Part shown: one piece after another, positions 1 through 64,000 of the stretch | Position numbering within the stretch: position 1 is the first letter of the stretch | Layout: the number at the start of each line of letters is the position of its first letter | Source of the DNA: Mayamaea pseudoterrestris | Taxonomy: Eukaryota | Assembly: GCA_027923505.1 (NCBI GenBank) | Contig: BROI01000013.1 | Span: 62,001 to 126,000, forward strand | Direction: 5' to 3' | DNA length: 64,000 bases | Notes under the pieces: generated by a model | What the model saw: the letters and a program-made list of their open reading frames with translations, nothing else | What the model was told of the DNA's origin: nothing | Database searches by the model: none | Program-made: the position numbers and the translations under genes

Positions 1-1163
1 AGATACTGCTCGTGGAGAACATTAATTTCTCGGCTGTGAAAGGAGCGACTATATCGTCGGCTTGCACTTTTTGGCCAGGCCAATGCACACTGCGAGGCTG
101 GTTGGCTTATTGTGCCGACATCCATGCGCTTCCGGAACGGGAAGATCTTCGAGCATTGGCAAGCTACTGTTCACTTGATCATGAGCACGGCATGGAGCAA
201 GCAAACAAGTTAATTTCGCTCAGTGAAACGGCTGGTGCAGCTCTTTACGCCGACTATGTCTTGCGCGAGAAGCGAAGCTGGCCAGACGTGCTACACGATT
301 TTGATTCGATTCGAGCAGCTGGTTCCAAACTTACAGTAGAAGGTTTGTTTGGATTGATTGGGCCGATACGGCCTAGAGAGTTCAGCATTGCCAGCAGTCC
401 GTTGGAAGTCTGCGAAATACTCACGGACAGCAGTGATGAAGAGACGACCCAGTGGATTGTTCGCTTGCACCTTTGCGTCGCAGTCGTCGAGGGAAGGACA
501 CCGCTGGGACGACATTACCAGGGCTTGTGCTCTAGTTATCTATCGCAGCTACAGACAAACCTGTCACAAGTTCAAATTTGGATCCGTCCAGGATCGTTCA
601 CAGAGTTGCCATTAGCCATGCCAAGCAACAATGCCGTACGTTTTGAAGTGCCTGTTTTGTTTATCGGAGCTGGGACAGGAATTGCGCCGCTTCGTGGATT
701 GATCCGAGAGAGAGAGGCGACGCGACACGCCATGTTGAAGTCGTCAGGCCGAGATGGAGCTGAATCACAACACTCGCGACGGTTGCGTGCCATGGAGAGA
801 GACAACATCCTAATTTTTGGATGTCGCAGGGAACAGGACGACTTTTACTACCACAACGAATGGGCAGCCTTTTGCATGGAGGGACGACTTACCTTGTCAA
901 CTGCGTTTAGTCGCGATCAGGTGCAGAAGGTTTACGTGCAGCAATTGCTAAAAAATGCTGACGACGAAACTTCAATTGTTGTCAATCACTTATTAGCAAG
1001 GAATGGAGCAGTTTATATTGCCGGAAGTCCAAGGATGGCTCGTGCCGTGAAGGATGTCATTGTTATTTCGCTCGCTCAAGCGCTCGGGAGCGAGCAACGG
1101 GCAAAGCAACTGCTCTCGAACTTGCAACGAGCTGGCTACTTTAGCATCGAGGCTTGGTCATAG
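1..1163 (+). CDS. NDOR1: NADPH-dependent diflavin oxidoreductase 1 (NDOR1/Tah18-like), 3' part; 5' end outside window
   Basis: FAD/NADPH-binding motifs IRPREFSIASSP, IGAGTGIAPLRGLI, FGCRREQDDFYY, AFSRDQVQKVYVQ and C-terminal EAWS*. Confidence 0.85.
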   Translation, partial: ILLVENINFSAVKGATISSACTFWPGQCTLRGWLAYCADIHALPEREDLRALASYCSLDHEHGMEQANKLISLSETAGAALYADYVLREKRSWPDVLHDFDSIRAAGSKLTVEGLFGLIGPIRPREFSIASSPLEVCEILTDSSDEETTQWIVRLHLCVAVVEGRTPLGRHYQGLCSSYLSQLQTNLSQVQIWIRPGSFTELPLAMPSNNAVRFEVPVLFIGAGTGIAPLRGLIREREATRHAMLKSSGRDGAESQHSRRLRAMERDNILIFGCRREQDDFYYHNEWAAFCMEGRLTLSTAFSRDQVQKVYVQQLLKNADDETSIVVNHLLARNGAVYIAGSPRMARAVKDVIVISLAQALGSEQRAKQLLSNLQRAGYFSIEAWS

Positions 1164-1600
1164 AACTATACGTGTACAATATACCGGTAGCATATATAAT
1201 CCAGCATATCAGTCTGTATAACAATAGTTAGTATTGCTCTTATTGGCTTGGCAATTTCCAGCACGGCAGATGCTATCGCGCTAAAGCAAACTGATTCACG
1301 TCATTCCAACCTGACAAGCATGCATCAGAAGCAATCTAACATTTCGAGATGCTTGGTGATGCGCTGCAAATGTAAAGGACAGCCCGTGGCCCGTGGGTGG
1401 TTGCTCCTGCCGGTATTATTCACAGAACTCAAGGGTTAGGAAAGTGATGAGGTTTTAATGTCTCACTAGTTACCGTTGCGATTCGCTTCGTCGCGTCAGT
1501 CGCGATCCATCAATTTCCTTCCGTCGCGCAGCCATCACAATAGCAACTAACAGTCCGTCCAGTCGAGGAGTTCCGAACCTACTTACGACTTTTTGTACAA

Positions 1601-4600
1601 ATGCAAATGAGAGCTACTCGATGGGGCATGGCATTCGTATCGACAGTGCTTACGATTGCCTCGCGACGGAAGGTCGCTCATGCCTTTCGACCAGCGCAAA
1701 CATTACCCCGAAGTCATGGACCTCGTCTACTGTCAACCTTACATGCTGGCAAAGGTACGTTGGTAAAGATATCGTATTGTGAATGGCTGTCGCGCTAGGA
1801 TACTTAGTATGGGCGCTTCCACTATATATTGATTAGGCAAGGGAGGAACCGCAGATGGGTCCGTCAGCAAGAAACCCAAGAACGTTTTTGCGGAGACGAT
1901 TTTACTTCCAGAGACTGACTTTTCACAGCGCGCCAATGCCCTCCAACGAGAACCGGAAATTCAAGCATTTTGGAAGGAAATTAATTTATATCAAAAACTC
2001 TCCAACAAGGCTGCAGAGTCAAACGCTTCACGCTTTGTTTTACACGACGGTCCTCCCTATGCCAATGGCGACTTGCACTGCGGGCATGCACTCAACAAGA
2101 TTCTCAAGGACTTTATCAATCGCAAACAACTATTGAATGGCAAGCAGGTGCACTACGTGCCGGGTTGGGACTGTCATGGCTTGCCAATTGAACTCAAAGT
2201 ATTACAAACTTTAAAACAAAAAGAGCGCGAGAAACTAACTCCAGTCACCTTGCGCGAAAAGGCTGCAGATTTTGCCAAGGACACTGTCGAAAAGCAATCA
2301 AAAAGCTTTCAACAATACGGTATATTTGGAGATTTCGATCATCCATACTTGACGCTTCAACCATCTTTTGAAGCGGCGCAGATCAAAGTCTTTGGGAAAA
2401 TGTTTACGCAAGGCTTCATATTTCGGGGTCGCAAACCAGTGCATTGGTCGCCGTCTTCCAAAACTGCTTTAGCAGAAGCTGAACTAGAGTATCCAGAAGG
2501 ACACGTCTCTAAGAGTATCTACGTGGGATTTACAGTGCACGAACCGTCTCCCGCGTTAGCTGCCCTCCATTCGTCTGAGGATCCTATCAGGGTTGCTATT
2601 TGGACAACGACGCCATGGACCATGCCGGCCAACTTGGCGGTTGCTGTCAACCCAGAGTTGGAATACTCGGTTGTTTACCATGATAGGGTTGGCAAGCTTG
2701 TTGTGGCGAAGGATTTGGTAGCGTCACTGAGCAAAACATTTGGCTTGCCCGAAGGCGAGGCCTTAGCAATAGTGACGACGATGAAGGGTGCGGACTTACT
2801 AGGCACAACTTACAGTCATCCACTCTATGATCGCAAGTCACCTGTTCTTGCTGGAGGCGATTATATTACAACTGAATCAGGAACGGGTCTTGTTCATACA
2901 GCGCCTGGTCACGGACAGGAAGACTATATGACTGGCCTTAAGTATGGTCTTGATATTCTGAGCCCCGTAGATGATGTTGGCTGCTTTACGGTAGAAGCGG
3001 GTGCACGCTTTCAAGGATTAGAAGTTCTCGGAGAAGGCAATCAAGCGATCATTGACGCGCTGGAAGAAGAGAGAGCACTTTTAAAGGCTGAAGACTATGG
3101 GCACAAGTATCCATACGACTGGCGAACAAAGAAGCCTACCATTTTTCGAGCAACAGACCAGTGGTTTGCAAGCGTCGAAGGCTTTCGAGAAGATGCGTTA
3201 GCGGCCATAGAATTGGTGAGTTGATAGCACTTGTTTCCTCGTAGTCGCAAATGATGACGATGTTTCATTCCATCCTGAGGGTTTGAGCTATCTGCAATGG
3301 TAACTGCATGAAATACGTTTTTATAACTCTGACGCGTATGGAGTTCCGCTTTGTTTGTGTCCATGTAACGTATGTGCTCACATTAGTTTCGTATGATTGC
3401 AGGTTCATTGGATCCCTGACGTTGGCAAGAATCGAATCAAGTCCTTTGTTACAGGTCGAGGCGACTGGTGCATTTCTCGGCAACGATCCTGGGGCGTGCC
3501 TATTCCTGTCTTTTATGATCGGGCTACCGGCAACAAGGTACTACTGAATGAGAGTACGCTGGATCACATTCAAAAATTGTTTGCCGAGCATGGGAGCGAC
3601 TGTTGGTGGAAGCTGGACGAGGCTGATCTCTTGCCCAAAGAATACATTGCAGAGGCAGGAAAGTGGATCAAAGGGACGGACACCATGGACGTTTGGTTTG
3701 ATTCTGGTTCCAGCTGGGCGGGCGTCGCTCGAGATCGGGGCGAATTGCAATACCCAGCCGACATGTATCTCGAGGGCAGCGATCAACATCGCGGGTGGTT
3801 TCAAAGCAGTCTTCTGACTAGCGTCGCCAACAACAACCAGGCCCCGTACAAGGCTGTACTGACCCATGGTTTCGTTCTCGATGAAAAAGGTTTGAAGATG
3901 TCGAAGTCGCTAGGAAATGTCGTCGATCCGAAAATCATAATTGAAGGAGGGAACAACAAGAAGCTCCAACCAGCGTACGGGGCTGATGTATTGCGTCTAT
4001 GGGTCGCAAACTCGGATTACTCGGGCGATGTACTGATCGGTGACAATATTATTAAGCAGACGTTCGAAATATATCGCAAGCTGCGTAATACTGCTCGGTA
4101 TATGATTGGAACTCTGGCAGATTTCAAAACAGTCAACCAGGAAGGGTCCAATGCAGTGGCGTACGATGATTTGCCGTCCCTTGACCGATGGATGTTAGGA
4201 CGATTGAGCCAGACCCTAAAACTAGCTGACGAGTCGATGGAGCAATATCAGTTTCAGCGCGCAATACAAGAGCTTCTTCGCTTTGCGACGTCTGACTTGT
4301 CGAACTTTTATCTGGACGTTGCCAAGGACCGGCTGTACATATCTGCAATTGACGATTGGCGACGACGGTCGTGCCAGACTGTTATTCAAATGTGTCTGGA
4401 AGGTTTCGCGAGGGCAATTGCTCCACTTCTTCCGCACATGGCTGAAGATGTTTGGCAGTATCTCCCCTACCCAACGTTGTCGGAAAGCGTTTTTGAAGCT
4501 GGGTGGCCGACCGACCTTGTATCTTTTCCGGAGTATCATGCCGAACAGTGGGAATTTGTTCGTCTTGTGCGCGATGACGTGAACAAAATGCTTGAGTCGG

Positions 4601-5052
4601 CCAGAAATGATAAACTTGTTGGCGCATCACTCGACGCAGCCGCCTACATCTATGCTCCTGATGATTCCAAACGAGAACTCCTGCAGGGCCTTGTTGGAGA
4701 TGAGCATCTTGTCACGCCCTCTGTGGAGACTAATGGGGTGGACGAATTACGGACAGTTTTGATGCTTTCGCAGATCCATGTGATCGATAGCGAGGAGGAG
4801 CTCTTAACATCTTGCTCTGCTTCTCACATCTCCGATCGCGATACCATGAGCGGTTGTATTGTCGGAGTTAAGAAAGCCGATGGAGAAAAATGCGGACGGT
4901 GCTGGTTTTATGATAAGCAAGTTGGAAAGCTTGGTCTTCCGCACAACGACGCTTGTCAGCGATGCAACGAAGCCATCTTTGCTTGGGAGAAGCAAGGCAA
5001 TAAATCTTTTGTCAGGTGTGAAATGGAAATTGCCGCAGAGCCTGTGCAATGA
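1601..5052 (+). CDS. ileS: Organellar (bacterial-type) isoleucyl-tRNA synthetase, 3 exons; introns 1755-1836 and 3216-3402
   Basis: LHDGPPYANGDLHCGH (HIGH-equivalent), GWDCHGLPIE, WTTTPWT, DWCISRQRSWG, EGSDQHRGWFQ, KMSKS and C-terminal CGRCW zinc motif. GT-AG introns join the ORFs in frame. N-terminal extension ends AHAF. Confidence 0.95.
3246..3336 (+). ncRNA. Candidate intronic box C/D snoRNA in IleRS intron 2
   Basis: Box C ATGATGA 3251-3257, D' CTGA 3275-3278, box D CTGA 3329-3332, short CGC/GCG terminal pairing, 70 nt upstream of the 3' splice site; intron is longer (187 nt) than most here. Confidence 0.6.
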
Positions 5053-5122
5053 AGCGACGAGTCGAGTACGAGAATGCTTGTCTGATAAAAAACTCTACAC
5101 ATTTAAAGGAAACATTTCAAAT

Positions 5123-8100
5123 TTAGATGTCTTGGTGATTTAGGTTAGGTGCACCCAGTAGATAAGAGAACAAAGGCTGCGAGCCAACGTGCAAATCACT
5201 TGTTTTCGTCCCCAAAAGGTAGGCTTCCAATTTACTCGTGAAGATTCGGCTTTCTCCGAGTTCCGCAGATACAGCTGTTTTGGAACTACCAGGTAGCAAA
5301 TGTCGTTTGCGTTTTGGCGACCTAGCTAGTTCCTTCGTCCGCCAATTCGTATGTTGGAAACGCGCAAAAGGGCGCTTTGACGCGTTTGGCCCGACAAGAG
5401 TTGGCCGCATGGTGCTGCTTTGCTCAGATCGACGGACAACAGGCATTTCGACCGATTCCTGGTGTTCAAGGTCAGCAGCTTTCGTCCCCGGCATCAGTAT
5501 ACCGACATCAGCCAAGTCGTCCTTGCCCTGTAACGACGGCCGAAGTCGAGGAATTCGCGATGCCGGTAGATATGTTTGTGCGATACGCTCTTTGGCGAGA
5601 TTAACCGTCGCCTGCAGAATTGCTGTTAAAAAGCCATTTGGAATGTACAGGTACGGTGATTCATCCGTTCGTTCCTGCCGCCAACGAAAAGCAACGAGCA
5701 AGGCTTCCCGATTCTTGCGTCTATGCAAGAGAACTTGCTTCTCATGCCGGACACTGGCAGCTGCATCAGACAAAAGAGCGTTCACAGTGTCTTCAATCGA
5801 ACCCTTCAAGCAACTTGAGAAATCAGCGACTAGTGGAGCGGTTGACTCTCGTTTTAGTACCGATAGCCAATTTGTTGGAAGATCATGACCGTCACTGAAA
5901 TAGCAAGGTATCTTATCTTCAAAGGAAAACGTTTTACAAGGCCATTTGGCATAATCGTCTTGCAATTTTGCTATTTCGTCGAGGTACTCGACCAAAATGT
6001 TGAGCGCTAGTTGGATGTGCGTCAAGAGTTCTTCGTCAAGTTCCACATTTTGGGCCGATTCAACGACGCCTTGAGCCAACATGCAGCAGACTGCTGCTAG
6101 CGAAAATCTCTCTATATACGTTTGAGGAATCTGACCAAGTTGCGTTGTCAGCTCCCGAAAACAACGACGAAGAGACTCTTCCAATATATCCGGTCCGAAA
6201 TCTGAACAATTCACAACGGCAGCCTTTTCCGACGCCACCTCAGTATCAGACAAAAGCTTTAAAACAACCGCAGGACGAGAAGCGTCCAATCGATCCTCGA
6301 GTGACTGACTTCCGATGTTACTTCCTTCGAAGTTCAACGCGAACGTGGCATCAACTACCGAGTACTCGGTATTAATACCGACATCTTGTACAGAAATTCG
6401 AACATCCAAACCGTCGCATACATGCCGATCTGTCCGCACTCTGGAGTGAATCCATCTTCGGACCAGGCGGCTATTGTCATGACTCAAAGACGGAAGTAGC
6501 AAACCAATATTCAACAGTACAGTCCGCGGTCTAATCAACGTCGAATTGGCCAAGGACTCAAGACACCAGCGGGCAATCGGCAGCTGCGCGTCCATCTTTA
6601 AACATGCTTCCAAGGACCGACGAAGACGCATGTATGCACCACCAGCATCTTGTAATTTTAAGGCTCTCTCATGCTGTTCATATGTATCGAGCGATAATCG
6701 CAAGCTTCGTACATCCAAATTGCTATCGTTAAGAACATAAGGAGGCAGATATTGCAGCCATCGTCCCGTGATAAGTTGCCTCCTCGCATGATGGCGTCTC
6801 GATTCCCATTCTTTGTCTTCACGACGCTTTTCCTCTAGCAGACGTCGCTCAGTTGCAGCAGCTAGCCTAGCCTTTTCTTCCATATCACGCCGAGCACCCT
6901 CTTCTCGCTCAAGCAACGCTTGAGCGGCAGCTTCTCGGCGACGTCTCGCTACTTCATCGCGCACTGCTTGCGCCTCAGCGTCGCGTCTAGCCCTCACTTG
7001 CGCCTCCACTGCTTCGAGCTTCCGGGTGGCCTCAGCTTGTTCCGTGATCCGAAGCCGCTCCGCTTCGGCTGCCCGTCTCCTTCCTTCCATCTGTTTCATA
7101 GCTTGGCGCTCGCACTCAAGCCGGACAATCTCAGCTGTTCGCGCTGATACTTTTTGCTGCTGAATGCTTGCTTCATCGTCGTTAAGGATCTTTCCTTCTT
7201 CTGCTAGACATACTTTTTCTTCGGCTTCAAGCGTAGCGCTTTCTCTCGTCTCGCCTCTAACCATCTTCTTTGTCAAATGAGTTTTTGCGTGGTCATCGTT
7301 ATTGTAATTAATAGATTCAAAATGGTTTGTAATACCACCATTCACTTCTCCCGACGGTTGAGGCAGATGTGCAAATGGCACCATTTGGTTCAAGCAATTT
7401 TCTTCCATCCTGACCTGGCCACGACAGATGGCCAAACGCGTAGCTCCATGAAGCTTGCTCTCGATAGTCTTTACCATTTTCTGAGGACACAGGGGAAGGA
7501 CGGTGCCTTTATCCTCGTCTGTTGGTTCCTTAAAAATGGAGCGACGCCAGTATATAATGTCGTCAGCGGATGTGCCAGTTGACGACTGGACTTTTGGCTT
7601 AACAGTAATCCCGTAATGGACGCATGCATTACGTGCTTCGTCAAGACTCTCAAAACAAAGTAAGCGAGCCAAGGAACGAAGTGGGTATGCGTCATATATC
7701 GGTTCGAAATCCTTGTTACGTGCGCCGTATGATTTAGACAAAATGCGAAAGGCGATCTTTCGCATAAGTTCGACATGCTTGAACATAAGGCTGACACAAG
7801 ATAGGTAAAAAGCCGAAGAGTCAGTTTGCAGACATTACACAGCACACGCCTGATAAAGCACTTACCATGCATATAGATATGGAGTGTCGGAAGAACGTAG
7901 TATGGAGAAGAAGCGCGCATAATTGCATTCTCGCCTCGCCGTGAATACGCTCATGGCAAGCTGAACTGGAGCAGAATGATAAACTTCCGGTTTCTCGCTG
8001 TAAAGTCGCCCAACGTACTTTAAAACCTCCATGCCACCGTCGTTATCAATTGTAAGGAGAATGTATAGTCCGCGCATCTCGGCTTCAGCAGTACCATGGT

Positions 8101-10126
8101 TCTGCCTGCTGACGGCGAATTTACCAATCAATCGACTCTCGTCGTCAGCAATATTGACAAGAGCAGTGCCATCATAATCAATTGGATTACTGCCTTGTAC
8201 TGCATCGTTGCTGCAGCCATAAGCGAATCGATGACTATCCGTCCTGGTCTCTCGGCCTTGCTCGTCTGGAACCTCGACCAATGTCCGATTCATCGCATCA
8301 TCGTAAAACTGGTTCAACGATTTGAGTGTCTGTCCAAGCTCTGATATGTTTTGTTGACTCTGAGCCTTCACAAAGTCGGGTATATGCGACAACTGATGCT
8401 CACACATGGCGTGCCAACGTGCAATACGCTCATGACATCGCACTGCTCGAGCGTCGCATTTGCCTCCCGTTCCAACGTAATTTTGCAAGATAAAATCCTT
8501 CCTAATCATGCGCGTACGATCCCAAATGAACTGATAGACATCCAGTGGTGGAGGAACTCCTCCGTTGGGAAACCTTGGATCGCCACCTTGCCGGTCTCGC
8601 TCCATGACCCATTCCTCCAAATAGCTCATGACGTGCTCTAATACATCGGGTGGTCGAATCCACTCGGGAACGTCTAGCTTATAGTCGGCAGCAGAACGTC
8701 GAAAGCGTTTTACAGCCGTCTCGCGCAACGTCCATCCTTCCGGATGTAATAGACCAGGCTTTGGTATTTCCAGCAGCTGAATGTCTCCTTCAGCCTCTCG
8801 TCGGCGTAACTCTTCCTCGGGGCACATGTAAGGGCACGTTCCGACAAGCGAGACAGCGTTCTCCAAGTCTTCGCGCTCCGTCGCGGCGATCCCAGACGCA
8901 GTCGTTCCGTTGGCTTGAGCTGCGCCTGTAACTCGAGCGACGACAGGAGCATGATCATTGTTGTCATCGTTGTCGCTATTAACTCTAGGTTGCGCAGCGA
9001 ATCGAATCGCATTTCTTTGGGCCAAACTAACCCTTTGCGGCGATTTCACGGCGGCGGAAGACATGGGAGGAGGCGTATTGTTTGATGACTGTTCCTTCCT
9101 TCGCTTCTGCTCCAACAGTTTTCTTTTCTTTTCCTCAATCTTTGCTTTCAACCTTGTCAATTCCGTGCTTCCGACCGATGTTGGCTCATTCGCAGCGTAA
9201 TCCCCATCTTCGTTGTCCGTGTTATTTTGTGCATTGTCAAATTGATGTGGACGTGAAGGTTTTGCAAAAGGAGTAAATACTGGGGCTGCCGCATTTAGTG
9301 GCATTGCCGTCTGCTGCTGCCGCGAATGTTCCCAAACACTGTTTCCGTTTACGAATGTGGTAGTAGATTGTCCAAACGGAAAGGATGAAGCTGCGCTGTA
9401 GATTGGTGTAACATCATCGGCAGCCGCCATGTCAGCCTCCTTCCCGTACGGCGGCGTCGGTGACGCGGTCATATCTAAATCTTGCGCTTGATTGTCAGTG
9501 TTCATGGTTGACGTTGCATTGGAAAAGGCTGCCATGACATTGGATGACATTCCAAATGCCATTCCTCCATTATTCAACGGAGCATTTTCAAACGATGAAA
9601 GCTGTTGCGATGGAAAAGAAGAATTTCCGAAAGCATTGGACGAAAATGGCGCATTTGTAGCATTATTTGATACTGTCACTGAAGACCCAATCGTCGATTG
9701 ATGTTGGGAGTTACTTGCCCCAAAAAGCGTCGTCGAAGTTCCAAAGGGTCGCGTCTGCGAGACTGGAGCTGCATAGGATCCATTGACATTCGACGTTCCA
9801 AAGGGATTGGACAAAGGAGCTGCATTAGAAAGGTTGGTTGCTGCATTGCTTTCGCCAAAAGACGTTGATGCCGCCGGCGAAAACGTAAGCGGCGGTGGTT
9901 GACTGACGTGCGGAGAAGCCCCAAAAGCCAAACTTCCAGAGGGAGCACCAAACGTCTGATTCCCAAATGATGGATATTGAATTGAGGATGATCCAAACAA
10001 GGATTGCTGTTGCTGCTGCTGATGTAAAGGGTTGTTGAAGCTATTGCTGCTGCCTCCCGTTCCGCTCGCCACAAACGGTGAAGCAAATGGTGTCGCAGGG
10101 AACCCAGTACTTCCAAAGCCCGACAT
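5123..10126 (-). CDS. SAC3: SAC3/GANP family mRNA-export factor (TREX-2 scaffold); intron 7791-7865
   Basis: FG-rich N-terminus; LVGTCPYMCPEEE, AVKRFRRSAA, IRPPDVL, FIWDRTRMIRKDF, HERIARWH, EAEMRGLY; splicing gives PYLYACLMFKH; long coiled coil. Confidence 0.9.
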
Positions 10127-10432
10127 TATTTATTTGGATGATATAGCTCTTCTCGACTTTAATGTAATTGACAAAGGACGCTTCAATGAATGAAAGACGC
10201 CTTTTACTGGTACAAGTACAAGTTCATTGCTGCCGCTAGCGCTGCATCTGCCTGCAGGGTCGAGGAAGCGCCTAAAACTCGCAGCGGCATTCAGGATACC
10301 GGTCCGACGCGCTTGTTTCGTCCATCCGTGAAGTTCACATCAACGTGCCTCTCATTCCTCGTCGTCGCCGCCGCGATCAATTCCAAGTCTGCAGAGACAT
10401 TCATTGCAGCCAAGAATCATCTATACGGTCTC

Positions 10433-12541
10433 ATGGAGTCCGAGACGTTTTTCTTGCCGGGTTTCATTCTAGACGATGATTCTGAGGCGATGGATCCTCT
10501 TTCTCCGCAACGACAAGATCGGCCACATCAAGCGACGGAGGATTCTGGTGCAGCACCGTTCGCCACTTCACCATTCACTATTTCACAGTCAAAGAATCCA
10601 TGGGAAGAAGGGATGACATCTGTTGACGCGTCAACTAGTGTATCCGCATCCGTTGGGAAATGTCTATTGAGCCTTGAACCCGATAACATTGATGCCCTCC
10701 TTCAAGCACCGGAAGACATCACTGCAGCATCTTTGAATGGACCTACTTGCACCGCCAAAGATTCATTCATATCGCGTCAAACTACAATAGAAGGAGTCCA
10801 TGCTCCTCGATTGTCGCTGGAGCGCGCGACATCGAGTGATTATGCCTTTTTTAACAGCAATATGGACATACCCAAGGCTCCTCCAGGATTTGAAAACGTC
10901 GCTCCACTGTCGCTGCCAACAACACCTCAAAGTAGGCACGTGCAAATAGTAACAGAAACGAAATCTGCAGATATTTGGAGTAACGAGTCGTCAGATATGC
11001 ATCTTGCGTCTAATTCTCTCCGTCTTCCATCCATGTTTGACGATGGTGCCGCGAAACAACTTTTAATCCGGCGTGGAATCTCAATCACTCCAGTCTCGAA
11101 AGGTGACCATCCAACAGAACCGAATCAACCATCACTCACGAATACTCTAAGTTTAAATTGTAAGCAGGAGGAGGAGCAGCAGCAAAATTCAGCAAAGTCA
11201 TGGGTCAGTGTCGTTTCCCTGGAGGGGTCGAATAGCGCTTCAGCGAACCGTGCTTTTGCAAACAAAGAATTGCGAAGGGCGCAAACGTTGTCGAATGGTG
11301 TTGCTGGTGACACGAAGGCGTTGGCACTCCAATACGACGAGTCCGACCCTAGCATAAGATCAACAGCCGCATTGCCGTTGTTAAACGAGACATTGCCTAC
11401 GGACACGACGAATCAAAGGGAGACTACCGGCCACAGGACTTGTACATTCGAAGGGGCAGCGGGCGTAACATCTACGAGACCGGGTGATGCTTGCGGTGAT
11501 AGTGGAAGAGCAGGCAGGCTTGGTTTTTCAATGGAAGCAACTGCGACCATGGCGAGTGACAGTGAACATAGATTCTTGCAGCCGCCTCCACAAATAGAGC
11601 GAAAGATATCAGTCAAGGCCACGAAAAAGACAAAACAACAATCACGTACAAAACGTTACGACCACCAGACTGGTAGCAGCCACAGACAGACTACTAGTGA
11701 TACGAGTGCCTACATGGAAGAGTGTACTTTGGCCGGACAGCCCCATGCGCAGCGAGCCGATCAACAACGGCTAAATATGGAACGAGTAGGGCCTGACATC
11801 TTGATCGACCCGTTTGCGCGCGGCATCGGCAATTTGATTTCGATTGGCAATCACATTGGGAATGTATTTGTGAATGTGATTTGGCCAGTCATCGCTTGCT
11901 TTGGCAAGTTATTTGCATTTTTGGCCAATACAATTATCATTATCGCCTTGATGCTAGCCAATGCTTTCAAGTATGCAGCGGCGGAAGTGGAGCAGAGCGA
12001 ACATGGAACCTTTATTTGCTACTTGACTTTCTACGTGCTTCCGAACGTTTGCGACGTGATCATGACGCTGTTCAGTGTTCCGCACTTTACTCCGCACGTC
12101 TTATCGAGTCTTGCACTGTATTTGCTGTGTCACCCGGGACGAGATGGCGCAACCTGGAGTGCTGGGGTGGGGAGCAAGCGTAAAATATATCGCTCCAAGA
12201 CACCAACAGATCAACAGGCGGAAATTGTCTGTTGCTTCGTGCTACAGATCTGTCGCTACACTGTTCCCTTTGAATTGATTCTGAATGGCTTTTCACATCC
12301 CAATGTACAACTCATGATGATGGATGTTCCTTGTCGACTATTGCTAGCTTATATTCTGTCGCTGCTACGATCCAACTTGCTTCTGTCGCCAGTAGCCTGG
12401 GTGTGTTGCGCGGTGCAAGTCATCTTGTCGGTGCAGTTACCTTGCAACAAGGGTACCGATTGTTTGCTCATGTTGATTGGCCTCGCGTCCATTCGACTGA
12501 GCAGTTTAGTCGTTCAAACTGTGGCGTCTGCTTTAGCCTAG
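10433..12541 (+). CDS. Hypothetical protein, disordered N-terminus and multi-pass hydrophobic C-terminus
   Basis: Long uninterrupted ORF (10190-12541); likely start ATG 10433; several TM-like segments in the last ~230 aa. Confidence 0.7.
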   Translation: MESETFFLPGFILDDDSEAMDPLSPQRQDRPHQATEDSGAAPFATSPFTISQSKNPWEEGMTSVDASTSVSASVGKCLLSLEPDNIDALLQAPEDITAASLNGPTCTAKDSFISRQTTIEGVHAPRLSLERATSSDYAFFNSNMDIPKAPPGFENVAPLSLPTTPQSRHVQIVTETKSADIWSNESSDMHLASNSLRLPSMFDDGAAKQLLIRRGISITPVSKGDHPTEPNQPSLTNTLSLNCKQEEEQQQNSAKSWVSVVSLEGSNSASANRAFANKELRRAQTLSNGVAGDTKALALQYDESDPSIRSTAALPLLNETLPTDTTNQRETTGHRTCTFEGAAGVTSTRPGDACGDSGRAGRLGFSMEATATMASDSEHRFLQPPPQIERKISVKATKKTKQQSRTKRYDHQTGSSHRQTTSDTSAYMEECTLAGQPHAQRADQQRLNMERVGPDILIDPFARGIGNLISIGNHIGNVFVNVIWPVIACFGKLFAFLANTIIIIALMLANAFKYAAAEVEQSEHGTFICYLTFYVLPNVCDVIMTLFSVPHFTPHVLSSLALYLLCHPGRDGATWSAGVGSKRKIYRSKTPTDQQAEIVCCFVLQICRYTVPFELILNGFSHPNVQLMMMDVPCRLLLAYILSLLRSNLLLSPVAWVCCAVQVILSVQLPCNKGTDCLLMLIGLASIRLSSLVVQTVASALA

Positions 12542-12666
12542 GAGTCCTAGTCTGCCATTGAGGAAGTAGCGTCTTCCGTGACCACGACCATATAAGTAAA
12601 AGCTGCGACATTAGTCCCGCGTTGATAATCTACATAACTCGCGATTATTTTTTCCAGCTAGCTAGC

Positions 12667-13554
12667 CTATATCTTCGTTTGCAAATCTTCAAAGTTGGCC
12701 ACTGCGCATATGCCTTGATCGCGCCATTCGTAAATTACTCGGCCTCCTCGACCAGTTATCAGACACCCTCCAAGCTGCGTCAAAACTCCATTCTGCAGTG
12801 CTTCCTCATCTGGAGCAAGTTTTTGCCACTCGGCGAGAGAGACGCCAAGCATGGATTGCAAGCGAAGCGTCGCCAGTTCTAGTGGTCGTCGCGGCCAAGA
12901 GCCGACCAAGGGTAACTCTTGAAACTTATTACTGGCAACCTCTCCATTACTATTGAGTTCCAACGCAGTGTCCGGCCATCTCCCCTTCCTCTGACCAACA
13001 GTCAATGCATCTTCAATCCATGGCTGTCCGGCAAAGGGATTACCTAGATATCCGCCAATCACAGCAGGAAGTGTCGCCCACGCTCCGAGTCCAAATAGCA
13101 TTCCGAAAAGCTTGAGAAACGGGTGAACGTCCACATTGTCGGGTAGCCAGCCTCGAGAAACTCCAAATACTCTTCCCGCCTCTCCTCGATTGTCGACCCA
13201 CACCTGAATGTCGTTCGGCAAGTCGAGCAGTTCAACTAGAGCCTGCGCGGCTTGCGGTTGGCAATTCAACAGCAACGCGCACTGATCCACCTTCTTCTCG
13301 TCTCGAAGTCTCGGCCAGTAGTAGCGCAGTCGCTGCCCATACTCGATTGCGTTAAAATCAGCCGCATACGTGCCGAACACGAGTAGGGACTTGCGCGACG
13401 GATGGTTAAGCCAGTCGAATATGTCAACGGACGAGTTTTCGTCGTACGCTGATAGGACTTTGACGCCCTGTAGCGACTGAACTTGGAACCCTTGAGCGAC
13501 AATGTATAGTTGAAGCAGTATGCCTACGGTCAGCGCCAACGAGGGGTGCGTCAT
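12667..13554 (-). CDS. AhpC/TSA-2 (AAED1/PRXL2-like) thioredoxin-fold protein, probably plastid-targeted
   Basis: RPLELATLRLQSM and LTQLGG..IYEWRDQGI motifs typical of the algal/plant family; signal peptide followed by AQG-F. Confidence 0.75.
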   Translation of the reverse strand: MTHPSLALTVGILLQLYIVAQGFQVQSLQGVKVLSAYDENSSVDIFDWLNHPSRKSLLVFGTYAADFNAIEYGQRLRYYWPRLRDEKKVDQCALLLNCQPQAAQALVELLDLPNDIQVWVDNRGEAGRVFGVSRGWLPDNVDVHPFLKLFGMLFGLGAWATLPAVIGGYLGNPFAGQPWIEDALTVGQRKGRWPDTALELNSNGEVASNKFQELPLVGSWPRRPLELATLRLQSMLGVSLAEWQKLAPDEEALQNGVLTQLGGCLITGRGGRVIYEWRDQGICAVANFEDLQTKI

Positions 13555-13627
13555 GGCGGTAGGCGTTGCCGAGAAGATAAAGACGAAAGAATGAACGCAT
13601 TCACGCGGTGCACTGACGATATAAGAG

Positions 13628-14277
13628 TGACGTGCCTTGTGACGTAATTGACACTGGCACTCGTTTCGTACTATTGCCTTGCGACGTAATTGACACTGGC
13701 ACTCGTTTCGTACTATTGCCTTGTGACGTAATTGACACTGGCACTCGTTTCGTACTATTGCCTAGTGACGTAATTGACACTGGCACTCGTTTCGTACTAT
13801 TGCCTTGTGACGTAATTGACACTGGCACTCGTTTCGTACTATAGCCTTTTCACTGGCACTCGTTTCGTACTATTGCCTTGTGACGTAATTGACACTGGCA
13901 CTCGTTTCGTACTATTGCCTTTTCACTGGCACTCGTTTCGTACTATTGCCTTGTGACGTAATTGACACTGGCACTTGTTTCATACTATTGCCTGATGACG
14001 TAGTTTTCACTGGCACTCGTTTCGTACTATTGCCTTGTGACGTAATTGACACTGGCTTTCGTTTCATACTATTGCCTAGTGACGCAGTTTTCATTGGCAC
14101 TCGTTTCGTACTATTGCCTAATGACGACGTTTTCAAATATAAGAGGCTTATTCGGAAATGACGTAGTTTCCACTGGCACTCGTTTCGTACTATTGCCTTG
14201 TGACGTAATTGACACTGGCACTCGTTTCGTACTATTGCCTAATGACGTAGTTTTCACTGGCACTCGTTTCGTACTAT
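13628..14277. repeat. Tandem minisatellite, 42-bp unit TGCCTTGTGACGTAATTGACACTGGCACTCGTTTCGTACTAT, about 15 units with two subtypes and 31-bp deletion units
   Basis: Units start at 13633, 13675, 13717, 13759, 13801, 13843 (short), 13874, 13916 (short), 13947, 13989, 14031, 14073, interrupted 14115-14193, then 14194, 14236. Confidence 0.97.
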
Positions 14278-14358
14278 AGCCCGGAAGTCATCCGTCGAAA
14301 CTACATGGCCACAAAACGCAATCAACAATCAACCATTGAGAGTCAATGAAATCAAACC

Positions 14359-15720
14359 ATGCGCCTTATCAATTCATTTTTCCTCGTTGTTACACATGCC
14401 TATTGCCTGATAAAGAGGGTAACTGGGTTCCAACTAACGCCAGGAAGATGGAGAAGTAATGGCGTATTGAGACCAAGCACTACGTTGCTCGAACGAACAC
14501 CAGGTAAAGGCTTCGGCAGCAAGATGAAAGCAAACGGTCCACTCGCTGACTTGAGCGAGGAACGGAAGGCCAATCTCTTTCAAGCGCTTTTACGAGACTT
14601 GCAGATTGAAGGCGTTCCATTGCTTGGTGTCGACGCAACCCAAGTGCATACGCTGCAAGCCGCTGTCTGGACGACGCTGAGTGAACTTTGCGACAGTCCA
14701 ATCGCACAAAAAGCGTGTTTAGTGTTCGAATACATTCCGATTAGCGCACTCCAACCATTTGTCGATGACTTTATGATTCTCAAGACGCAGACGGAAAAGA
14801 CAATGCACCTAGCCGAGATTCATCGCGTCAGTCTCTCCATGGTTGGTAAAGGAGCAGGTCCAGCAATCCTCATTGAAATTGCTAATGCCACTGACCGTAG
14901 TCAGCATGAAAGATCAGACACTTTCTCGCATACTGATAATGAGAAATGCACGTCGGCCATGAAGGCTTTTATCAAGCGCGTCGTCATTGGTGAAAGTGCT
15001 TGTCCACATGTTGATTCGACGGAACATGCTCCCAGCAATCTTGCGAACGTTACTCCTCAACGCATCGAGTATAAAGTTTGTCAGAAACTGGACGCCTTTC
15101 ATGTTCTCTCTAGTTTTTGGAATTCTGTCTGTGAACTGTCCGCCTGTACCGAAATTGCAACATTGGTGCTCGCATTGCCGAGCGTCGGCACCAGTCAATC
15201 CAACTCGGTAGAATCCAATCATGCACGCTTTGTCAATGTTGCCGAACTATTGAGTCGTTATCTATGCCTTTACAAGGGCGACGGTGTCTACGAGCTGCTG
15301 CACTTTCATCCCAATTATACGCGCGACTGGATCAATCCGCGCGATCGCCCTGCCCACGGACATTTACCTCCTACCAGTTGGCTCGCACCTATGCTGCGAC
15401 GTAATGGAAATGATGACGCGGCCAGTCGGTTGACCAAGGATGAATATGAGTGCTCCAACTTTCAGCGACGATCGCCAGTCCCAGCCGTTTGCATCAAGCG
15501 CGTCGAACAATTAGAGCATGCCACGGATGGAGCAAGTGGTATAATTCAATTAAAGCTGGACGATGGATCGACGGCTTCAGCGAGTGGGGTACCAACTTAC
15601 GCGAGAAACACGATGCGTCTTGCAAGTGCCGGACAGGAAGCTCTCCAGAAGGCTCTGGATCTAGACCGAGCCTTGCTAAATACGTATCCGCAAGCAAATG
15701 AAACCGTCACTGAGGATTAG
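14359..15720 (+). CDS. DUF1415-like protein, probably plastid-targeted
   Basis: 453-aa ORF; VVIG..ACP, HFHPNY, NFQRRSPVP and YARNT.RL resemble the DUF1415 pattern; hydrophobic N-terminus then VTG-F. Confidence 0.55.
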   Translation: MRLINSFFLVVTHAYCLIKRVTGFQLTPGRWRSNGVLRPSTTLLERTPGKGFGSKMKANGPLADLSEERKANLFQALLRDLQIEGVPLLGVDATQVHTLQAAVWTTLSELCDSPIAQKACLVFEYIPISALQPFVDDFMILKTQTEKTMHLAEIHRVSLSMVGKGAGPAILIEIANATDRSQHERSDTFSHTDNEKCTSAMKAFIKRVVIGESACPHVDSTEHAPSNLANVTPQRIEYKVCQKLDAFHVLSSFWNSVCELSACTEIATLVLALPSVGTSQSNSVESNHARFVNVAELLSRYLCLYKGDGVYELLHFHPNYTRDWINPRDRPAHGHLPPTSWLAPMLRRNGNDDAASRLTKDEYECSNFQRRSPVPAVCIKRVEQLEHATDGASGIIQLKLDDGSTASASGVPTYARNTMRLASAGQEALQKALDLDRALLNTYPQANETVTED

Positions 15721-15843
15721 TAAAATCAATGTTCTAAACAGATGATTCATATATGGTCTACCGTAGTTGCAAGAACGTGGTATCTCAAATAGCATTCGCA
15801 AATACATTACAGTTTGACATGCATCGTCATATTTGCAACTTGG

Positions 15844-17108
15844 CTAGAAAAGGTCCAAAAGAAAGTCACCAAGCTCCGAATCGTCAAGAGGCGGAATAAT
15901 GTCGTCCATTGCCAGCGTTTCCAAAAACGCCAAGTCTTCCGGGCCTTCGTCCTGGTAAACCTCCGACGCTTGGAGGGACGAAATAACATCGTCTGGCTTG
16001 TTCGTGTCAACCGTGAAAGCCGCAGGTTCATCAAGAGTGTCGTTGGGAACTAAAGGAATTGTGCCATTGCCGCTGATCTTCACTGCTGGAATGGTGATCT
16101 TATCGGGCCAAAAAAACCATCATGTTTAATTGACCCAGTGGGAAAATTAAGTGGACCAAGCTTTAGAGTTTCAAGTGTCGCTGCTCAACAAGTGGCAAGC
16201 GTACTTAGGACAGATGATAAGTGCATCATGCATGTCAGCAAGGGTGAAACTCGAAGGAACTTGGTCCATGGGTGATAGATTCGTGTCGCTGCTGGACGCG
16301 AGATCATCTTACGCGGCAACAGCAATTCATCCTTTTCGCTCTCTTGACAAAACTCCAAAAGGGAACCAACAACTTGGGTGGGACTGACAGGAGCGGCGAC
16401 GGCGGAAAACAAGTCACTTGAAGGAATCGACATGGGAATAGGCGTAGTAACGGACGATTCGCGCAGGTGGGAAGCGCGTGAGATTACAGCATCAGGAACG
16501 ATAAAAGGAGAGTCAAAGGTCTCGCGTTCGTCTTCCAAGCTTGCAATCTCCTTCATAATGCACTGGTACTTGACCTTGTACTCTTCAACCTCCTTCTCAA
16601 GCTCGACAATGCGTTCGCGCTGTCGCTGGCGCGAGGCTGCCGCAGACTCTCGATTTCGCTTGCGACGTTCCTCCTGTTTATAAAAGATGATAAAAGATTA
16701 GAGGAGTCAGTATTCATAGTTGCCTGATTATCAATCGCCCAATAAAGAGCGACTAAAAAAGGCCTTGGTGAAACGTACCCGACGCCACGCCGCAAGGTCC
16801 TCTTTGGTCATCTCCTTGGCAATCTCTACGGGCGGCTCATACTTCATTTGCAATCGCTTGTTCGTTGCTTCAAGAATTTTGCGTTTCTTGACCATGGGCG
16901 CTGCGAACTCCTCAACGTCGCTAATAACCTCCGGGCGAACTACATCGAAGCTGCTGGTGCTCGTAAGAACGTCTGGCCAAGCCAAAATATCCGGCGGATC
17001 CAGAGTGCATTTGCGAATGGCATCAAGGGCTCCATCGCAAGAAACAACAGAAAGCTCTGATGAGGAGATTGTACTAGGAAGCACGCGAGAAAAGGACGAG
17101 TCGGCCAT
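15844..17108 (-). CDS. bZIP transcription factor, HAC1/XBP1/bZIP60-like candidate; spliceosomal intron 16674-16778 plus second intron (proposed unconventional) 16086-16291
   Basis: After GT-AG splicing reads WRREERRKRNRESAAASRQRQRERIVELEKEVEEYKVKY (basic region plus zipper). Unspliced frame stops at 16185-16187. Downstream acidic ORF 15844-16083 is reached only by a second splice. Confidence 0.9.
16052..16336 (-). other. Putative IRE1-type twin stem-loop RNA structure (unconventional intron 16086-16291)
   Basis: 5' hairpin TCGCGTC-CAGCAGC-GACACGA (loop 16294-16288); 3' hairpin TTC-CAGCAGT-GAA (loop 16088-16082); flanking exons complementary (TTGCCGC/GCGGCAA, TGATCT/AGATCA, AATTG/CAATT, AAAGG/CCTTT). 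Confidence 0.75.
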
Positions 17109-17243
17109 GGTCAAGATGATCGGTCTTGGGTGGGAATTGCGAGGAGAAGGGATTTCGGTTTTATGCGCGTCTGGCCGTGAACCAACGTCAGTCCGACGTG
17201 CGTCAGAACTTTTCGATCGGATGCAGTTCAACCACACATTACA

Positions 17244-17257
17244 ATGACGTGTCCATC
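17244..17257. promoter_or_regulatory. UPRE/CRE-like ATGACGTGT element about 140 bp upstream of the bZIP start
   Basis: ATGACGTGTCCATC seen directly; resembles ACGT-core UPR elements bound by XBP1/bZIP60-type factors. Confidence 0.35.
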
Positions 17258-17750
17258 AAGTTGCGAACGAAGAATTGTTCTCTCGAGTATTTGGGCGTGA
17301 TCAGCTATTTCTCTACTATCAGGAATCTCTAGCAACATCGCTACAGGTACTTTGGGACAATAAACATACACAACACTGACGGGTTGTTCGAAAGGCAAAT
17401 ACCGGTAGGCCCACTATTCTATTCAAAAGTACTAAATGTGTGATACTTATTCCTAGTACACTAATCGCATCGTCTGCACATGGATCTCCTAAACTAAGGG
17501 TACTTCTACAGCACCAGCTCAGGATCAGCGCCTCCAACATTATCAACTCTTTCAACGCCTTCTCCGTAGAAGCCGACAGCTCATGAGCAAAGTCGAGCGC
17601 ATGAACGTGCAAGCCTACTTCCAGCACGGCACTGTGCTTGCCCTTGGTGTCGTAGACAATCACTCCACTATAACATGCACCGACTTTGCACAGTTGTCAG
17701 ATTCCCAGCAATCTTAACAAATGTCAAGAGTATGTCATTGGTCGCGCTCT

Positions 17751-20084
17751 CTAGCCTTCAATTTGCTCGTCAAACTGTTCCTGCGAAATAGCGTGCCGAC
17801 GAAGCTTCTTGTATAATCGTTCTTCTTTGGCAAGCTCCTCCCAGTCGTCAGTTATACGAGCATTCTTTCCTCGTTTCTTGTCTGGATTGCGCCCTTTTGC
17901 TTTGTTAAATTCCCGTCGCTCCTTTTCTTTGCGCTCCTTGTCAGCTTGCTTCTGCTCAAGCTTCATTTGCTTGGCAGTCTTGCCGCCTCGCTCCAAATCT
18001 TCCTTTAACCGCTTCTGACGAACCTTTTCTCTAGCCTTGTCCTTGTAAGGAATCGCAAAAATATCAATTTCTCGACCGGCTGATGTAAAATGAGGCAGCT
18101 TGCCCTTGTGCTTCTGCATGGCAACGCTTAGTTCCGGCATTTTTGGCAAACGCAACAGGCAGAACGATGTCGCCAAGTGACCTAGATCAAGCGATGCGAA
18201 CCTAGAACACAAAAAACAGTTGTGTGAGCACTGGGTTGCTGTCATATCCTGCTGAGCGTCGATCGACAGGGAATTTCGCCCAAGGACGACGGCAACTACT
18301 GATCACCATTGTCGCCCCTGTAATTTTGCACGCCAAGGGCCTAAATGCCATATCCAACAATCCATTTTAGACCGTTCGTTGACAGCTATAACCCATCGCC
18401 TCTTGCAACTACAGGTTTTTGACATTCGAGTTCGACGTACCTGAAAATAAACGCACAATGATGCTCCTTGTAAGCGCGTACATACGACGTGAACGCCTTT
18501 GTACCCTTTTCCAGCAAATCGCGGTCACCGAGTACTAGCTCGCGTATTTTCGGCAGCACATTGTCTATCTTGACATTGGAATTTGAGGCGCTGCGAATGA
18601 CGCGGTGTCCCGACTCGTCACGTTCAATGCGCGATGACGTAGTCAACTCATCATCTGCCAACTCGAGCGGACAGCAACGTTCGGTGAAAGGCAGTTGCAA
18701 CATGGGGACCCTTCTATTTGCGAGAAGCTCAAGGTAAGCTTCTTCCTTTCCAGTCAAAAACAGTAGACTCTGCCCGTTACGACCAGCTCGTGCCGACCGC
18801 CCAACCCGGTGGACGAAAAAGGCAGGATCCTGCGGCGCATCAAACTGCACCACCCAATCAACGTCAGACACATCAAGTCCACGCGCCGCCACATCCGTAC
18901 AAAACAGCGCAAAGCCTCTGGAACTCACTGTTTCAAGAGTATCGTCTGAAGCCAGAGTACCTTCGCGAAGACGGTCCATGGACTTTTCGCGCCGCGGTTG
19001 CATCATCTTGCCATGCAGCAGCTCTATCGAATTCGTGTCTTTCAAAATTTCCTTTAATGCTGTCCCATAAAAGTCTACGCAAGCACACGTCAAGAAAAAA
19101 ACGATCATTTTTTCGTCTCGATGATCCTGGAGAAAGGCTGCCAAGCGCGAAAGTTTCTCCGTCACAGTTGTCACCACGTAGTAATTTGTCAATGTAGATG
19201 GCGTCGCCTGCTGCTTGCTGCTGCCATCTTGCTCATTGTTCTTGGCATGAACGGCAACGTCAATCCAAACAGGATTGCGCATACCGGCCCGCTGCATCCA
19301 CTCCTTGAGCGTACTATTCGTGGACGAGTTGGTCGTAGCACTAAAAAGTCCCGTCCTTCGCATTTTAGGTAGCTTGGAAAGAATGTTGCAAAGCGTCTGG
19401 GCGAACCCGAGATTTAAAAGGACGTCGCATTCCTGCGTAAACAAGTGTAGATGTGAGATTTGTTGTAAAGGCAAAAATTGGTTCCACCAATTGTTAACTT
19501 ACATCGAGCACAAGGACTTCCAATTCACTCGTATCCATCACAGCATACTTGGTCAAAACGTCCTCTACTCGTCCCGGTGTTCCAATGATGATATCGCTTG
19601 CATGTAGTTGAAACGCCTTCAAGTCAGCTGTGACGGGTCGTGACGATGCTGCACTGCTCTTCGACGAGGATCCACCCGTCAAAAGCAAGGGTTCAGGTCT
19701 CCCGCAAGCACTGCAAAGATCCTTGGCAACGCGATGCGTCTGCAAAGCGAGTTCCCGCGTCGGACTCAGCACTAGTCCGCCAATCTGCTGTTTCTTGAAG
19801 GTTTTGCGGCCAAGGAGTTCAACAATGGGTATCAAAAAGGCAAGAGTCTTTCCAGATCCAGTGACAGCTTGAACGGCGACATCTTTATGCGATAGAAAAA
19901 GAGGAATTGTTGCGGCTTGGACGGGGGTCATGCGCGTAAAGTTTTGCGCGTCAGTGTAGGCCAAGACGCCGTCCGAAAGGAGCTGCAAGTCGCGAAATGA
20001 TTTGGGCCCTTCCGAAGAACGAGTCAATTGCTGTTGGCATTCATCGTTGCCAGTAATGCTTGGCTGTAGACGTTTCTTCGTCAT
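17751..20084 (-). CDS. DDX55: DEAD-box RNA helicase DDX55/Spb4; introns 19433-19502 and 18202-18440
   Basis: Q motif [36 protein letters not shown] (across intron), [37 protein letters not shown], basic C-terminal tail. Confidence 0.92.
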
Positions 20085-20311
20085 GCTGGCTGCTCATGCG
20101 CTGATGAAGCGTCAATCTGTCTTGGAGTGATTGTTCTGTCGAGTAGCAATACTACGCGTAATGCCAACAAAACGTTTCGCGAGAATCGGTGGCTGCAACG
20201 ATCACCGGTACGACTTCCAAGATCTGCCGCGCCGTCGCGCCACCATGGTGCGCCATTTTTCGTTTCTTCACTGTGCCTCCTCTCCCTCGCATCTCGCATT
20301 GCCATTGCCCC

Positions 20312-21748
20312 ATGATCCAGTCACTCTTCATCTTGTCCCCCGTCGGAGAAGTGCTAATCGAACGTCACTTCCGAGGAGTCATGACCTCTCGATCCGTCTG
20401 CGAACACTTTTGGGAGCGAGCAAGTGAGTCGGTTCATCATCACGGCGGAATCTCAAACACAACCACGACGTCGTTACTACGCAACCAGCATCATTACAAT
20501 ACGGTACCGCCTGTCATGGAAGTCCCAGAGAGTGATCAAGGAACTCTATACTTGATTTCAGCTTTGCGAGATGGCTTGAGTTATCTTGCCGTGTGCCCTG
20601 CCGAAGCAAGTCCCCTGCTCATACTGGAGTTTCTCCATCGCATTGCTAGTATCTTCATCGAATACTTTGGATCACCAACCGATGAGACGGCTATTAAGGA
20701 CAACTTCTCGACTGTCTATCAGTTACTGGAAGAGATGGTGGACTATGGATGGCCACTGACGACTGAACCAAATGCTTTAAAGGCCATGATTAAACCACCC
20801 ACCGTCATGAGTCGACTACTCAACACAACGAGTACCGTTGACGAACAACTCCCAGCGGGAACCATTAGCAACATGCCGTGGAGAGCGGCAGGTGTGTACT
20901 ACTCACAAAATGAAATATACATGGATATTGTTGAAGAGGTGGATGCAATTGTTAGTCCGAGTGGCAGTGTCATTTCGTCAGATGTCAGTGGATCCGTTCA
21001 ATGCCAGAGTCACCTCAGCGGGATTCCAGACTTGCTGCTTACTTTCAAAGATCCGTCTTTGATCGATGATTGCAGCTTTCATCCTTGTGTGCGGTATGCG
21101 CGGTATGAGAAGGATTCAATCGTTTCCTTCGTGCCGCCGGATGGGGACTTTGAGTTGATGCGCTATCGAATACATCCAGAGCAAGCGAGGAATTTTCAAC
21201 CACCCATCGTATGCAACGTGCAATGGAGCTATTTGGAACTATCCGGAGGAAGTGCGAGTGGCAGTAGTAGTCACCAAGGTGGCAATAACAGCGGCGAACC
21301 TACCAGGACGGGTCGCATTACTTTGACGGCTGGAGTTACGGCGGTCAGCAGTCTCATCTTTTCGTCTTCGCGCAAGGGACCGATGCAGGTGGAAGACATT
21401 TCCATTATTCTTCCATTTCCGAGACAGACAAGGACGACGACTGACTTTCGCGTCAACGTTGGCAGTATTATATACGATGAGCAGGCCAAGACGGCTGTTT
21501 GGCAATTAGGCACATTGGATGCGACGAAAAAGGCAACCCTTTCGTGTACCTTTACCGCGTCAGTGTCTTCCCAGAATGGCGGAACAAACCTTGCAACGCT
21601 ACCCAATCTTTCCATGCACTGGAAAGTGCCGTTAGCATCTGTAAGTGGGCTTACTGTTTCGGGCCTATCAATTACAGGCGAGTCCTACCGCCCTTACAAA
21701 GGTGTTCGCAACATTTGCCAATCGGGACTTTATCAAGTTCGACTATAA
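20312..21748 (+). CDS. AP3M: AP-3 complex subunit mu
   Basis: MIQSLFIL start; IKDNFSTVYQLLEEMVDYGWPLTTEPNALK, MPWR, NEIYMDIVEE, DDCSFHPCVR, SFVPPDGDFELMRY, PYKGVR. Confidence 0.93.
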   Translation: MIQSLFILSPVGEVLIERHFRGVMTSRSVCEHFWERASESVHHHGGISNTTTTSLLRNQHHYNTVPPVMEVPESDQGTLYLISALRDGLSYLAVCPAEASPLLILEFLHRIASIFIEYFGSPTDETAIKDNFSTVYQLLEEMVDYGWPLTTEPNALKAMIKPPTVMSRLLNTTSTVDEQLPAGTISNMPWRAAGVYYSQNEIYMDIVEEVDAIVSPSGSVISSDVSGSVQCQSHLSGIPDLLLTFKDPSLIDDCSFHPCVRYARYEKDSIVSFVPPDGDFELMRYRIHPEQARNFQPPIVCNVQWSYLELSGGSASGSSSHQGGNNSGEPTRTGRITLTAGVTAVSSLIFSSSRKGPMQVEDISIILPFPRQTRTTTDFRVNVGSIIYDEQAKTAVWQLGTLDATKKATLSCTFTASVSSQNGGTNLATLPNLSMHWKVPLASVSGLTVSGLSITGESYRPYKGVRNICQSGLYQVRL

Positions 21749-21945
21749 AGCGAGACCGGTTATTTTTACATTGCAGGATGTAGCCGCGCAAGCTTGCAAA
21801 CAAACAGGTTGACATGTGTCGATTCATAACCCTCAACACTCGAGGAGCTAGGAGTTGTACTCATTGGCTTATGGAAGTCACTGACAGGAGGTGCTGCTGA
21901 ATAGATCATGATCGACGATCATTAAACTATAAGTGATAGCATACT

Positions 21946-24021
21946 TTAAGCATTTAATTTATCTACTGAAAAAGTCGGTGCCGGCCTTTTGAATACTTGC
22001 TCATAAAGTATTCGCTTAGGCGCATCTTTGTACGGATCCAACTCTCTTGCGCAAAGTAAGTCGTCAATCCCTTGCCGTACTTGATCCTGCACTTGAAAGT
22101 ATACTTTTGCACAAGCCTCTTTGTCATTCGGATCTACGCCCTTCAAATTCATTGGCAGTCCAAACAAAAAGTAGTTGCGAGCCGGCAGTTTCGGCACAAG
22201 AATGGGAAAGCCAATCGTTTCATTTACATTCCTCTCGTCAAAACGTGCCGAACTAATATTTGCACTTAAAAGTTTCAACTGGTCCCCAAGAATGGGAATC
22301 TCTGCAATTTGTCTTGGCTCAGCCAGTATATTGACCGAATCAACCATACCAATCGCAGACAATGGCACAATAGTTGCGTTAAACTTTGCGGCGGTACGAA
22401 CAAAGTCTACCTTTGTTGGCCAAAAAAGCGGATAGTCTGTCCGCCCACTCTGTGCTTCCTTGGCACCACCTGGAAAGAGCAACGCGTCTTGCCCAGACTG
22501 CATGAGTCGATAGTAATTTTTCGGAGATACTAGCACTGCACCAAATGCTTGAAAGGACTCTCGCATATCGATGCCACTCTCATGATTTAATCCAGGCAGC
22601 CGACCATTCAACTCGCCCGGTCGTCCTTCGCTTCCAAAAAAGGTAATGGGATGGGCCAAACCACGTGGCCATAAGTTGCACTGCTTCCACAACTCGGTAA
22701 GTATCATGCCTAGATCAAGTCCAGCCAACTGGTGATTACCAACCACCAAAATGGGTCCTTCATCCATTCTTTCGTCCTGAACACCACTGAACGTTTGTCG
22801 TGTCGGTGCCGGAAACTTGATGAGCCCCTTCCATCGCTTGCCTTGTGCATCAGTGCTAAACCACACGGGGCTGTGAGCCATCACCAGTGGTTTCACGCGT
22901 GAATTAAAGGCGCGGTCAATGGCCTCCTGGTTTGGCAACACCCAGTCATAAATTGTATCATGTGTTTTCTTGGTCAGCCTCCAATTCAAAGGGTCAATGG
23001 CTGAGTAAAGCACTGCCTCTGTTATATTAATTGATCCGTCGAGCACCAGATGGCCACGCTGACTCACAACAATCTTTTCTGCGTTTAGTATAGCGTCCAT
23101 CAATTGGTCGGCTTCACTGTCACTGGGCAGCATTTTGTCTTGTTTCCCAACCATGATTAATGTTGGCACGTCAATCTTATTCAGGCGAGACTTTACGACG
23201 GATGCGCCAATCATCAACCACTGGATGCGATGCTTGAGCAGGTGTGATGGCAAACGAGCTTCTGTCTCCCGAATGGCGTCAAAACTTGTTTCAAGCAAGT
23301 CTTGTGGCGAACTATTTGACGACGACGGCGACGACAATGACGAGAATATTATACGGATAAGCTCGCGAATCTGCTCATTGTCGGGAACAGTGGCTGCCAA
23401 CGCGAGACTTCCAAGTATTGAATATGGACTGGGCAATCGACTACCGGTACTGTTGCTTTTAGACCCAGTCATGTCATCAAGCATGCTCAACTGCGGAGCG
23501 ATTATGTCCCATGACGTTCGATCAAACGATGTGGCAGGATTAACCATGACGAGTCCCTTTAGAATGTTACGTTCCGCAAGCTGAATGGCACATGCCGCAG
23601 CAAAGAGTCCCCCGCAACTCTCTCCAATGAGCGTCACCGGCTGTGAGTTATTCAAATACAAATCATGAACAAAGTTAACGATATGATTCGTCACTTGCTG
23701 AAAGGAAGTCCGGTCGTCGGAGTCAATGAAAAGCCGATAAAAGTCAAAGGTGTTGGACATGTCATGGAACTGATGAGTAGCGGCCGAAATGCCATAGCCA
23801 TCAAGACCAGGAAGGTAGACTGCGATTGGTTTCTTGTTATTCTTATCGCTTGCCGTCTCATTGAAAACCTTATCAAAGCGAATCGTTGGACTCGCGTGAT
23901 AGGAAACACTCGATGGCACTGCCAGTGCCTCATAGACGCTTCGAAAGGACGAGGCGAGATCTTGCGGTTTCTGGATTGCCAACAGAAACGGCAGGCACGA
24001 TGATAAGCCGCTACACCTCAT
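21946..24021 (-). CDS. Esterase/lipase/thioesterase-family acyltransferase (phytyl ester synthase PES/PYP1-like): alpha/beta hydrolase plus DAGAT domain
   Basis: YLPGLDG, GESCGG nucleophile elbow, NPATSF, VGNHQLAGLD (HxxxxD), RGLAHP, LLFPGGAKEA, FVRTAAKFNATIVP. Confidence 0.88.
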   Translation of the reverse strand: MRCSGLSSCLPFLLAIQKPQDLASSFRSVYEALAVPSSVSYHASPTIRFDKVFNETASDKNNKKPIAVYLPGLDGYGISAATHQFHDMSNTFDFYRLFIDSDDRTSFQQVTNHIVNFVHDLYLNNSQPVTLIGESCGGLFAAACAIQLAERNILKGLVMVNPATSFDRTSWDIIAPQLSMLDDMTGSKSNSTGSRLPSPYSILGSLALAATVPDNEQIRELIRIIFSSLSSPSSSNSSPQDLLETSFDAIRETEARLPSHLLKHRIQWLMIGASVVKSRLNKIDVPTLIMVGKQDKMLPSDSEADQLMDAILNAEKIVVSQRGHLVLDGSINITEAVLYSAIDPLNWRLTKKTHDTIYDWVLPNQEAIDRAFNSRVKPLVMAHSPVWFSTDAQGKRWKGLIKFPAPTRQTFSGVQDERMDEGPILVVGNHQLAGLDLGMILTELWKQCNLWPRGLAHPITFFGSEGRPGELNGRLPGLNHESGIDMRESFQAFGAVLVSPKNYYRLMQSGQDALLFPGGAKEAQSGRTDYPLFWPTKVDFVRTAAKFNATIVPLSAIGMVDSVNILAEPRQIAEIPILGDQLKLLSANISSARFDERNVNETIGFPILVPKLPARNYFLFGLPMNLKGVDPNDKEACAKVYFQVQDQVRQGIDDLLCARELDPYKDAPKRILYEQVFKRPAPTFSVDKLNA

Positions 24022-24208
24022 CTTCTGTATTTCCTACGGCGTATCTCCGAACGTAGGAGTATGTGCCGATTCACCGTCACGTTGTAATGATCGAAGTTGG
24101 CGGGGGTCACAGGAGGTACGATAGGAACGAACGTCAGTCCCGATGAGTCACCATATCAACAATTGCAACACAGTTTATATTTAGAACACCGAGCGAAATA
24201 TGACAGTA

Positions 24209-24290
24209 GACAACGTGGCCGAGTGGTTAAGGCGATGGATTGCTAATCCATTGCTCTTTGAGCGCGTGTGTTCGAATCACACCGTTGTCG
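24209..24290 (+). tRNA. tRNA-Ser(GCT)
   Basis: Acceptor stem GACAACG/CGTTGTC, D-loop TGGCCGAGTGGTTAAGGC, anticodon GCT 24242-24244, long variable arm, TTCGAATC T-loop, downstream T5 Pol III terminator. Confidence 0.97.
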
Positions 24291-24630
24291 ACACTTTTTG
24301 GTAGACTTGATTATCCTGAAACTGTTTTGCCACCAGAACCAGCATCTACAGGTGGAGCCAGAATGCTTTCCAATGTGTTGCTGTAATGGATTTGACGCAT
24401 GGTTGCTCAAGTAAGGTTATATTCTGATGCAAGTCATTTTCAGATCCCTGCTACCAGTCAGCATTTTAAAACATCAATCCATGGCAGTGAGCAATACACT
24501 ATACATACATTGTAATGGAGTGTCCATTCAACCACAACCACATCCATAAACCGAGCCCCCTACCGTAGAAGGAATCGCATCGGTTCTCAATTTGAAAAAA
24601 GTTCCGACGCGCAGGCATTCCCCAACCACC

Positions 24631-26583
24631 ATGGTACCTCCATCGTCCAAGCAAACGCGCCCTAAATGGTTTGCCGACTTGGACATTTACCGAAAGGTTC
24701 CGACCGACTTGATGGAGTCATCGGCGGAGGGAAATGTTTTTTCATGGTTTGTTTTGGTCTGCATTCTCGGACTGCTTTTCCGAGAGACGCTCGATTTTGT
24801 CACTCCAAAGCTCATGATGGATCTATCCATTGACTCCTCGCGAAGCTCCACTGCCGAAAGTAAGATGCAAGTTGATTTCAATATCACTCTTCTTGATCTT
24901 AGATGTCAGGTGAGTATATCTGCAATCTGGGGCAGCGTTTGAGCTCATTCATTCTTCATATTGCAGCTCACAGACATTCACGCATTATGCTGCTGCCGCA
25001 TCATCTCACTTCACAGCACGCTACCATCAATGTTGTATCAGTCTTGGGAAACGAGCAGAACATCACCAAGAACATTCAGCGCTACGACTTGGACAGTGCT
25101 GGGATTCAGCGCCAACTCGCGCGCAAAAATCCCGACCAGCACGACATTCTACACTTTGACGAATCCGTCCATGAGAGTCTCGAGTTTTTGCATTTAAACG
25201 GGGAGGACGCAGCGAGTCTAAACGAAGAGACTCTCAGCTATGCGCTTGAGGATTACGAGTATGTCTTTGTCAACTACTTTGCACCCTGGTGTTCACATTG
25301 TTTAAAGTGTGAGTCTGGTGACTCCGGTTGATGGCCATTTCTCGCGAGCAGCACCTTACCTCACTGAGCATTCTCTACCGACACCAATCGCAGTACATCC
25401 CACGTGGGAAAAGTTTGCCGAAATTATGCACGACGTGGTAACAAATACGTCACTGACCAAGGATGCTGGTGGACTGTCAGTGGAAGAGATTGCAGCATAC
25501 AAGGAGGTCGATGCTAAGGAACATCCAGTCCTGGTCGCAAAGGTTGATTGTGTGCAGAATGCAGCGCTTTGTGCCAATGAGGGTATCATGGCATATCCGT
25601 CGCTTATACTCTATGTCAATGGAGGACGGGCCTTGGTAAGTGTTTGTTGCATTCTGGTGCATTCAGCAGTCGTATGACTTACCTTGGTCAAATCAAAACG
25701 AGCTCACACTATTTACGTTTATTAGGGGGGCTCGTATCACGGCCATCGAACGATCAAAGCATTCTTCCAGGCTCTGATCTCGGTGGAACAGCGCGTCAAC
25801 AAAGATCCAGATGCTAAAAAGTCCGTCGAGGAACACACGCATCGGGCACTGGAGCAGCATTTTAACATGACCAAGGATCACGAGGAATGGTTAACCGCCA
25901 TGGCTCGGAGTAAGGAAAATCATAGAATCATATGGAACCCAGAGGATCACCCTGGGTGTTTGATCACAGGCACGCTTCACTTGAATCGTGTACCGGGTCG
26001 TTTTTACATTCGAGCCAATGGCGCATCGGCTGGGTATGATTTCGACCCGTATAAGACGAACATGTCGCACGAGATCAATCATTTATCTTTTCGGCAAGTA
26101 ACTGGAGATGCTAAAGCGGACCAAAACTATTATCGACACGAGGTGAGGCCAGCAAACTTCGACAAAAAGACTTGCCCATTTGACGGCAACGTTTACGCCA
26201 ACTCTGCTCTCCACGAATCATTCCATCACTACGTCAAACTGGTTCCAACCAACACGAATCACTACCAAGTAATCCAAAGCTCTCAGCTCTCGCTTTACCA
26301 AGATACTGTCGTGCCGGAAGCCAAGTTTCAGTTGGACTTTTCGCCCATTGCCGTCTCGTATCGCATCCAGAAACGCCCTTGGTACGACTATGTGACGACA
26401 GTTCTGGCTATTGTCGGAGGCACTTTCACTATCTTTGGCATGATGGGAACTATTGCACGAGCCGCTCACCGTCGAATTATAACTGTACCGCGCAAAACTA
26501 TACGCAAGGGGCCACAGCAGGCGAAGCGAGATATTCACTACCAACAACAAGTACCAATAGCGGTCGCCACGAGTTATCGATGA
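24631..26583 (+). CDS. ERGIC/Erv41-Erv46 family protein with internal thioredoxin domain (PDI-C type); introns 24910-25016, 25309-25393, 25636-25725
   Basis: LDIYRKVPTDL plus TM, FAPWCSHC, VAKVDC, AYPSL, GCLITGTLHLNRVPGRF, NMSHEINHLSF, DFSPIAV plus C-terminal TM; all three GT-AG introns keep frame. Confidence 0.9.
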
Positions 26584-26677
26584 TGCAGTTGCTGCATTGC
26601 AACGATTGTTAACGCTAATATAGCTACTATAAAACTATAATGAATATGAATATGTCAGATTAACGGGTTGCAGCGCT

Positions 26678-27679
26678 TTACATTATAGAGCCATCCTTTT
26701 CTTCGTCAACGACTTCCGTATCGCACATTGATATGCGCAGCATAGTATGCACTAAACTTTCACGCTGTCGAAAGTGCGCCGACGACCGAATGGAAGCTTC
26801 AATGCGGTCCTCGCTTTCGTCCACCGATCCCAGGGAAATGGACGAAGCATCGTCGGGCCCGAGGGACGGCCATGATTCGAAGCGCATACGATTTCCCGCG
26901 CTCATGCAGTCATCATCGACTTGAGCTGCGTCTAAACTATTCTTGATCAAGTACTGCTGGTGCTCCTCAGGTCCAGGAATAAATTCACTCATGAGCGACA
27001 TATTTGTGGTGATAAAACGCGCATTGTAGCATTCGCGGAGCAGGCCATGGTCCAGCAGCTCCTGCGCCTCCATGCGAACCTTTTTTGCAACATTGTATTG
27101 CTCCTGATCGCCGCAGAAGATCCACGAGGCATACTGAAAGCCTCTATGGTTGCCTTGTCTATATTTGGTGGTTGGATCATGTATTTGAAAGAAAAAGCGA
27201 ATCAAATCTTCAAAGTCGTTGACTGGATCAGCGAGTTCGACGAAAACAACCATGACGTGACCTGATGTTCCCGACATGACTTGTTCGTAGGTTGGAAGCT
27301 TGGCCTGTTCATCGTCGTCATCGCTTGCACTTCCATGTCCATGATAGTACGGACTCATGAAGCCAGCGCGAGTGAATCGTACCGCCCCTGGTCGACGAAC
27401 AGACGCGAATTCTCGCAGGATCATGGATTCTACGTTGCAGTAAGGTCCAGCGGCTAGCGCAACAAACGGCGAAACACTGTCGGAAAGGCCGCACTGAATT
27501 GTCGTTGGAGGAGGAAGAGTCGTCATGGATCCATGGAGACTGGAGCGGAGGTTGCTGAGACTGAGCTTGCCTACAAAACTCTTCATGGAAGATTTGGACG
27601 AACCCCATGATGAGTCAATGTGCTTGCGCGCCTTTTTGAATCGCATGGCTCGTGTGACTTGAAGCTTTTTTAAGGCCAT
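26678..27679 (-). CDS. Peptide methionine sulfoxide reductase MsrA-like protein with degenerate active site
   Basis: PTYEQVMSGTSGH, FFQIHDPTT..RQGN.RG.QYAS, EEHQQYL; GC(F/Y)W motif replaced by GPYC. Confidence 0.75.
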   Translation of the reverse strand: MALKKLQVTRAMRFKKARKHIDSSWGSSKSSMKSFVGKLSLSNLRSSLHGSMTTLPPPTTIQCGLSDSVSPFVALAAGPYCNVESMILREFASVRRPGAVRFTRAGFMSPYYHGHGSASDDDDEQAKLPTYEQVMSGTSGHVMVVFVELADPVNDFEDLIRFFFQIHDPTTKYRQGNHRGFQYASWIFCGDQEQYNVAKKVRMEAQELLDHGLLRECYNARFITTNMSLMSEFIPGPEEHQQYLIKNSLDAAQVDDDCMSAGNRMRFESWPSLGPDDASSISLGSVDESEDRIEASIRSSAHFRQRESLVHTMLRISMCDTEVVDEEKDGSIM

Positions 27680-28428
27680 GCTCTTGTCGTTGCTGTAAAA
27701 TGTTTGTCTTCTGTCTTGTTTGGCTCGCTAGAAGAATAGATTGTGTTGTTCCGTCCCGATTTCAACGGGTTGTTGACTCGCTCATTGCATGCATGGATGG
27801 AGGGAACTTTTAAAATCAACAGCAAATGGCGGGAACCAAATCGAAGCCGCGCTTGTTCTCATCCAATGAAAGATCGTTGCCACGTAGGAAGCAATCAACG
27901 ATGACGTGTTTCGTCGCCAAATGAGTACCGGTGTGATTATCCCATGTATGACGTCATCACATCGATCCATTGGTTCAAGTTTGGCGCGAACCAGAAAAGA
28001 AACAGCTCGGGGTGGAATTCTGCGAAGCGAGTCGGCACAGGGCCCATCACAAATGACGGACGCCGCAGCAAGACCCGAGAGAGAGGCGAGCAAGACGAAG
28101 AAGATATCAGTAGTTATTAGTACTGTTACAGATATAAGAAAGGGTTTGAAACCTTGTAGCAACAAATTATCGCAAGCAAAGCAGCATCGGCTACAGGGAA
28201 TCGTAATTGATCACACCAAGTTCCGACTTGCCGCTTGACGACGTTTGACATCACGTCAGCGCTACGTGGAGACGTGCTTTCTCTACTCTTGCAACTGCTT
28301 TCATTCAGCAAGCTTTGGATACGCGGCTTTCTCATTCTGTCATCATAAGACCTTGTCAGCTAGAGCAGAGTCAAGGAGGAGCGAACCAGTGAAGAAGATT
28401 CGCTCGTAAATCTGCCGCCGAATTCGAC

Positions 28429-31400
28429 ATGCGAACATCGCTGCAGCGACCTTCTAATGGCAGTAGCAGCAGCATGAACGACAATGACAAGTTCATTCCG
28501 CATCAAGGATCACTCAGTCGAGTCGATGACGGCGACAGAGCATATGTGATTGAAATTTTAGTCAAGCTGCATAATCATGACGCCGACGATGCTGCAAGTT
28601 CCAACTCGGGAGGCGTTTCCTATCACCACGAACTAGCGTATACGAGACGCGATTTCATGTTTTCGCAGCGATTGTTTCAAATTTTGGATACGGAGAGTCG
28701 GGGATTCGTTGATCGAGAAATTGTAAAGGAATTTGTCCTACTGCGTTGCCCTGTCTTTTGGAGGCGCGACGAGGATTTGAAGAATTTCATTGGTCTCAAG
28801 GAAGAGCAAAACAGGAGCAATAGTAAAATCTGTACACATTCATTATCTACAAGTCCGACCTTTGACGAAATTTGGACGTCCGTCGCAGCCTGCAGCAGCA
28901 ATGGCAGTATTCGTCACAATATAACCAGCGTCACTACGCTTGGCGTTGAGGGATGGATGGTCTTTTGTCGATTCGTGGCCCTTGCTCAGTATTTGGAAGC
29001 CAAGCGACGATTTTCTGCCAGACACTTGCAGCAGACCATGCGACAACGAAACGCGCCACGTGGAAGTGAACTTGTAATGGTCAATGTTCCGCCCATGGAA
29101 CAGCCGGCGGAATTATCGCCAGTTCAACTCGCAAATCATGAAAAGAGGTCAAAGGCAGCACTCCCATTGCCGGAACTGGACTTGGATCATGTTCTCGTGG
29201 CGGCGCATGATGCCTTGAGGTCGCGCCCATTAGGAACGAGATTGGGCTCGGTTAAAATTTGCCTGTTTGGATCATCATCCGCAGGCGCTTCAACATTTTC
29301 ATCGGCGCCAACAGCTAGTGCCATAGAAAGTTTGGAGTTTGCAGTCACTTATACCAAGCACTTGGGTCAAGTATCTTCGTCGTTGGTATCCTCGCAATTG
29401 GAGGAAGTTGTGGCGCGACGGTCCATGCAGGATTTGCAGTGGCTACATGCCACGTTTGACTCACACAAGGTTCTAGGCGGCACGCTTTGTGGACGAATTC
29501 TGCCTCGCTTTCACACGGAGGAATCGTCGTCATCTACAAGTCAGGCGCTTGTTCACTTTCAGCGAGACTTGGAGGACTCGCGGTTCTCGGTCAGATCAAC
29601 GGGCGGAGCCATTTCCGCAGTGGCGACGGCGAGTGTAGGCAAACTGCGTGACGCTGCCTTGTCTTTTCGAAGCTACATGAGCACTGGCTACGCGGCAAAC
29701 AATAATGGCTTGGATGATGCACGGTCCTCTGGCAAATTGGCGACCTCGACTAGGAGGCACACGAAAGCGTTTGGAATGGTTCGGAGTTGTTTGCCGGAAA
29801 GTTATTACAATCCAAATTCACCAGAAGGTCGCATGCGTCACTTGGAACGTTATCTAAATTATTTGCTCGAGCATCCCGCGCTATCGACGTCGTTTCCGCT
29901 GAATACTATTCTCAGAAGCAGTCAGTCTGGGTTGGAAGCTGCAAAGGAAATGTTGGTTTTATGCGACAAGTCACGCCACGAAATGAATGACCAAGCGCCC
30001 CACTTGGAAGATGGCCAGGCGAGCAATAGCAGTAGCAATAGCGGCATGGTAACCAATTTTGCCTGGGTACGAACGGCGGCGCAAGCGGCCATGGCGCTCC
30101 ACGTGCACGGCATGTTGGAGACGACGGGGTTGTCGTCGGCAAGTGCTCGATTGCAACACGCGTCTCTTCCTCTGTTGTCACGAGTTGGAAACTGGGACGA
30201 AGAAGAGCGGCGCAACATAAGTGTGGTGTCTGTAACAGAAAGCAGAGGCGAAGAGAAGCGTGTCGATTTTGAAGAAGGTGTCATTTCAGTCATGAGTGAG
30301 CTGCAGTCCGACCCATGCTCCGTTACAGCGGAAGATGACTACGACCTTTTGCCATTGCCATTGCCGGCTCCCGAGCGACGCATATTGAGCGAAGGGAGTG
30401 ATCTTGGTGTTGCAAGTGTTAATTCACGCGAATCGCGTTTTCATTACGGAAATCGTTCACCAAGTGCGAGCTTCCAGCGTGAGGGAGATGATGGTGAATA
30501 CAGAAGTGGTGTTTTAAGCGACATGGCCGTTGACGACAACATTGACAAGCTTCGGGAGGTCATTGGTTCAGTTGATAACACGTTGTCAAGGTGTTTGGCG
30601 AGTTGTGGATCCATTGGAAAGGCTGATAGGGATCGACAATATTTGCATTTAGATGTGGTACGCAGCTTGGATTCGTTTGCCGGAATGCGCGGCAAGTTTG
30701 TATCGCAGCGGTCGCTGATGAAAGGAGTTGCTGGCATCGAGCAAAGCGGAGCCTTATACGAGGAAGCGTACATCAGTATGATCGATGGTAGGCTGTTATT
30801 GTTGTCGTGACGTCATTGTTCATTAACTTATTTCGACTCAACTTTATCGTCACAAAATTGCCGACCAGACTTGTCATGGCAAACGTCCCTGTCAAGGTCA
30901 GCAGTATCGGCAGCGGAAGACGTTAGGTCATCAGTGCGAGCGTCGCGCGTGGCGGCCAATGCAAAGGCGGCGGCAATCTCTGCCGCATTGTCAGCCCATT
31001 CGGCTTGTGAATCTGGAGCGTTTAACAGTATAGAGGAAGCTCGAGCGGCGCAGACGCGCTCATCCATTGCGCAAAGTCATGCGATCCACGCTGCTGTCGT
31101 CGAGCACGAGGCCAAGACAGTGAAGCGACGAGCGACGCTGGCTTTAGCGAATGATGTGAAGGTTTGGAATATCCACCGCAAGCGCGAAATGTTGCTGAGC
31201 AGCATTGTCTACGCACGATCCCAGCACGAGGCGACTCGCCGCGCGGTGGATGCTTGGTCGAGCCTCCGCGATGGTTTTGTCGGCAGTACAATGATTCCAA
31301 TTATACCGACGGACCGGCGAACTGTTGTATCGTCTTGTTCTCGTCGTTTGAGTGGCTTATCGTTTGCGGAACACTGTGAAGTAACTGCGACAATCTACGA

Positions 31401-31803
31401 GGCGGAGGCGACGATTGTAGCGACGGAACATCCTTTGCTTTCTTCGTCTACAGTTCCAGTCGCTGATGCAGACGAAACGAATGACAAGGAAGCTAGTATT
31501 GACTTTGAAAATCAATCGGAGCAATTGATTTTGCCTTTTGCCATGGCGTCTCCCGTTTTTGACGCGGGCGACGACAGAAATGTCGTGACACGGTCCTCGC
31601 CGCATGGTAGCAGTTCGCTAAAGAGCAGCTCTGGATGTGCTGATTACAGCTTGTCACCTGGAGATGGAATGAGTGCCTCTATGCAGAGTCTAGTGGATGG
31701 TTTAATGACATGGGGCGGAGGTTTGGAGTTTGAGGAGGACCACTTTGCCTTGCCGCTCGGCATGGCTGCGAGCATTGTCATGGAGGGAAGCATGATGGGA
31801 TGA
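28429..31803 (+). CDS. Sorting-nexin-like protein (EF-hand-like N-terminus, split PX domain, BAR-like coiled coil); intron 30788-30868
   Basis: LFQILDTESRGFVDRE; RRSMQDLQWLH..GRILPRF..RMRHLERYLNYLLEHPAL (PX pattern); Ala-rich helical C-terminal region. Confidence 0.65.
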
Positions 31804-31914
31804 CATTCTAATGAGGTTATGCATATCACTTGTACAACCGGTATTACTTTGATTTTTGAATTTACATGCAGTCTAGGTATTACTTGGTAGATACAATCAA
31901 TTACTGCACCTCTC

Positions 31915-32343
31915 TTACTCCTTGCGTGAGGAAGCTCCAGTGCCGACTCTGTTGTTCGTCGGCTTGCTGCTTTTGGTCACCTCCTTCTTGCTTGATTTGG
32001 AAGGTTCATAGGAGTAATCCGCCAAGGCCGCCGAAAGCGATTTGCTTTGTTCCGCCGGAGTCTCCAGTTGGAACCCTCCCTTTTCCAAGCGATTGTTGGT
32101 TTCGTAAGCTTGAATGTTCATGGCTTGCGTTACAGCTGACCCTTGTCCACCTCCCACGTCGACAAACTCGTACGCTGATGCTACTGCTGGAGCTGCTACG
32201 AGTGTAACGACTCCAACTCTAATGAAGGCTCGACGTGATGTGACTGGCAACGAATAAAAAGGCAACGATGGCGTTGGAGCCACCGCTAATGCTGAGGTGA
32301 ACGGCAAGATCAGGAGCATTGCTGACAAGACAATATCAATCAT
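31915..32343 (-). CDS. Small hypothetical protein, predicted thylakoid-lumen (Tat) target
   Basis: Signal peptide, short transit region, SRRAF twin-arginine, hydrophobic stretch, ASA cleavage motif. Confidence 0.65.
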   Translation of the reverse strand: MIDIVLSAMLLILPFTSALAVAPTPSLPFYSLPVTSRRAFIRVGVVTLVAAPAVASAYEFVDVGGGQGSAVTQAMNIQAYETNNRLEKGGFQLETPAEQSKSLSAALADYSYEPSKSSKKEVTKSSKPTNNRVGTGASSRKE

Positions 32344-32644
32344 TCTTACTATCGTCTTTATAGTGCAAAGTGTGATCTAGTACCGTATCTACCAAGGTTC
32401 ATTCAGGCAGGAGCGGTTTGCTTTCGAAACGCAAAAAAAAATTATCATGGTCACCAGGGCAGACCGAGTTTCAAAACGCTGGAGGGCGTCGCACCACGTT
32501 TCACGTCTTACCGGTTAAATGTGAGTGCCGGTGCGTCGACGGTCACGCATTCTGAACCCAAGGATTCGTTTGTCCGCCATCCACCATGGCGACAAGCAGA
32601 CTTGACGCAGTTCCTACGTTTGCTTTACAACTAATAAAAGAGCC

Positions 32645-33480
32645 ATGTTCTTAAGTAGTATTCCAACAGAGTCTTCGTCTTTTGACAAGACGGGATTATC
32701 GCGACAGAGTCTTTCAATTAGCATTGAGCACTTGGAGCACTTGCGACTCAACAGCATGAGTATGCTCGCTAGCATTCACAGCCGCGTCGGCCTGGATACG
32801 GTAAGTATACAGGCAATCTCTCAATTCATCATCTAACATTAAGACTATCGACTAAATGTTGATGCGTGAATTTGATCTATTAATTGCAGCTACGACCTTT
32901 GCCAATGTTTCTCGGCTTGAATGCGACTCCAGGCTTTTGCCTTTCGGTTGGATCTTTTACTCCACCCATTAGAAAGGTCGACAAGAACGCTCCAGAAAAG
33001 GTCAAGAGTCGAATGTACCTTAATCTCGCTTTCTTTCTTACAAACTACGTCCTCATTGCTGCTATGGTGGCTCTCGTCGTCATGCTTTTGCACCCCTCCA
33101 GCATTTTCGTGCTTATTATTGTTTATGCACTTTGGAAGACGCATTCCTTCCTAATTCGAAATGAAGTCGACCTCTTTGGAATACATGTTCACAGCCTGCT
33201 TACAATACAACAGCGTTTCTACGTGAACCTGGTTGTCACGTTTGTATTGGTTGTCTGGAAATGCCTCATTCCAACCTTTTCTATAATACTTGTCTCGGGA
33301 ATTTTGATTACTGGACACGCATTTTTACGAGATCCAAAGCAGATTGAACAGAGTAGCAAATTCTTGCTTCAGAATGTCAGCTGCGACGACGATGATGGCG
33401 ACGAGGAGACGGACTTGGAGGGAGGGCGACCAACGACAGAGCGCAAAGCTCTAATGGATGAGCGGGGAGACTTCGAGTAA
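32645..33480 (+). CDS. PRA1 (prenylated Rab acceptor) family protein; intron 32801-32889
   Basis: LRPL..F, SRMYLNLAFFLTNY, two long hydrophobic hairpins, GHAFLRDP, acidic tail; exact start uncertain. Confidence 0.8.
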
Positions 33481-33696
33481 CAGATTGACGCAGATTCGCA
33501 CGCAGGGTATGCTGCTGCTTGGCTGTTTAAATGAACGATCTGTTATTATAGAATTGGGTTTCGTTACATTTGCAAGGCGTTACATAATTTCGAGCTTCAC
33601 AGCACATTACATGGTTGAATAGAGCAAAGCGGTTTGTGTAAACAAACTTGAGTCATCATTATCAAATTTGTGTCAATTCGCCAGTCATTCATTTCG

Positions 33697-35756
33697 TCAA
33701 TCACTTGCCTCTTCCTCGACATGGACACGCTCGACGCATCCAATCGTATCCAGCTTGACACCAACAAAGGTCGCGGTTGCCTTCAAGCTAGACGAAAACT
33801 CGGACGTCTTGGCCTTCTTGTTCGCTATTCCATGCTTCGTCGATGGACGGTTCTTCATGCTCTTGTAGTACGCAGTCGAGTTCTTGATGGCCAACTCGTC
33901 CGACTCCAAATCAATCTGGCCATCGCCAACAAGACATTTTTTGGCGCTAATGACTCCATCTGTGTTCTCCTCCAAACCTATTAGAAACTCCATAGTCAAG
34001 CGCTTGCGCTTGCGCCAGAATGACGCCATGTGCTCGATGCGGCGCTTGATTTGGAGCTTGTGCTTTTCGTTCGCCTGCAGACCACGCGCCGCTTCTAACT
34101 TTTTCTTCAAATCGTCTAAAGCGGCCTCCTCCAATTCCAGGCGCGTCGTAGCTTCCTCATTAGTCGGCTCGGTGACCAATGTGGAGGCTTGGGCAAGCAT
34201 TGTCTTGATGCTGTCATTTAGAAAACCCAACTCAGCCTTCGTCTTGGCATGCTCGCTCAAGAGCTGGTTGCGAGCTTCCGGATCAAGCCCGTTACCATTA
34301 TTGGTGAGTTTGTTGTGATCGACAAAGTAAAGTGTCGCATTCGCCGTCTTGGCGGCCTTGACGGAGAGAGACTTGGCGTATGGATCGTTCGAGGCAACGT
34401 CGCTCTTGGTGGGCGAAGCAATCTTATTCTTTTTCGGTTCATCGTCTTCGTCGTCGCTCTCGGCAAACAAATTCTCCTCGCCAAGCTTCTCCAATGTCAT
34501 GTCGTTGAGGCTCTGCTTGAGTACTGGCGACGGAACCACGCCTTTGAGAGCCTGTTGGAAAATGAGAGTGATGAGTTGAATGACGCGTACCACATTGAAA
34601 CTTGACGTGCTTTGCGCTGCAAACTCACCTTGTGCAAATCCGTAATGTTCATGGGAGCAAACGCATCATGCAAGACATCGAAAATGAGTTTCTTTGCATC
34701 GTTTTTGTTGACAATGATGCGTGCATTCGGTCCGCCCAAGGATTCGGCCGTCGCCTGCCATTGGCGATGCATATCCAACTGCTTCTTTGAGACGGGTGCT
34801 TTCGCAGCGGCCTTCTTTGCGTCCGCGAGTCCAGGAGAAGGTGTAATGGTGCTCGAGTCAAGGTCAGTCGCTGTTGCATCAAAACCAACCTGCGCGCGTG
34901 GGCCAGGTGTAACGGTGTTAGAAACATCAATCGCATTGGTTGCTGCACATGGGCTCATGAGCGATGGAAAAATGGGCATTCCAATATCCAGTGTGCTCGA
35001 ACATTTGTCGACCAAAGTTTGCAAATGCTCCTTTGTCATGTGCTTGAGTGGCAGCTCGTGAAGATCCGGCCATCCGCCAAAATCCGCAACCTGCGGAGGA
35101 ATGACGATACGCGAGCGATGAGCGAAACGATTAATCAGATTTAGAAATTCTACCGTACCATCCGCTGGTGTACGTACCTGATGGTCCAAGCAGGAATACC
35201 ATTTCGTCGTAGGGTTTTGATTTGATACCCAAGCTACGCCGGCTGGGAGAGGACAGTTGTCATGCGAGCATTTGATTGGGCACTCTTGAGAAATTTCCGC
35301 GATGCTTAAAATCTTTTTCAAATCCCAAATCTCATCGGCCTCTTCATTGTCATCCGTCGTCATGTCATTTGGCTCCGTGGTTGGTTGTTGTTCGGTTTTC
35401 TCGAGTACGACTGGCTTCAGTGGCGAGTCGACAAGCTCGTCATTGTTGCCAGCTGGTTCCATGCCTTCGGGCCATCCTCCAAACTCGTCATCCTGACATT
35501 GCTCGCAAAGCGGCCATTCGTCACTTGGATCTGCGCTGCTCGTCCAAATGGCGATAGCCTTGCCTGAGCAGTCTGCTGTACGGCAAGTCGCGACAAAGCA
35601 GCCGTCGTGGTTGTTGCCAAGCAGAATTCGCTTCAAATCCCAAACGTCATCTTCCTCACTCGTCTCTTCTTTCATATCAACAGCTTCTTTTTTAATTTCC
35701 GCTTCACTGACCTGCTTGCTGCTTCCGCGCCGCCCCTTGGTGTTTGGTTTCGCCAT
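33697..35756 (-). CDS. HOP2: HOP2/TBPIP homolog with N-terminal duplicated Cys-rich module; introns 35091-35177 and 34552-34628
   Basis: Winged-helix-like LIFDVLHDAFAPMNITDL..LYF, coiled coil, WRKRKRL signature; MND1 is a less likely alternative. Confidence 0.7.
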
Positions 35757-36756
35757 CGTCAAAGTCGGAGCTGCAAGATCCGCTGCGCTGAAATAATGTG
35801 CACGTTCGTTTCGCGTCGTGCCCCGCCAGGAAAGATTTTGTGTCGTAGCGGTACAATTAAATACCGGTGCGATGTGACGTCGAACTGCCTGCCGACTGCC
35901 GACGACGAGATCCTTGTATCAAACGAACGGAATTCTTTCCTAGCCACCTTGATTCCAACAGCAACGAGTGAATTGATAAGCTCCATAACAAAGAAAGCTT
36001 TGAAATTCTAAAAATGGAGGAAAGGAGTCGTTGATAAATCAAAGAGCATTACGTATCGTATACGGTATCAACAAGTTCCATGGTCGAATGGGTGAAATTG
36101 GAATGATGGTGGAAGGACTTCTTCGCTTCTTCGTAGATCAAGCCCTTTCAGTATCTCAATAACTATATCAAGCTGCTTTTGGTCGAGGCCTTGAAGCAAT
36201 TTGACAGAATCCATATCTGTAGTTACATGCTGGATTAATGAGTATGAGCATGCATAGATCCGGTTCTTATGACGTTCGTTGCGCAAATACATTTTTTTGT
36301 GGTACAGTCTGGTGGTGTCGTGGCTTTTATATGATAAAGAACATATCCGTCTTTCAAACCAATCGAACCGAAGTGCAAACGGCGAAAAGGTAGTGTATCT
36401 CGGCTGACAAGATATGCCTTGACTAGCGCAAGGTCCATGGCGGTAGCGTCTGTTACCACTTATAGTTCCGTCCAGCGATTGTCAGTGCGAAATCATTTTA
36501 GCGCAAGCGACTACACCAGCAGGACTTGTTACGAGAATGTGTACACTGGAGGAAACTGAGAAAATAGGGAGTGTATTACCGTGCGCCGCCTTTCGCAAGG
36601 CAAAGAGAACTCTAATCCAATTTCAATTTTTGACCCAGACAATGCTGTCGTTCCTTGCCGCAAGCCATGTTTCGATAATTGAACAAGCGGAATTATAAAA
36701 TAACTTTAAGTAACGTATATTACTCAATTACACACATAAATATATTGCCCTGCCCG

Positions 36757-39700
36757 TCATCGCCCGCCATCTTCGATAGACTCTGTTAAAAGTTCTAGAA
36801 CCTTGTCCAAACCTATTGCACGCCACATTGCCTGCCAATTGTTGTCAATTGGTGCAGTGTCAAGCTTTCGGGCGACGGTATGCATTTGCTCAGGACTGGC
36901 ACCATATGGATACATGCCAGCCCGCTCTGCTCGTTGATGCATGGCGGTGAGTTCAGCGGGTGACATGACAGGATTGCGGGACATAAAATTGATTCCCTCA
37001 AACACACGAACGCCTCCTCGTTCGAGGCATTGGAACTGAATCGCTTCCGTGTAGTCGCCAGTCTTCGGATCCGTTTGAATGTCGACAATGTAGTTTGGAA
37101 ACTCGACACCAAAGCCTTTTTCGCGCAAAATACCTGGAGAGTCGTTTGGATCGACACGTCCAAACAAAAAGTAATGAGCGCCATTCGCAACGGGACTCTT
37201 GTCCCATGACAGGGGTGCTGCCTCGGGGGCCGGTCCTCTTACTCCAAAGTCGTCGATCCAACCATTGCCATCGTTCGTCAATCGAATATCTAATGTCGTG
37301 TCATAAACTTCCTTGAACTGGGTCCAGTCGTGGAACTTGGCCTCGTACCACAGCCCCTGATACTTGTTCAGGTCAAAATTTTCCATGCTTGGCTGACGGA
37401 CCTCGTCGTAGGAAGGGCAACCCTTGACGAGTTTACCCTGATAAGCATCGTCGAGGGCAAGGTTGTAGTCGCCAAGACCAGCTTGTCCGTCAAGGCCAGC
37501 TCCAACGTGATTAATGAATGCCGCAACCAAACCAACGTTCACCGCGTCTCGTACTTGCTTGGAAGAAGACATCGCCCAGATCACCGAAACATTGCCTGCC
37601 GCGAATAGAATCGGTATCAGTCCGCCAATTTGGGGCCCAGGAGTTCCGTGCAGCACTTCGCTTATCCAAAGTATGGGTTGTAGTAAGGGATGGGCCACAG
37701 CAAAAAAAATCCAGAAGTTGAGGGCTGCCCAAAACTCAGTAGGATCGGGAGTGTTTCCTTTCATCACCACTAGCGATTGGATAAAGTCAACCCAACCTTG
37801 CCAATGACTTGCTACCGCTACTCCTCCCAATATCATTGACACCCAAACAAGAAGGTTTGATGGCAAGCGTAGCGCTGTGTCAGTGCGCTCAATCGCAACG
37901 TCCGCATTTGCACTTTGCGCCACTCGTTTCCCTGTGGCAACCGTTTCGACCAGATCCACAAATGCGTCCGCAAAATTCGCATTCGTCGCTCCATCCACAA
38001 TCGGCGACACAGGATGAAAGGTGAGCTTCAACAGGCCATTCACCGTCATGCAGGAAACGGGATATAGGCAACCCGAGAGAGTGTGAGGCGTCGCATAGAA
38101 TATATCCCTAATTTGGTACTTTCCGTGGGTCGAGCTCAACACTCTCCGCTTTGACGCCTTTTCTTGTTCCAGTGCAAATGCCTCTTGCCTCTCAAAAACA
38201 CCAACGTTAGTAACACCGGCGCTGTATGCTCGTCCTTGTGACGATTTTGACTTTGATGATAGATGTACAAGGTTGGTAAGGTCCGAAATTGTCATGGCAA
38301 AATCAAAGACTCGAACAGCATGAGCAGGTCCATCCGATTCGATAAACTTTACTGTCTGTCGCTTCCCCTCCTGCGCCAGACCCCAAAAAATTTCTAAATT
38401 CTGCCTTGTCGGGTTTCGCCGTACCGTTTCACCACTTCTGTCGGGAATGGAGTCAAACATGAGGTCCATGCTCCCAGCCATGCAGGCAACGTGTTTCGCC
38501 GTTATCTAGTTTGGCACCAAATCGTCGCATGTCAAGAGACTCTAAGATCTTGTAGTTCCGTTCTTGTTGCTGGGACTTGGCAAAACTACCTCTGTCGATG
38601 AAGTCACTCAGCGTCAGCGTCATGGCCGCCGTGAGTGCATGAGTAATTGAAACTCCCTGGGCGCGACAAGCGTGTAATAAGGCGCTAGTGACGTCTTTTG
38701 AAAGCGATCGAAACTGCACCGTTGATTTACGCGTGCTTGTCGCGTCATCAATCCCACCGGCGGCTTGTCCGGAAATTATGGAAAGGGCTCCTACGAGTGG
38801 ATTCGTCGAGGACGCAGCTTCATGCTTTAGGGTCGTTTGTTCAGGCAAAATGACTGGATTTTTCAATGTTTCGGCAGCTTTGCCAATCACATACTGCAAA
38901 GTTCCAATCGACAATCCGCTGGTGCCAGCTTTCTTCCATTGTTGATCTCTACCCAGGACGGATTCCTCCATTGATACGGGCAAGTCATGTTGCATTAGTC
39001 GGATCGGTGATGCACTGGTACCACCGCTTTCCATGGTCGACAAAACTTCCAGAATTTGATCCAAGATGCGATTGGCACTACTTTGATCCGAGATTGCATG
39101 GTTGAAGCTGAAGACGAGTGCACAAGGAACATTGTTACTGGAAAAGGCATTTGCCTCGGTAGCAATTGTTGTCGTGTGAAGCTCCAGCTTCCAAAGCGGA
39201 CCCGCATCAATTTGACACCAATCGCCGCAATCCAAGTCTTTCGCGAATGCTCTTTTCCAACTTGCTTCTAGTGCATCGGGTGATGCCACTTGGACGACGT
39301 GTAAAATGTCGTCGACGTGGAATTGGTCATCGTTTGCGACAAATCGCAACGGATCAGGTTCGCCGACTCGTACCATTTGAAACAAATCAATCCGTTTCTC
39401 GGGCTCGCCCGTACCTTGGACGCGTGCACGTAGCAAAGGATGCGCTTGCTGAATTGTTTGGATCGCTTTGTGCAGCATTGTGAGCGACGGTGTGCGATTT
39501 AAAGTAGCTACCATGACATGGTTCATTTGCGCAAACTTTTCGCTCGACAAAGCGTATTGTCGAGGAAGCATGAGAAGCTCCTGTGAGCCCAGATTGCGAG
39601 ATTGGGCTTTTTTGTAGCGAATGGTCGTCTCTGGTTGCTGTTCGAATGATGTTTGCTCCAATGGTGAAGCAAAAAAGTACGTTGAAGCTGAAGTGGTGAC

Positions 39701-39901
39701 AGACTCGGGCGTTACGATAGGTTCTCGTTTTGCGAATTTCAGACGAGATCTCTTGTGTGATGCCCAATAATAGCTCCATGTCGATGATTGATGCTTTGTC
39801 GGAACGAAAGCATTACTGAAATGATGTTGATGCCTTAGCAGCAGCAAAAAGGACGACAAGGTGCCGATGATGAAACAACGGCGACGACCGACAAGAAACA
39901 T
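36757..39901 (-). pseudogene. Acyltransferase-lipocalin fusion, copy 1, one frameshift near 38491 (possibly a sequencing error)
   Basis: GCAACGTGTTTC here versus GCAACTGTTTC in copy 2; otherwise only a few substitutions. Confidence 0.8.
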
Positions 39902-40307
39902 GCTGATGATTTTACGGTTGCTAACTTTTATTCAATGCGTCTGTCTATTATACAGCAGGGGTTTCTGCAACGCTGACGAGTAATACTGTAGTAGAAGGTT
40001 TGATGATGGACTGATGAGATGTCGTTGAAGTGTTGCTGGAACAAGCAATCCGCGCGCGTCATGACTTCGTGTACCGGTACGATTTTTCGACACTGTGAAT
40101 CAAACAGTAGTGCCAAAAACTTTGATTTTCAACGGACGATGACTGTGGCTCTAACAGTTGTGCCAAAAACTTTGATTTTTGACACTATGCTCGATCTAGT
40201 ACACATCTTCATGAATACAGTGACTATGAAGTGGACTGTACTTTGTTATCGGCTTCGACGATTCTGCTGCTTCAACCATGTCGAGCAGCTCTCTACAAAC
40301 AAACACC

Positions 40308-41703
40308 ATAGCGGATTCTACAATCGCGGCAGAAGTGGAAATCAACAGAAAGCGAAAGGAAGAGTGGTCTCTCCTTCTAGATTACTATCGTCGGCAAGGA
40401 GTTTCGGAAGAACAATTGCTGGAAAGACAATGCAGGCATCGATTCATTCGGCTCAACCCAAGATTCGATGCGAGAGAAACACTTGAACTACTTCAAAGAA
40501 TGTAGGAATCACAATCAATCATCAAGACTACTTTGCGAATGAAGAATATCCAATGCTTGTTCCGTGGCTTGACGCAGCTTGGGGATTTTATGCCCTGCCT
40601 GGTGACTTTGGGTTGGCGCAATCCTCTTGCTTTCGATCCGGACGAGTCTACGCCAAGACGTGAGCTCGGGAGCAGCCGTTGCTGCGTTACTGACCAATCA
40701 ACTTGACATTGAACAAACATGTCAAGGAATAAGGGTTGACAGAACCGCTACTACGCAGCAATCCTCATGCATTTCAAGCCAAATCTCAGAGTCCTTGACC
40801 TGTGCTGCGCTCCTGGACTCAAGCTTTGCGCCATGGCGGACTATCTTCGCACCAACAACACTGCATCGCAGTTAATTGGAGTCGATATATCAGAGGAGAA
40901 CGAATATCTGCGTGCGAGTCATTCAAAAGTATCAGATTGATTTGGAAACGTCAGGACAGCAACTATCGGTTGGGTCTAGTTCGGAGACAGATACTGTTGA
41001 CGGCAACACCAAAGTGACATTTGCATCCAGTTTGCTGCAATGACGGAACAACTTATCTGCAAGACGAACTGCAGCTTACAATTTGGTGTTTGATTCGCGG
41101 GTTGCTGCGGAGAGTGTGCACTGTGGCAGAGGAAACGCATGAACAAAGGCGCCAAGGCGCGACGGCTAACTGCTACGAGGCAGAAGAATTTACATTTCGA
41201 TAACGACAAAAACCTGCTATTATTTGACCGCGTGCTTGTTGATGCAGAATGTAGCACGGATGGCTCGATAAAGCACAGCAAAGCGTTTCTCGAAAAAACA
41301 ACACCAAGACCATCGAACAATCATCGCAGAGGCAGTCTCATTGCTTCCTTGACGGACAAGGCGGGCTTGGGCGCTCGTTGCCCTGCAGAAGGGTCTTGCG
41401 GCGAATGGTTTCGATTACTGGCACCAGGAGGAAGCATGGTCTACTCAACGTGCTCATTGTCGGAGCAGCAAAATGAAGGCATCGTTCGGTGGTTGTTGGA
41501 AACGTACGGCAACGCCAAACTAGTTCCCATCATCATTGATGCATCGCCTTCGAATGGTATTCGACAAGGCAGTTTGTCTGGTACGCTTCGTTTTCTTCCT
41601 GGGCCGCAAGATACTAATGGTGCAGGTGATGAACGCAGCGTGTAAATGACAAACTAACTCGTTGGCGGTGGATTTATTCAGGCGCAAATTGCTCAGACTA
41701 TTG
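40308..41703 (+). pseudogene. Frameshifted copy of the NOP2/Sun RNA methyltransferase
   Basis: Aligns to 58371-59792 with many 1-3 nt deletions; start ATG reads ATA. Confidence 0.8.
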
Positions 41704-41733
41704 ACTCATGCCTCATTCCTGTAGTTCGTTATT

Positions 41734-44700
41734 CTAAGCAGCTTTATTACGCCAAATATTATGCCTTTCTTGGTTTCGATAGGGCAAGGAGGGGCCAAGC
41801 CAACGATCGCCAAAGCTCCGGCAATTCCAAGCGCCAGCAACTGCTCTGGGGCATGTCGCGAGCAGAGTACTGGTCTTAATAGGCTCCAAGCGCTTGACTG
41901 CAAGTTTGATGACCTTGCCTGTTTGCCGCGCGACATCCCATGCTTCCGCAACATTCGTCGCCAGTAATTATCACTACATCGCCCTCGTCTCTGTATATTG
42001 TAGCTGAATTTTATCATGCGGTATGCCAGACTTTTTCGGAAACGCTTTCGAGAAGCAAAGCAATGCTTGGAGGACGCTTGATGCGATGGGTGTTGCCAGC
42101 AGGATCCGTGACTGTAAAAACGCTTGCATTTTCAGTGCTGCGACTCAAATCGTCCATTTGATAGGCCATTTTGTTGGCGCTCTTCCCGAGCTCGCCAAGT
42201 GTGCTACCGGCAAAGGACTTGTCCTCTTCAAATTCAAGCGTTGCTGGAATATGCGAAGGGATTTGCGATGCAAACACCGGGCGGTGGGATTTGAGTTCGC
42301 TCTTGGCTGTGCTCTTTGACTGCGATTCCTCAAGGTCCATTGCATTGCTAAAGATCGACCGCCACAGCTTCCACCGCAGCCAAAATACATCTGATGTCAA
42401 CAAGGCCAACGACGTTTCCTGAAGCATTGACCACTGGCAACGTCAATTTTGTTTCGTACAGATTTGCAGTGCATCAAGAACCGTCAAATCTGGAAACGGA
42501 CTCGGGTTCCGATGTCATTACATCGAATACAGGAGTATCAAGCGGTAATTCATTCGCAATGGCGCGCGTCATCATATCCTTAAAGCCAAAAATGCCCAAC
42601 AACTTTCCATTCTCGACGATGGGCGCGGCATGCCGACTGGCCGCCATACGCAATGCAGCCTCGCGAATTGTTGTTGTTGGGCTGACCATAGTAGACGGCT
42701 TCCCTTTAAAAGCCCAGCAAGCGTCGGCAGCGCTTCGCCGCCACTGGCTGAGACAGTAGACTGCCAAGTAGATTCTGAAGCAAGGCAACCTGCGAATCAT
42801 TTGCATTATCCGAAGGCCAAGCGTCTTGACCAATTCTTCTGAACCTTTCAACATTTGTTTGTCTGAACCAGCGCGCTCCAGCTTCGCTATAGCAGCAGTC
42901 ATACATTTCTTAATATCAAGCACACCAACCACAGCTCCTTCACTGTCAACAACTGGCAAGTGACGGAAATGGTTTTCGATCATGCACTCAAGAGCGTCTA
43001 TGGCAGGATCGTCGAGTGCTACGCACGTTGGATCAATCGTGATTATGGCAGAAATAGGGTTGTTGCAAGATCCAGATCTCTTGCAACAGCCCGCCGAGTG
43101 AAGTCTGTGTCAGTTACTATGCCAGCGAGCGCTCCTTCTGGATAGACGACGAGTGATGCGTCGCTTCGCTTTCTTTGCAAAAGTTTAGCGACGTTTAGAA
43201 TACTTTCGTTGGTGAGCGACAAGACTGCTTTCATAGGACGGAGGTTTGCAACCGTCTTTTGTGCCACACAACGGCTTCCTTCTGCTCGGATAGAAGGACG
43301 CTCACTGGACCTCTTGGCGCTGAAATTGTCGATGCATCATCGACTTCCAACGCTTTGCTAAAATTGATCTCCACCCAACCGCCCCTCCGATCATATATGA
43401 CATCTACGTCAACCAATCCAGAACACGCCGTCTCCTCGACGACGGGAAGATCAAAAATTTGTTGTCAGCCATAGCATAGAGGCATCAATAACCTCTCTGG
43501 TGAATCTTCAGGTTCTCGAGTCATCACAGCAGACACTGAGTTTTTCGAGGAATTGCTTGCTGTCGGGACATCATTTAATCCAAAAATGCCAACAAGACTC
43601 ACTTCGACAATCGTGTTTGCTTTCCGCCTGCGCATACCAGCTTCCCTGATACTAGTTTGAGGGCCAATGATAGTGGACGGTCGCCCTTGCAATAAGCTCC
43701 GCAAGGTCGGAATAGCCTTCCCGCCGTGCCTTGGCCATTGAGACTCAAAGGGTATCAATGCTAAGCTCGCTCATTCGTCGCTCCTTGAACTATTTGATGA
43801 ACAGCGTCCTCTGCTACCTTTGGACTGCGAGTGCACGTTTCCAGCTTCGCAATGCTTCGTGCAAGCAATTCCTCTATCAGTTCGTCGACAATTTTCCATT
43901 CAAATCGGTAACTGGAGGATGGCGAAACTGATTCTCCAGCATGGTATTGAGGGCATCCTGAAAATCTCTGGACCAGTAGGATAGGAGTCATTGTTAACCT
44001 GGACAACACCCTGTAAAATCAGTATCTGTTACATGCCCATCACTTCCTCTTGATCACCAGTAATCGGACCTCTTGCCTTGCCACTGTTGTTGTCGCGAAA
44101 GAGTTTGTGGTTACGGTTTCGCGGGTCGAGTTTTCCCACCGTCTTGCCAGTTTGTGCGGACTTCGTCCGAACTCAGGTTCGATTACTTTCAACTGGCACC
44201 GGTGCTCGACTTAATTACACTCACCAAGATGGAGCAATCGAAACTATAAGTTGGTCCAGCAATCGTACGACGGACATTTCCGAGCCCTTAACTCATTTGT
44301 AAATTTCTGCTCCAACGGTTCTTCTCGACCAAGTCTTGCTTCTAAGCGCATTCATCTTTCCATGAATCTCCTCTGCCAAGTAATGCTTATTTGATATCGC
44401 GGTCCATCTCTATCTTTGACCTCGCAAAGTTCTTGGCAATCAACAGCGTTGGATAGCTGATCGTTCCTGTGGTTCCTCCGATCGTAGCATTTCCCCTTCT
44501 TGTATTCTGGATGCGACCCTCTATTGGGTCTGTGCCACACGCAAAGCTTGTTCAAGATCAAAGCGTGTGTTTTCTTAACACCGTCAAGCGTGGTGACTAT
44601 TCTTGCATTCCCTAGAGCTACACGCTGTCACTTCTCAATGGCTTCATCAATGTCTCTTGAACAATCCTGAAACCGGCTTCCGTTTCAAGTCGAGTCTGGC

Positions 44701-46090
44701 CAGCAACTGCCCCTCGAATCACGATTTCTGTCCGCAGACCAATTTAGATTCGATCACGCGTATATTGTCGCGCAATTCCCCTGCATTTCCACCTTTCGCT
44801 CTTCTCTTGTCTTGCCAGTTCCTGCAAAAAAATTTGTCTCATTGCTTCATTGAACGTTTGCATTCAACAATTCGTTTCTCAATGACTGCGCGAGTGAGCG
44901 GCCCTCCTTTCCACTGCAAGCCGGGTGCATACTGTGGAAAAAGATAAGTGTATATCTCACATAGCGCTTTAAAACACTGGCCATCCTTTCGATTCCAACT
45001 CACTAATCGTGCCACCCTTTTCGTTCTCTTGCTGTACGACAAACTTTCTTCCTTAGTAAATTTTCACTTTTCCGCGGTATGGATCAAAACGATTGAATCG
45101 CTCAATTCCTTGTCTCGTCTTGACATCTGCTTTTGTCATACGCCGATCCTAGCGGAAGCCACCCCGTAGCTGGCCCTCTGCTGACGACGAACTGGAGAGC
45201 GAAATTGACCCACGTGTAAAAGGCTGTAACTTTCCCACAGCCGCCCAAATTTTTTGAGTGTGCGAGCTGCGACGCGGACTCGATTTACAATTCTAACTTC
45301 TCTCCGCTACACTAAAAATATCTTCGTGTGACCTATCTGCAATGAGTTGTTCGGACAGTGTCTTGACCTGCACCTCCGCCATTTTTGAAGAAAGGAATCA
45401 AATCCTCCGTATCCCTCGCGACGATGCGTCTTCCATCATACCCGTACCATTCTGAAAACCTCGCGAGACAAATGAACCCTTCTTGTGCGATTTGGCCTCG
45501 TTTTTTTAAATTTTCAAGATTTCGAAACTATGACTCCACGAATGGATGACGAAATTATTCGAGTTGTTTGAACTCTCAACTGCAACTTTTCCTTCATCGA
45601 CGCCATCTTCTTGCTCAATATGTCATGTTCTTGTCGTTAAATCCTTGCTTTATCGAACCTGAACGAATTAGTTTTCGAACTTTACAATACAACATCCCGT
45701 CCGACTCTTACCTCTCCTGCATAATCTGAATTATAAACTCTGTCATCTTTGGGTCGAAAATTCTTATGTGCACCGATCAGTTTGTTTCACTGGCTTTCCC
45801 ATTCCAGTGAATTTGGCGATGACGCTCTCAAACCTACTGGGCGACGTTCCCTTTTCACCGCAACCATTCCACTGCTCCACCTTCGTCTAGTCCCCAAGAT
45901 CCCCTGCTCCACACCCCCTTGTTCAACGCTTGAAGTTATGACGTAACTTCTCCCTGCGTACTTTCTGACAACCCTCAAACAATCCGGTTAAAGTGGCGTT
46001 GTGGTTTTCTCGTTGCAGTTTAATCGCTGTTCAAAACATTAGTCTCGAAACACTCGAATCCATTCGTACACATGTCAGCCTTGACTGTCA
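41734..46090 (-). pseudogene. Heavily frameshifted copy of myosin 29 (tail plus part of motor domain)
   Basis: Aligns to 59844-64000; remnants near 45990-46075 read GFECFETN..EQ..IN.CNEK.QRHFN (motor switch-II/relay region). Confidence 0.8.
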
Positions 46091-48840
46091 GTTCATCTTC
46101 GCGCTGGCATTTCTGTGGGAGGCAGCATCGGCGTTTGGTTTATTCGCTGATCAGCCAAAAAAAACGTTCTTTGGCGGGCGTCGCTTGGCCGCCATCGGCG
46201 TTTGGTCCTTTTTTTGTACCGTCAACGACAAGATTTTTGGTAAAATGGCTCCGCCATTTTGGGTTCGCTGATTCAAACTCGCACGCCTTTTGCAAACTGG
46301 CTCGAGTGTCATCGAAATGTCGCTGTGTCCGTTATCGTTTTGTCATTGAATCGCACATTGCCCAAAGAGTACAGCAGCGACCAACAAGTGCCTTTGTTCT
46401 GCGTCCTCTGAGCTGCTGGTGAGGCAGTGAATTGTTTCCTGAAGCTACCGCACGTCTTCGTCTTGGTCCCTCCCCTACGAGAACTGTTTGCCTCTTCAGC
46501 ATCAACCAACTCATCGCATTCGGATTCCCACTGCTGGTAAAAAAGTGATAGTTGCGTTCGCCATCGCTTGCTGCGTGATTCGTGTTCGCTCAAGCAATGC
46601 TTTTACAGTCAGTAATGGCAGAACGCGCGTTGTAGCTACCACACTCGTTAACAATGGTGACATTAACTTACTTTGAAATGGACCTCCCGTTTGGCTCCGG
46701 TATGTACCTAGTGCCAAACGACTGTTGTCGTTGCGCATGTCTGTGCATTGCCAAAAGCCTCAATCAAGATTTGAAGATAAAACTTGATCTTCAGTGATTA
46801 ATCGAGGTCGACTCGGTAACGAGGCTGCTTTCGTCCGTAATTCGGCGACTTCCTCATTTTTCGTTGCTTCCGTCTTGCCCCACCCGTTCGCCTTGATAAT
46901 GCTTTGGTTGCGGACCGTTCCAGGTGCATGAAGGTGGTGCTCCTGCACCAAAACACTGGTCCTCTCTGTATACTGTAATTTGCGAACGGAACCAACAATC
47001 AAAGCACTGTAGGCACGATTCGCCGTCAGAAATAAATCGCGCTTGTTTGAAAACTCTGATGATGCGATACTGATTAACATTTGTTCTTCTAATGTCATCC
47101 CCTCGACGTAAATTCGCGCGATATGTTAACTGGGAAATAAGAATTGACCGTGTAATCTCTCGTTGAAACCTGTTCTAATTGTAGAGGCAACTTCCCTCTG
47201 AAATTTGTGGAAGAGCAAAACTTCACAACCAATTCTAACAGCATAACTTGAGCTGTCTGTGATCTTGTGGAGGGTTCCATCCTTTGACAACGCTGGAGCT
47301 GTATGTGTGTTCCTCAGTTTTTCTCCTTCCTTGATTCACGGCATGAATAGATGTTTCGAGGGGATCTTCGTGTCGACTGGATCTTTCTTTCCGCAACGGA
47401 TCGAAAAAGTACTCGCTGCCGAGAACAAAAAGCAACGGTTATGAATCTATACTGTCTCAACGACTACCTTAGACTCCGATGGTTTCCGACGTACTGTCCC
47501 CTGCGTCCGTTTGGTTCCATTGCCTTGTTTTCGAGGACTTGCGCTTCTGCGGGTGATTTACCCATGATAATTTCGATTTTTAAAGACTGAACCAAGTATG
47601 ATGTCGCTGCCGAGACGACTAAATGTGCCATGTGCGGCGAGATGAGTGAGGTGGGTGATGGATGGTTGTTTTTTCGTGAAATGGCCTAGGAACGTTTACC
47701 GGAACGACATCAAGACATGACCCTCGAAATACATTGATATAATATTCTTCATGCCTTTGTTTTGAAATGGTCTCCATTGCTCTTTTCTTCTCTGCAAGAC
47801 ACGAAACTTGCGTCAACGACCCATCCCATTCACATTCAATAAACTGCGACTCGTCGTCTTCCTCTGCTTACTTGTACTCAACATCTCTTCCAAAACTGGA
47901 TTCTCTTGTTCGCATGCTGGCGGCATGGAAAGTTTGAAATTCTTTCCGCATCTTTTCCAGTTGCGATCACCCTCGATGAAGGAACCGAATTGGGAATCAT
48001 CAAGACCGAGAGAATGGTGGAGAAACGTTTGCAGGACTGTCTTGGTGGACTGATCGGCGGTCCATTTGGTGAGTCGTGCAGTCATGCAGTATGCAATAAC
48101 GCACCTCATGTCGACAGACCCGTGCATTTCGTACCGTAGACCCCTTCTCATGCTATACTCGTTTGTTTTCATCATTTCAGGGCAATCTTTGGGCGACCAT
48201 TGGGTCGAATATTATTAGACAAGAAAGGCGCGGAATCAAGCACGAGAAAGTGACATGGCAAAACTTGGGATCGATTCCGACATGCTACTGGCTGCCCAAG
48301 AGGTGGCGGAGGCACTGGAACGATACAAGTGAAGGCTTGAAAACAGTTCAAGACAGTTTATTTTCGTTACGCAGCGACTTGCCGAGCGCCTTGGAAACTG
48401 ATGCCGAAATGCGCTCATGGGTAAGGCGAAATCATATGGCCATTGACGGAACGAGGAAAGGCGAGGAAGATTCTGCTGGAACGACAATTCACGCTGGAGA
48501 AGCTCAAAACGACTTTAAAGAGTTGCATTGTCATGAAGAGTCGATTGGAAGTCATGGAACGGAACGTTGGCGTGCTGGAACGCAAAGCTATGGATATCGA
48601 AACGTTGCTACAACGAACCGTTGGCGCCAAGGCAATGCAAAGGTCCTCACGTTGGAGCAGCTCTCTCTCCCAGACGAAGACCCATTGCTGAGGCAGTTTC
48701 GTGACATGGGTATCAGAATAGATTGTCTATATGCACAAGAATACATGTACATGCTCGAGCACACACTGCTCATCGCATCAGCACCAGCACACCATCGAAC
48801 TAATGCATCGGAATGATGCGGTGCGTACTGCAGCACCTAG
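46091..48840. other. Unassigned region of fragmented ORFs, possibly a decayed transposon
   Basis: Many short broken ORFs with protein-like composition; no motif recognised; abrupt junction with the myosin remnant. Confidence 0.3.
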
Positions 48841-48943
48841 AAATGGTGATTGAACAATAGTAGTGGTAAGTTACAGTAAAGACTCATATCGCCTCATTAC
48901 TAGATGCATACAGTAAAGTTTCGTCGCACGGTACGGTAGGGGT

Positions 48944-49203
48944 TGTTGGTGGGTTTTCGAATGGCGCGCCATTGCGTCAGTCGCATTCGAGTCACGCTTG
49001 TCACGCTTGCCGATTGACGATTGACTGATTCATTCATTCTTCTCATTCTTTCATTCTTCCATTGGCGCATCCTCCTGGCCATAATATCATTCCTTTCTCC
49101 TCTTTTACGTTCCATGTACCAGTACATACAAAGATTAGCGATACGAATGCGAGCAATCATTTTTGTTGCTGTTTCGTGAAGCGGCCGCTTTCTTCAATTA
49201 ACA
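48944..49203 (+). repeat. Candidate 5' LTR of the copia element
   Basis: 260 bp bounded by TGTT...AACA directly upstream of gag-like frames; no second copy in the window to confirm. Confidence 0.4.
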
Positions 49204-52200
49204 GTTTCTTCGGCTCATCGACACGTACGCAACGATCGACCGAAGCAACTGAGAAAATACTCATTGTACATGAAATCAAAGGAAACCAATATTTGTCATA
49301 TGGAAGATTCAACGAAGATCCCGACTCAAACTCGGACGAAGCGAGCCGACGCTCGCTGGATTCATCGACTATAACGGTTCGCGCGATCCCGATGGATTCA
49401 TCCGTACGACGAACAGATCATCACTTTCGTCGGGCGCTCCTACAAGAAATATACCAAGGAGCTGCTCAAGGGCATGCGCAACGTGGAACTGAGATTCCTG
49501 ACGAGCCTGCACGTCCAACTGAAGGATGCCGACACGACGGACTCGGACTGGTCCATAATGCTCGAGGAATACAAGGCCGACAAGAAAGAGCATGTCGAGC
49601 GCGTGCGTGTATACTTCCGACTTCCTCGTTGGTCTCTACGCCGTGTTGCATGGACAATGCACGGAGCGTATGAAGGATCGTGTCAAGTCGCACGCCAAGT
49701 TCCGAGACGCCGAGGAGGACACGGACGGAATTGTTGCTGGCGATTATCAAGGAGATCTCGCATACGTACGAAGGGCGCTGCAAACTTGTGGATCAAGTCG
49801 TGACATTCAAGCTGAGTTGTTCGGACGTACTCAAGGAGCGCGCGAAAGCCTGCAGAAATATTACGAAAGCATGGTCACGCTGGCAGACGTGGCGAAGGGG
49901 CGGTTGGCGTCACGATGCACAACGAGATTGTGGCGCTGGAACACTGCCGAGGATGACAATCGTAACAAGGCGAACAAGGAGGATATCAAGGCCGCCGAAG
50001 AGCTCGAGCTTGCGATGCTTTTCGTGCGTGGCGCCACGGGCGAATACGCTGGGCAGTGCAAGCACTTGCGCAACTGCTACCTCGACGGGCACGACAACTT
50101 CCCGTTGACGATCCACGATGCATACAACATCATGCAGCGTCGTGAGCATGCGGATGGAGAAGCCACGTTGCCAACGAACGAGGGCGTGGCGTTTCACACG
50201 ACTGGTACAGCGCGTGACCCTCCCAGATGCTGGACCTGTCAACAGGTTGGTCATGTGCAGCGAGACTGTCCTACGAGAACGGAGTCTACGGAGAGTGCGC
50301 CGGCTGCAGAGGCTAGTTGGGGGCGCAGCACTTCACGCTGGGTAGCGAGGAAGAAAGCGATGACGACGATGAGGTCGGATACATGTTCGCGCAGCCGCCG
50401 AAGGTGAACATCTCGAAGAAGGCTGTGCTCTTGGACAATCAGTCGACAGTGGATCTGTTCTGCAACGCCAAGATGCTGACGAACATTCGCCCGGTGCCAA
50501 CGTGGATGGTGACTGGCGCAACGCTGGTACAGTAAGGACGAACATGATGGGCGACCTGGAGGGCTATGGTCCGGTGTGGTGGTATCCGCAGGGACTGGCG
50601 AACATTTTGAGTTTGGCGCAAGTCCGCAAGAAGTTTACCGTGGAGTATCTCATGCACGGCGTGGATCGTCCAATGTTCGTTGTGGAGAAGCCGGATGGTA
50701 AGCAGCGAGAGTTTGTCGAGACTGACTCTGGGCTGTATGTTTGCGAGAGCTTTTCGAAGGGCAAGCGCAGCGATGTCAAGGATGGAGTGGCGATGTTGAC
50801 TACGGTAGACGATAACCGTACTAACTACACCAATGATGACTATTTACGCGCTGTTAGAGCTAGGGAACTGCAAATCAAAATTGGACGGCCAAGCCTCAAG
50901 GATTACCTGCGCATCGTTACTAGCAATCAGTTGCCGAACTGTCCTGTGACGAAGGCCGACATCCTGGCTGCTGAGCACATCTTTGGACCAGATGTTGGCT
51001 CGTTAAAGGAAAGACGACGCGTCGCGCGTCGCATCTGGTGAAGCCTGCGATTGTTGAGCAGCTTCCACCGGCTATCATGAGTCGCTATCGAGACGTTACT
51101 CTTTGTGCTGACATCATGTATATCAACAAAGTCCCTATGTTGGTGACGTTCTCCCGCAGCATTCGTTTTGCTACGGTTGAGGTGATTCAAAACCGTACGC
51201 TTCCGGTTATGTTGAAGGCAATCGAGTCTGTGTTGAAGATTTACGCACGCGGTGGGTTCCGGGTCGTCGCGGCTCTGATGGATGGGGAGTTCGCTCCAAT
51301 GCTTGGCGCGTTGGCTGATCTCGGAGTGGCGCTCAATGCGACATCTGAGGATGAACACGTTGGCGAAATTGAACGTTTTATCCGTGTCGTGAAAGAACGG
51401 GTGCGCGCGACATACAACACGTTGCCATTTAAGCACGTGCCGGCACGCTTGGTTATCGAAATGACGAAGTCTGCCGTGTTTTGCTGAATGCGTTTCCGAA
51501 CGAGCGTGGCATTTCGAAGGATCTCAGTCCACGCACTATTGTGACTGGTCAGACAGTTGACTTTAATCGGCATTGCAAGTATGAATTTGGTCAGTATGTG
51601 CAAACGCATGAGTCGCACAGCAATGACATGCAGGCGCGCACGATCGGTGCGCTGGCTCTGCGCCCGACTGGTAATGTGCAGGGTGGGTTTTATTTCTCAG
51701 TTTGTCTTCGGGCAAGTTCTGAATCGTGGGCACGCTACGCCTTTGCCCATGCCTGATGATGTCATTGAGCGCGTGCATCGTCTCGCTCGTCAACAGAAGG
51801 CCAATCCGGGCATCGTGTTCATGGACCGCCACCGTGTTGCGGAGGCTGCTGAGCCAGTCATGTGGCACGAAGATGACGCCGAGGATGATGATGACTCTGA
51901 TTATGATGACGACGCTTCTCGCGGTGACGACGACTCTGCCGGCGGAAGCGAAGGAGTGAATGCGACCGATGACGACGACGACGACGACGATGGTGCTGAC
52001 GGCGCAATCGAAGGAGTGCCGAACGACGAGGATGGTGAGGCCATTGACGGCGAACTTGACGACGCGCCAGCCGTGGATGATGGCGAAATTGAAGGAGTGC
52101 CCGATGAAGGCGAAATTGAAGGAGTGCCAGCTGCTGCAGACGAAGAGGATTTCGATGCGCGCTATGGCCCACGCACTGGTCGGTATGGCCTGCGTGCGCG

Positions 52201-53711
52201 CAAACCTCGCTCGTTCGCTCATTTGTTCACGCTCGACGCTGCAGAGGAAGTGTCGGAGCCACTCGTCACGGCACAGATGAATATGCGACAAGGTTTAAAG
52301 GCTTTTGGCGATGCTGGAGTGGAGGCAGTGCGCAAGGAAATGCAGCAGCTACACGACAGGCACGTCATGAAGGCAGTCCCCAATGCACTCTGACTCCGCA
52401 GCAGCGCAAGGACGCTCTGGCGTATTTGATGTTTCTCAAGCGCAAGAGATGCGGGACTGTGAAGGGACGCGGATGCGCGGATGGACGCAAGCAACGAGCA
52501 TACACTGCAAAGGAAGACGCAGCATCTCCAACGATAGCGACAGAGGCCATCTTTCTGACAGCTATCATTGACGCTATGGAAGGGCGCGAGGTTGCTGTGG
52601 TTGATGTACCGGGTGCTTTCATGCAAGCGGAAATGGATGAGTTGGTGCACGTTCGTTTCACTGGGAAGATGGTGGAGCTACTGTTGGAAATTGATCGCGA
52701 GATGTACGAGCCTTGCGTCACAATGGAGAATGGCGAGAAAGTCATGTATGTTGAATTACTCATGGCGCTTTATGGTACGCTTCGAGCAGCGCGACTATTC
52801 TGGGAGAAGTTGTCCGCAAAATTGCTTGAGTGGGGCTTCGAGAAGAACCCGTACGATCCGTGTGTGTGCAACAAGATTGTCAATGGGAAGCAAATCACCG
52901 TGGGATGGCACGTGGACGATTTGAAGATTTCGCACGTCGACGTGAGCGTAGTGGATGAGTTCATCGCGCAGATGGATGAGGAGTTTGGCAAGGAGACTCC
53001 AATGAATAAGTCACGCGGAAAAGTGCACGACTACCTCGGCATGGTATTGGACTATACTAAGCCTGGAGAAGTAGCAATCAACATGGTTGACTATGTGAAG
53101 AACATCCTGCATCATGCGCCAGACGACATGGATGGAACGGCAGCTACTCCGGCAGCCAGTCACTTGTTTCAGATATCGGAAAATCCTGTCATGTTGAGCG
53201 AAGCGAAGAAGCAGATTTTTGTGACGATTGTGATGCAGTGTCTGTATCTGAGTCAGCGAGCGCGACCGGATATTCGCACAGCGATTTCTTTCTTGAGCAC
53301 GAGGCTGCAGCAGCCTGACGAAGACGACTATAAGAAGGCTGCAAGAGTGATTAAATATTTACGCGGAAGCGTGGACATGGTGTTGACGCTGAAGGCGGAC
53401 CAGTCCGGGATAGTCCAGTGGTGGGTGGATGCGTCGTACGCGGTGCACCCAGACATGAAGGGTCACACTGGTGGAACAATGACACTTGGCCAAGGATCAG
53501 TGTACAGTACGTCGGCTAAACAGAAGTTGGTAACAAGAAGCTCGACGGAGAGCGAAGTTGTGGGAGTTCATGATGTGCTACCGCAGTTGCTGTGGACAGG
53601 ATATTTTCTGAAGGCGCAAGGTTTCGGGGTCAAAGACACGAAATTGTATCAAGACAATATGAGTTCAATGCTGTTGGAAAAGAATGGCAGAAGCTCAAGT
53701 ACAAAGCGCAC
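48944..53711 (+). mobile_element. Ty1/copia LTR retrotransposon (diatom CoDi-like), frameshifted, truncated in RNase H
   Basis: Gag knuckle CWTCQQVGHVQRDC; protease LLDNQSTVDLF; integrase ADIMY..DGEF..EHVGEIERFIRVVKER; RT KGRGCADG, DVPGAF, LYG, WHVDDL; RNase H VDASYAVH, SSTESE, YQDNMS; order PR-IN-RT-RH. Confidence 0.95.
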
Positions 53712-54815
53712 TCATCTTCCTCCTCATCTCTCTTTCATATCAACAGCTTCTTTTTTATTTCCCTTCACTGACCTGCTTGCTGCTTCCGCGCCGCCCCTTG
53801 GTGTTTGGTTTCGCCATCGTCAATCGGAGCTGCAAGATCCGCTGCGCTGAAATAATGTGCACGTTCGTTTCGCGTCGTGCCCCGCCAGGAAAGATTTTGT
53901 GTCGTAGCGGTACAATTAAATACCGGTGCGATGTGACGTCGAACTGCCTGCCGACTGCCGACGACGAGATCCTTGTATCAAACGAACGGAATTCTTTCCT
54001 AGCCACCTTGATTCCAACAGCAACGAGTGAATTGATAAGCTCCATAACAAAGAAAGCTTTGAAATTCTAAAAATGGAGGAAAGGAGTCGTTGATAAATCA
54101 AAGAGCATTACGTATCGTATACGGTATCAACAAGTTCCATGGTCGAATGGGTGAAATTGGAATGATGGTGGAAGGACTTCTTCGCTTCTTCGTAGATCAA
54201 GCCCTTTCAGTATCTCAATAACTATATCAAGCTGCTTTTGGTCGAGGCCTTGAAGCAATTTGACAGAATCCATATCTGTAGTTACATGCTGGATTAATGA
54301 GTATGAGCATGCATAGATCCGGTTCTTATGACGTTCGTTGCGCAAATACATTTTTTTGTGGTACAGTCTGGTGGTGTCGTGGCTTTTATATGATAAAGAA
54401 CATATCCGTCTTTCAAACCAATCGAACCGAAGTGCAAACGGCGAAAAGGTAGTGTATCTCGGCTGACAAGATATGCCTTGACTAGCGCAAGGTCCATGGC
54501 GGTAGCGTCTGTTACCACTTATAGTTCCGTCCAGCGATTGTCAGTGCGAAATCATTTTAGCGCAAGCGACTACACCAGCAGGACTTGTTACGAGAATGTG
54601 TACACTGGAGGAAACTGAGAAAATAGGGAGTGTATTACCGTGCGCCGCCTTTCGCAAGGCAAAGAGAACTCTAATCCAATTTCAATTTTTGACCCAGACA
54701 ATGCTGTCGTTCCTTGCCGCAAGCCATGTTTCGATAATTGAACAAGCGGAATTATAAAATAACTTTAAGTAACGTATATTACTCAATTACACACATAAAT
54801 ATATTGCCCTGCCCG

Positions 54816-57800
54816 TCATCGCCCGCCATCTTCGATAGACTCTGTTAAAAGTTCTAGAACCTTGTCCAAACCTATTGCACGCCACATTGCCTGCCAATTG
54901 TTGTCAATTGGTGCAGTGTCAAGCTTTCGGGCGACGGTATGCATTTGCTCAGGACTGGCACCATATGGATACATGCCAGCCCGCTCTGCTCGTTGATGCA
55001 TGGCGGTGAGTTCAGCGGGTGACATGACAGGATTGCGGGACATAAAATTGATTCCCTCAAACACACGAACGCCTCCTCGTTCGAGGCATTGGAACTGAAT
55101 CGCTTCCGTGTAGTCGCCAGTCTTCGGATCCGTTTGAATGTCGACAATGTAGTTTGGAAACTCGACACCAAAGCCTTTTTCGCGCAAAATACCTGGAGAG
55201 TCGTTTGGATCGACACGTCCAAACAAAAAGTAATGAGCGCCATTCGCAACGGGACTCTTGTCCCATGACAGGGGTGCTGCCTCGGGGGCCGGTCCTCTTA
55301 CTCCAAAGTCGTCGATCCAACCATTGCCATCGTTCGTCAATCGAATATCTAATGTCGTGTCATAAACTTCCTTGAACTGGGTCCAGTCGTGGAACTTGGC
55401 CTCGTACCACAGCCCCTGATACTTGTTCAGGTCAAAATTTTCCATGCTTGGCTGACGGACCTCGTCGTAGGAAGGGCAACCCTTGACGAGTTTACCCTGA
55501 TAAGCATCGTCGAGGGCAAGGTTGTAGTCGCCAAGACCAGCTTGTCCGTCAAGGCCAGCTCCAACGTGATTAATGAATGCCGCAACCAAACCAACGTTCA
55601 CCGCGTCTCGTACTTGCTTGGAAGAAGACATCGCCCAGATCACCGAAACATTGCCTGCCGCGAATAGAATCGGTATCAGTCCGCCAATTTGGGGCCCAGG
55701 AGTTCCGTGCAGCACTTCGCTTATCCAAAGTATGGGTTGTAGTAAGGGATGGGCCACAGCAAAAAAAATCCAGAAGTTGAGGGCTGCCCAAAACTCAGTA
55801 GGATCGGGAGTGTTTCCTTTCATCACCACTAGCGATTGGATAAAGTCAACCCAACCTTGCCAATGACTTGCTACCGCTACTCCTCCCAATATCATTGACA
55901 CCCAAACAAGAAGGTTTGATGGCAAGCGTAGCGCTGTGTCAGTGCGCTCAATCGCAACGTCCGCATTTGCACTTTGCGCCACTCGTTTCCCTGTGGCAAC
56001 CGTTTCGACCAGATCCACAAATGCGTCCGCAAAATTCGCATTCGTCGCTCCATCCACAATCGGCGACACAGGATGAAAGGTGAGCTTCAACAGGCCATTC
56101 ACCGTCATGCAGGAAACGGGATATAGGCAACCCGAGAGAGTGTGAGGCGTCGCATAGAATATATCCCTAATTTGGTACTTTCCGTGGGTCGAGCTCAACA
56201 CTCTCCGCTTTGACGCCTTTTCTTGTTCCAGTGCAAATGCCTCTTGCCTCTCAAAAACACCAACGTTAGTAACACCGGCGCTGTATGCTCGTCCTTGTGA
56301 CGATTTTGACTTTGATGATAGATGTACAAGGTTGGTAAGGTCCGAAATTGTCATGGCAAAATCAAAGACTCGAACAGCATGAGCAGGTCCATCCGATTCG
56401 ATAAACTTTACTGTCTGTCGCTTCCCCTCCTGCGCCAGACCCCAAAAAATTTCTAAATTCTGCCTTGTCGGGTTTCGCCGTACCGTTTCACCACTTCTGT
56501 CGGGAATGGAGTCAAACATGAGGTCCATGCTCCCAGCCATGCAGGCAACTGTTTCGCCGTTATCTAGTTTGGCACCAAATCGTCGCATGTCAAGAGACTC
56601 TAAGATCTTGTAGTTCCGTTCTTGTTGCTGGGACTTGGCAAAACTACCTCTGTCGATGAAGTCACTCAGCGTCAGCGTCATGGCCGCCGTGAGTGCATGA
56701 GTAATTGAAACTCCCTGGGCGCGACAAGCGTGTAATAAGGCGCTAGTGACGTCTTTTGAAAGCGATCGAAACTGCACCGTTGATTTACGCGTGCTTGTCG
56801 CGTCATCAATCCCACCGGCGGCTTGTCCGGAAATTATGGAAAGGGCTCCTACGAGTGGATTCGTCGAGGACGCAGCTTCATGCTTTAGGGTCGTTTGTTC
56901 AGGCAAAATGACTGGATTTTTCAATGTTTCGGCAGCTTTGCCAATCACATACTGCAAAGTTCCAATCGACAATCCGCTGGTGCCAGCTTTCTTCCATTGT
57001 TGATCTCTACCCAGGACGGATTCCTCCATTGATACGGGCAAGTCATGTTGCATTAGTCGGATCGGTGATGCACTGGTACCACCGCTTTCCATGGTCGACA
57101 AAACTTCCAGAATTTGATCCAAGATGCGATTGGCACTACTTTGATCCGAGATTGCATGGTTGAAGCTGAAGACGAGTGCACAAGGAACATTGTTACTGGA
57201 AAAGGCATTTGCCTCGGTAGCAATTGTTGTCGTGTGAAGCTCCAGCTTCCAAAGCGGACCCGCATCAATTTGACACCAATCGCCGCAATCCAAGTCTTTC
57301 GCGAATGCTCTTTTCCAACTTGCTTCTAGTGCATCGGGTGATGCCACTTGGACGACGTGTAAAATGTCGTCGACGTGGAATTGGTCATCGTTTGCGACAA
57401 ATCGCAACGGATCAGGTTCGCCGACTCGTACCATTTGAAACAAATCAATCCGTTTCTCGGGCTCGCCCGTACCTTGGACGCGTGCACGTAGCAAAGGATG
57501 CGCTTGCTGGATTGTTCGGATCGCTTTGTGCAGCATTGTGAGCGACGGTGTGCGATTTAAAGTAGCTACCATGACATGGTTCATTTGCGCAAACTTTTCG
57601 CTCGACAAAGCGTATTGTCGAGGAAGCATGAGAAGCTCCTGTGAGCCCAGATTGCGAGATTGGGCTTTTTTGTAGCGAATGGTCGTCTCTGGTTGCTGTT
57701 CCAATGATGTTTGCTCCAATGGTGAAGCAAAAAAGTACGTTGAAGCTGAAGTGGTGACAGACTCGGGCGTTACGATAGGTTCTCGTTTTGCGAATTTCAG

Positions 57801-57959
57801 ACGAGATCTCTTGTGTGATGCCCAATAATAGCTCCATGTCGATGATTGATGCTTTGTCGGAACGAAAGCATTACTGAAATGATGTTGATGCCTTAGCAGC
57901 AGCAAAAAGGACGACAAGGTGCCGATGATGAAACAACGGCGACGACCGACAAGAAACAT
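54816..57959 (-). CDS. Plastid-targeted fusion: CoA-dependent acyltransferase (condensation/alcohol acetyltransferase fold) + 3-4 TM + lipocalin domain, 1047 aa
   Basis: Signal peptide then SNA-FVP; HPLLRARV, GPLWKL, FNHAISD (HxxxD), LDMRR, GVTNVG; TM block; FDLNKYQGLWYE, YIVDIQTD, FMSRNP lipocalin conserved regions. Confidence 0.85.
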   Translation of the reverse strand: MFLVGRRRCFIIGTLSSFLLLLRHQHHFSNAFVPTKHQSSTWSYYWASHKRSRLKFAKREPIVTPESVTTSASTYFFASPLEQTSLEQQPETTIRYKKAQSRNLGSQELLMLPRQYALSSEKFAQMNHVMVATLNRTPSLTMLHKAIRTIQQAHPLLRARVQGTGEPEKRIDLFQMVRVGEPDPLRFVANDDQFHVDDILHVVQVASPDALEASWKRAFAKDLDCGDWCQIDAGPLWKLELHTTTIATEANAFSSNNVPCALVFSFNHAISDQSSANRILDQILEVLSTMESGGTSASPIRLMQHDLPVSMEESVLGRDQQWKKAGTSGLSIGTLQYVIGKAAETLKNPVILPEQTTLKHEAASSTNPLVGALSIISGQAAGGIDDATSTRKSTVQFRSLSKDVTSALLHACRAQGVSITHALTAAMTLTLSDFIDRGSFAKSQQQERNYKILESLDMRRFGAKLDNGETVACMAGSMDLMFDSIPDRSGETVRRNPTRQNLEIFWGLAQEGKRQTVKFIESDGPAHAVRVFDFAMTISDLTNLVHLSSKSKSSQGRAYSAGVTNVGVFERQEAFALEQEKASKRRVLSSTHGKYQIRDIFYATPHTLSGCLYPVSCMTVNGLLKLTFHPVSPIVDGATNANFADAFVDLVETVATGKRVAQSANADVAIERTDTALRLPSNLLVWVSMILGGVAVASHWQGWVDFIQSLVVMKGNTPDPTEFWAALNFWIFFAVAHPLLQPILWISEVLHGTPGPQIGGLIPILFAAGNVSVIWAMSSSKQVRDAVNVGLVAAFINHVGAGLDGQAGLGDYNLALDDAYQGKLVKGCPSYDEVRQPSMENFDLNKYQGLWYEAKFHDWTQFKEVYDTTLDIRLTNDGNGWIDDFGVRGPAPEAAPLSWDKSPVANGAHYFLFGRVDPNDSPGILREKGFGVEFPNYIVDIQTDPKTGDYTEAIQFQCLERGGVRVFEGINFMSRNPVMSPAELTAMHQRAERAGMYPYGASPEQMHTVARKLDTAPIDNNWQAMWRAIGLDKVLELLTESIEDGGR

Positions 57960-58160
57960 GCTGATGATTTTACGGTTGCTAACTTTTATTCAATGCGTCT
58001 GTCTATTATACAGCAGGGGTTTCTGCAACGCTGACGAGTAATACTGTAGTAGAAGGTTTGATGATGGACTGATGAGATGTCGTTGAAGTGTTGCTGGAAC
58101 AAGCAATCCGCGCGCGTCATGACTTCGTGTACCGGTACGATTTTTCGACACTGTGAATCA

Positions 58161-58237
58161 AACAGTAGTGCCAAAAACTTTGATTTTCAACGGACGATGA
58201 CTGTGGCTCTAACAGTTGTGCCAAAAACTTTGATTTT
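58161..58237. repeat. 27-bp direct repeat pair, 50 bp apart, in a divergent promoter (also near 40102-40180)
   Basis: AACAGT(A/T)GTGCCAAAAACTTTGATTTT at 58161 and 58211. Confidence 0.85.
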
Positions 58238-58370
58238 TGACACTATGCTCGATCTAGTACACATCTTCATGAATACAGTGACTATGAAGTGGACTGTACT
58301 TTGTTATCGGCTTCGACGATTCTGCTGCTTCCAACCATGTCGAGCAGCTCATATCATACAAACAAACACC

Positions 58371-59792
58371 ATGGCGGATTCTACAATCGCGGCAGAAGTG
58401 GAAATCAACAGAAAGCGAAAGGAAGAGTGGTCTCTCCTTCTAGATTACTATCGTCGGCAAGGAGTTTCGGAAGAACAATTGCTGGAAAGACAATGCAGGC
58501 ATCGATTCATTCGGCTCAACCCAAGATTCGATGCGAGAGAAACACTTGAACTACTTCAAAAAGAATGTAGGAATCACAATCAAGTCATCAAGACTATAGC
58601 GAATGAAGAATATCCAATGCTTGTTCCGTGGCTTGACGCAGCTTGGGGATTTTATGCCCTGCCTGGTGACTTTGGGTTGGCGCAATCCTCTTGCTTTCGA
58701 TCCGGACGAGTCTACGGCCAAGACGTGAGCTCGGGAGCAGCCGTTGCTGCGTTACTGACCAATCAGCTTGACATTGAACAAACATGTCAAGGAATAAGGG
58801 TTGACAGAACCGCTACTACGCAGCAATCCTCATGCATTTCAAAGCCAAATCTCAGAGTCCTTGACCTGTGCTGCGCTCCTGGACTCAAGCTTTGCGCCAT
58901 GGCGGACTATCTTCGCACCAACAACACTGCATCGCAGTTAATTGGAGTCGATATATCAGAAGGGAGAACGAATATCTGCGTGCGAGTCATTCAAAAGTAT
59001 CAGATTGATTTGGAAACGTCAGGACAGCAACTATCGGTTGGGTCTAGTTCGGAGACAGATACTGTTGACGGCAACACCAAAAGTGACATTTGCATCCAGT
59101 TATGCTGCAATGACGGAACAACTTATCTGCAAGACGAAGCTGCAGCTTACAATTTGGTGTTTGATTCGCAGGTTGCTGCGGAGGAATTATTGCACTGTGG
59201 CAAGAGGAAACGCATGAACAAGAGCGCCAAGGCGCGACAGGCTAAGCTGCTACGAGAGCAGAAGAATTTACATTTCGATAACGACAAAAACCTGCTATTA
59301 TTTGACCGCGTGCTTGTTGATGCAGAATGTAGCACGGATGGCTCGATAAAGCACATGCAGAAGCGTTTCTCGAAAAAACAACACCAAGATCAGTCGAACA
59401 ATCATCGCAGAGGCAGTCTCATTGCTTCCTTGACGGACAAGGCGGAGCTTGAAGCGCTCATTGCCCTGCAGAAGGGTCTTGCGGCGAATGGATTTCGATT
59501 ACTGGCACCAGGAGGAAGCATGGTCTACTCAACGTGCTCATTGTCGGAGCAGCAAAATGAAGGCATCGTTCGGTGGTTGTTGGAAACGTACGGCAACGCC
59601 AAACTAGTTCCCATCATCATTGATGCATCGCCTTCGAATGGTATTCGACAAGGCAGTTTGTCTGGTACGCTTCGTTTTCTTCCTGGGCCGCAAGCTACTA
59701 ATGGTGCGGATGATGAAAGCAGCGTGTCAATGACCAACTCACTCGTTGGCGGTGGATTTTTTCTGGCGAAAATTGCTAAGACTAATGCATAA
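58371..59792 (+). CDS. NOL1/NOP2/Sun (RsmB/NSUN) family RNA m5C methyltransferase
   Basis: YGQDVSSG, VLDLCCAPGLK, GVDIS, FDRVLVDAECSTDGS, MVYSTCSL..QNE, GFFLAKI. Confidence 0.88.
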   Translation: MADSTIAAEVEINRKRKEEWSLLLDYYRRQGVSEEQLLERQCRHRFIRLNPRFDARETLELLQKECRNHNQVIKTIANEEYPMLVPWLDAAWGFYALPGDFGLAQSSCFRSGRVYGQDVSSGAAVAALLTNQLDIEQTCQGIRVDRTATTQQSSCISKPNLRVLDLCCAPGLKLCAMADYLRTNNTASQLIGVDISEGRTNICVRVIQKYQIDLETSGQQLSVGSSSETDTVDGNTKSDICIQLCCNDGTTYLQDEAAAYNLVFDSQVAAEELLHCGKRKRMNKSAKARQAKLLREQKNLHFDNDKNLLLFDRVLVDAECSTDGSIKHMQKRFSKKQHQDQSNNHRRGSLIASLTDKAELEALIALQKGLAANGFRLLAPGGSMVYSTCSLSEQQNEGIVRWLLETYGNAKLVPIIIDASPSNGIRQGSLSGTLRFLPGPQATNGADDESSVSMTNSLVGGGFFLAKIAKTNA

Positions 59793-59843
59793 TGCCTAAT
59801 TCCTGCAGTTCGTTATTCTAAGCATGCTTTATTACGCCAAATA

Positions 59844-62800
59844 TTATGCCTTTCTTGGTTTCGATAGGGCAAGGAGGGCCAAGCCAACGATCGCCAAAGC
59901 TCCGGCAATTCCAAGCGCCAGCAACTGCTCATGGGGCATGTCAGCGAGCAGAGTACTGGTCTTAATAGGCTCCAAGCGCTTGACTGCAAGTTTGATGACC
60001 TTGCCTGTTTGCCGCGCGACATCCCATGCTTCCGCAACATCATCGTCGCCAGTAATTATCACTACATCGCCCTCGTCATCTGTATATTGTAGCTGAATTT
60101 TATCATGCGGTATGCCAGACTTTTCGGAAACGCTTTCGAGAAGCAAAGCAATGCTTGGAGGACACTTGATGCGATGGGTGTTGCCAGCAGGATCCGTGAC
60201 TTTAAAAACGCTTGCATTTGCAGTGCTGCGACTCAAATCGTCCATTTGATAGGCCATTTTGTTGGCGCTCTTCCCGAGCTCGCCAAGTGTGCTACCGGCA
60301 AAGGACTTGTCCTCTTCAAATTCAAGCGTTGCTGGAATATGCGAAGGGATTTGCGATGCAAACACCATTTCAGGGCGGTGGGATTTGAGTTCGCTCTTGG
60401 CTGTGCTCTTTGACTGCGATTCCTCAAGGTCCATTGCATTGCTAAAGATCGACCGCCATCCAGCCGTTCCACCGCAGCCATATAATACATCCATGATGTC
60501 AACAAGGCCAACGACGTTTCCTGAAGCATTGACCACTGGCAACGTCAATATTTTGTTGTCGTACATGATTTGCAGTGCATCAAGAACCGTCAAATCTGGG
60601 GAAACGGACTCAGGTTCCGATGTCATTACATCGAATACAGGAGTATCAAGCGGTAATTCATTCGCAATGGCGCGCGTCATCATATCCTTAAAGCCAAAAA
60701 TGCCCAACAACTTTCCATTCTCGACGATGAGCGCGGCATGCCGACTGGCCGCCATACGCAATGCAGCCTCGCGAATTGTTGTTGTTGGGCTGACCATAGT
60801 AGACGGCTTCCCTTTTAAAAGCCCAGCAAGCGTCGGCAGCGCTTCGCCGCCACTGGCTTGAGACAGTAGACTGCCAAGTAGATTCTGAAGCAAGGCAACC
60901 TGCGAATCATTTGCATTATCCTGAAGGCCAAGCGTCTTGACCAATTCTTCTGAACCTTTCAACATTTGTTTGTCTGAACCAGCGCGCTCCAGCTTCGCTA
61001 TAGCAGCAGTCATACATTTCTTAATATCAAGCACACCAACCACAGCTCCTTCACTGTCAACAACTGGCAAGTGACGGAAATGGTTTTCGATCATGCACTC
61101 AAGAGCGTCTATGGCAGGATCGTCGAGTGCTACGCACGTTGGATCAATCGTGATTATGGCAGAAATAGGAGTTGTTGCAAGATCCAGATCTCTTGCAACA
61201 GCCCGCCGAGTGAAGTCTGTGTCAGTTACTATGCCAGCGAGCGCTCCTTCTGGATAGACGACGAGTGATGCGTCGCTTCGCTTTCTTTGCAAAAGTTTAG
61301 CGACGTTTAGAATACTTTCGTTGGTGAGCGACAAGACTGCTTTCATAGGACGGAGGTTTGCAACCGTCTTTTGTGCCGCACAACGGCTTCCTTCTGCTCG
61401 GATAGAAGCGACGCTCACTGGACCGTAATTACTTGGAGCTGAAATTGTCGATGCATCATCGACTTCCAACGCTTTGCTAAAAATTGATCTCCACCCAACC
61501 GCCCCTCCCGATGCATATATGACATCAAGTACGTCAACCAATCCAGCAACACGGCCGTCATCCTCGACGACGGGAAGAGTCAAAAATTTGTTGTCAGCCA
61601 TAGCATAGAGAGCATCAATAACCGTCATGTCTGGTGAAATGCATTCAGGTTCTCGAGTCATCACAGCAGACACTGAGGTTTTATCGAGCGAAAGTTGCTT
61701 AGCAATTGCTCGGGACATCATGTCTTTAAATCCAAAAATGCCAACAAGACGTCCATCTTCGACAATCAGTGCGGCATGTTTGCTTTCCGCCATGCGCATA
61801 CCAGCTTCCCTGATACTAGTTTGAGGGCCAATGATAGTGGACGGTCGCCCTTGCAATAAGCTCCGCAAGGTCGGAATAGCCTTCCCGCCCAGTGCCTTGG
61901 CCATGAGACTCGAAAGAAGGGTATGCAATGCTAAAGCTTGCTCATTCGTCGCTCCTTGAACTATTTGATGAACAGCGTCCTCTGCTACCTTTGGACTGCG
62001 AGATTGCAGCGTTTCCAGCTTCGCAATGGCTTCGTGCAAGCAATTGCCTATATCAACTGTTCCGACAATTTTTCCATTCAAATCGGTAACTGGAAGATGG
62101 CGAAACTGATTCTCCAGCATGGTATTGAGGGCATCCATGGCAAAATCTCCAATGGACATGCAAGTAGGATCAGGAGTCATAATGCGAGCGATAGGGGTCA
62201 AGTCTGGGTCAATGCCCGGATTGGCGACAACACGCCTTGTAAAATCAGTATCTGTTACAATGCCCATCACTTCCTCTTGATCACCAAGGATAATGCATGA
62301 ACTGGCTCTCTTAGACGACAACAATTTTGCCACTGTTGTAATCGTCGCGAAAGAGTTCGTGGTTAACGGTTTCGCGGGTCGAAGTTTTCCCACCGTCTTG
62401 CCAGTTTGTGCGGACTTCGTCACAGACTCAGGTTCGATTAGCTTTCCAACTGGCACCGAGGTGCTCGACTTAATTACACTCACTACAGATGGAGCAATCG
62501 AAACTATAGGAAGTGGTCCAGCAATCGTACGACGCGACATTTCCGAGCCCTTAAGCTCATTTGTAAATTTATGCTCCAACGGTTCTTCTCGACCAAGTCT
62601 TGCTTCTAGCGCATTCATCTTTCCATGAATCTCCTCTGCCAAAGTAAAATGCTTATTTGATATCGCATGGTCCATCTCTATCTTTAGACCTCGCAAACGT
62701 TCTTGGCAATCAACAGCGGTTGGATAGGCTGATCGTAGTCCTGTGAGGTTGTCAACCTCCGATCGTAGCATTTCCGCCTTCTTGTAATTGCTGGATGCGA

Positions 62801-64000
62801 CAGCTCTATTTACCAGGTCTGTGCCACACGCAATAGCTTGTTCAAGATCAAAGCGTGAGTGTATTTCCTTTTTAACACCGTCAAGCGTGAGTGACTCATT
62901 ACTTGCATTCCCTAGAGCTACACGCTGAGTCACTTCTGTCAAATGAGCTTCATCAATGTCATCTCCGTCGAGACAATCCTGAAACCTGAGCTTAGCCGTT
63001 TCAAGTCGAGTCTGGCCAGCAGCTGCCGCCTCGAAGTCACGATTTCTGGCCGCAGACGCAATTTCAGATTCGATCACGCGTATATTGTCGCGCAATTCCG
63101 CCAGGGTCGGCATTTCCACCCGTTTCGCTGCAAGATTCTCAAGTTGATCTTGCAGTTCACTGCAAACCTTAAAATCTTTTTGTCTCATTGCTTCATTGAG
63201 AAGCGTTTGCAATTCAGCAATTCGTTTCTCAATGACTGCGCGAGTGAGCGGCCGCTTACTTTCCACTGCAAGCCGGGTGCATGCACTGGTGGAGAAAGAA
63301 GAGATTAAGTGTATATATCACATAAGGCGCTTTAAAACACTGGCCATGCGCTTACATTTTCGATTCCAACTCAGCTGCTGCCTTATAATCGCTGGCCGCC
63401 ACAGCCTTTTCGAGTTGCTCTTGCTGTAACGCGACTAAAACCTTACATTCCTTAAACGAAAGATCGTAGAAAGGGTCTTTCATCTTATTCACGCGGTGTG
63501 ATGCTAGCATGGATCGAAAACGAGCTTGAATCGCTACAATTCCTTGTCTCGTCTTGACATACTGCTTTTGTCTACGCCGACGTCGCTCAGCGGAAGCCAC
63601 CCGCGTAGCTGCCTCGTGCTGTCGCTTGCGACGAACCATGTGGAGGCGAAACTTGACCCACGTGATCAAAAAGGCTGTAACTTGGTCGCGCACCAAGCGA
63701 CGCCCAAATTTTGTGAGTGTGCGAGCTGCGACGCGGACTCGAAGTTTAGCAAGCCGTTCTAACTTCTCTGCCAGCTCACGCCTTAAAAATATCTTCGTGT
63801 GACCTATCTGCCAATCAGCGCCTGTCACATGTAACTGTTCGGACAGTGTCTTGACCAGTTGAACAATGCCAAAATCGCCATCGCCAAGAACTTTGTCCGT
63901 CAGCAGGACACTGAAGCGATGGAAAAAGCTTTCAAGATCCTCGCGAAAAGCGTATCCCTCGCGACGGATGCGAATCGCTTCCATCATACCCGAATAGCGC
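59844..64000 (-). CDS. Class-29 myosin, 3' part (end of motor, IQ, coiled coil, CBS array, PB1, C-terminal TM); intron 63286-63355
   Basis: MMEAIRIRREGY and WQIGHTKIFLR (motor/converter); IQARFR; four CBS pairs (GIVTDTDFTRR, FRHLPV, GIFGFKDM); LQYTDDEGDVVII PB1; terminal TM. Confidence 0.9.

Follow-up and report, generated by a model that had tools for sequence, protein, structure and literature searches.

Targets known to be spliced by IRE1 are very few. The intron of XBP1 measures 26 nt, that of HAC1 keeps translation down through base pairing to the 5' UTR, and a 2011 survey by Hooks and Griffiths-Jones reportedly covered fungi and animals. No IRE1 substrate was found described in the literature for diatoms or other stramenopiles, with the reservation that the 2011 survey may list further lineages. 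The splice sites of HAC1, XBP1 and bZIP60 are described as a pair of stem-loops whose 7-nt loops hold conserved bases, and removal of the 23-nt intron of bZIP60 deletes the transmembrane domain, as set out in the sections on these RNAs in PMC3216516. Splicing of XBP1 is driven by zippering of the exons into an extended stem after cleavage, according to the corresponding part of PMC4687415. A review section reports unconventional splicing for bZIP1 of Chlamydomonas (PMC13545648), while the passage on IRE1 splicing targets in a 2026 review names XBP1, HAC1 and bZIP60 only (PMC13149111). A study of tunicamycin in Phaeodactylum (PMC9585838) makes no mention of IRE1, bZIP or splicing, and PMC4891664 makes none of diatoms or algae.

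The window, a stretch of 64,000 nucleotides from contig BROI01000013.1 of Mayamaea pseudoterrestris, contains a bZIP gene that adds a member from the diatom lineage to the HAC1/XBP1/bZIP60 kind. It very probably represents the diatom counterpart of these three, a bZIP mRNA with a spliceosome-independent intron. The host protein (P0001) is recognised by Pfam as a bZIP (PF00170, E 2.8e-9, residues 2-52; PF07716, E 1.8e-7), and the locus is laid out as follows.

17108..15844, minus strand: bZIP gene in its spliced form, with the ATG at 17108 and the stop at 15846-15844
16187-16185, minus strand: stop of the unspliced form of the gene, inside the 206-nt intron
16779..17108, minus strand: exon 1, 110 codons; contigs of sequencing runs X2-X4 connect 16779 to 16673
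16674..16778, minus strand: spliceosomal intron, GT..AG, 105 nt ('skips 105, CT..AC' on the plus strand in X2, X3 and X4)
16518..16670, minus strand: bZIP domain (Pfam), basic region RRKRNRESAAASRQRQRER plus zipper
16292..16673, minus strand: exon 2, its 3' end being the 5' cut after G16292
16313..16335, minus strand: 5' strand of the predicted exon-exon helix ('zipper'), from the minimum-energy fold and cognate duplex energies across loci
16281..16301, minus strand: hairpin of the 5' splice site, with CAGCAGC (16294..16288) as its loop and the cut falling between 16292 and 16291
16086..16291, minus strand: unconventional intron, 206 nt, no canonical ends ('skips 206' in X2-X4)
16075..16099, minus strand: hairpin of the 3' splice site, with CAGCAGU (16088..16082) as its loop, the cut falling between 16086 and 16085, and GAUC/GAUC as outer stem
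16052..16073, minus strand: 3' strand of the predicted exon-exon helix, from the minimum-energy fold and duplex energies
15844..16085, minus strand: exon 3, acidic tail VKISGNG...DDSELGDFLLDLF, translated after splicing only

The sole protein form annotated by NCBI, a 272-aa model (P0029), consists of exon 1 plus the unspliced frame, and the locus thus explains why the active protein is absent from the annotation.

The comparison set comprises 80 diatom-type related loci on metagenome contigs. Both sites are present in 56 of them, with introns of 122-512 nt; 17 are already joined, exactly at xxG^CAGUGAAGAU (^ marks the cut), and of the remainder six end after the 5' site and one before it. Sites, frame and helix are conserved across the diatom-type orthologs. 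As in HAC1 of S. cerevisiae (Ire1/Trl1), the diatom carries a bZIP mRNA with an intron of hundreds of nucleotides and cuts after G3 of the 7-nt loops of a hairpin pair, the C-terminus is exchanged by splicing for a tail that activates (putatively so in the diatom), and the unspliced frame of many diatom-type orthologs ends at or just past the splice site; unlike in HAC1, a long helix joins the two exons, and the 5' loop is relaxed in most orthologs. With metazoan XBP1 (IRE1alpha/RtcB) the locus shares twin hairpins with CNG^CAGN loops, an exon zipper and the addition of a putative activation domain, and around the junction of 16 spliced ortholog mRNAs GAUCU.CUCG and UGAAGAUC base-pair with each other, which places the re-created CAGCAG in an 8-nt loop. 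It differs from XBP1 in that the diatom-type introns are far longer than the 26 nt of XBP1 and the 23 nt of bZIP60, in that some orthologs keep the frame because the intron length is a multiple of three, so that the stop is simply removed, and in that no conserved XBP1u-like hydrophobic pause segment is found, many orthologs stopping at ...ISRPA. Plant bZIP60 (IRE1A/B), a bZIP that unconventional splicing activates, likewise comes from a photosynthetic eukaryote and has a pair of stem-loops with conserved loop bases (PMC3216516); in contrast to bZIP60, the unspliced tails of the diatoms are short and not conserved, and stramenopiles stand far from green plants.

RNA evidence from this diatom comes from sequencing runs of unrecorded kind (X1-X4), three of which (X2, X3 and X4, all from one study) were treated as cDNA because the GT-AG intron of 105 nt is missing from their contigs. 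Each of the three yields a 52-nt unitig that connects 16082 to 16289 ('skips 206', eight letters fitting either side) and a 258-nt unspliced unitig spanning 16061..16318, so that the junction predicted in the first-pass annotation coincides with the joint of all three cDNA-like runs, alongside the unspliced form. Spliced and unspliced unitig depths amount to 18.2/18.7, 8/13.5 and 12.6/35.4 in X2, X3 and X4, respectively, and the 206-nt joint is absent from the DNA-like run X1. Since an 8-nt repeat flanks the joint, nine placements are possible, none of which has GT-AG, GC-AG or AT-AC ends. Both RNA forms therefore exist side by side, with a non-canonical joint situated in the loops. The same coexistence is seen among the related loci, where spliced and unspliced members with identical flanks form the pairs L036/L034 and L063/L077. 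P0096/P0103 and P0097/P0106, all bearing MMETSP transcript names, are further pairs, identical as far as the junction.

The first-pass annotation had proposed two small hairpins, and both were recovered in place, the first as UCGCGUC[CAGCAGC]GACACGA at 16301..16281 of the minus strand, with six pairs and one C.A mismatch, and the second as GAUC-ACCA-UUC[CAGCAGU]GAA-GAUC at 16099..16075. Cuts after G16292 and G16086 delete 16291..16086, that is the 206 nt missing from the RNA contigs. Their conservation was followed in alignments of 45 distinct sequences for the 5' hairpin (A2, the window plus 44 orthologous rows) and the 3' hairpin (A3). The 3' loop reads C-N-G-C-A-G-U in 45/45 sequences, canonical in all and varying at N alone, and its hairpin UUCC.GCAGUGAAG is invariant in all 45, with 97.3% of cells paired; because the inner 3' stem is invariant, pairing there is neither supported nor refuted. 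In the 5' loop, G3^C4 is invariant (45/45) and the inner three pairs of the hairpin are retained in 44-45 of 45, but measured against the textbook CNG^CNGN most orthologs depart, with C1 in 21 and G6 in 8 of the 45 and only G^CA retained. The window itself has CAGCAGC in the 5' and CAGCAGU in the 3' loop. Covariation within the 5' hairpin is weak: the actual proportion of paired cells is reached in 10 of 500 shuffles and its covariation score in 18 of 500, and sliding the structure by +1 gives a score of 0.118 versus 0.102 unslid. Column-wise covariation of the two hairpins is weak or absent, and what speaks for these predicted hairpins is conservation rather than compensatory change. Single exceptions, in which both sides of a pair have changed, are U-A at pair 20/30 and G-C at pair 17/33 (the latter read in A2) in the window's own row, and one U-A at pair 19/31.

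The motif by itself occurs in the window at about chance frequency: CNGCNGN 7-nt loops with at least three closing pairs number 33 on both strands of the 64 kb against 29 expected, and pairs of such loops no more than 600 nt apart number 10 against about 4 expected. This pair stands out from the chance background through its long helix, the frame that it restores, the RNA contigs and its conservation, not through any rarity of the motif. An Rfam search of 15700..17200 returned three chance-level miRNA or snoRNA matches only (E 3.6-7).

A spliceosome-independent intron could in principle be released by a different endonuclease, for example the tRNA-splicing endonuclease or another RNase, with no link to ER stress. 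The departure of most 5' loops from the canonical IRE1 consensus would agree with such an enzyme, as would spliced and unspliced depths of the same order in runs that were possibly unstressed. However, both cuts follow G3 of a 7-nt loop, no bulge-helix-bulge is predicted at the sites, all 45 sequences have precisely CNG^CAGN as their 3' loop, as in HAC1, XBP1 and bZIP60 in the splice-site description of PMC3216516, and a bZIP that gains an acidic tail follows the logic of every known IRE1 substrate, which together make another nuclease improbable. The tRNA-endonuclease reading through a bulge-helix-bulge was ruled out, the cuts falling in hairpin loops.

The reading frame behaves as described in the first-pass annotation, with translations ...KMISRPA before the cut and VKISGNG...DFLLDLF* after it (ORF 15844..16083), and the C-terminus is swapped by the frame change for a conserved acidic tail with a putative role as activation domain. 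Although intron lengths of the orthologs represent all three classes modulo 3, the cut opens a frame of 67-131 codons in every case, whatever the intron length, while the unspliced frame meets a stop 1-35 codons past the cut and the other two frames of the exon-3 region close after 1 and 4-64 codons. Among 56 unspliced sequences (55 loci and the window), 50 reach a stop in the opened frame; the acidic end motif (e.g., EFGEFLLDAVDWL) is matched in 42 of these 50 and present as variants in the other 8, and it is matched in all 17 spliced loci. A search with the acidic tail alone (P0002) against 1.84 billion representatives gave one weak match (E 8.8e-4), since neither the length nor the complexity of the tail suffices for searching by sequence.

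The exons flanking the intron pair as had been anticipated, 16313..16335 with 16052..16073, within the minimum-energy fold of 16040..16345 (-99 kcal/mol, z = -5.22), and none of 100 shuffles folds as well. That fold closes both loops further, and forcing them to 7 nt costs 3.8 kcal/mol with the helix kept. RNAalifold, applied to 16 spliced mRNAs, returned the conserved junction hairpin only and missed the outer helix, apparently owing to a pairing register that shifts from one lineage to another, and the helix was therefore assessed by duplex energies with permutation and same-locus controls. The mean energy is -26.5 kcal/mol for cognate duplexes and -16.0 kcal/mol for non-cognate duplexes, and none of 10000 permutations was as low as the cognate mean. 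Control segments from the same locus, displaced or reversed, reach -10.9 to -13.5 kcal/mol, and in 58 of 59 loci the cognate duplex ranks first among the four compared. By this measure the predicted exon-exon helix co-varies across loci. The sites, frame logic and pairing foreseen from the single sequence are found again in the diatom-type orthologs.

A conventional, often retained spliceosomal intron would either have non-canonical ends or run from a GT at 16312 or 16204 to the AG at 16087-16086. Both donors lie where the first-pass annotation had warned of them (GTAAGA from 16312, GTACGC from 16204), they yield the same downstream frame, and the 3' boundary ...CAUUCCAG^ resembles a pyrimidine-rich acceptor. 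No GT-AG joint from either donor occurs in the contigs; rare variants can escape contigs, which drop them, so the missing joints are not evidence of absence. The GT at 16312 is not conserved, its columns holding GT, judged by eye, in just a single further row among the 44 orthologs of A2, and the warning is answered in part. The observed joint skips 206 nt, and not 227 or 119, in 3/3 cDNA-like runs with all of its nine placements non-canonical, a GC-AG reading leaves the product one base short of that observed, the contigs of all 17 spliced orthologs join at G^CAGUGAAGAU, and conserved hairpins together with a co-varying exon-exon helix are foreign to spliceosomal introns, so that spliceosomal removal appears highly improbable. 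Hardly credible is a joint created as an artefact, by a jump of reverse transcriptase or assembler between the 8-nt direct repeats UCCAGCAG at the two intron boundaries in the window ('both = 8'), even though a strong helix puts the two sites adjacent and the three runs share one study, because the same joint occurs in 17/80 loci from other assemblies, including ones with 5' loops AUG^CA or AAG^CA in which the shared letters drop to about three, because the long frame, conserved by selection, is always restored at any intron length while the two alternative frames of exon 3 are closed after the codon numbers given above, and because the spliced unitigs reach depths of the same order as the unspliced ones.

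Under the favoured reading as a HAC1/XBP1/bZIP60 counterpart, the unspliced mRNA would fold so that the long exon-exon helix sets the two small hairpins side by side, and an IRE1-type RNase would cleave after G3 of each 7-nt loop. The GAUC-containing exon ends could then re-pair, the 206-nt intron would be released and a tRNA-type ligase would seal the exons. Joining would delete the in-frame stop and add an acidic tail of about 80 residues, presumed to be an activation domain, behind the bZIP domain, and a tail-less factor would thereby become an active factor that would drive ER-stress genes. We infer that the nuclease is IRE1, and likewise which ligase acts, that splicing responds to stress, that the tail activates and which genes are its targets; neither IRE1 nor an RtcB/Trl1-type ligase is among the 25 large ORFs of the 64-kb window. 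The intron is likely the missing switch of the diatom unfolded-protein response, and the locus names the likely master regulator of that response.

A more tentative proposal is that of an asymmetric diatom IRE1 switch, in which the 3' site is frozen and canonical, the 5' site retains G^CA only, loop position 1 being A instead of C in roughly every second sequence, and a co-varying helix of about 25-30 bp might compensate for the weakness of the 5' site by presenting it. In that case diatom IRE1 would recognise its substrate more by RNA architecture than by loop consensus, and substantial splicing would take place without added stress, as spliced and unspliced unitig depths are of the same order in three runs. 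The factor might then be a standing regulator of secretory load, for instance in cell-wall building, beyond an emergency switch, and a substrate this far from animals, fungi and plants would argue that the IRE1-bZIP module is very old.

The locus offers a ready assay in the form of the 206-nt size shift, and more than 45 natural variants of both sites and the zipper provide a resource for the study of IRE1 substrate recognition. The ratio of spliced to unspliced RNA could be used in the field to mark ER stress among diatom populations, because metatranscriptome contigs already contain both forms.

Mayamaea pseudoterrestris is a pennate diatom (Bacillariophyta), and the gene considered here is composed of the following parts.

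Parts of the bZIP gene (window coordinates)
17108..16779, minus strand: exon 1, 110 codons
16778..16674, minus strand: GT-AG intron of 105 nt
16673 onwards, minus strand: exon 2, opening with the bZIP basic region EERRKRNRESAAASRQRQRER
16083..15844, minus strand: otherwise orphan acidic ORF, VKISGNG...DDSELGDFLLDLF followed by a stop

The bZIP domain of exon 2 matches Pfam PF00170 (E 2.8e-9), and about 127 codons into this exon the frame reads ...LLLPRKMISRPA, followed in the unspliced form by 35 more codons and a stop at 16187-16185. Since the deposited 272-aa NCBI protein ('hypothetical protein MPSEU_000653300 [Mayamaea pseudoterrestris]', P0029) matches exon 1 and the unspliced frame with 100% identity, the public annotation represents the unspliced form only; the acidic tail (16085..15847) is coding sequence without annotation.

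The first-pass annotation had proposed that 206 nt are removed from this mRNA by cuts within the 7-nt loops of twin hairpins. The sequence bears out both hairpins, with loops CAGCAGC (16294..16288) and CAGCAGU (16088..16082), as well as the 206-nt spacing of the cuts, the peptide at the junction, the exon-exon pairing and the GT donors at 16312 and 16204. The fold it had called for, over 16040..16345, reaches -99 kcal/mol (z = -5.22, 100 dinucleotide shuffles) and includes the long exon-exon helix; the minimum-energy structure pairs slightly deeper into each loop, and forcing two 7-nt loops costs 3.8 kcal/mol with the remainder the same. The bare CNGCNGN motif is not rare, as 7-nt loops of this kind closed by at least three pairs occur 33 times in the window (29 expected) and pairs of such loops within 600 nt 10 times (about 4 expected), and the case is built instead on RNA, orthologs, sites and helix.

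Contigs from four public sequencing runs of the organism (X1-X4), all from one study and none recorded as RNA, were compared with 15600..17300. X1 covers this region as a single piece without joints and is therefore DNA-like, while X2, X3 and X4 each join 16779 to 16673, a 105-nt skip (CT..AC on the plus strand), and hold cDNA because the GT-AG intron is skipped. Between 16061 and 16318 each of the latter three contains two alternative unitigs, one of 258 nt that retains the segment and one of 52 nt that skips 206 nt, with spliced/unspliced depths of 18.2/18.7, 8/13.5 and 12.6/35.4, which are of the same order and are not an expression measure. The joint in the 52-nt unitig lies at 16082/16289, where 8 letters fit either side (repeat UCCAGCAG); the predicted cut pair (16292, 16086) is one of nine equivalent placements, and in no placement does the intron have GT-AG, GC-AG or AT-AC termini. 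The non-canonical junction suggested earlier was thus found in X2-X4, and a GT joint from 16312 or 16204 was unseen in these contigs, which cannot prove its absence.

When metagenome contigs were scanned with the alignment A1, 430 stretches matched, 152 of which encode relatives; the best 80 were kept and sorted into classes by script. Both sites are present in 56 of the 80 loci (52 by the strict pattern, 3 by a relaxed pattern and L018 by an ORF-guided search), 17 are joined exactly at xxG^CAGUGAAGAU, in 6 the contig ends or no 3' site is found within 4-422 nt past the 5' site, and in 1 the contig ends ahead of the site. The ortholog introns span 122-512 nt with all three modulo-3 length classes represented, and the joined frame always reads ...S-R-P-A^V-K-I, opening 67-131 codons; the other two frames past the cut close after 1 and 4-64 codons, and the unspliced frame meets a stop 1-35 codons past the cut. 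A stop is reached in 50 of 56 unspliced sequences (55 loci and the window); 42 of the 50 match the pattern for the acidic C-terminal motif, as does every one of the 17 spliced loci, and the other 8 carry variants, LDLLVD(T/S)LDGEFD-like in seven and LSSFLIDAGDWL in L057. Two spliced/unspliced twins have identical flanks, L036/L034 over 200/200 and 61/61 positions and L063/L077 over 200/200 and 150/150. A divergent subgroup of eight loci (L046, L056, L059, L061, L064, L065, L073 and L075) has introns of only 122-142 nt, a 5' exon ending in ...(I/S)(S/P)R(Q/H)A and a distinct acidic tail, ...LDLLVD(T/S)LDGEFD..., and could represent a paralog or a separate lineage.

Related proteins were sought with exon 2 among longer proteins (24 matches in 2844 candidates), and a search among proteins of similar length gave 74 matches in 334, named sources including Seminavis robusta, Ditylum brightwellii and a Durinskia transcriptome. 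Within otherwise divergent linkers the relatives have ...(K)MISR(P/Q)A in common and then fall into three classes, with a stop, a few unspliced residues, or VKI... leading into an acidic terminus like ...EFGEFLLDAVDWL. In each of two pairs, P0096/P0103 and P0097/P0106, whose members bear MMETSP transcript names, the sequences agree fully as far as the junction, one then being unspliced and the other spliced. The NCBI model P0026 from S. robusta reads ...KISRPNASVKIT... over the junction, 3 residues longer than the ...ISRPA^VKI... pattern; a splice substituted by the gene finder may account for this, or the protein may be another paralog.

The 3' site UUCC-N-GCAGUGAAG does not vary across the 45 distinct sequences compared; in its loop, C-N-G^C-A-G-U, N is A 37 times, C 7 times and G once. 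Of the cells of its hairpin 97.3% are paired, versus 33-57% with partners slid. The 5' loop keeps G^C in 45/45 and A at position 5 in 43/45, with C (21/45) or A (24/45) at position 1 and G at position 6 in only 8/45; as spliced contigs come from AUG^CA or AAG^CA loci, such relaxed loops are in use. The inner three pairs of the 5' hairpin are held in 44-45 of 45 sequences, but pair 19/31 is unpaired in 3, and the window alone has U-A rather than A-U at pair 20/30 and is the sole row with G-C at pair 17/33, both two-sided changes. In the covariation test proposed earlier, the hairpins show weak covariation overall: for the 5' hairpin 18 of 500 shuffles equal or exceed the score, and a +1 shift of the structure gives a higher one. 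The intron ends adjoining the hairpins are also conserved, as ...GAAUCAUUCACC past the 5' hairpin (columns 36-44 of the 5'-site alignment A2, window ~16280..16270) and ...GRCCNCUAAGAUCA ahead of the 3' hairpin (columns 8-23 of the 3'-site alignment A3, window ~16108..16095). Counting these ends, four copies or near copies of the palindrome GAUC surround the two sites, and a role in a switch between pre- and post-cleavage folds is suspected.

For the exon-exon helix, two separate strands of 40 nt each were considered, one preceding the 5' hairpin and the other following the 3' hairpin. Over 60 distinct loci the mean duplex energy is -26.5 kcal/mol for cognate strands, versus -15.8 when every non-cognate combination is taken and -12.8 when the strands are shuffled, and none of 10000 partner permutations reaches the observed mean (permuted mean -16.0, sd 0.54). 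Same-locus controls give -12.0 (60 nt further down), -10.9 (60 nt further up) and -13.5 (reversed strand), the cognate duplex being the most stable in 58/59 loci. The strands have a median identity of only 45% between loci yet pair with their cognates, and complementarity has therefore been maintained during sequence drift. The consensus fold computed from an alignment of 16 spliced mRNAs lacks the outer helix but contains a conserved inner hairpin, GAUCU.CUCG with UGAAGAUC, surrounding the new junction. Window position 16059, within the 3' strand of the helix, is T on the plus strand but A in the contigs of X3 and X4, though not in those of X1 and X2, which may be an allele or strain difference.

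The locus produces two isoforms that differ by a non-canonical joint within the loops, and its sites, frame and helix are conserved. It is most likely the IRE1 substrate of diatoms, because architecture, cut position and consequence fit the known rule of a pair of stem-loops whose 7-nt loops carry conserved bases, an IRE1 cut, ligation and a new activating C-terminus, as described in PMC3216516 and PMC13149111. IRE1 would be the nuclease, and beside this fit it is improbable that a different endonuclease cuts the intron. A retained spliceosomal intron is less plausible still, agreeing poorly with a conserved, frame-restoring, non-canonical joint in many assemblies, and the same joint makes a reverse-transcription or assembly jump at the 8-nt repeat barely credible. 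For the putative IRE1 substrate, ligation would fall to an RtcB- or Trl1-type enzyme, ER stress would induce splicing and the acidic tail may act as activation domain.

The locus would work like yeast HAC1, metazoan XBP1 and plant bZIP60, with which its protein shares the bZIP fold. It differs from them in its long intron, nearest in length to that of budding-yeast HAC1, in a relaxed 5' loop that stands alongside a frozen 3' loop, and in an unusually long exon-exon helix. Exon zippering is described for XBP1 in PMC4687415, and the inner junction hairpin of the diatom-type spliced mRNAs is of that kind. A full-text search, mostly at abstract level and largely outside subscription journals, returned no described IRE1 substrate in diatoms or other stramenopiles. 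The locus is promising both for use in an assay and as a set of naturally occurring variants of the substrate.

Neither IRE1 nor an RNA ligase is among the large ORFs of the 64-kb window, the remainder of which are ordinary eukaryotic genes. A retrotransposon remnant is suggested at 49592..53850, where ORFs encode a zinc knuckle (PF00098) and a reverse transcriptase of copia type (PF07727).

What the first reader, a model, noticed from the sequence alone, without database searches (positions are those of the whole stretch)
54816..57959. Plastid acyltransferase-TM-lipocalin fusion: candidate xanthophyll acetyl/acyltransferase
Seen: one intronless 1047-aa ORF with a bipartite plastid presequence, an HxxxD CoA-dependent acyltransferase domain, 3-4 TM helices and a C-terminal lipocalin barrel. 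Known: lipocalin folds bind xanthophylls in violaxanthin de-epoxidase-type enzymes, and fucoxanthin carries an acetyl ester that needs an acetyltransferase. Inference: a thylakoid enzyme acylating a carotenoid or similar hydrophobic alcohol. I recall reports of a fusion-derived xanthophyll acetyltransferase in heterokont algae but cannot verify that this is that gene, so novelty is uncertain.
Basis: partly seen in the sequence, partly recalled or inferred. Interest (0 to 1): 0.72.

Follow-up and report, generated by a model that had tools for sequence, protein, structure and literature searches.

The report
Diatom xanthophyll acetyltransferase (XACT) gene
This diatom gene encodes the already-published enzyme that puts the acetyl group on the brown pigment fucoxanthin; only its attached membrane-plus-lipocalin half, which is more conserved than the enzyme and exists as a separate protein in other algae, still has no known job.

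Summary
The 1047-aa ORF is real (minus strand). It is a diatom orthologue of xanthophyll acetyltransferase XACT (Cao et al., PNAS 2026, PMC13080032): 62% identical over 953 columns to a P. tricornutum PtXACT allele, with the HxxxD motif and the essential L153 site intact, and both folds confirmed.

The C-terminal half is still open. Its lipocalin is 83% conserved against 54% for the enzyme (higher in 79 of 79 full fusions). The half occurs alone with its own presequence in haptophytes and diatom-clade proteins, and as a soluble protein with a Tat-like signal in brown algae, xanthophytes and cryptophytes. Dinoflagellate fusions use the other subfamily. The published 'dispensable' test used a mutant that keeps an in-frame allele, so this half was never removed in vivo. 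A role as the missing neoxanthin dehydratase is possible but unlikely (about 8%).

A frameshifted second copy at 36757-39901 is most likely an assembly error.

The parts
54816..57959 (-). XACT gene, single ORF, 1047 aa
   Evidence: 62% identity to PtXACT allele P0012
57867..57959 (-). signal peptide, aa 1-31, cleavage SNA-F32
   Evidence: sequence by eye; aligns with the AF motif of homologues; no predictor run
57663..57866 (-). transit-peptide-like, unconserved region, aa 32-99
   Evidence: low pLDDT, unaligned; function inferred
55992..57662 (-). CoA-dependent acetyltransferase (AATase/condensation fold) domain, aa 100-656
   Evidence: 59% identity to PtXACT domain 1
57489..57500 (-). HPLL motif, aa 154-157; L157 equals PtXACT L153, whose deletion kills activity
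57144..57158 (-). HxxxD catalytic motif H268-D272
55551..55913 (-). membrane helix bundle, aa 683-803: four hydrophobic helices and one amphipathic helix; conserved H699, H737, H751; only net-positive loop is 779-787
   Evidence: no known family found
54909..55484 (-). lipocalin barrel, aa 826-1017, GxW at 849-851, conserved C828/C958 and H857-D858-x-T860-Q861
54819..54908 (-). conserved C-terminal helices, aa 1018-1047
36757..39901 (-). second copy of the gene, one extra base at 38491 and three substitutions; probably an assembly artefact

Best explanation
A nucleus-encoded, plastid-targeted diatom XACT. The N-terminal HxxxD domain transfers acetyl from acetyl-CoA to the 3-hydroxyl of allenic xanthophylls (allenoxanthin, phaneroxanthinol, fucoxanthinol) in fucoxanthin synthesis: shown for the P. 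tricornutum orthologue, inferred here by orthology. The helix bundle anchors it in the thylakoid membrane (inferred). The lipocalin is a separate conserved module, probably facing the lumen (about 60%), that binds a hydrophobic pigment and is not needed for acetylation; its job is unknown.
For: 62% identity over 953 columns, same ends and architecture as PtXACT allele P0012 (P0012 differs at 8 of the first 400 residues from the Dataset S4 PtXACT sequence, compared by eye). Hits include proteins the paper lists as XACT orthologues: Psemu1 297863 and CAMPEP_0185733512. Domain 1 identity of 59% is in the range of the paper's main diatom orthologues (44-61%) and above the lipocalin-less paralogues (36-38%). 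H268, D272 and L157 intact. No other locus in the own genome. Lumen side: 10 of 16 soluble relatives carry a twin-arginine, hydrophobic, AxA-type signal by eye; across 71 sequences the loop before the last helix is the only net-positive one and the segment after it is acidic; Cys pair conserved.
Against: No assay on this protein; substrate preference differs between lineages and is only inferred. No RNA run on record. With four crossing helices both domains would lie on the same side; the family hydrophobicity of helix 3 is like that of helix 1, so topology is unresolved. Dinoflagellate XACT joins enzyme and lipocalin with no membrane helices (P0348), which puts both on one side there.
Confidence: 0.95

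Rival explanations
1. The gene is bifunctional: the membrane-lipocalin half is itself an enzyme, the missing neoxanthin-to-diadinoxanthin dehydratase or another unassigned xanthophyll step.
For: The step is stated as unknown. The barrel matches the VDE lipocalin domain at Z 13.5, about one unit below the top rows. Polar residues H857, D858, T860, Q861, E927, Q955, Q957, R975 are at least 90% conserved across both subfamilies. Lipocalin identity 83% against 54%. Fused lipocalins of diatom type and dinoflagellate type do not form one clade (AU p 1e-82; group chosen after seeing the first tree). The only characterised biallelic mutant keeps a -3 bp in-frame allele.
Against: Named homologues occur in four brown algae, which use the violaxanthin cycle, and in Guillardia. 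Full-length PtXACT showed no activity on all-trans-neoxanthin, and Symbiodinium XACT gave the acetylated product; no diadinoxanthin is reported. Non-catalytic lipocalins score as high or higher.
Confidence: 0.08
2. The C-terminal half is a general pigment carrier or photoprotective lumen lipocalin of chlorophyll-c algae (carotenoid or tetrapyrrole ligand), fused to XACT for membrane anchoring or co-expression.
For: Named members span diatoms, Triparma, haptophytes, dinoflagellates, brown algae, xanthophytes, Phaeothamnion and a cryptophyte, wider than XACT or diadinoxanthin. Top folds bind astaxanthin, heme or biliverdin. Enzyme works without it.
Against: No ligand evidence; fold ranks are tied; most hits are unnamed, so range is incomplete. 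83% identity is high for a plain carrier (my judgement).
Confidence: 0.55
3. The ORF is an artefactual or inactive fusion, or a non-XACT paralogue.
For: The region lies in a mis-assembled duplication; split forms exist in some diatoms (Seminavis 599 aa).
Against: 79 of 120 listed homologues cover all three parts in one chain; contigs of three runs each span the whole ORF in one piece with no indel; full-length PtXACT cDNA was cloned and complements.
Confidence: 0.03

Closest known systems
PtXACT, Phatr3_J36932 (UniProt B5Y425), Phaeodactylum tricornutum; Cao et al. PNAS 2026, PMC13080032
   Same: Presequence, AATase, membrane segment, lipocalin in one chain; 62% identity; HAISD and HPLL motifs; same C-terminus
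   Different: 27 aa longer (presequence and short loops); untested species. Nothing mechanistically different was found
Alcohol acetyltransferase / condensation-fold acyltransferases (TRI3, PapA5, NRPS C domains)
   Same: HxxxD, fold
   Different: 10-15% identity; plastid-targeted; fused to membrane helices and lipocalin
Lipocalins: VDE lipocalin domain, crustacyanin, ApoD, Blc, Arabidopsis TIL, Plasmodium lipocalin
   Same: Barrel fold at Z 13.5-14.8, GxW motif
   Different: 11-18% identity; no VDE Pfam hit; preceded by a membrane bundle with no match found

Membership tests
XACT | High similarity to PtXACT domain 1 (paper: E < 1e-20) | tested here: met
   E 0.0, 62% overall, 59% in domain 1
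XACT | HxxxD motif | tested here: met
   H268-D272, identical context FSFNHAISDQSS
XACT | Conserved L153 site | tested here: met
   L157
XACT | AATase/condensation fold | tested here: met
XACT | C-terminal lipocalin in diatom members | tested here: met
XACT | Bipartite plastid presequence | tested here: inconclusive
   SNA-F motif and h-region by eye; no targeting predictor available
XACT | Acetyl-CoA-dependent acetylation of allenic xanthophylls | not testable with these tools
   shown only for orthologues
VDE/VDL de-epoxidase family (for the C-terminal half) | VDE family sequence signature | tested here: not met
   no VDE Pfam match at E up to 1 or in 12 homologues at E up to 0.5
VDE/VDL de-epoxidase family (for the C-terminal half) | Lipocalin barrel like VDE | tested here: met
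   3cqn Z 13.5, rmsd 3.2, 161 aligned; other lipocalins score the same or higher

The most novel reading that the evidence does not exclude
The diatom XACT gene is a two-enzyme gene: its C-terminal membrane-plus-lipocalin half, an independent plastid protein in haptophytes and other algae and joined to XACT in two different forms, catalyses an unassigned pigment step such as neoxanthin to diadinoxanthin. Its role was masked because the published mutant keeps an in-frame allele.
Probability: 0.08. Interest if true: 0.85.

Novelty: new member of a known kind. Interest (0 to 1): 0.33.

Why it matters
The enzyme itself adds one more orthologue to a family published in 2026. The useful remainder is a concrete gap in that work. 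The lipocalin half is the most conserved part of the protein. It survives as a separate plastid-targeted gene where XACT lacks it. It was not removed in the experiment that called it dispensable. One domain-deletion experiment would show whether it has its own pigment role, including the last unassigned step of diatom fucoxanthin synthesis.

Tried and rejected
Pfam and PDB sequence searches gave only sub-threshold hits. The full-length model was poor in the lipocalin (pLDDT 30-45), so that half was folded alone. The membrane bundle has no usable Atlas hit and was barely tested in the fold searches; this shows neither novelty nor absence. Atlas hits for the C-half were all under 0.9, leads only. 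No RNA holder listed; contigs of runs X2 and X3 stop about 60-120 bases beyond each end of the ORF, but run kind is unknown and both are one study, so this was not used as expression evidence. No Nannochloropsis or Euglena name among the 76 rows or the 120 of 588 listed; most rows are unnamed and the search is word-limited, so this was not used. The idea that the lipocalin tracks diadinoxanthin was weakened by brown-algal and cryptophyte members. A real tandem duplication was rejected. The careful tree did not finish; quick trees were used. No complex prediction was sent. Literature: 'xanthophyll acetyltransferase', 'J36932' and 'XACT'+'fucoxanthin' each gave only PMC13080032; 'diadinoxanthin synthase' gave one 2019 cultivation paper, listing only; searches listed no title or abstract on this lipocalin module.

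Full report
Observation. The ORF lies on the minus strand at 54816-57959 and encodes 1047 aa. It has a signal-like N-terminus ending SNA-F32 (read by eye), a single HxxxD (H268-D272), four hydrophobic peaks between aa 679 and 803, and a GxW at 849. Pfam hits are all below cut-off. Structure prediction confirms a condensation/AATase fold for the N-half and a confident helix bundle plus lipocalin barrel for aa 679-1047 (pLDDT 94.5; Z 13.5-14.8 to lipocalins).

Identity. Cao et al. 2026 (PMC13080032) describe PtXACT, Phatr3_J36932, 1020 aa, with an acetyltransferase and a lipocalin domain. I read parts 1-5 of 6 of the main text, Dataset S3 parts 1-2 of 3, Dataset S4 part 1 of 2, SI PDF part 3 of 5, and keyword hits; figures were not visible. 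The mutant loses fucoxanthin and accumulates fucoxanthinol; recombinant enzyme acetylates allenic xanthophylls with acetyl-CoA. Hit P0012 is a 1020-aa allele of PtXACT and is 62% identical to the window protein over 953 columns. Other hits are listed in the paper as orthologues. The residue equal to the essential L153 is L157. Own-genome searches find only this locus and its duplicate in the window. An earlier scan note on another genome reached the same name; I had identified the paper before seeing it.

Mechanism. Shown for orthologues: acetyl transfer to allenoxanthin, phaneroxanthinol or fucoxanthinol; domain 1 alone is enough in vitro and in vivo; the Nannochloropsis enzyme works when targeted to the tobacco stroma. 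Inferred here: the same activity, a stromal enzyme domain and a thylakoid anchor. The main text has no occurrence of 'transmembrane', 'membrane' or 'lumen', although Dataset S1 carries a 'Transmembrane' prediction for the gene.

The C-terminal half. Among 120 listed homologues, 79 cover all three parts; the other 41 are partial and were left out of this count. In the 79, median identity to the window protein is 54% (enzyme), 55% (membrane part) and 83% (lipocalin), and the lipocalin is higher in 79 of 79. Among the 120 listed of 588 shorter hits, 23 start with Met, have a signal-like N-terminus, lack any acetyltransferase match and run from the membrane part to the C-terminus; 23 others are fragments of fusions. 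One such cluster holds a complete 434-aa Phaeocystis antarctica protein; a partial Prymnesium parvum protein is of the same type; three fall among diatom sequences in the tree. A second, soluble subfamily is named in Phaeothamnion, Chrysoparadoxa, Tribonema, Vaucheria, four brown algae and Guillardia. By eye, 10 of 16 of these have a twin-arginine thylakoid-transfer-like signal, 4 have a single arginine (three named brown algae and one unnamed close match) and 2 are cut short; the motif is from general knowledge, not a predictor. Dinoflagellate XACT (P0348, recognised by likeness to the Symbiodinium row) joins enzyme and lipocalin without membrane helices, and its lipocalin groups with the soluble subfamily. 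A single clade of fused forms is rejected (23 rows, p-AU 1e-82; quick tree, long branches, group chosen after the first tree). This allows either two fusions or one old fusion with several splits; no root was tested.

The gap in the published test. Mutant S32 carries a +1 bp allele and a -3 bp in-frame allele. The latter kills acetylation but still encodes the C-terminal half, so rescue by domain 1 does not show that the cell can do without that half. The deletion could destabilise the whole protein in vivo; this is unknown.

What the half does. The neoxanthin-to-diadinoxanthin enzyme is stated as unknown (PMC9499517, passages only; PMC11857680, passages and section 2), and conserved polar residues in the barrel would suit catalysis. 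Against this, brown algae have the protein but use the violaxanthin cycle, and full-length enzymes incubated with neoxanthin gave no reported diadinoxanthin. I give that reading 8%, and about 55% to a pigment-binding or protective lumen protein. Lumen position rests on the soluble relatives' signals, loop charges in 71 of 116 aligned sequences, and the C828/C958 pair; four crossing helices would contradict it.

The second copy. Window 35647-49336 repeats 53712 to about 68599. Identity falls from over 99% in the gene to 79%, with gaps outnumbering mismatches (414 against 213). The upstream copy has one extra base at 38491. Contigs of 4 of 4 laid runs show no insertion there; in three runs a contig of the region carries the upstream copy's left flank, and in two of them (X1, X4) that contig also spans the intact gene. 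Contigs drop rare variants and one run may be the source, so this is strong but not final evidence for one real locus and an assembly error around the retrotransposon at 49592-53711.

Verdict. A new member of a known family, interest 0.33, nearly all of it from the untested C-terminal module.

Noticed in passing
window 35647-49336 vs 53712-64000 and L008: False-looking 14-15 kb duplication; the upstream copy decays by indels and breaks the copies of XACT, an RsmB/F-type methyltransferase, a CBS-PB1 protein and a myosin. Genes at 40-49 kb should not be called pseudogenes.
   Followed up: yes
window 49592-53711 (+): Copia-like retrotransposon remains (zf-CCHC, RVT_2), high copy by contig depth, between the two copies; no listed contig joins it to the gene.
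   Followed up: partly
window 55551-55913 (-): Three histidines (H699, H737, H751) at least 90% conserved in the membrane bundle; a possible metal, heme or chlorophyll site, untested.
   Followed up: no
PMC13080032 Dataset S3: The haptophyte Diacronema lutheri is listed with a fused 1018-aa XACT, although the text says haptophyte XACT lacks the lipocalin.
   Followed up: no
PMC13080032 Dataset S4: The row 'Thalassiosira pseudonana 1' shows a sequence that resembles the dinoflagellate protein P0348 rather than B8BUF6 as printed in Fig. S3; probably a table slip.
   Followed up: no
P0199, P0232, P0233, P0243, P0244: A faster-evolving stand-alone paralogue clade of the membrane-lipocalin module (45-52% identity); no separate copy found in this genome.
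   Followed up: partly
window 59844-63188 (-): 1114-aa protein with eight CBS stretches, PB1 and a hydrophobic C-terminus.
   Followed up: no
window 13633-14281: Tandem repeat with a period of about 42 bases.
   Followed up: no
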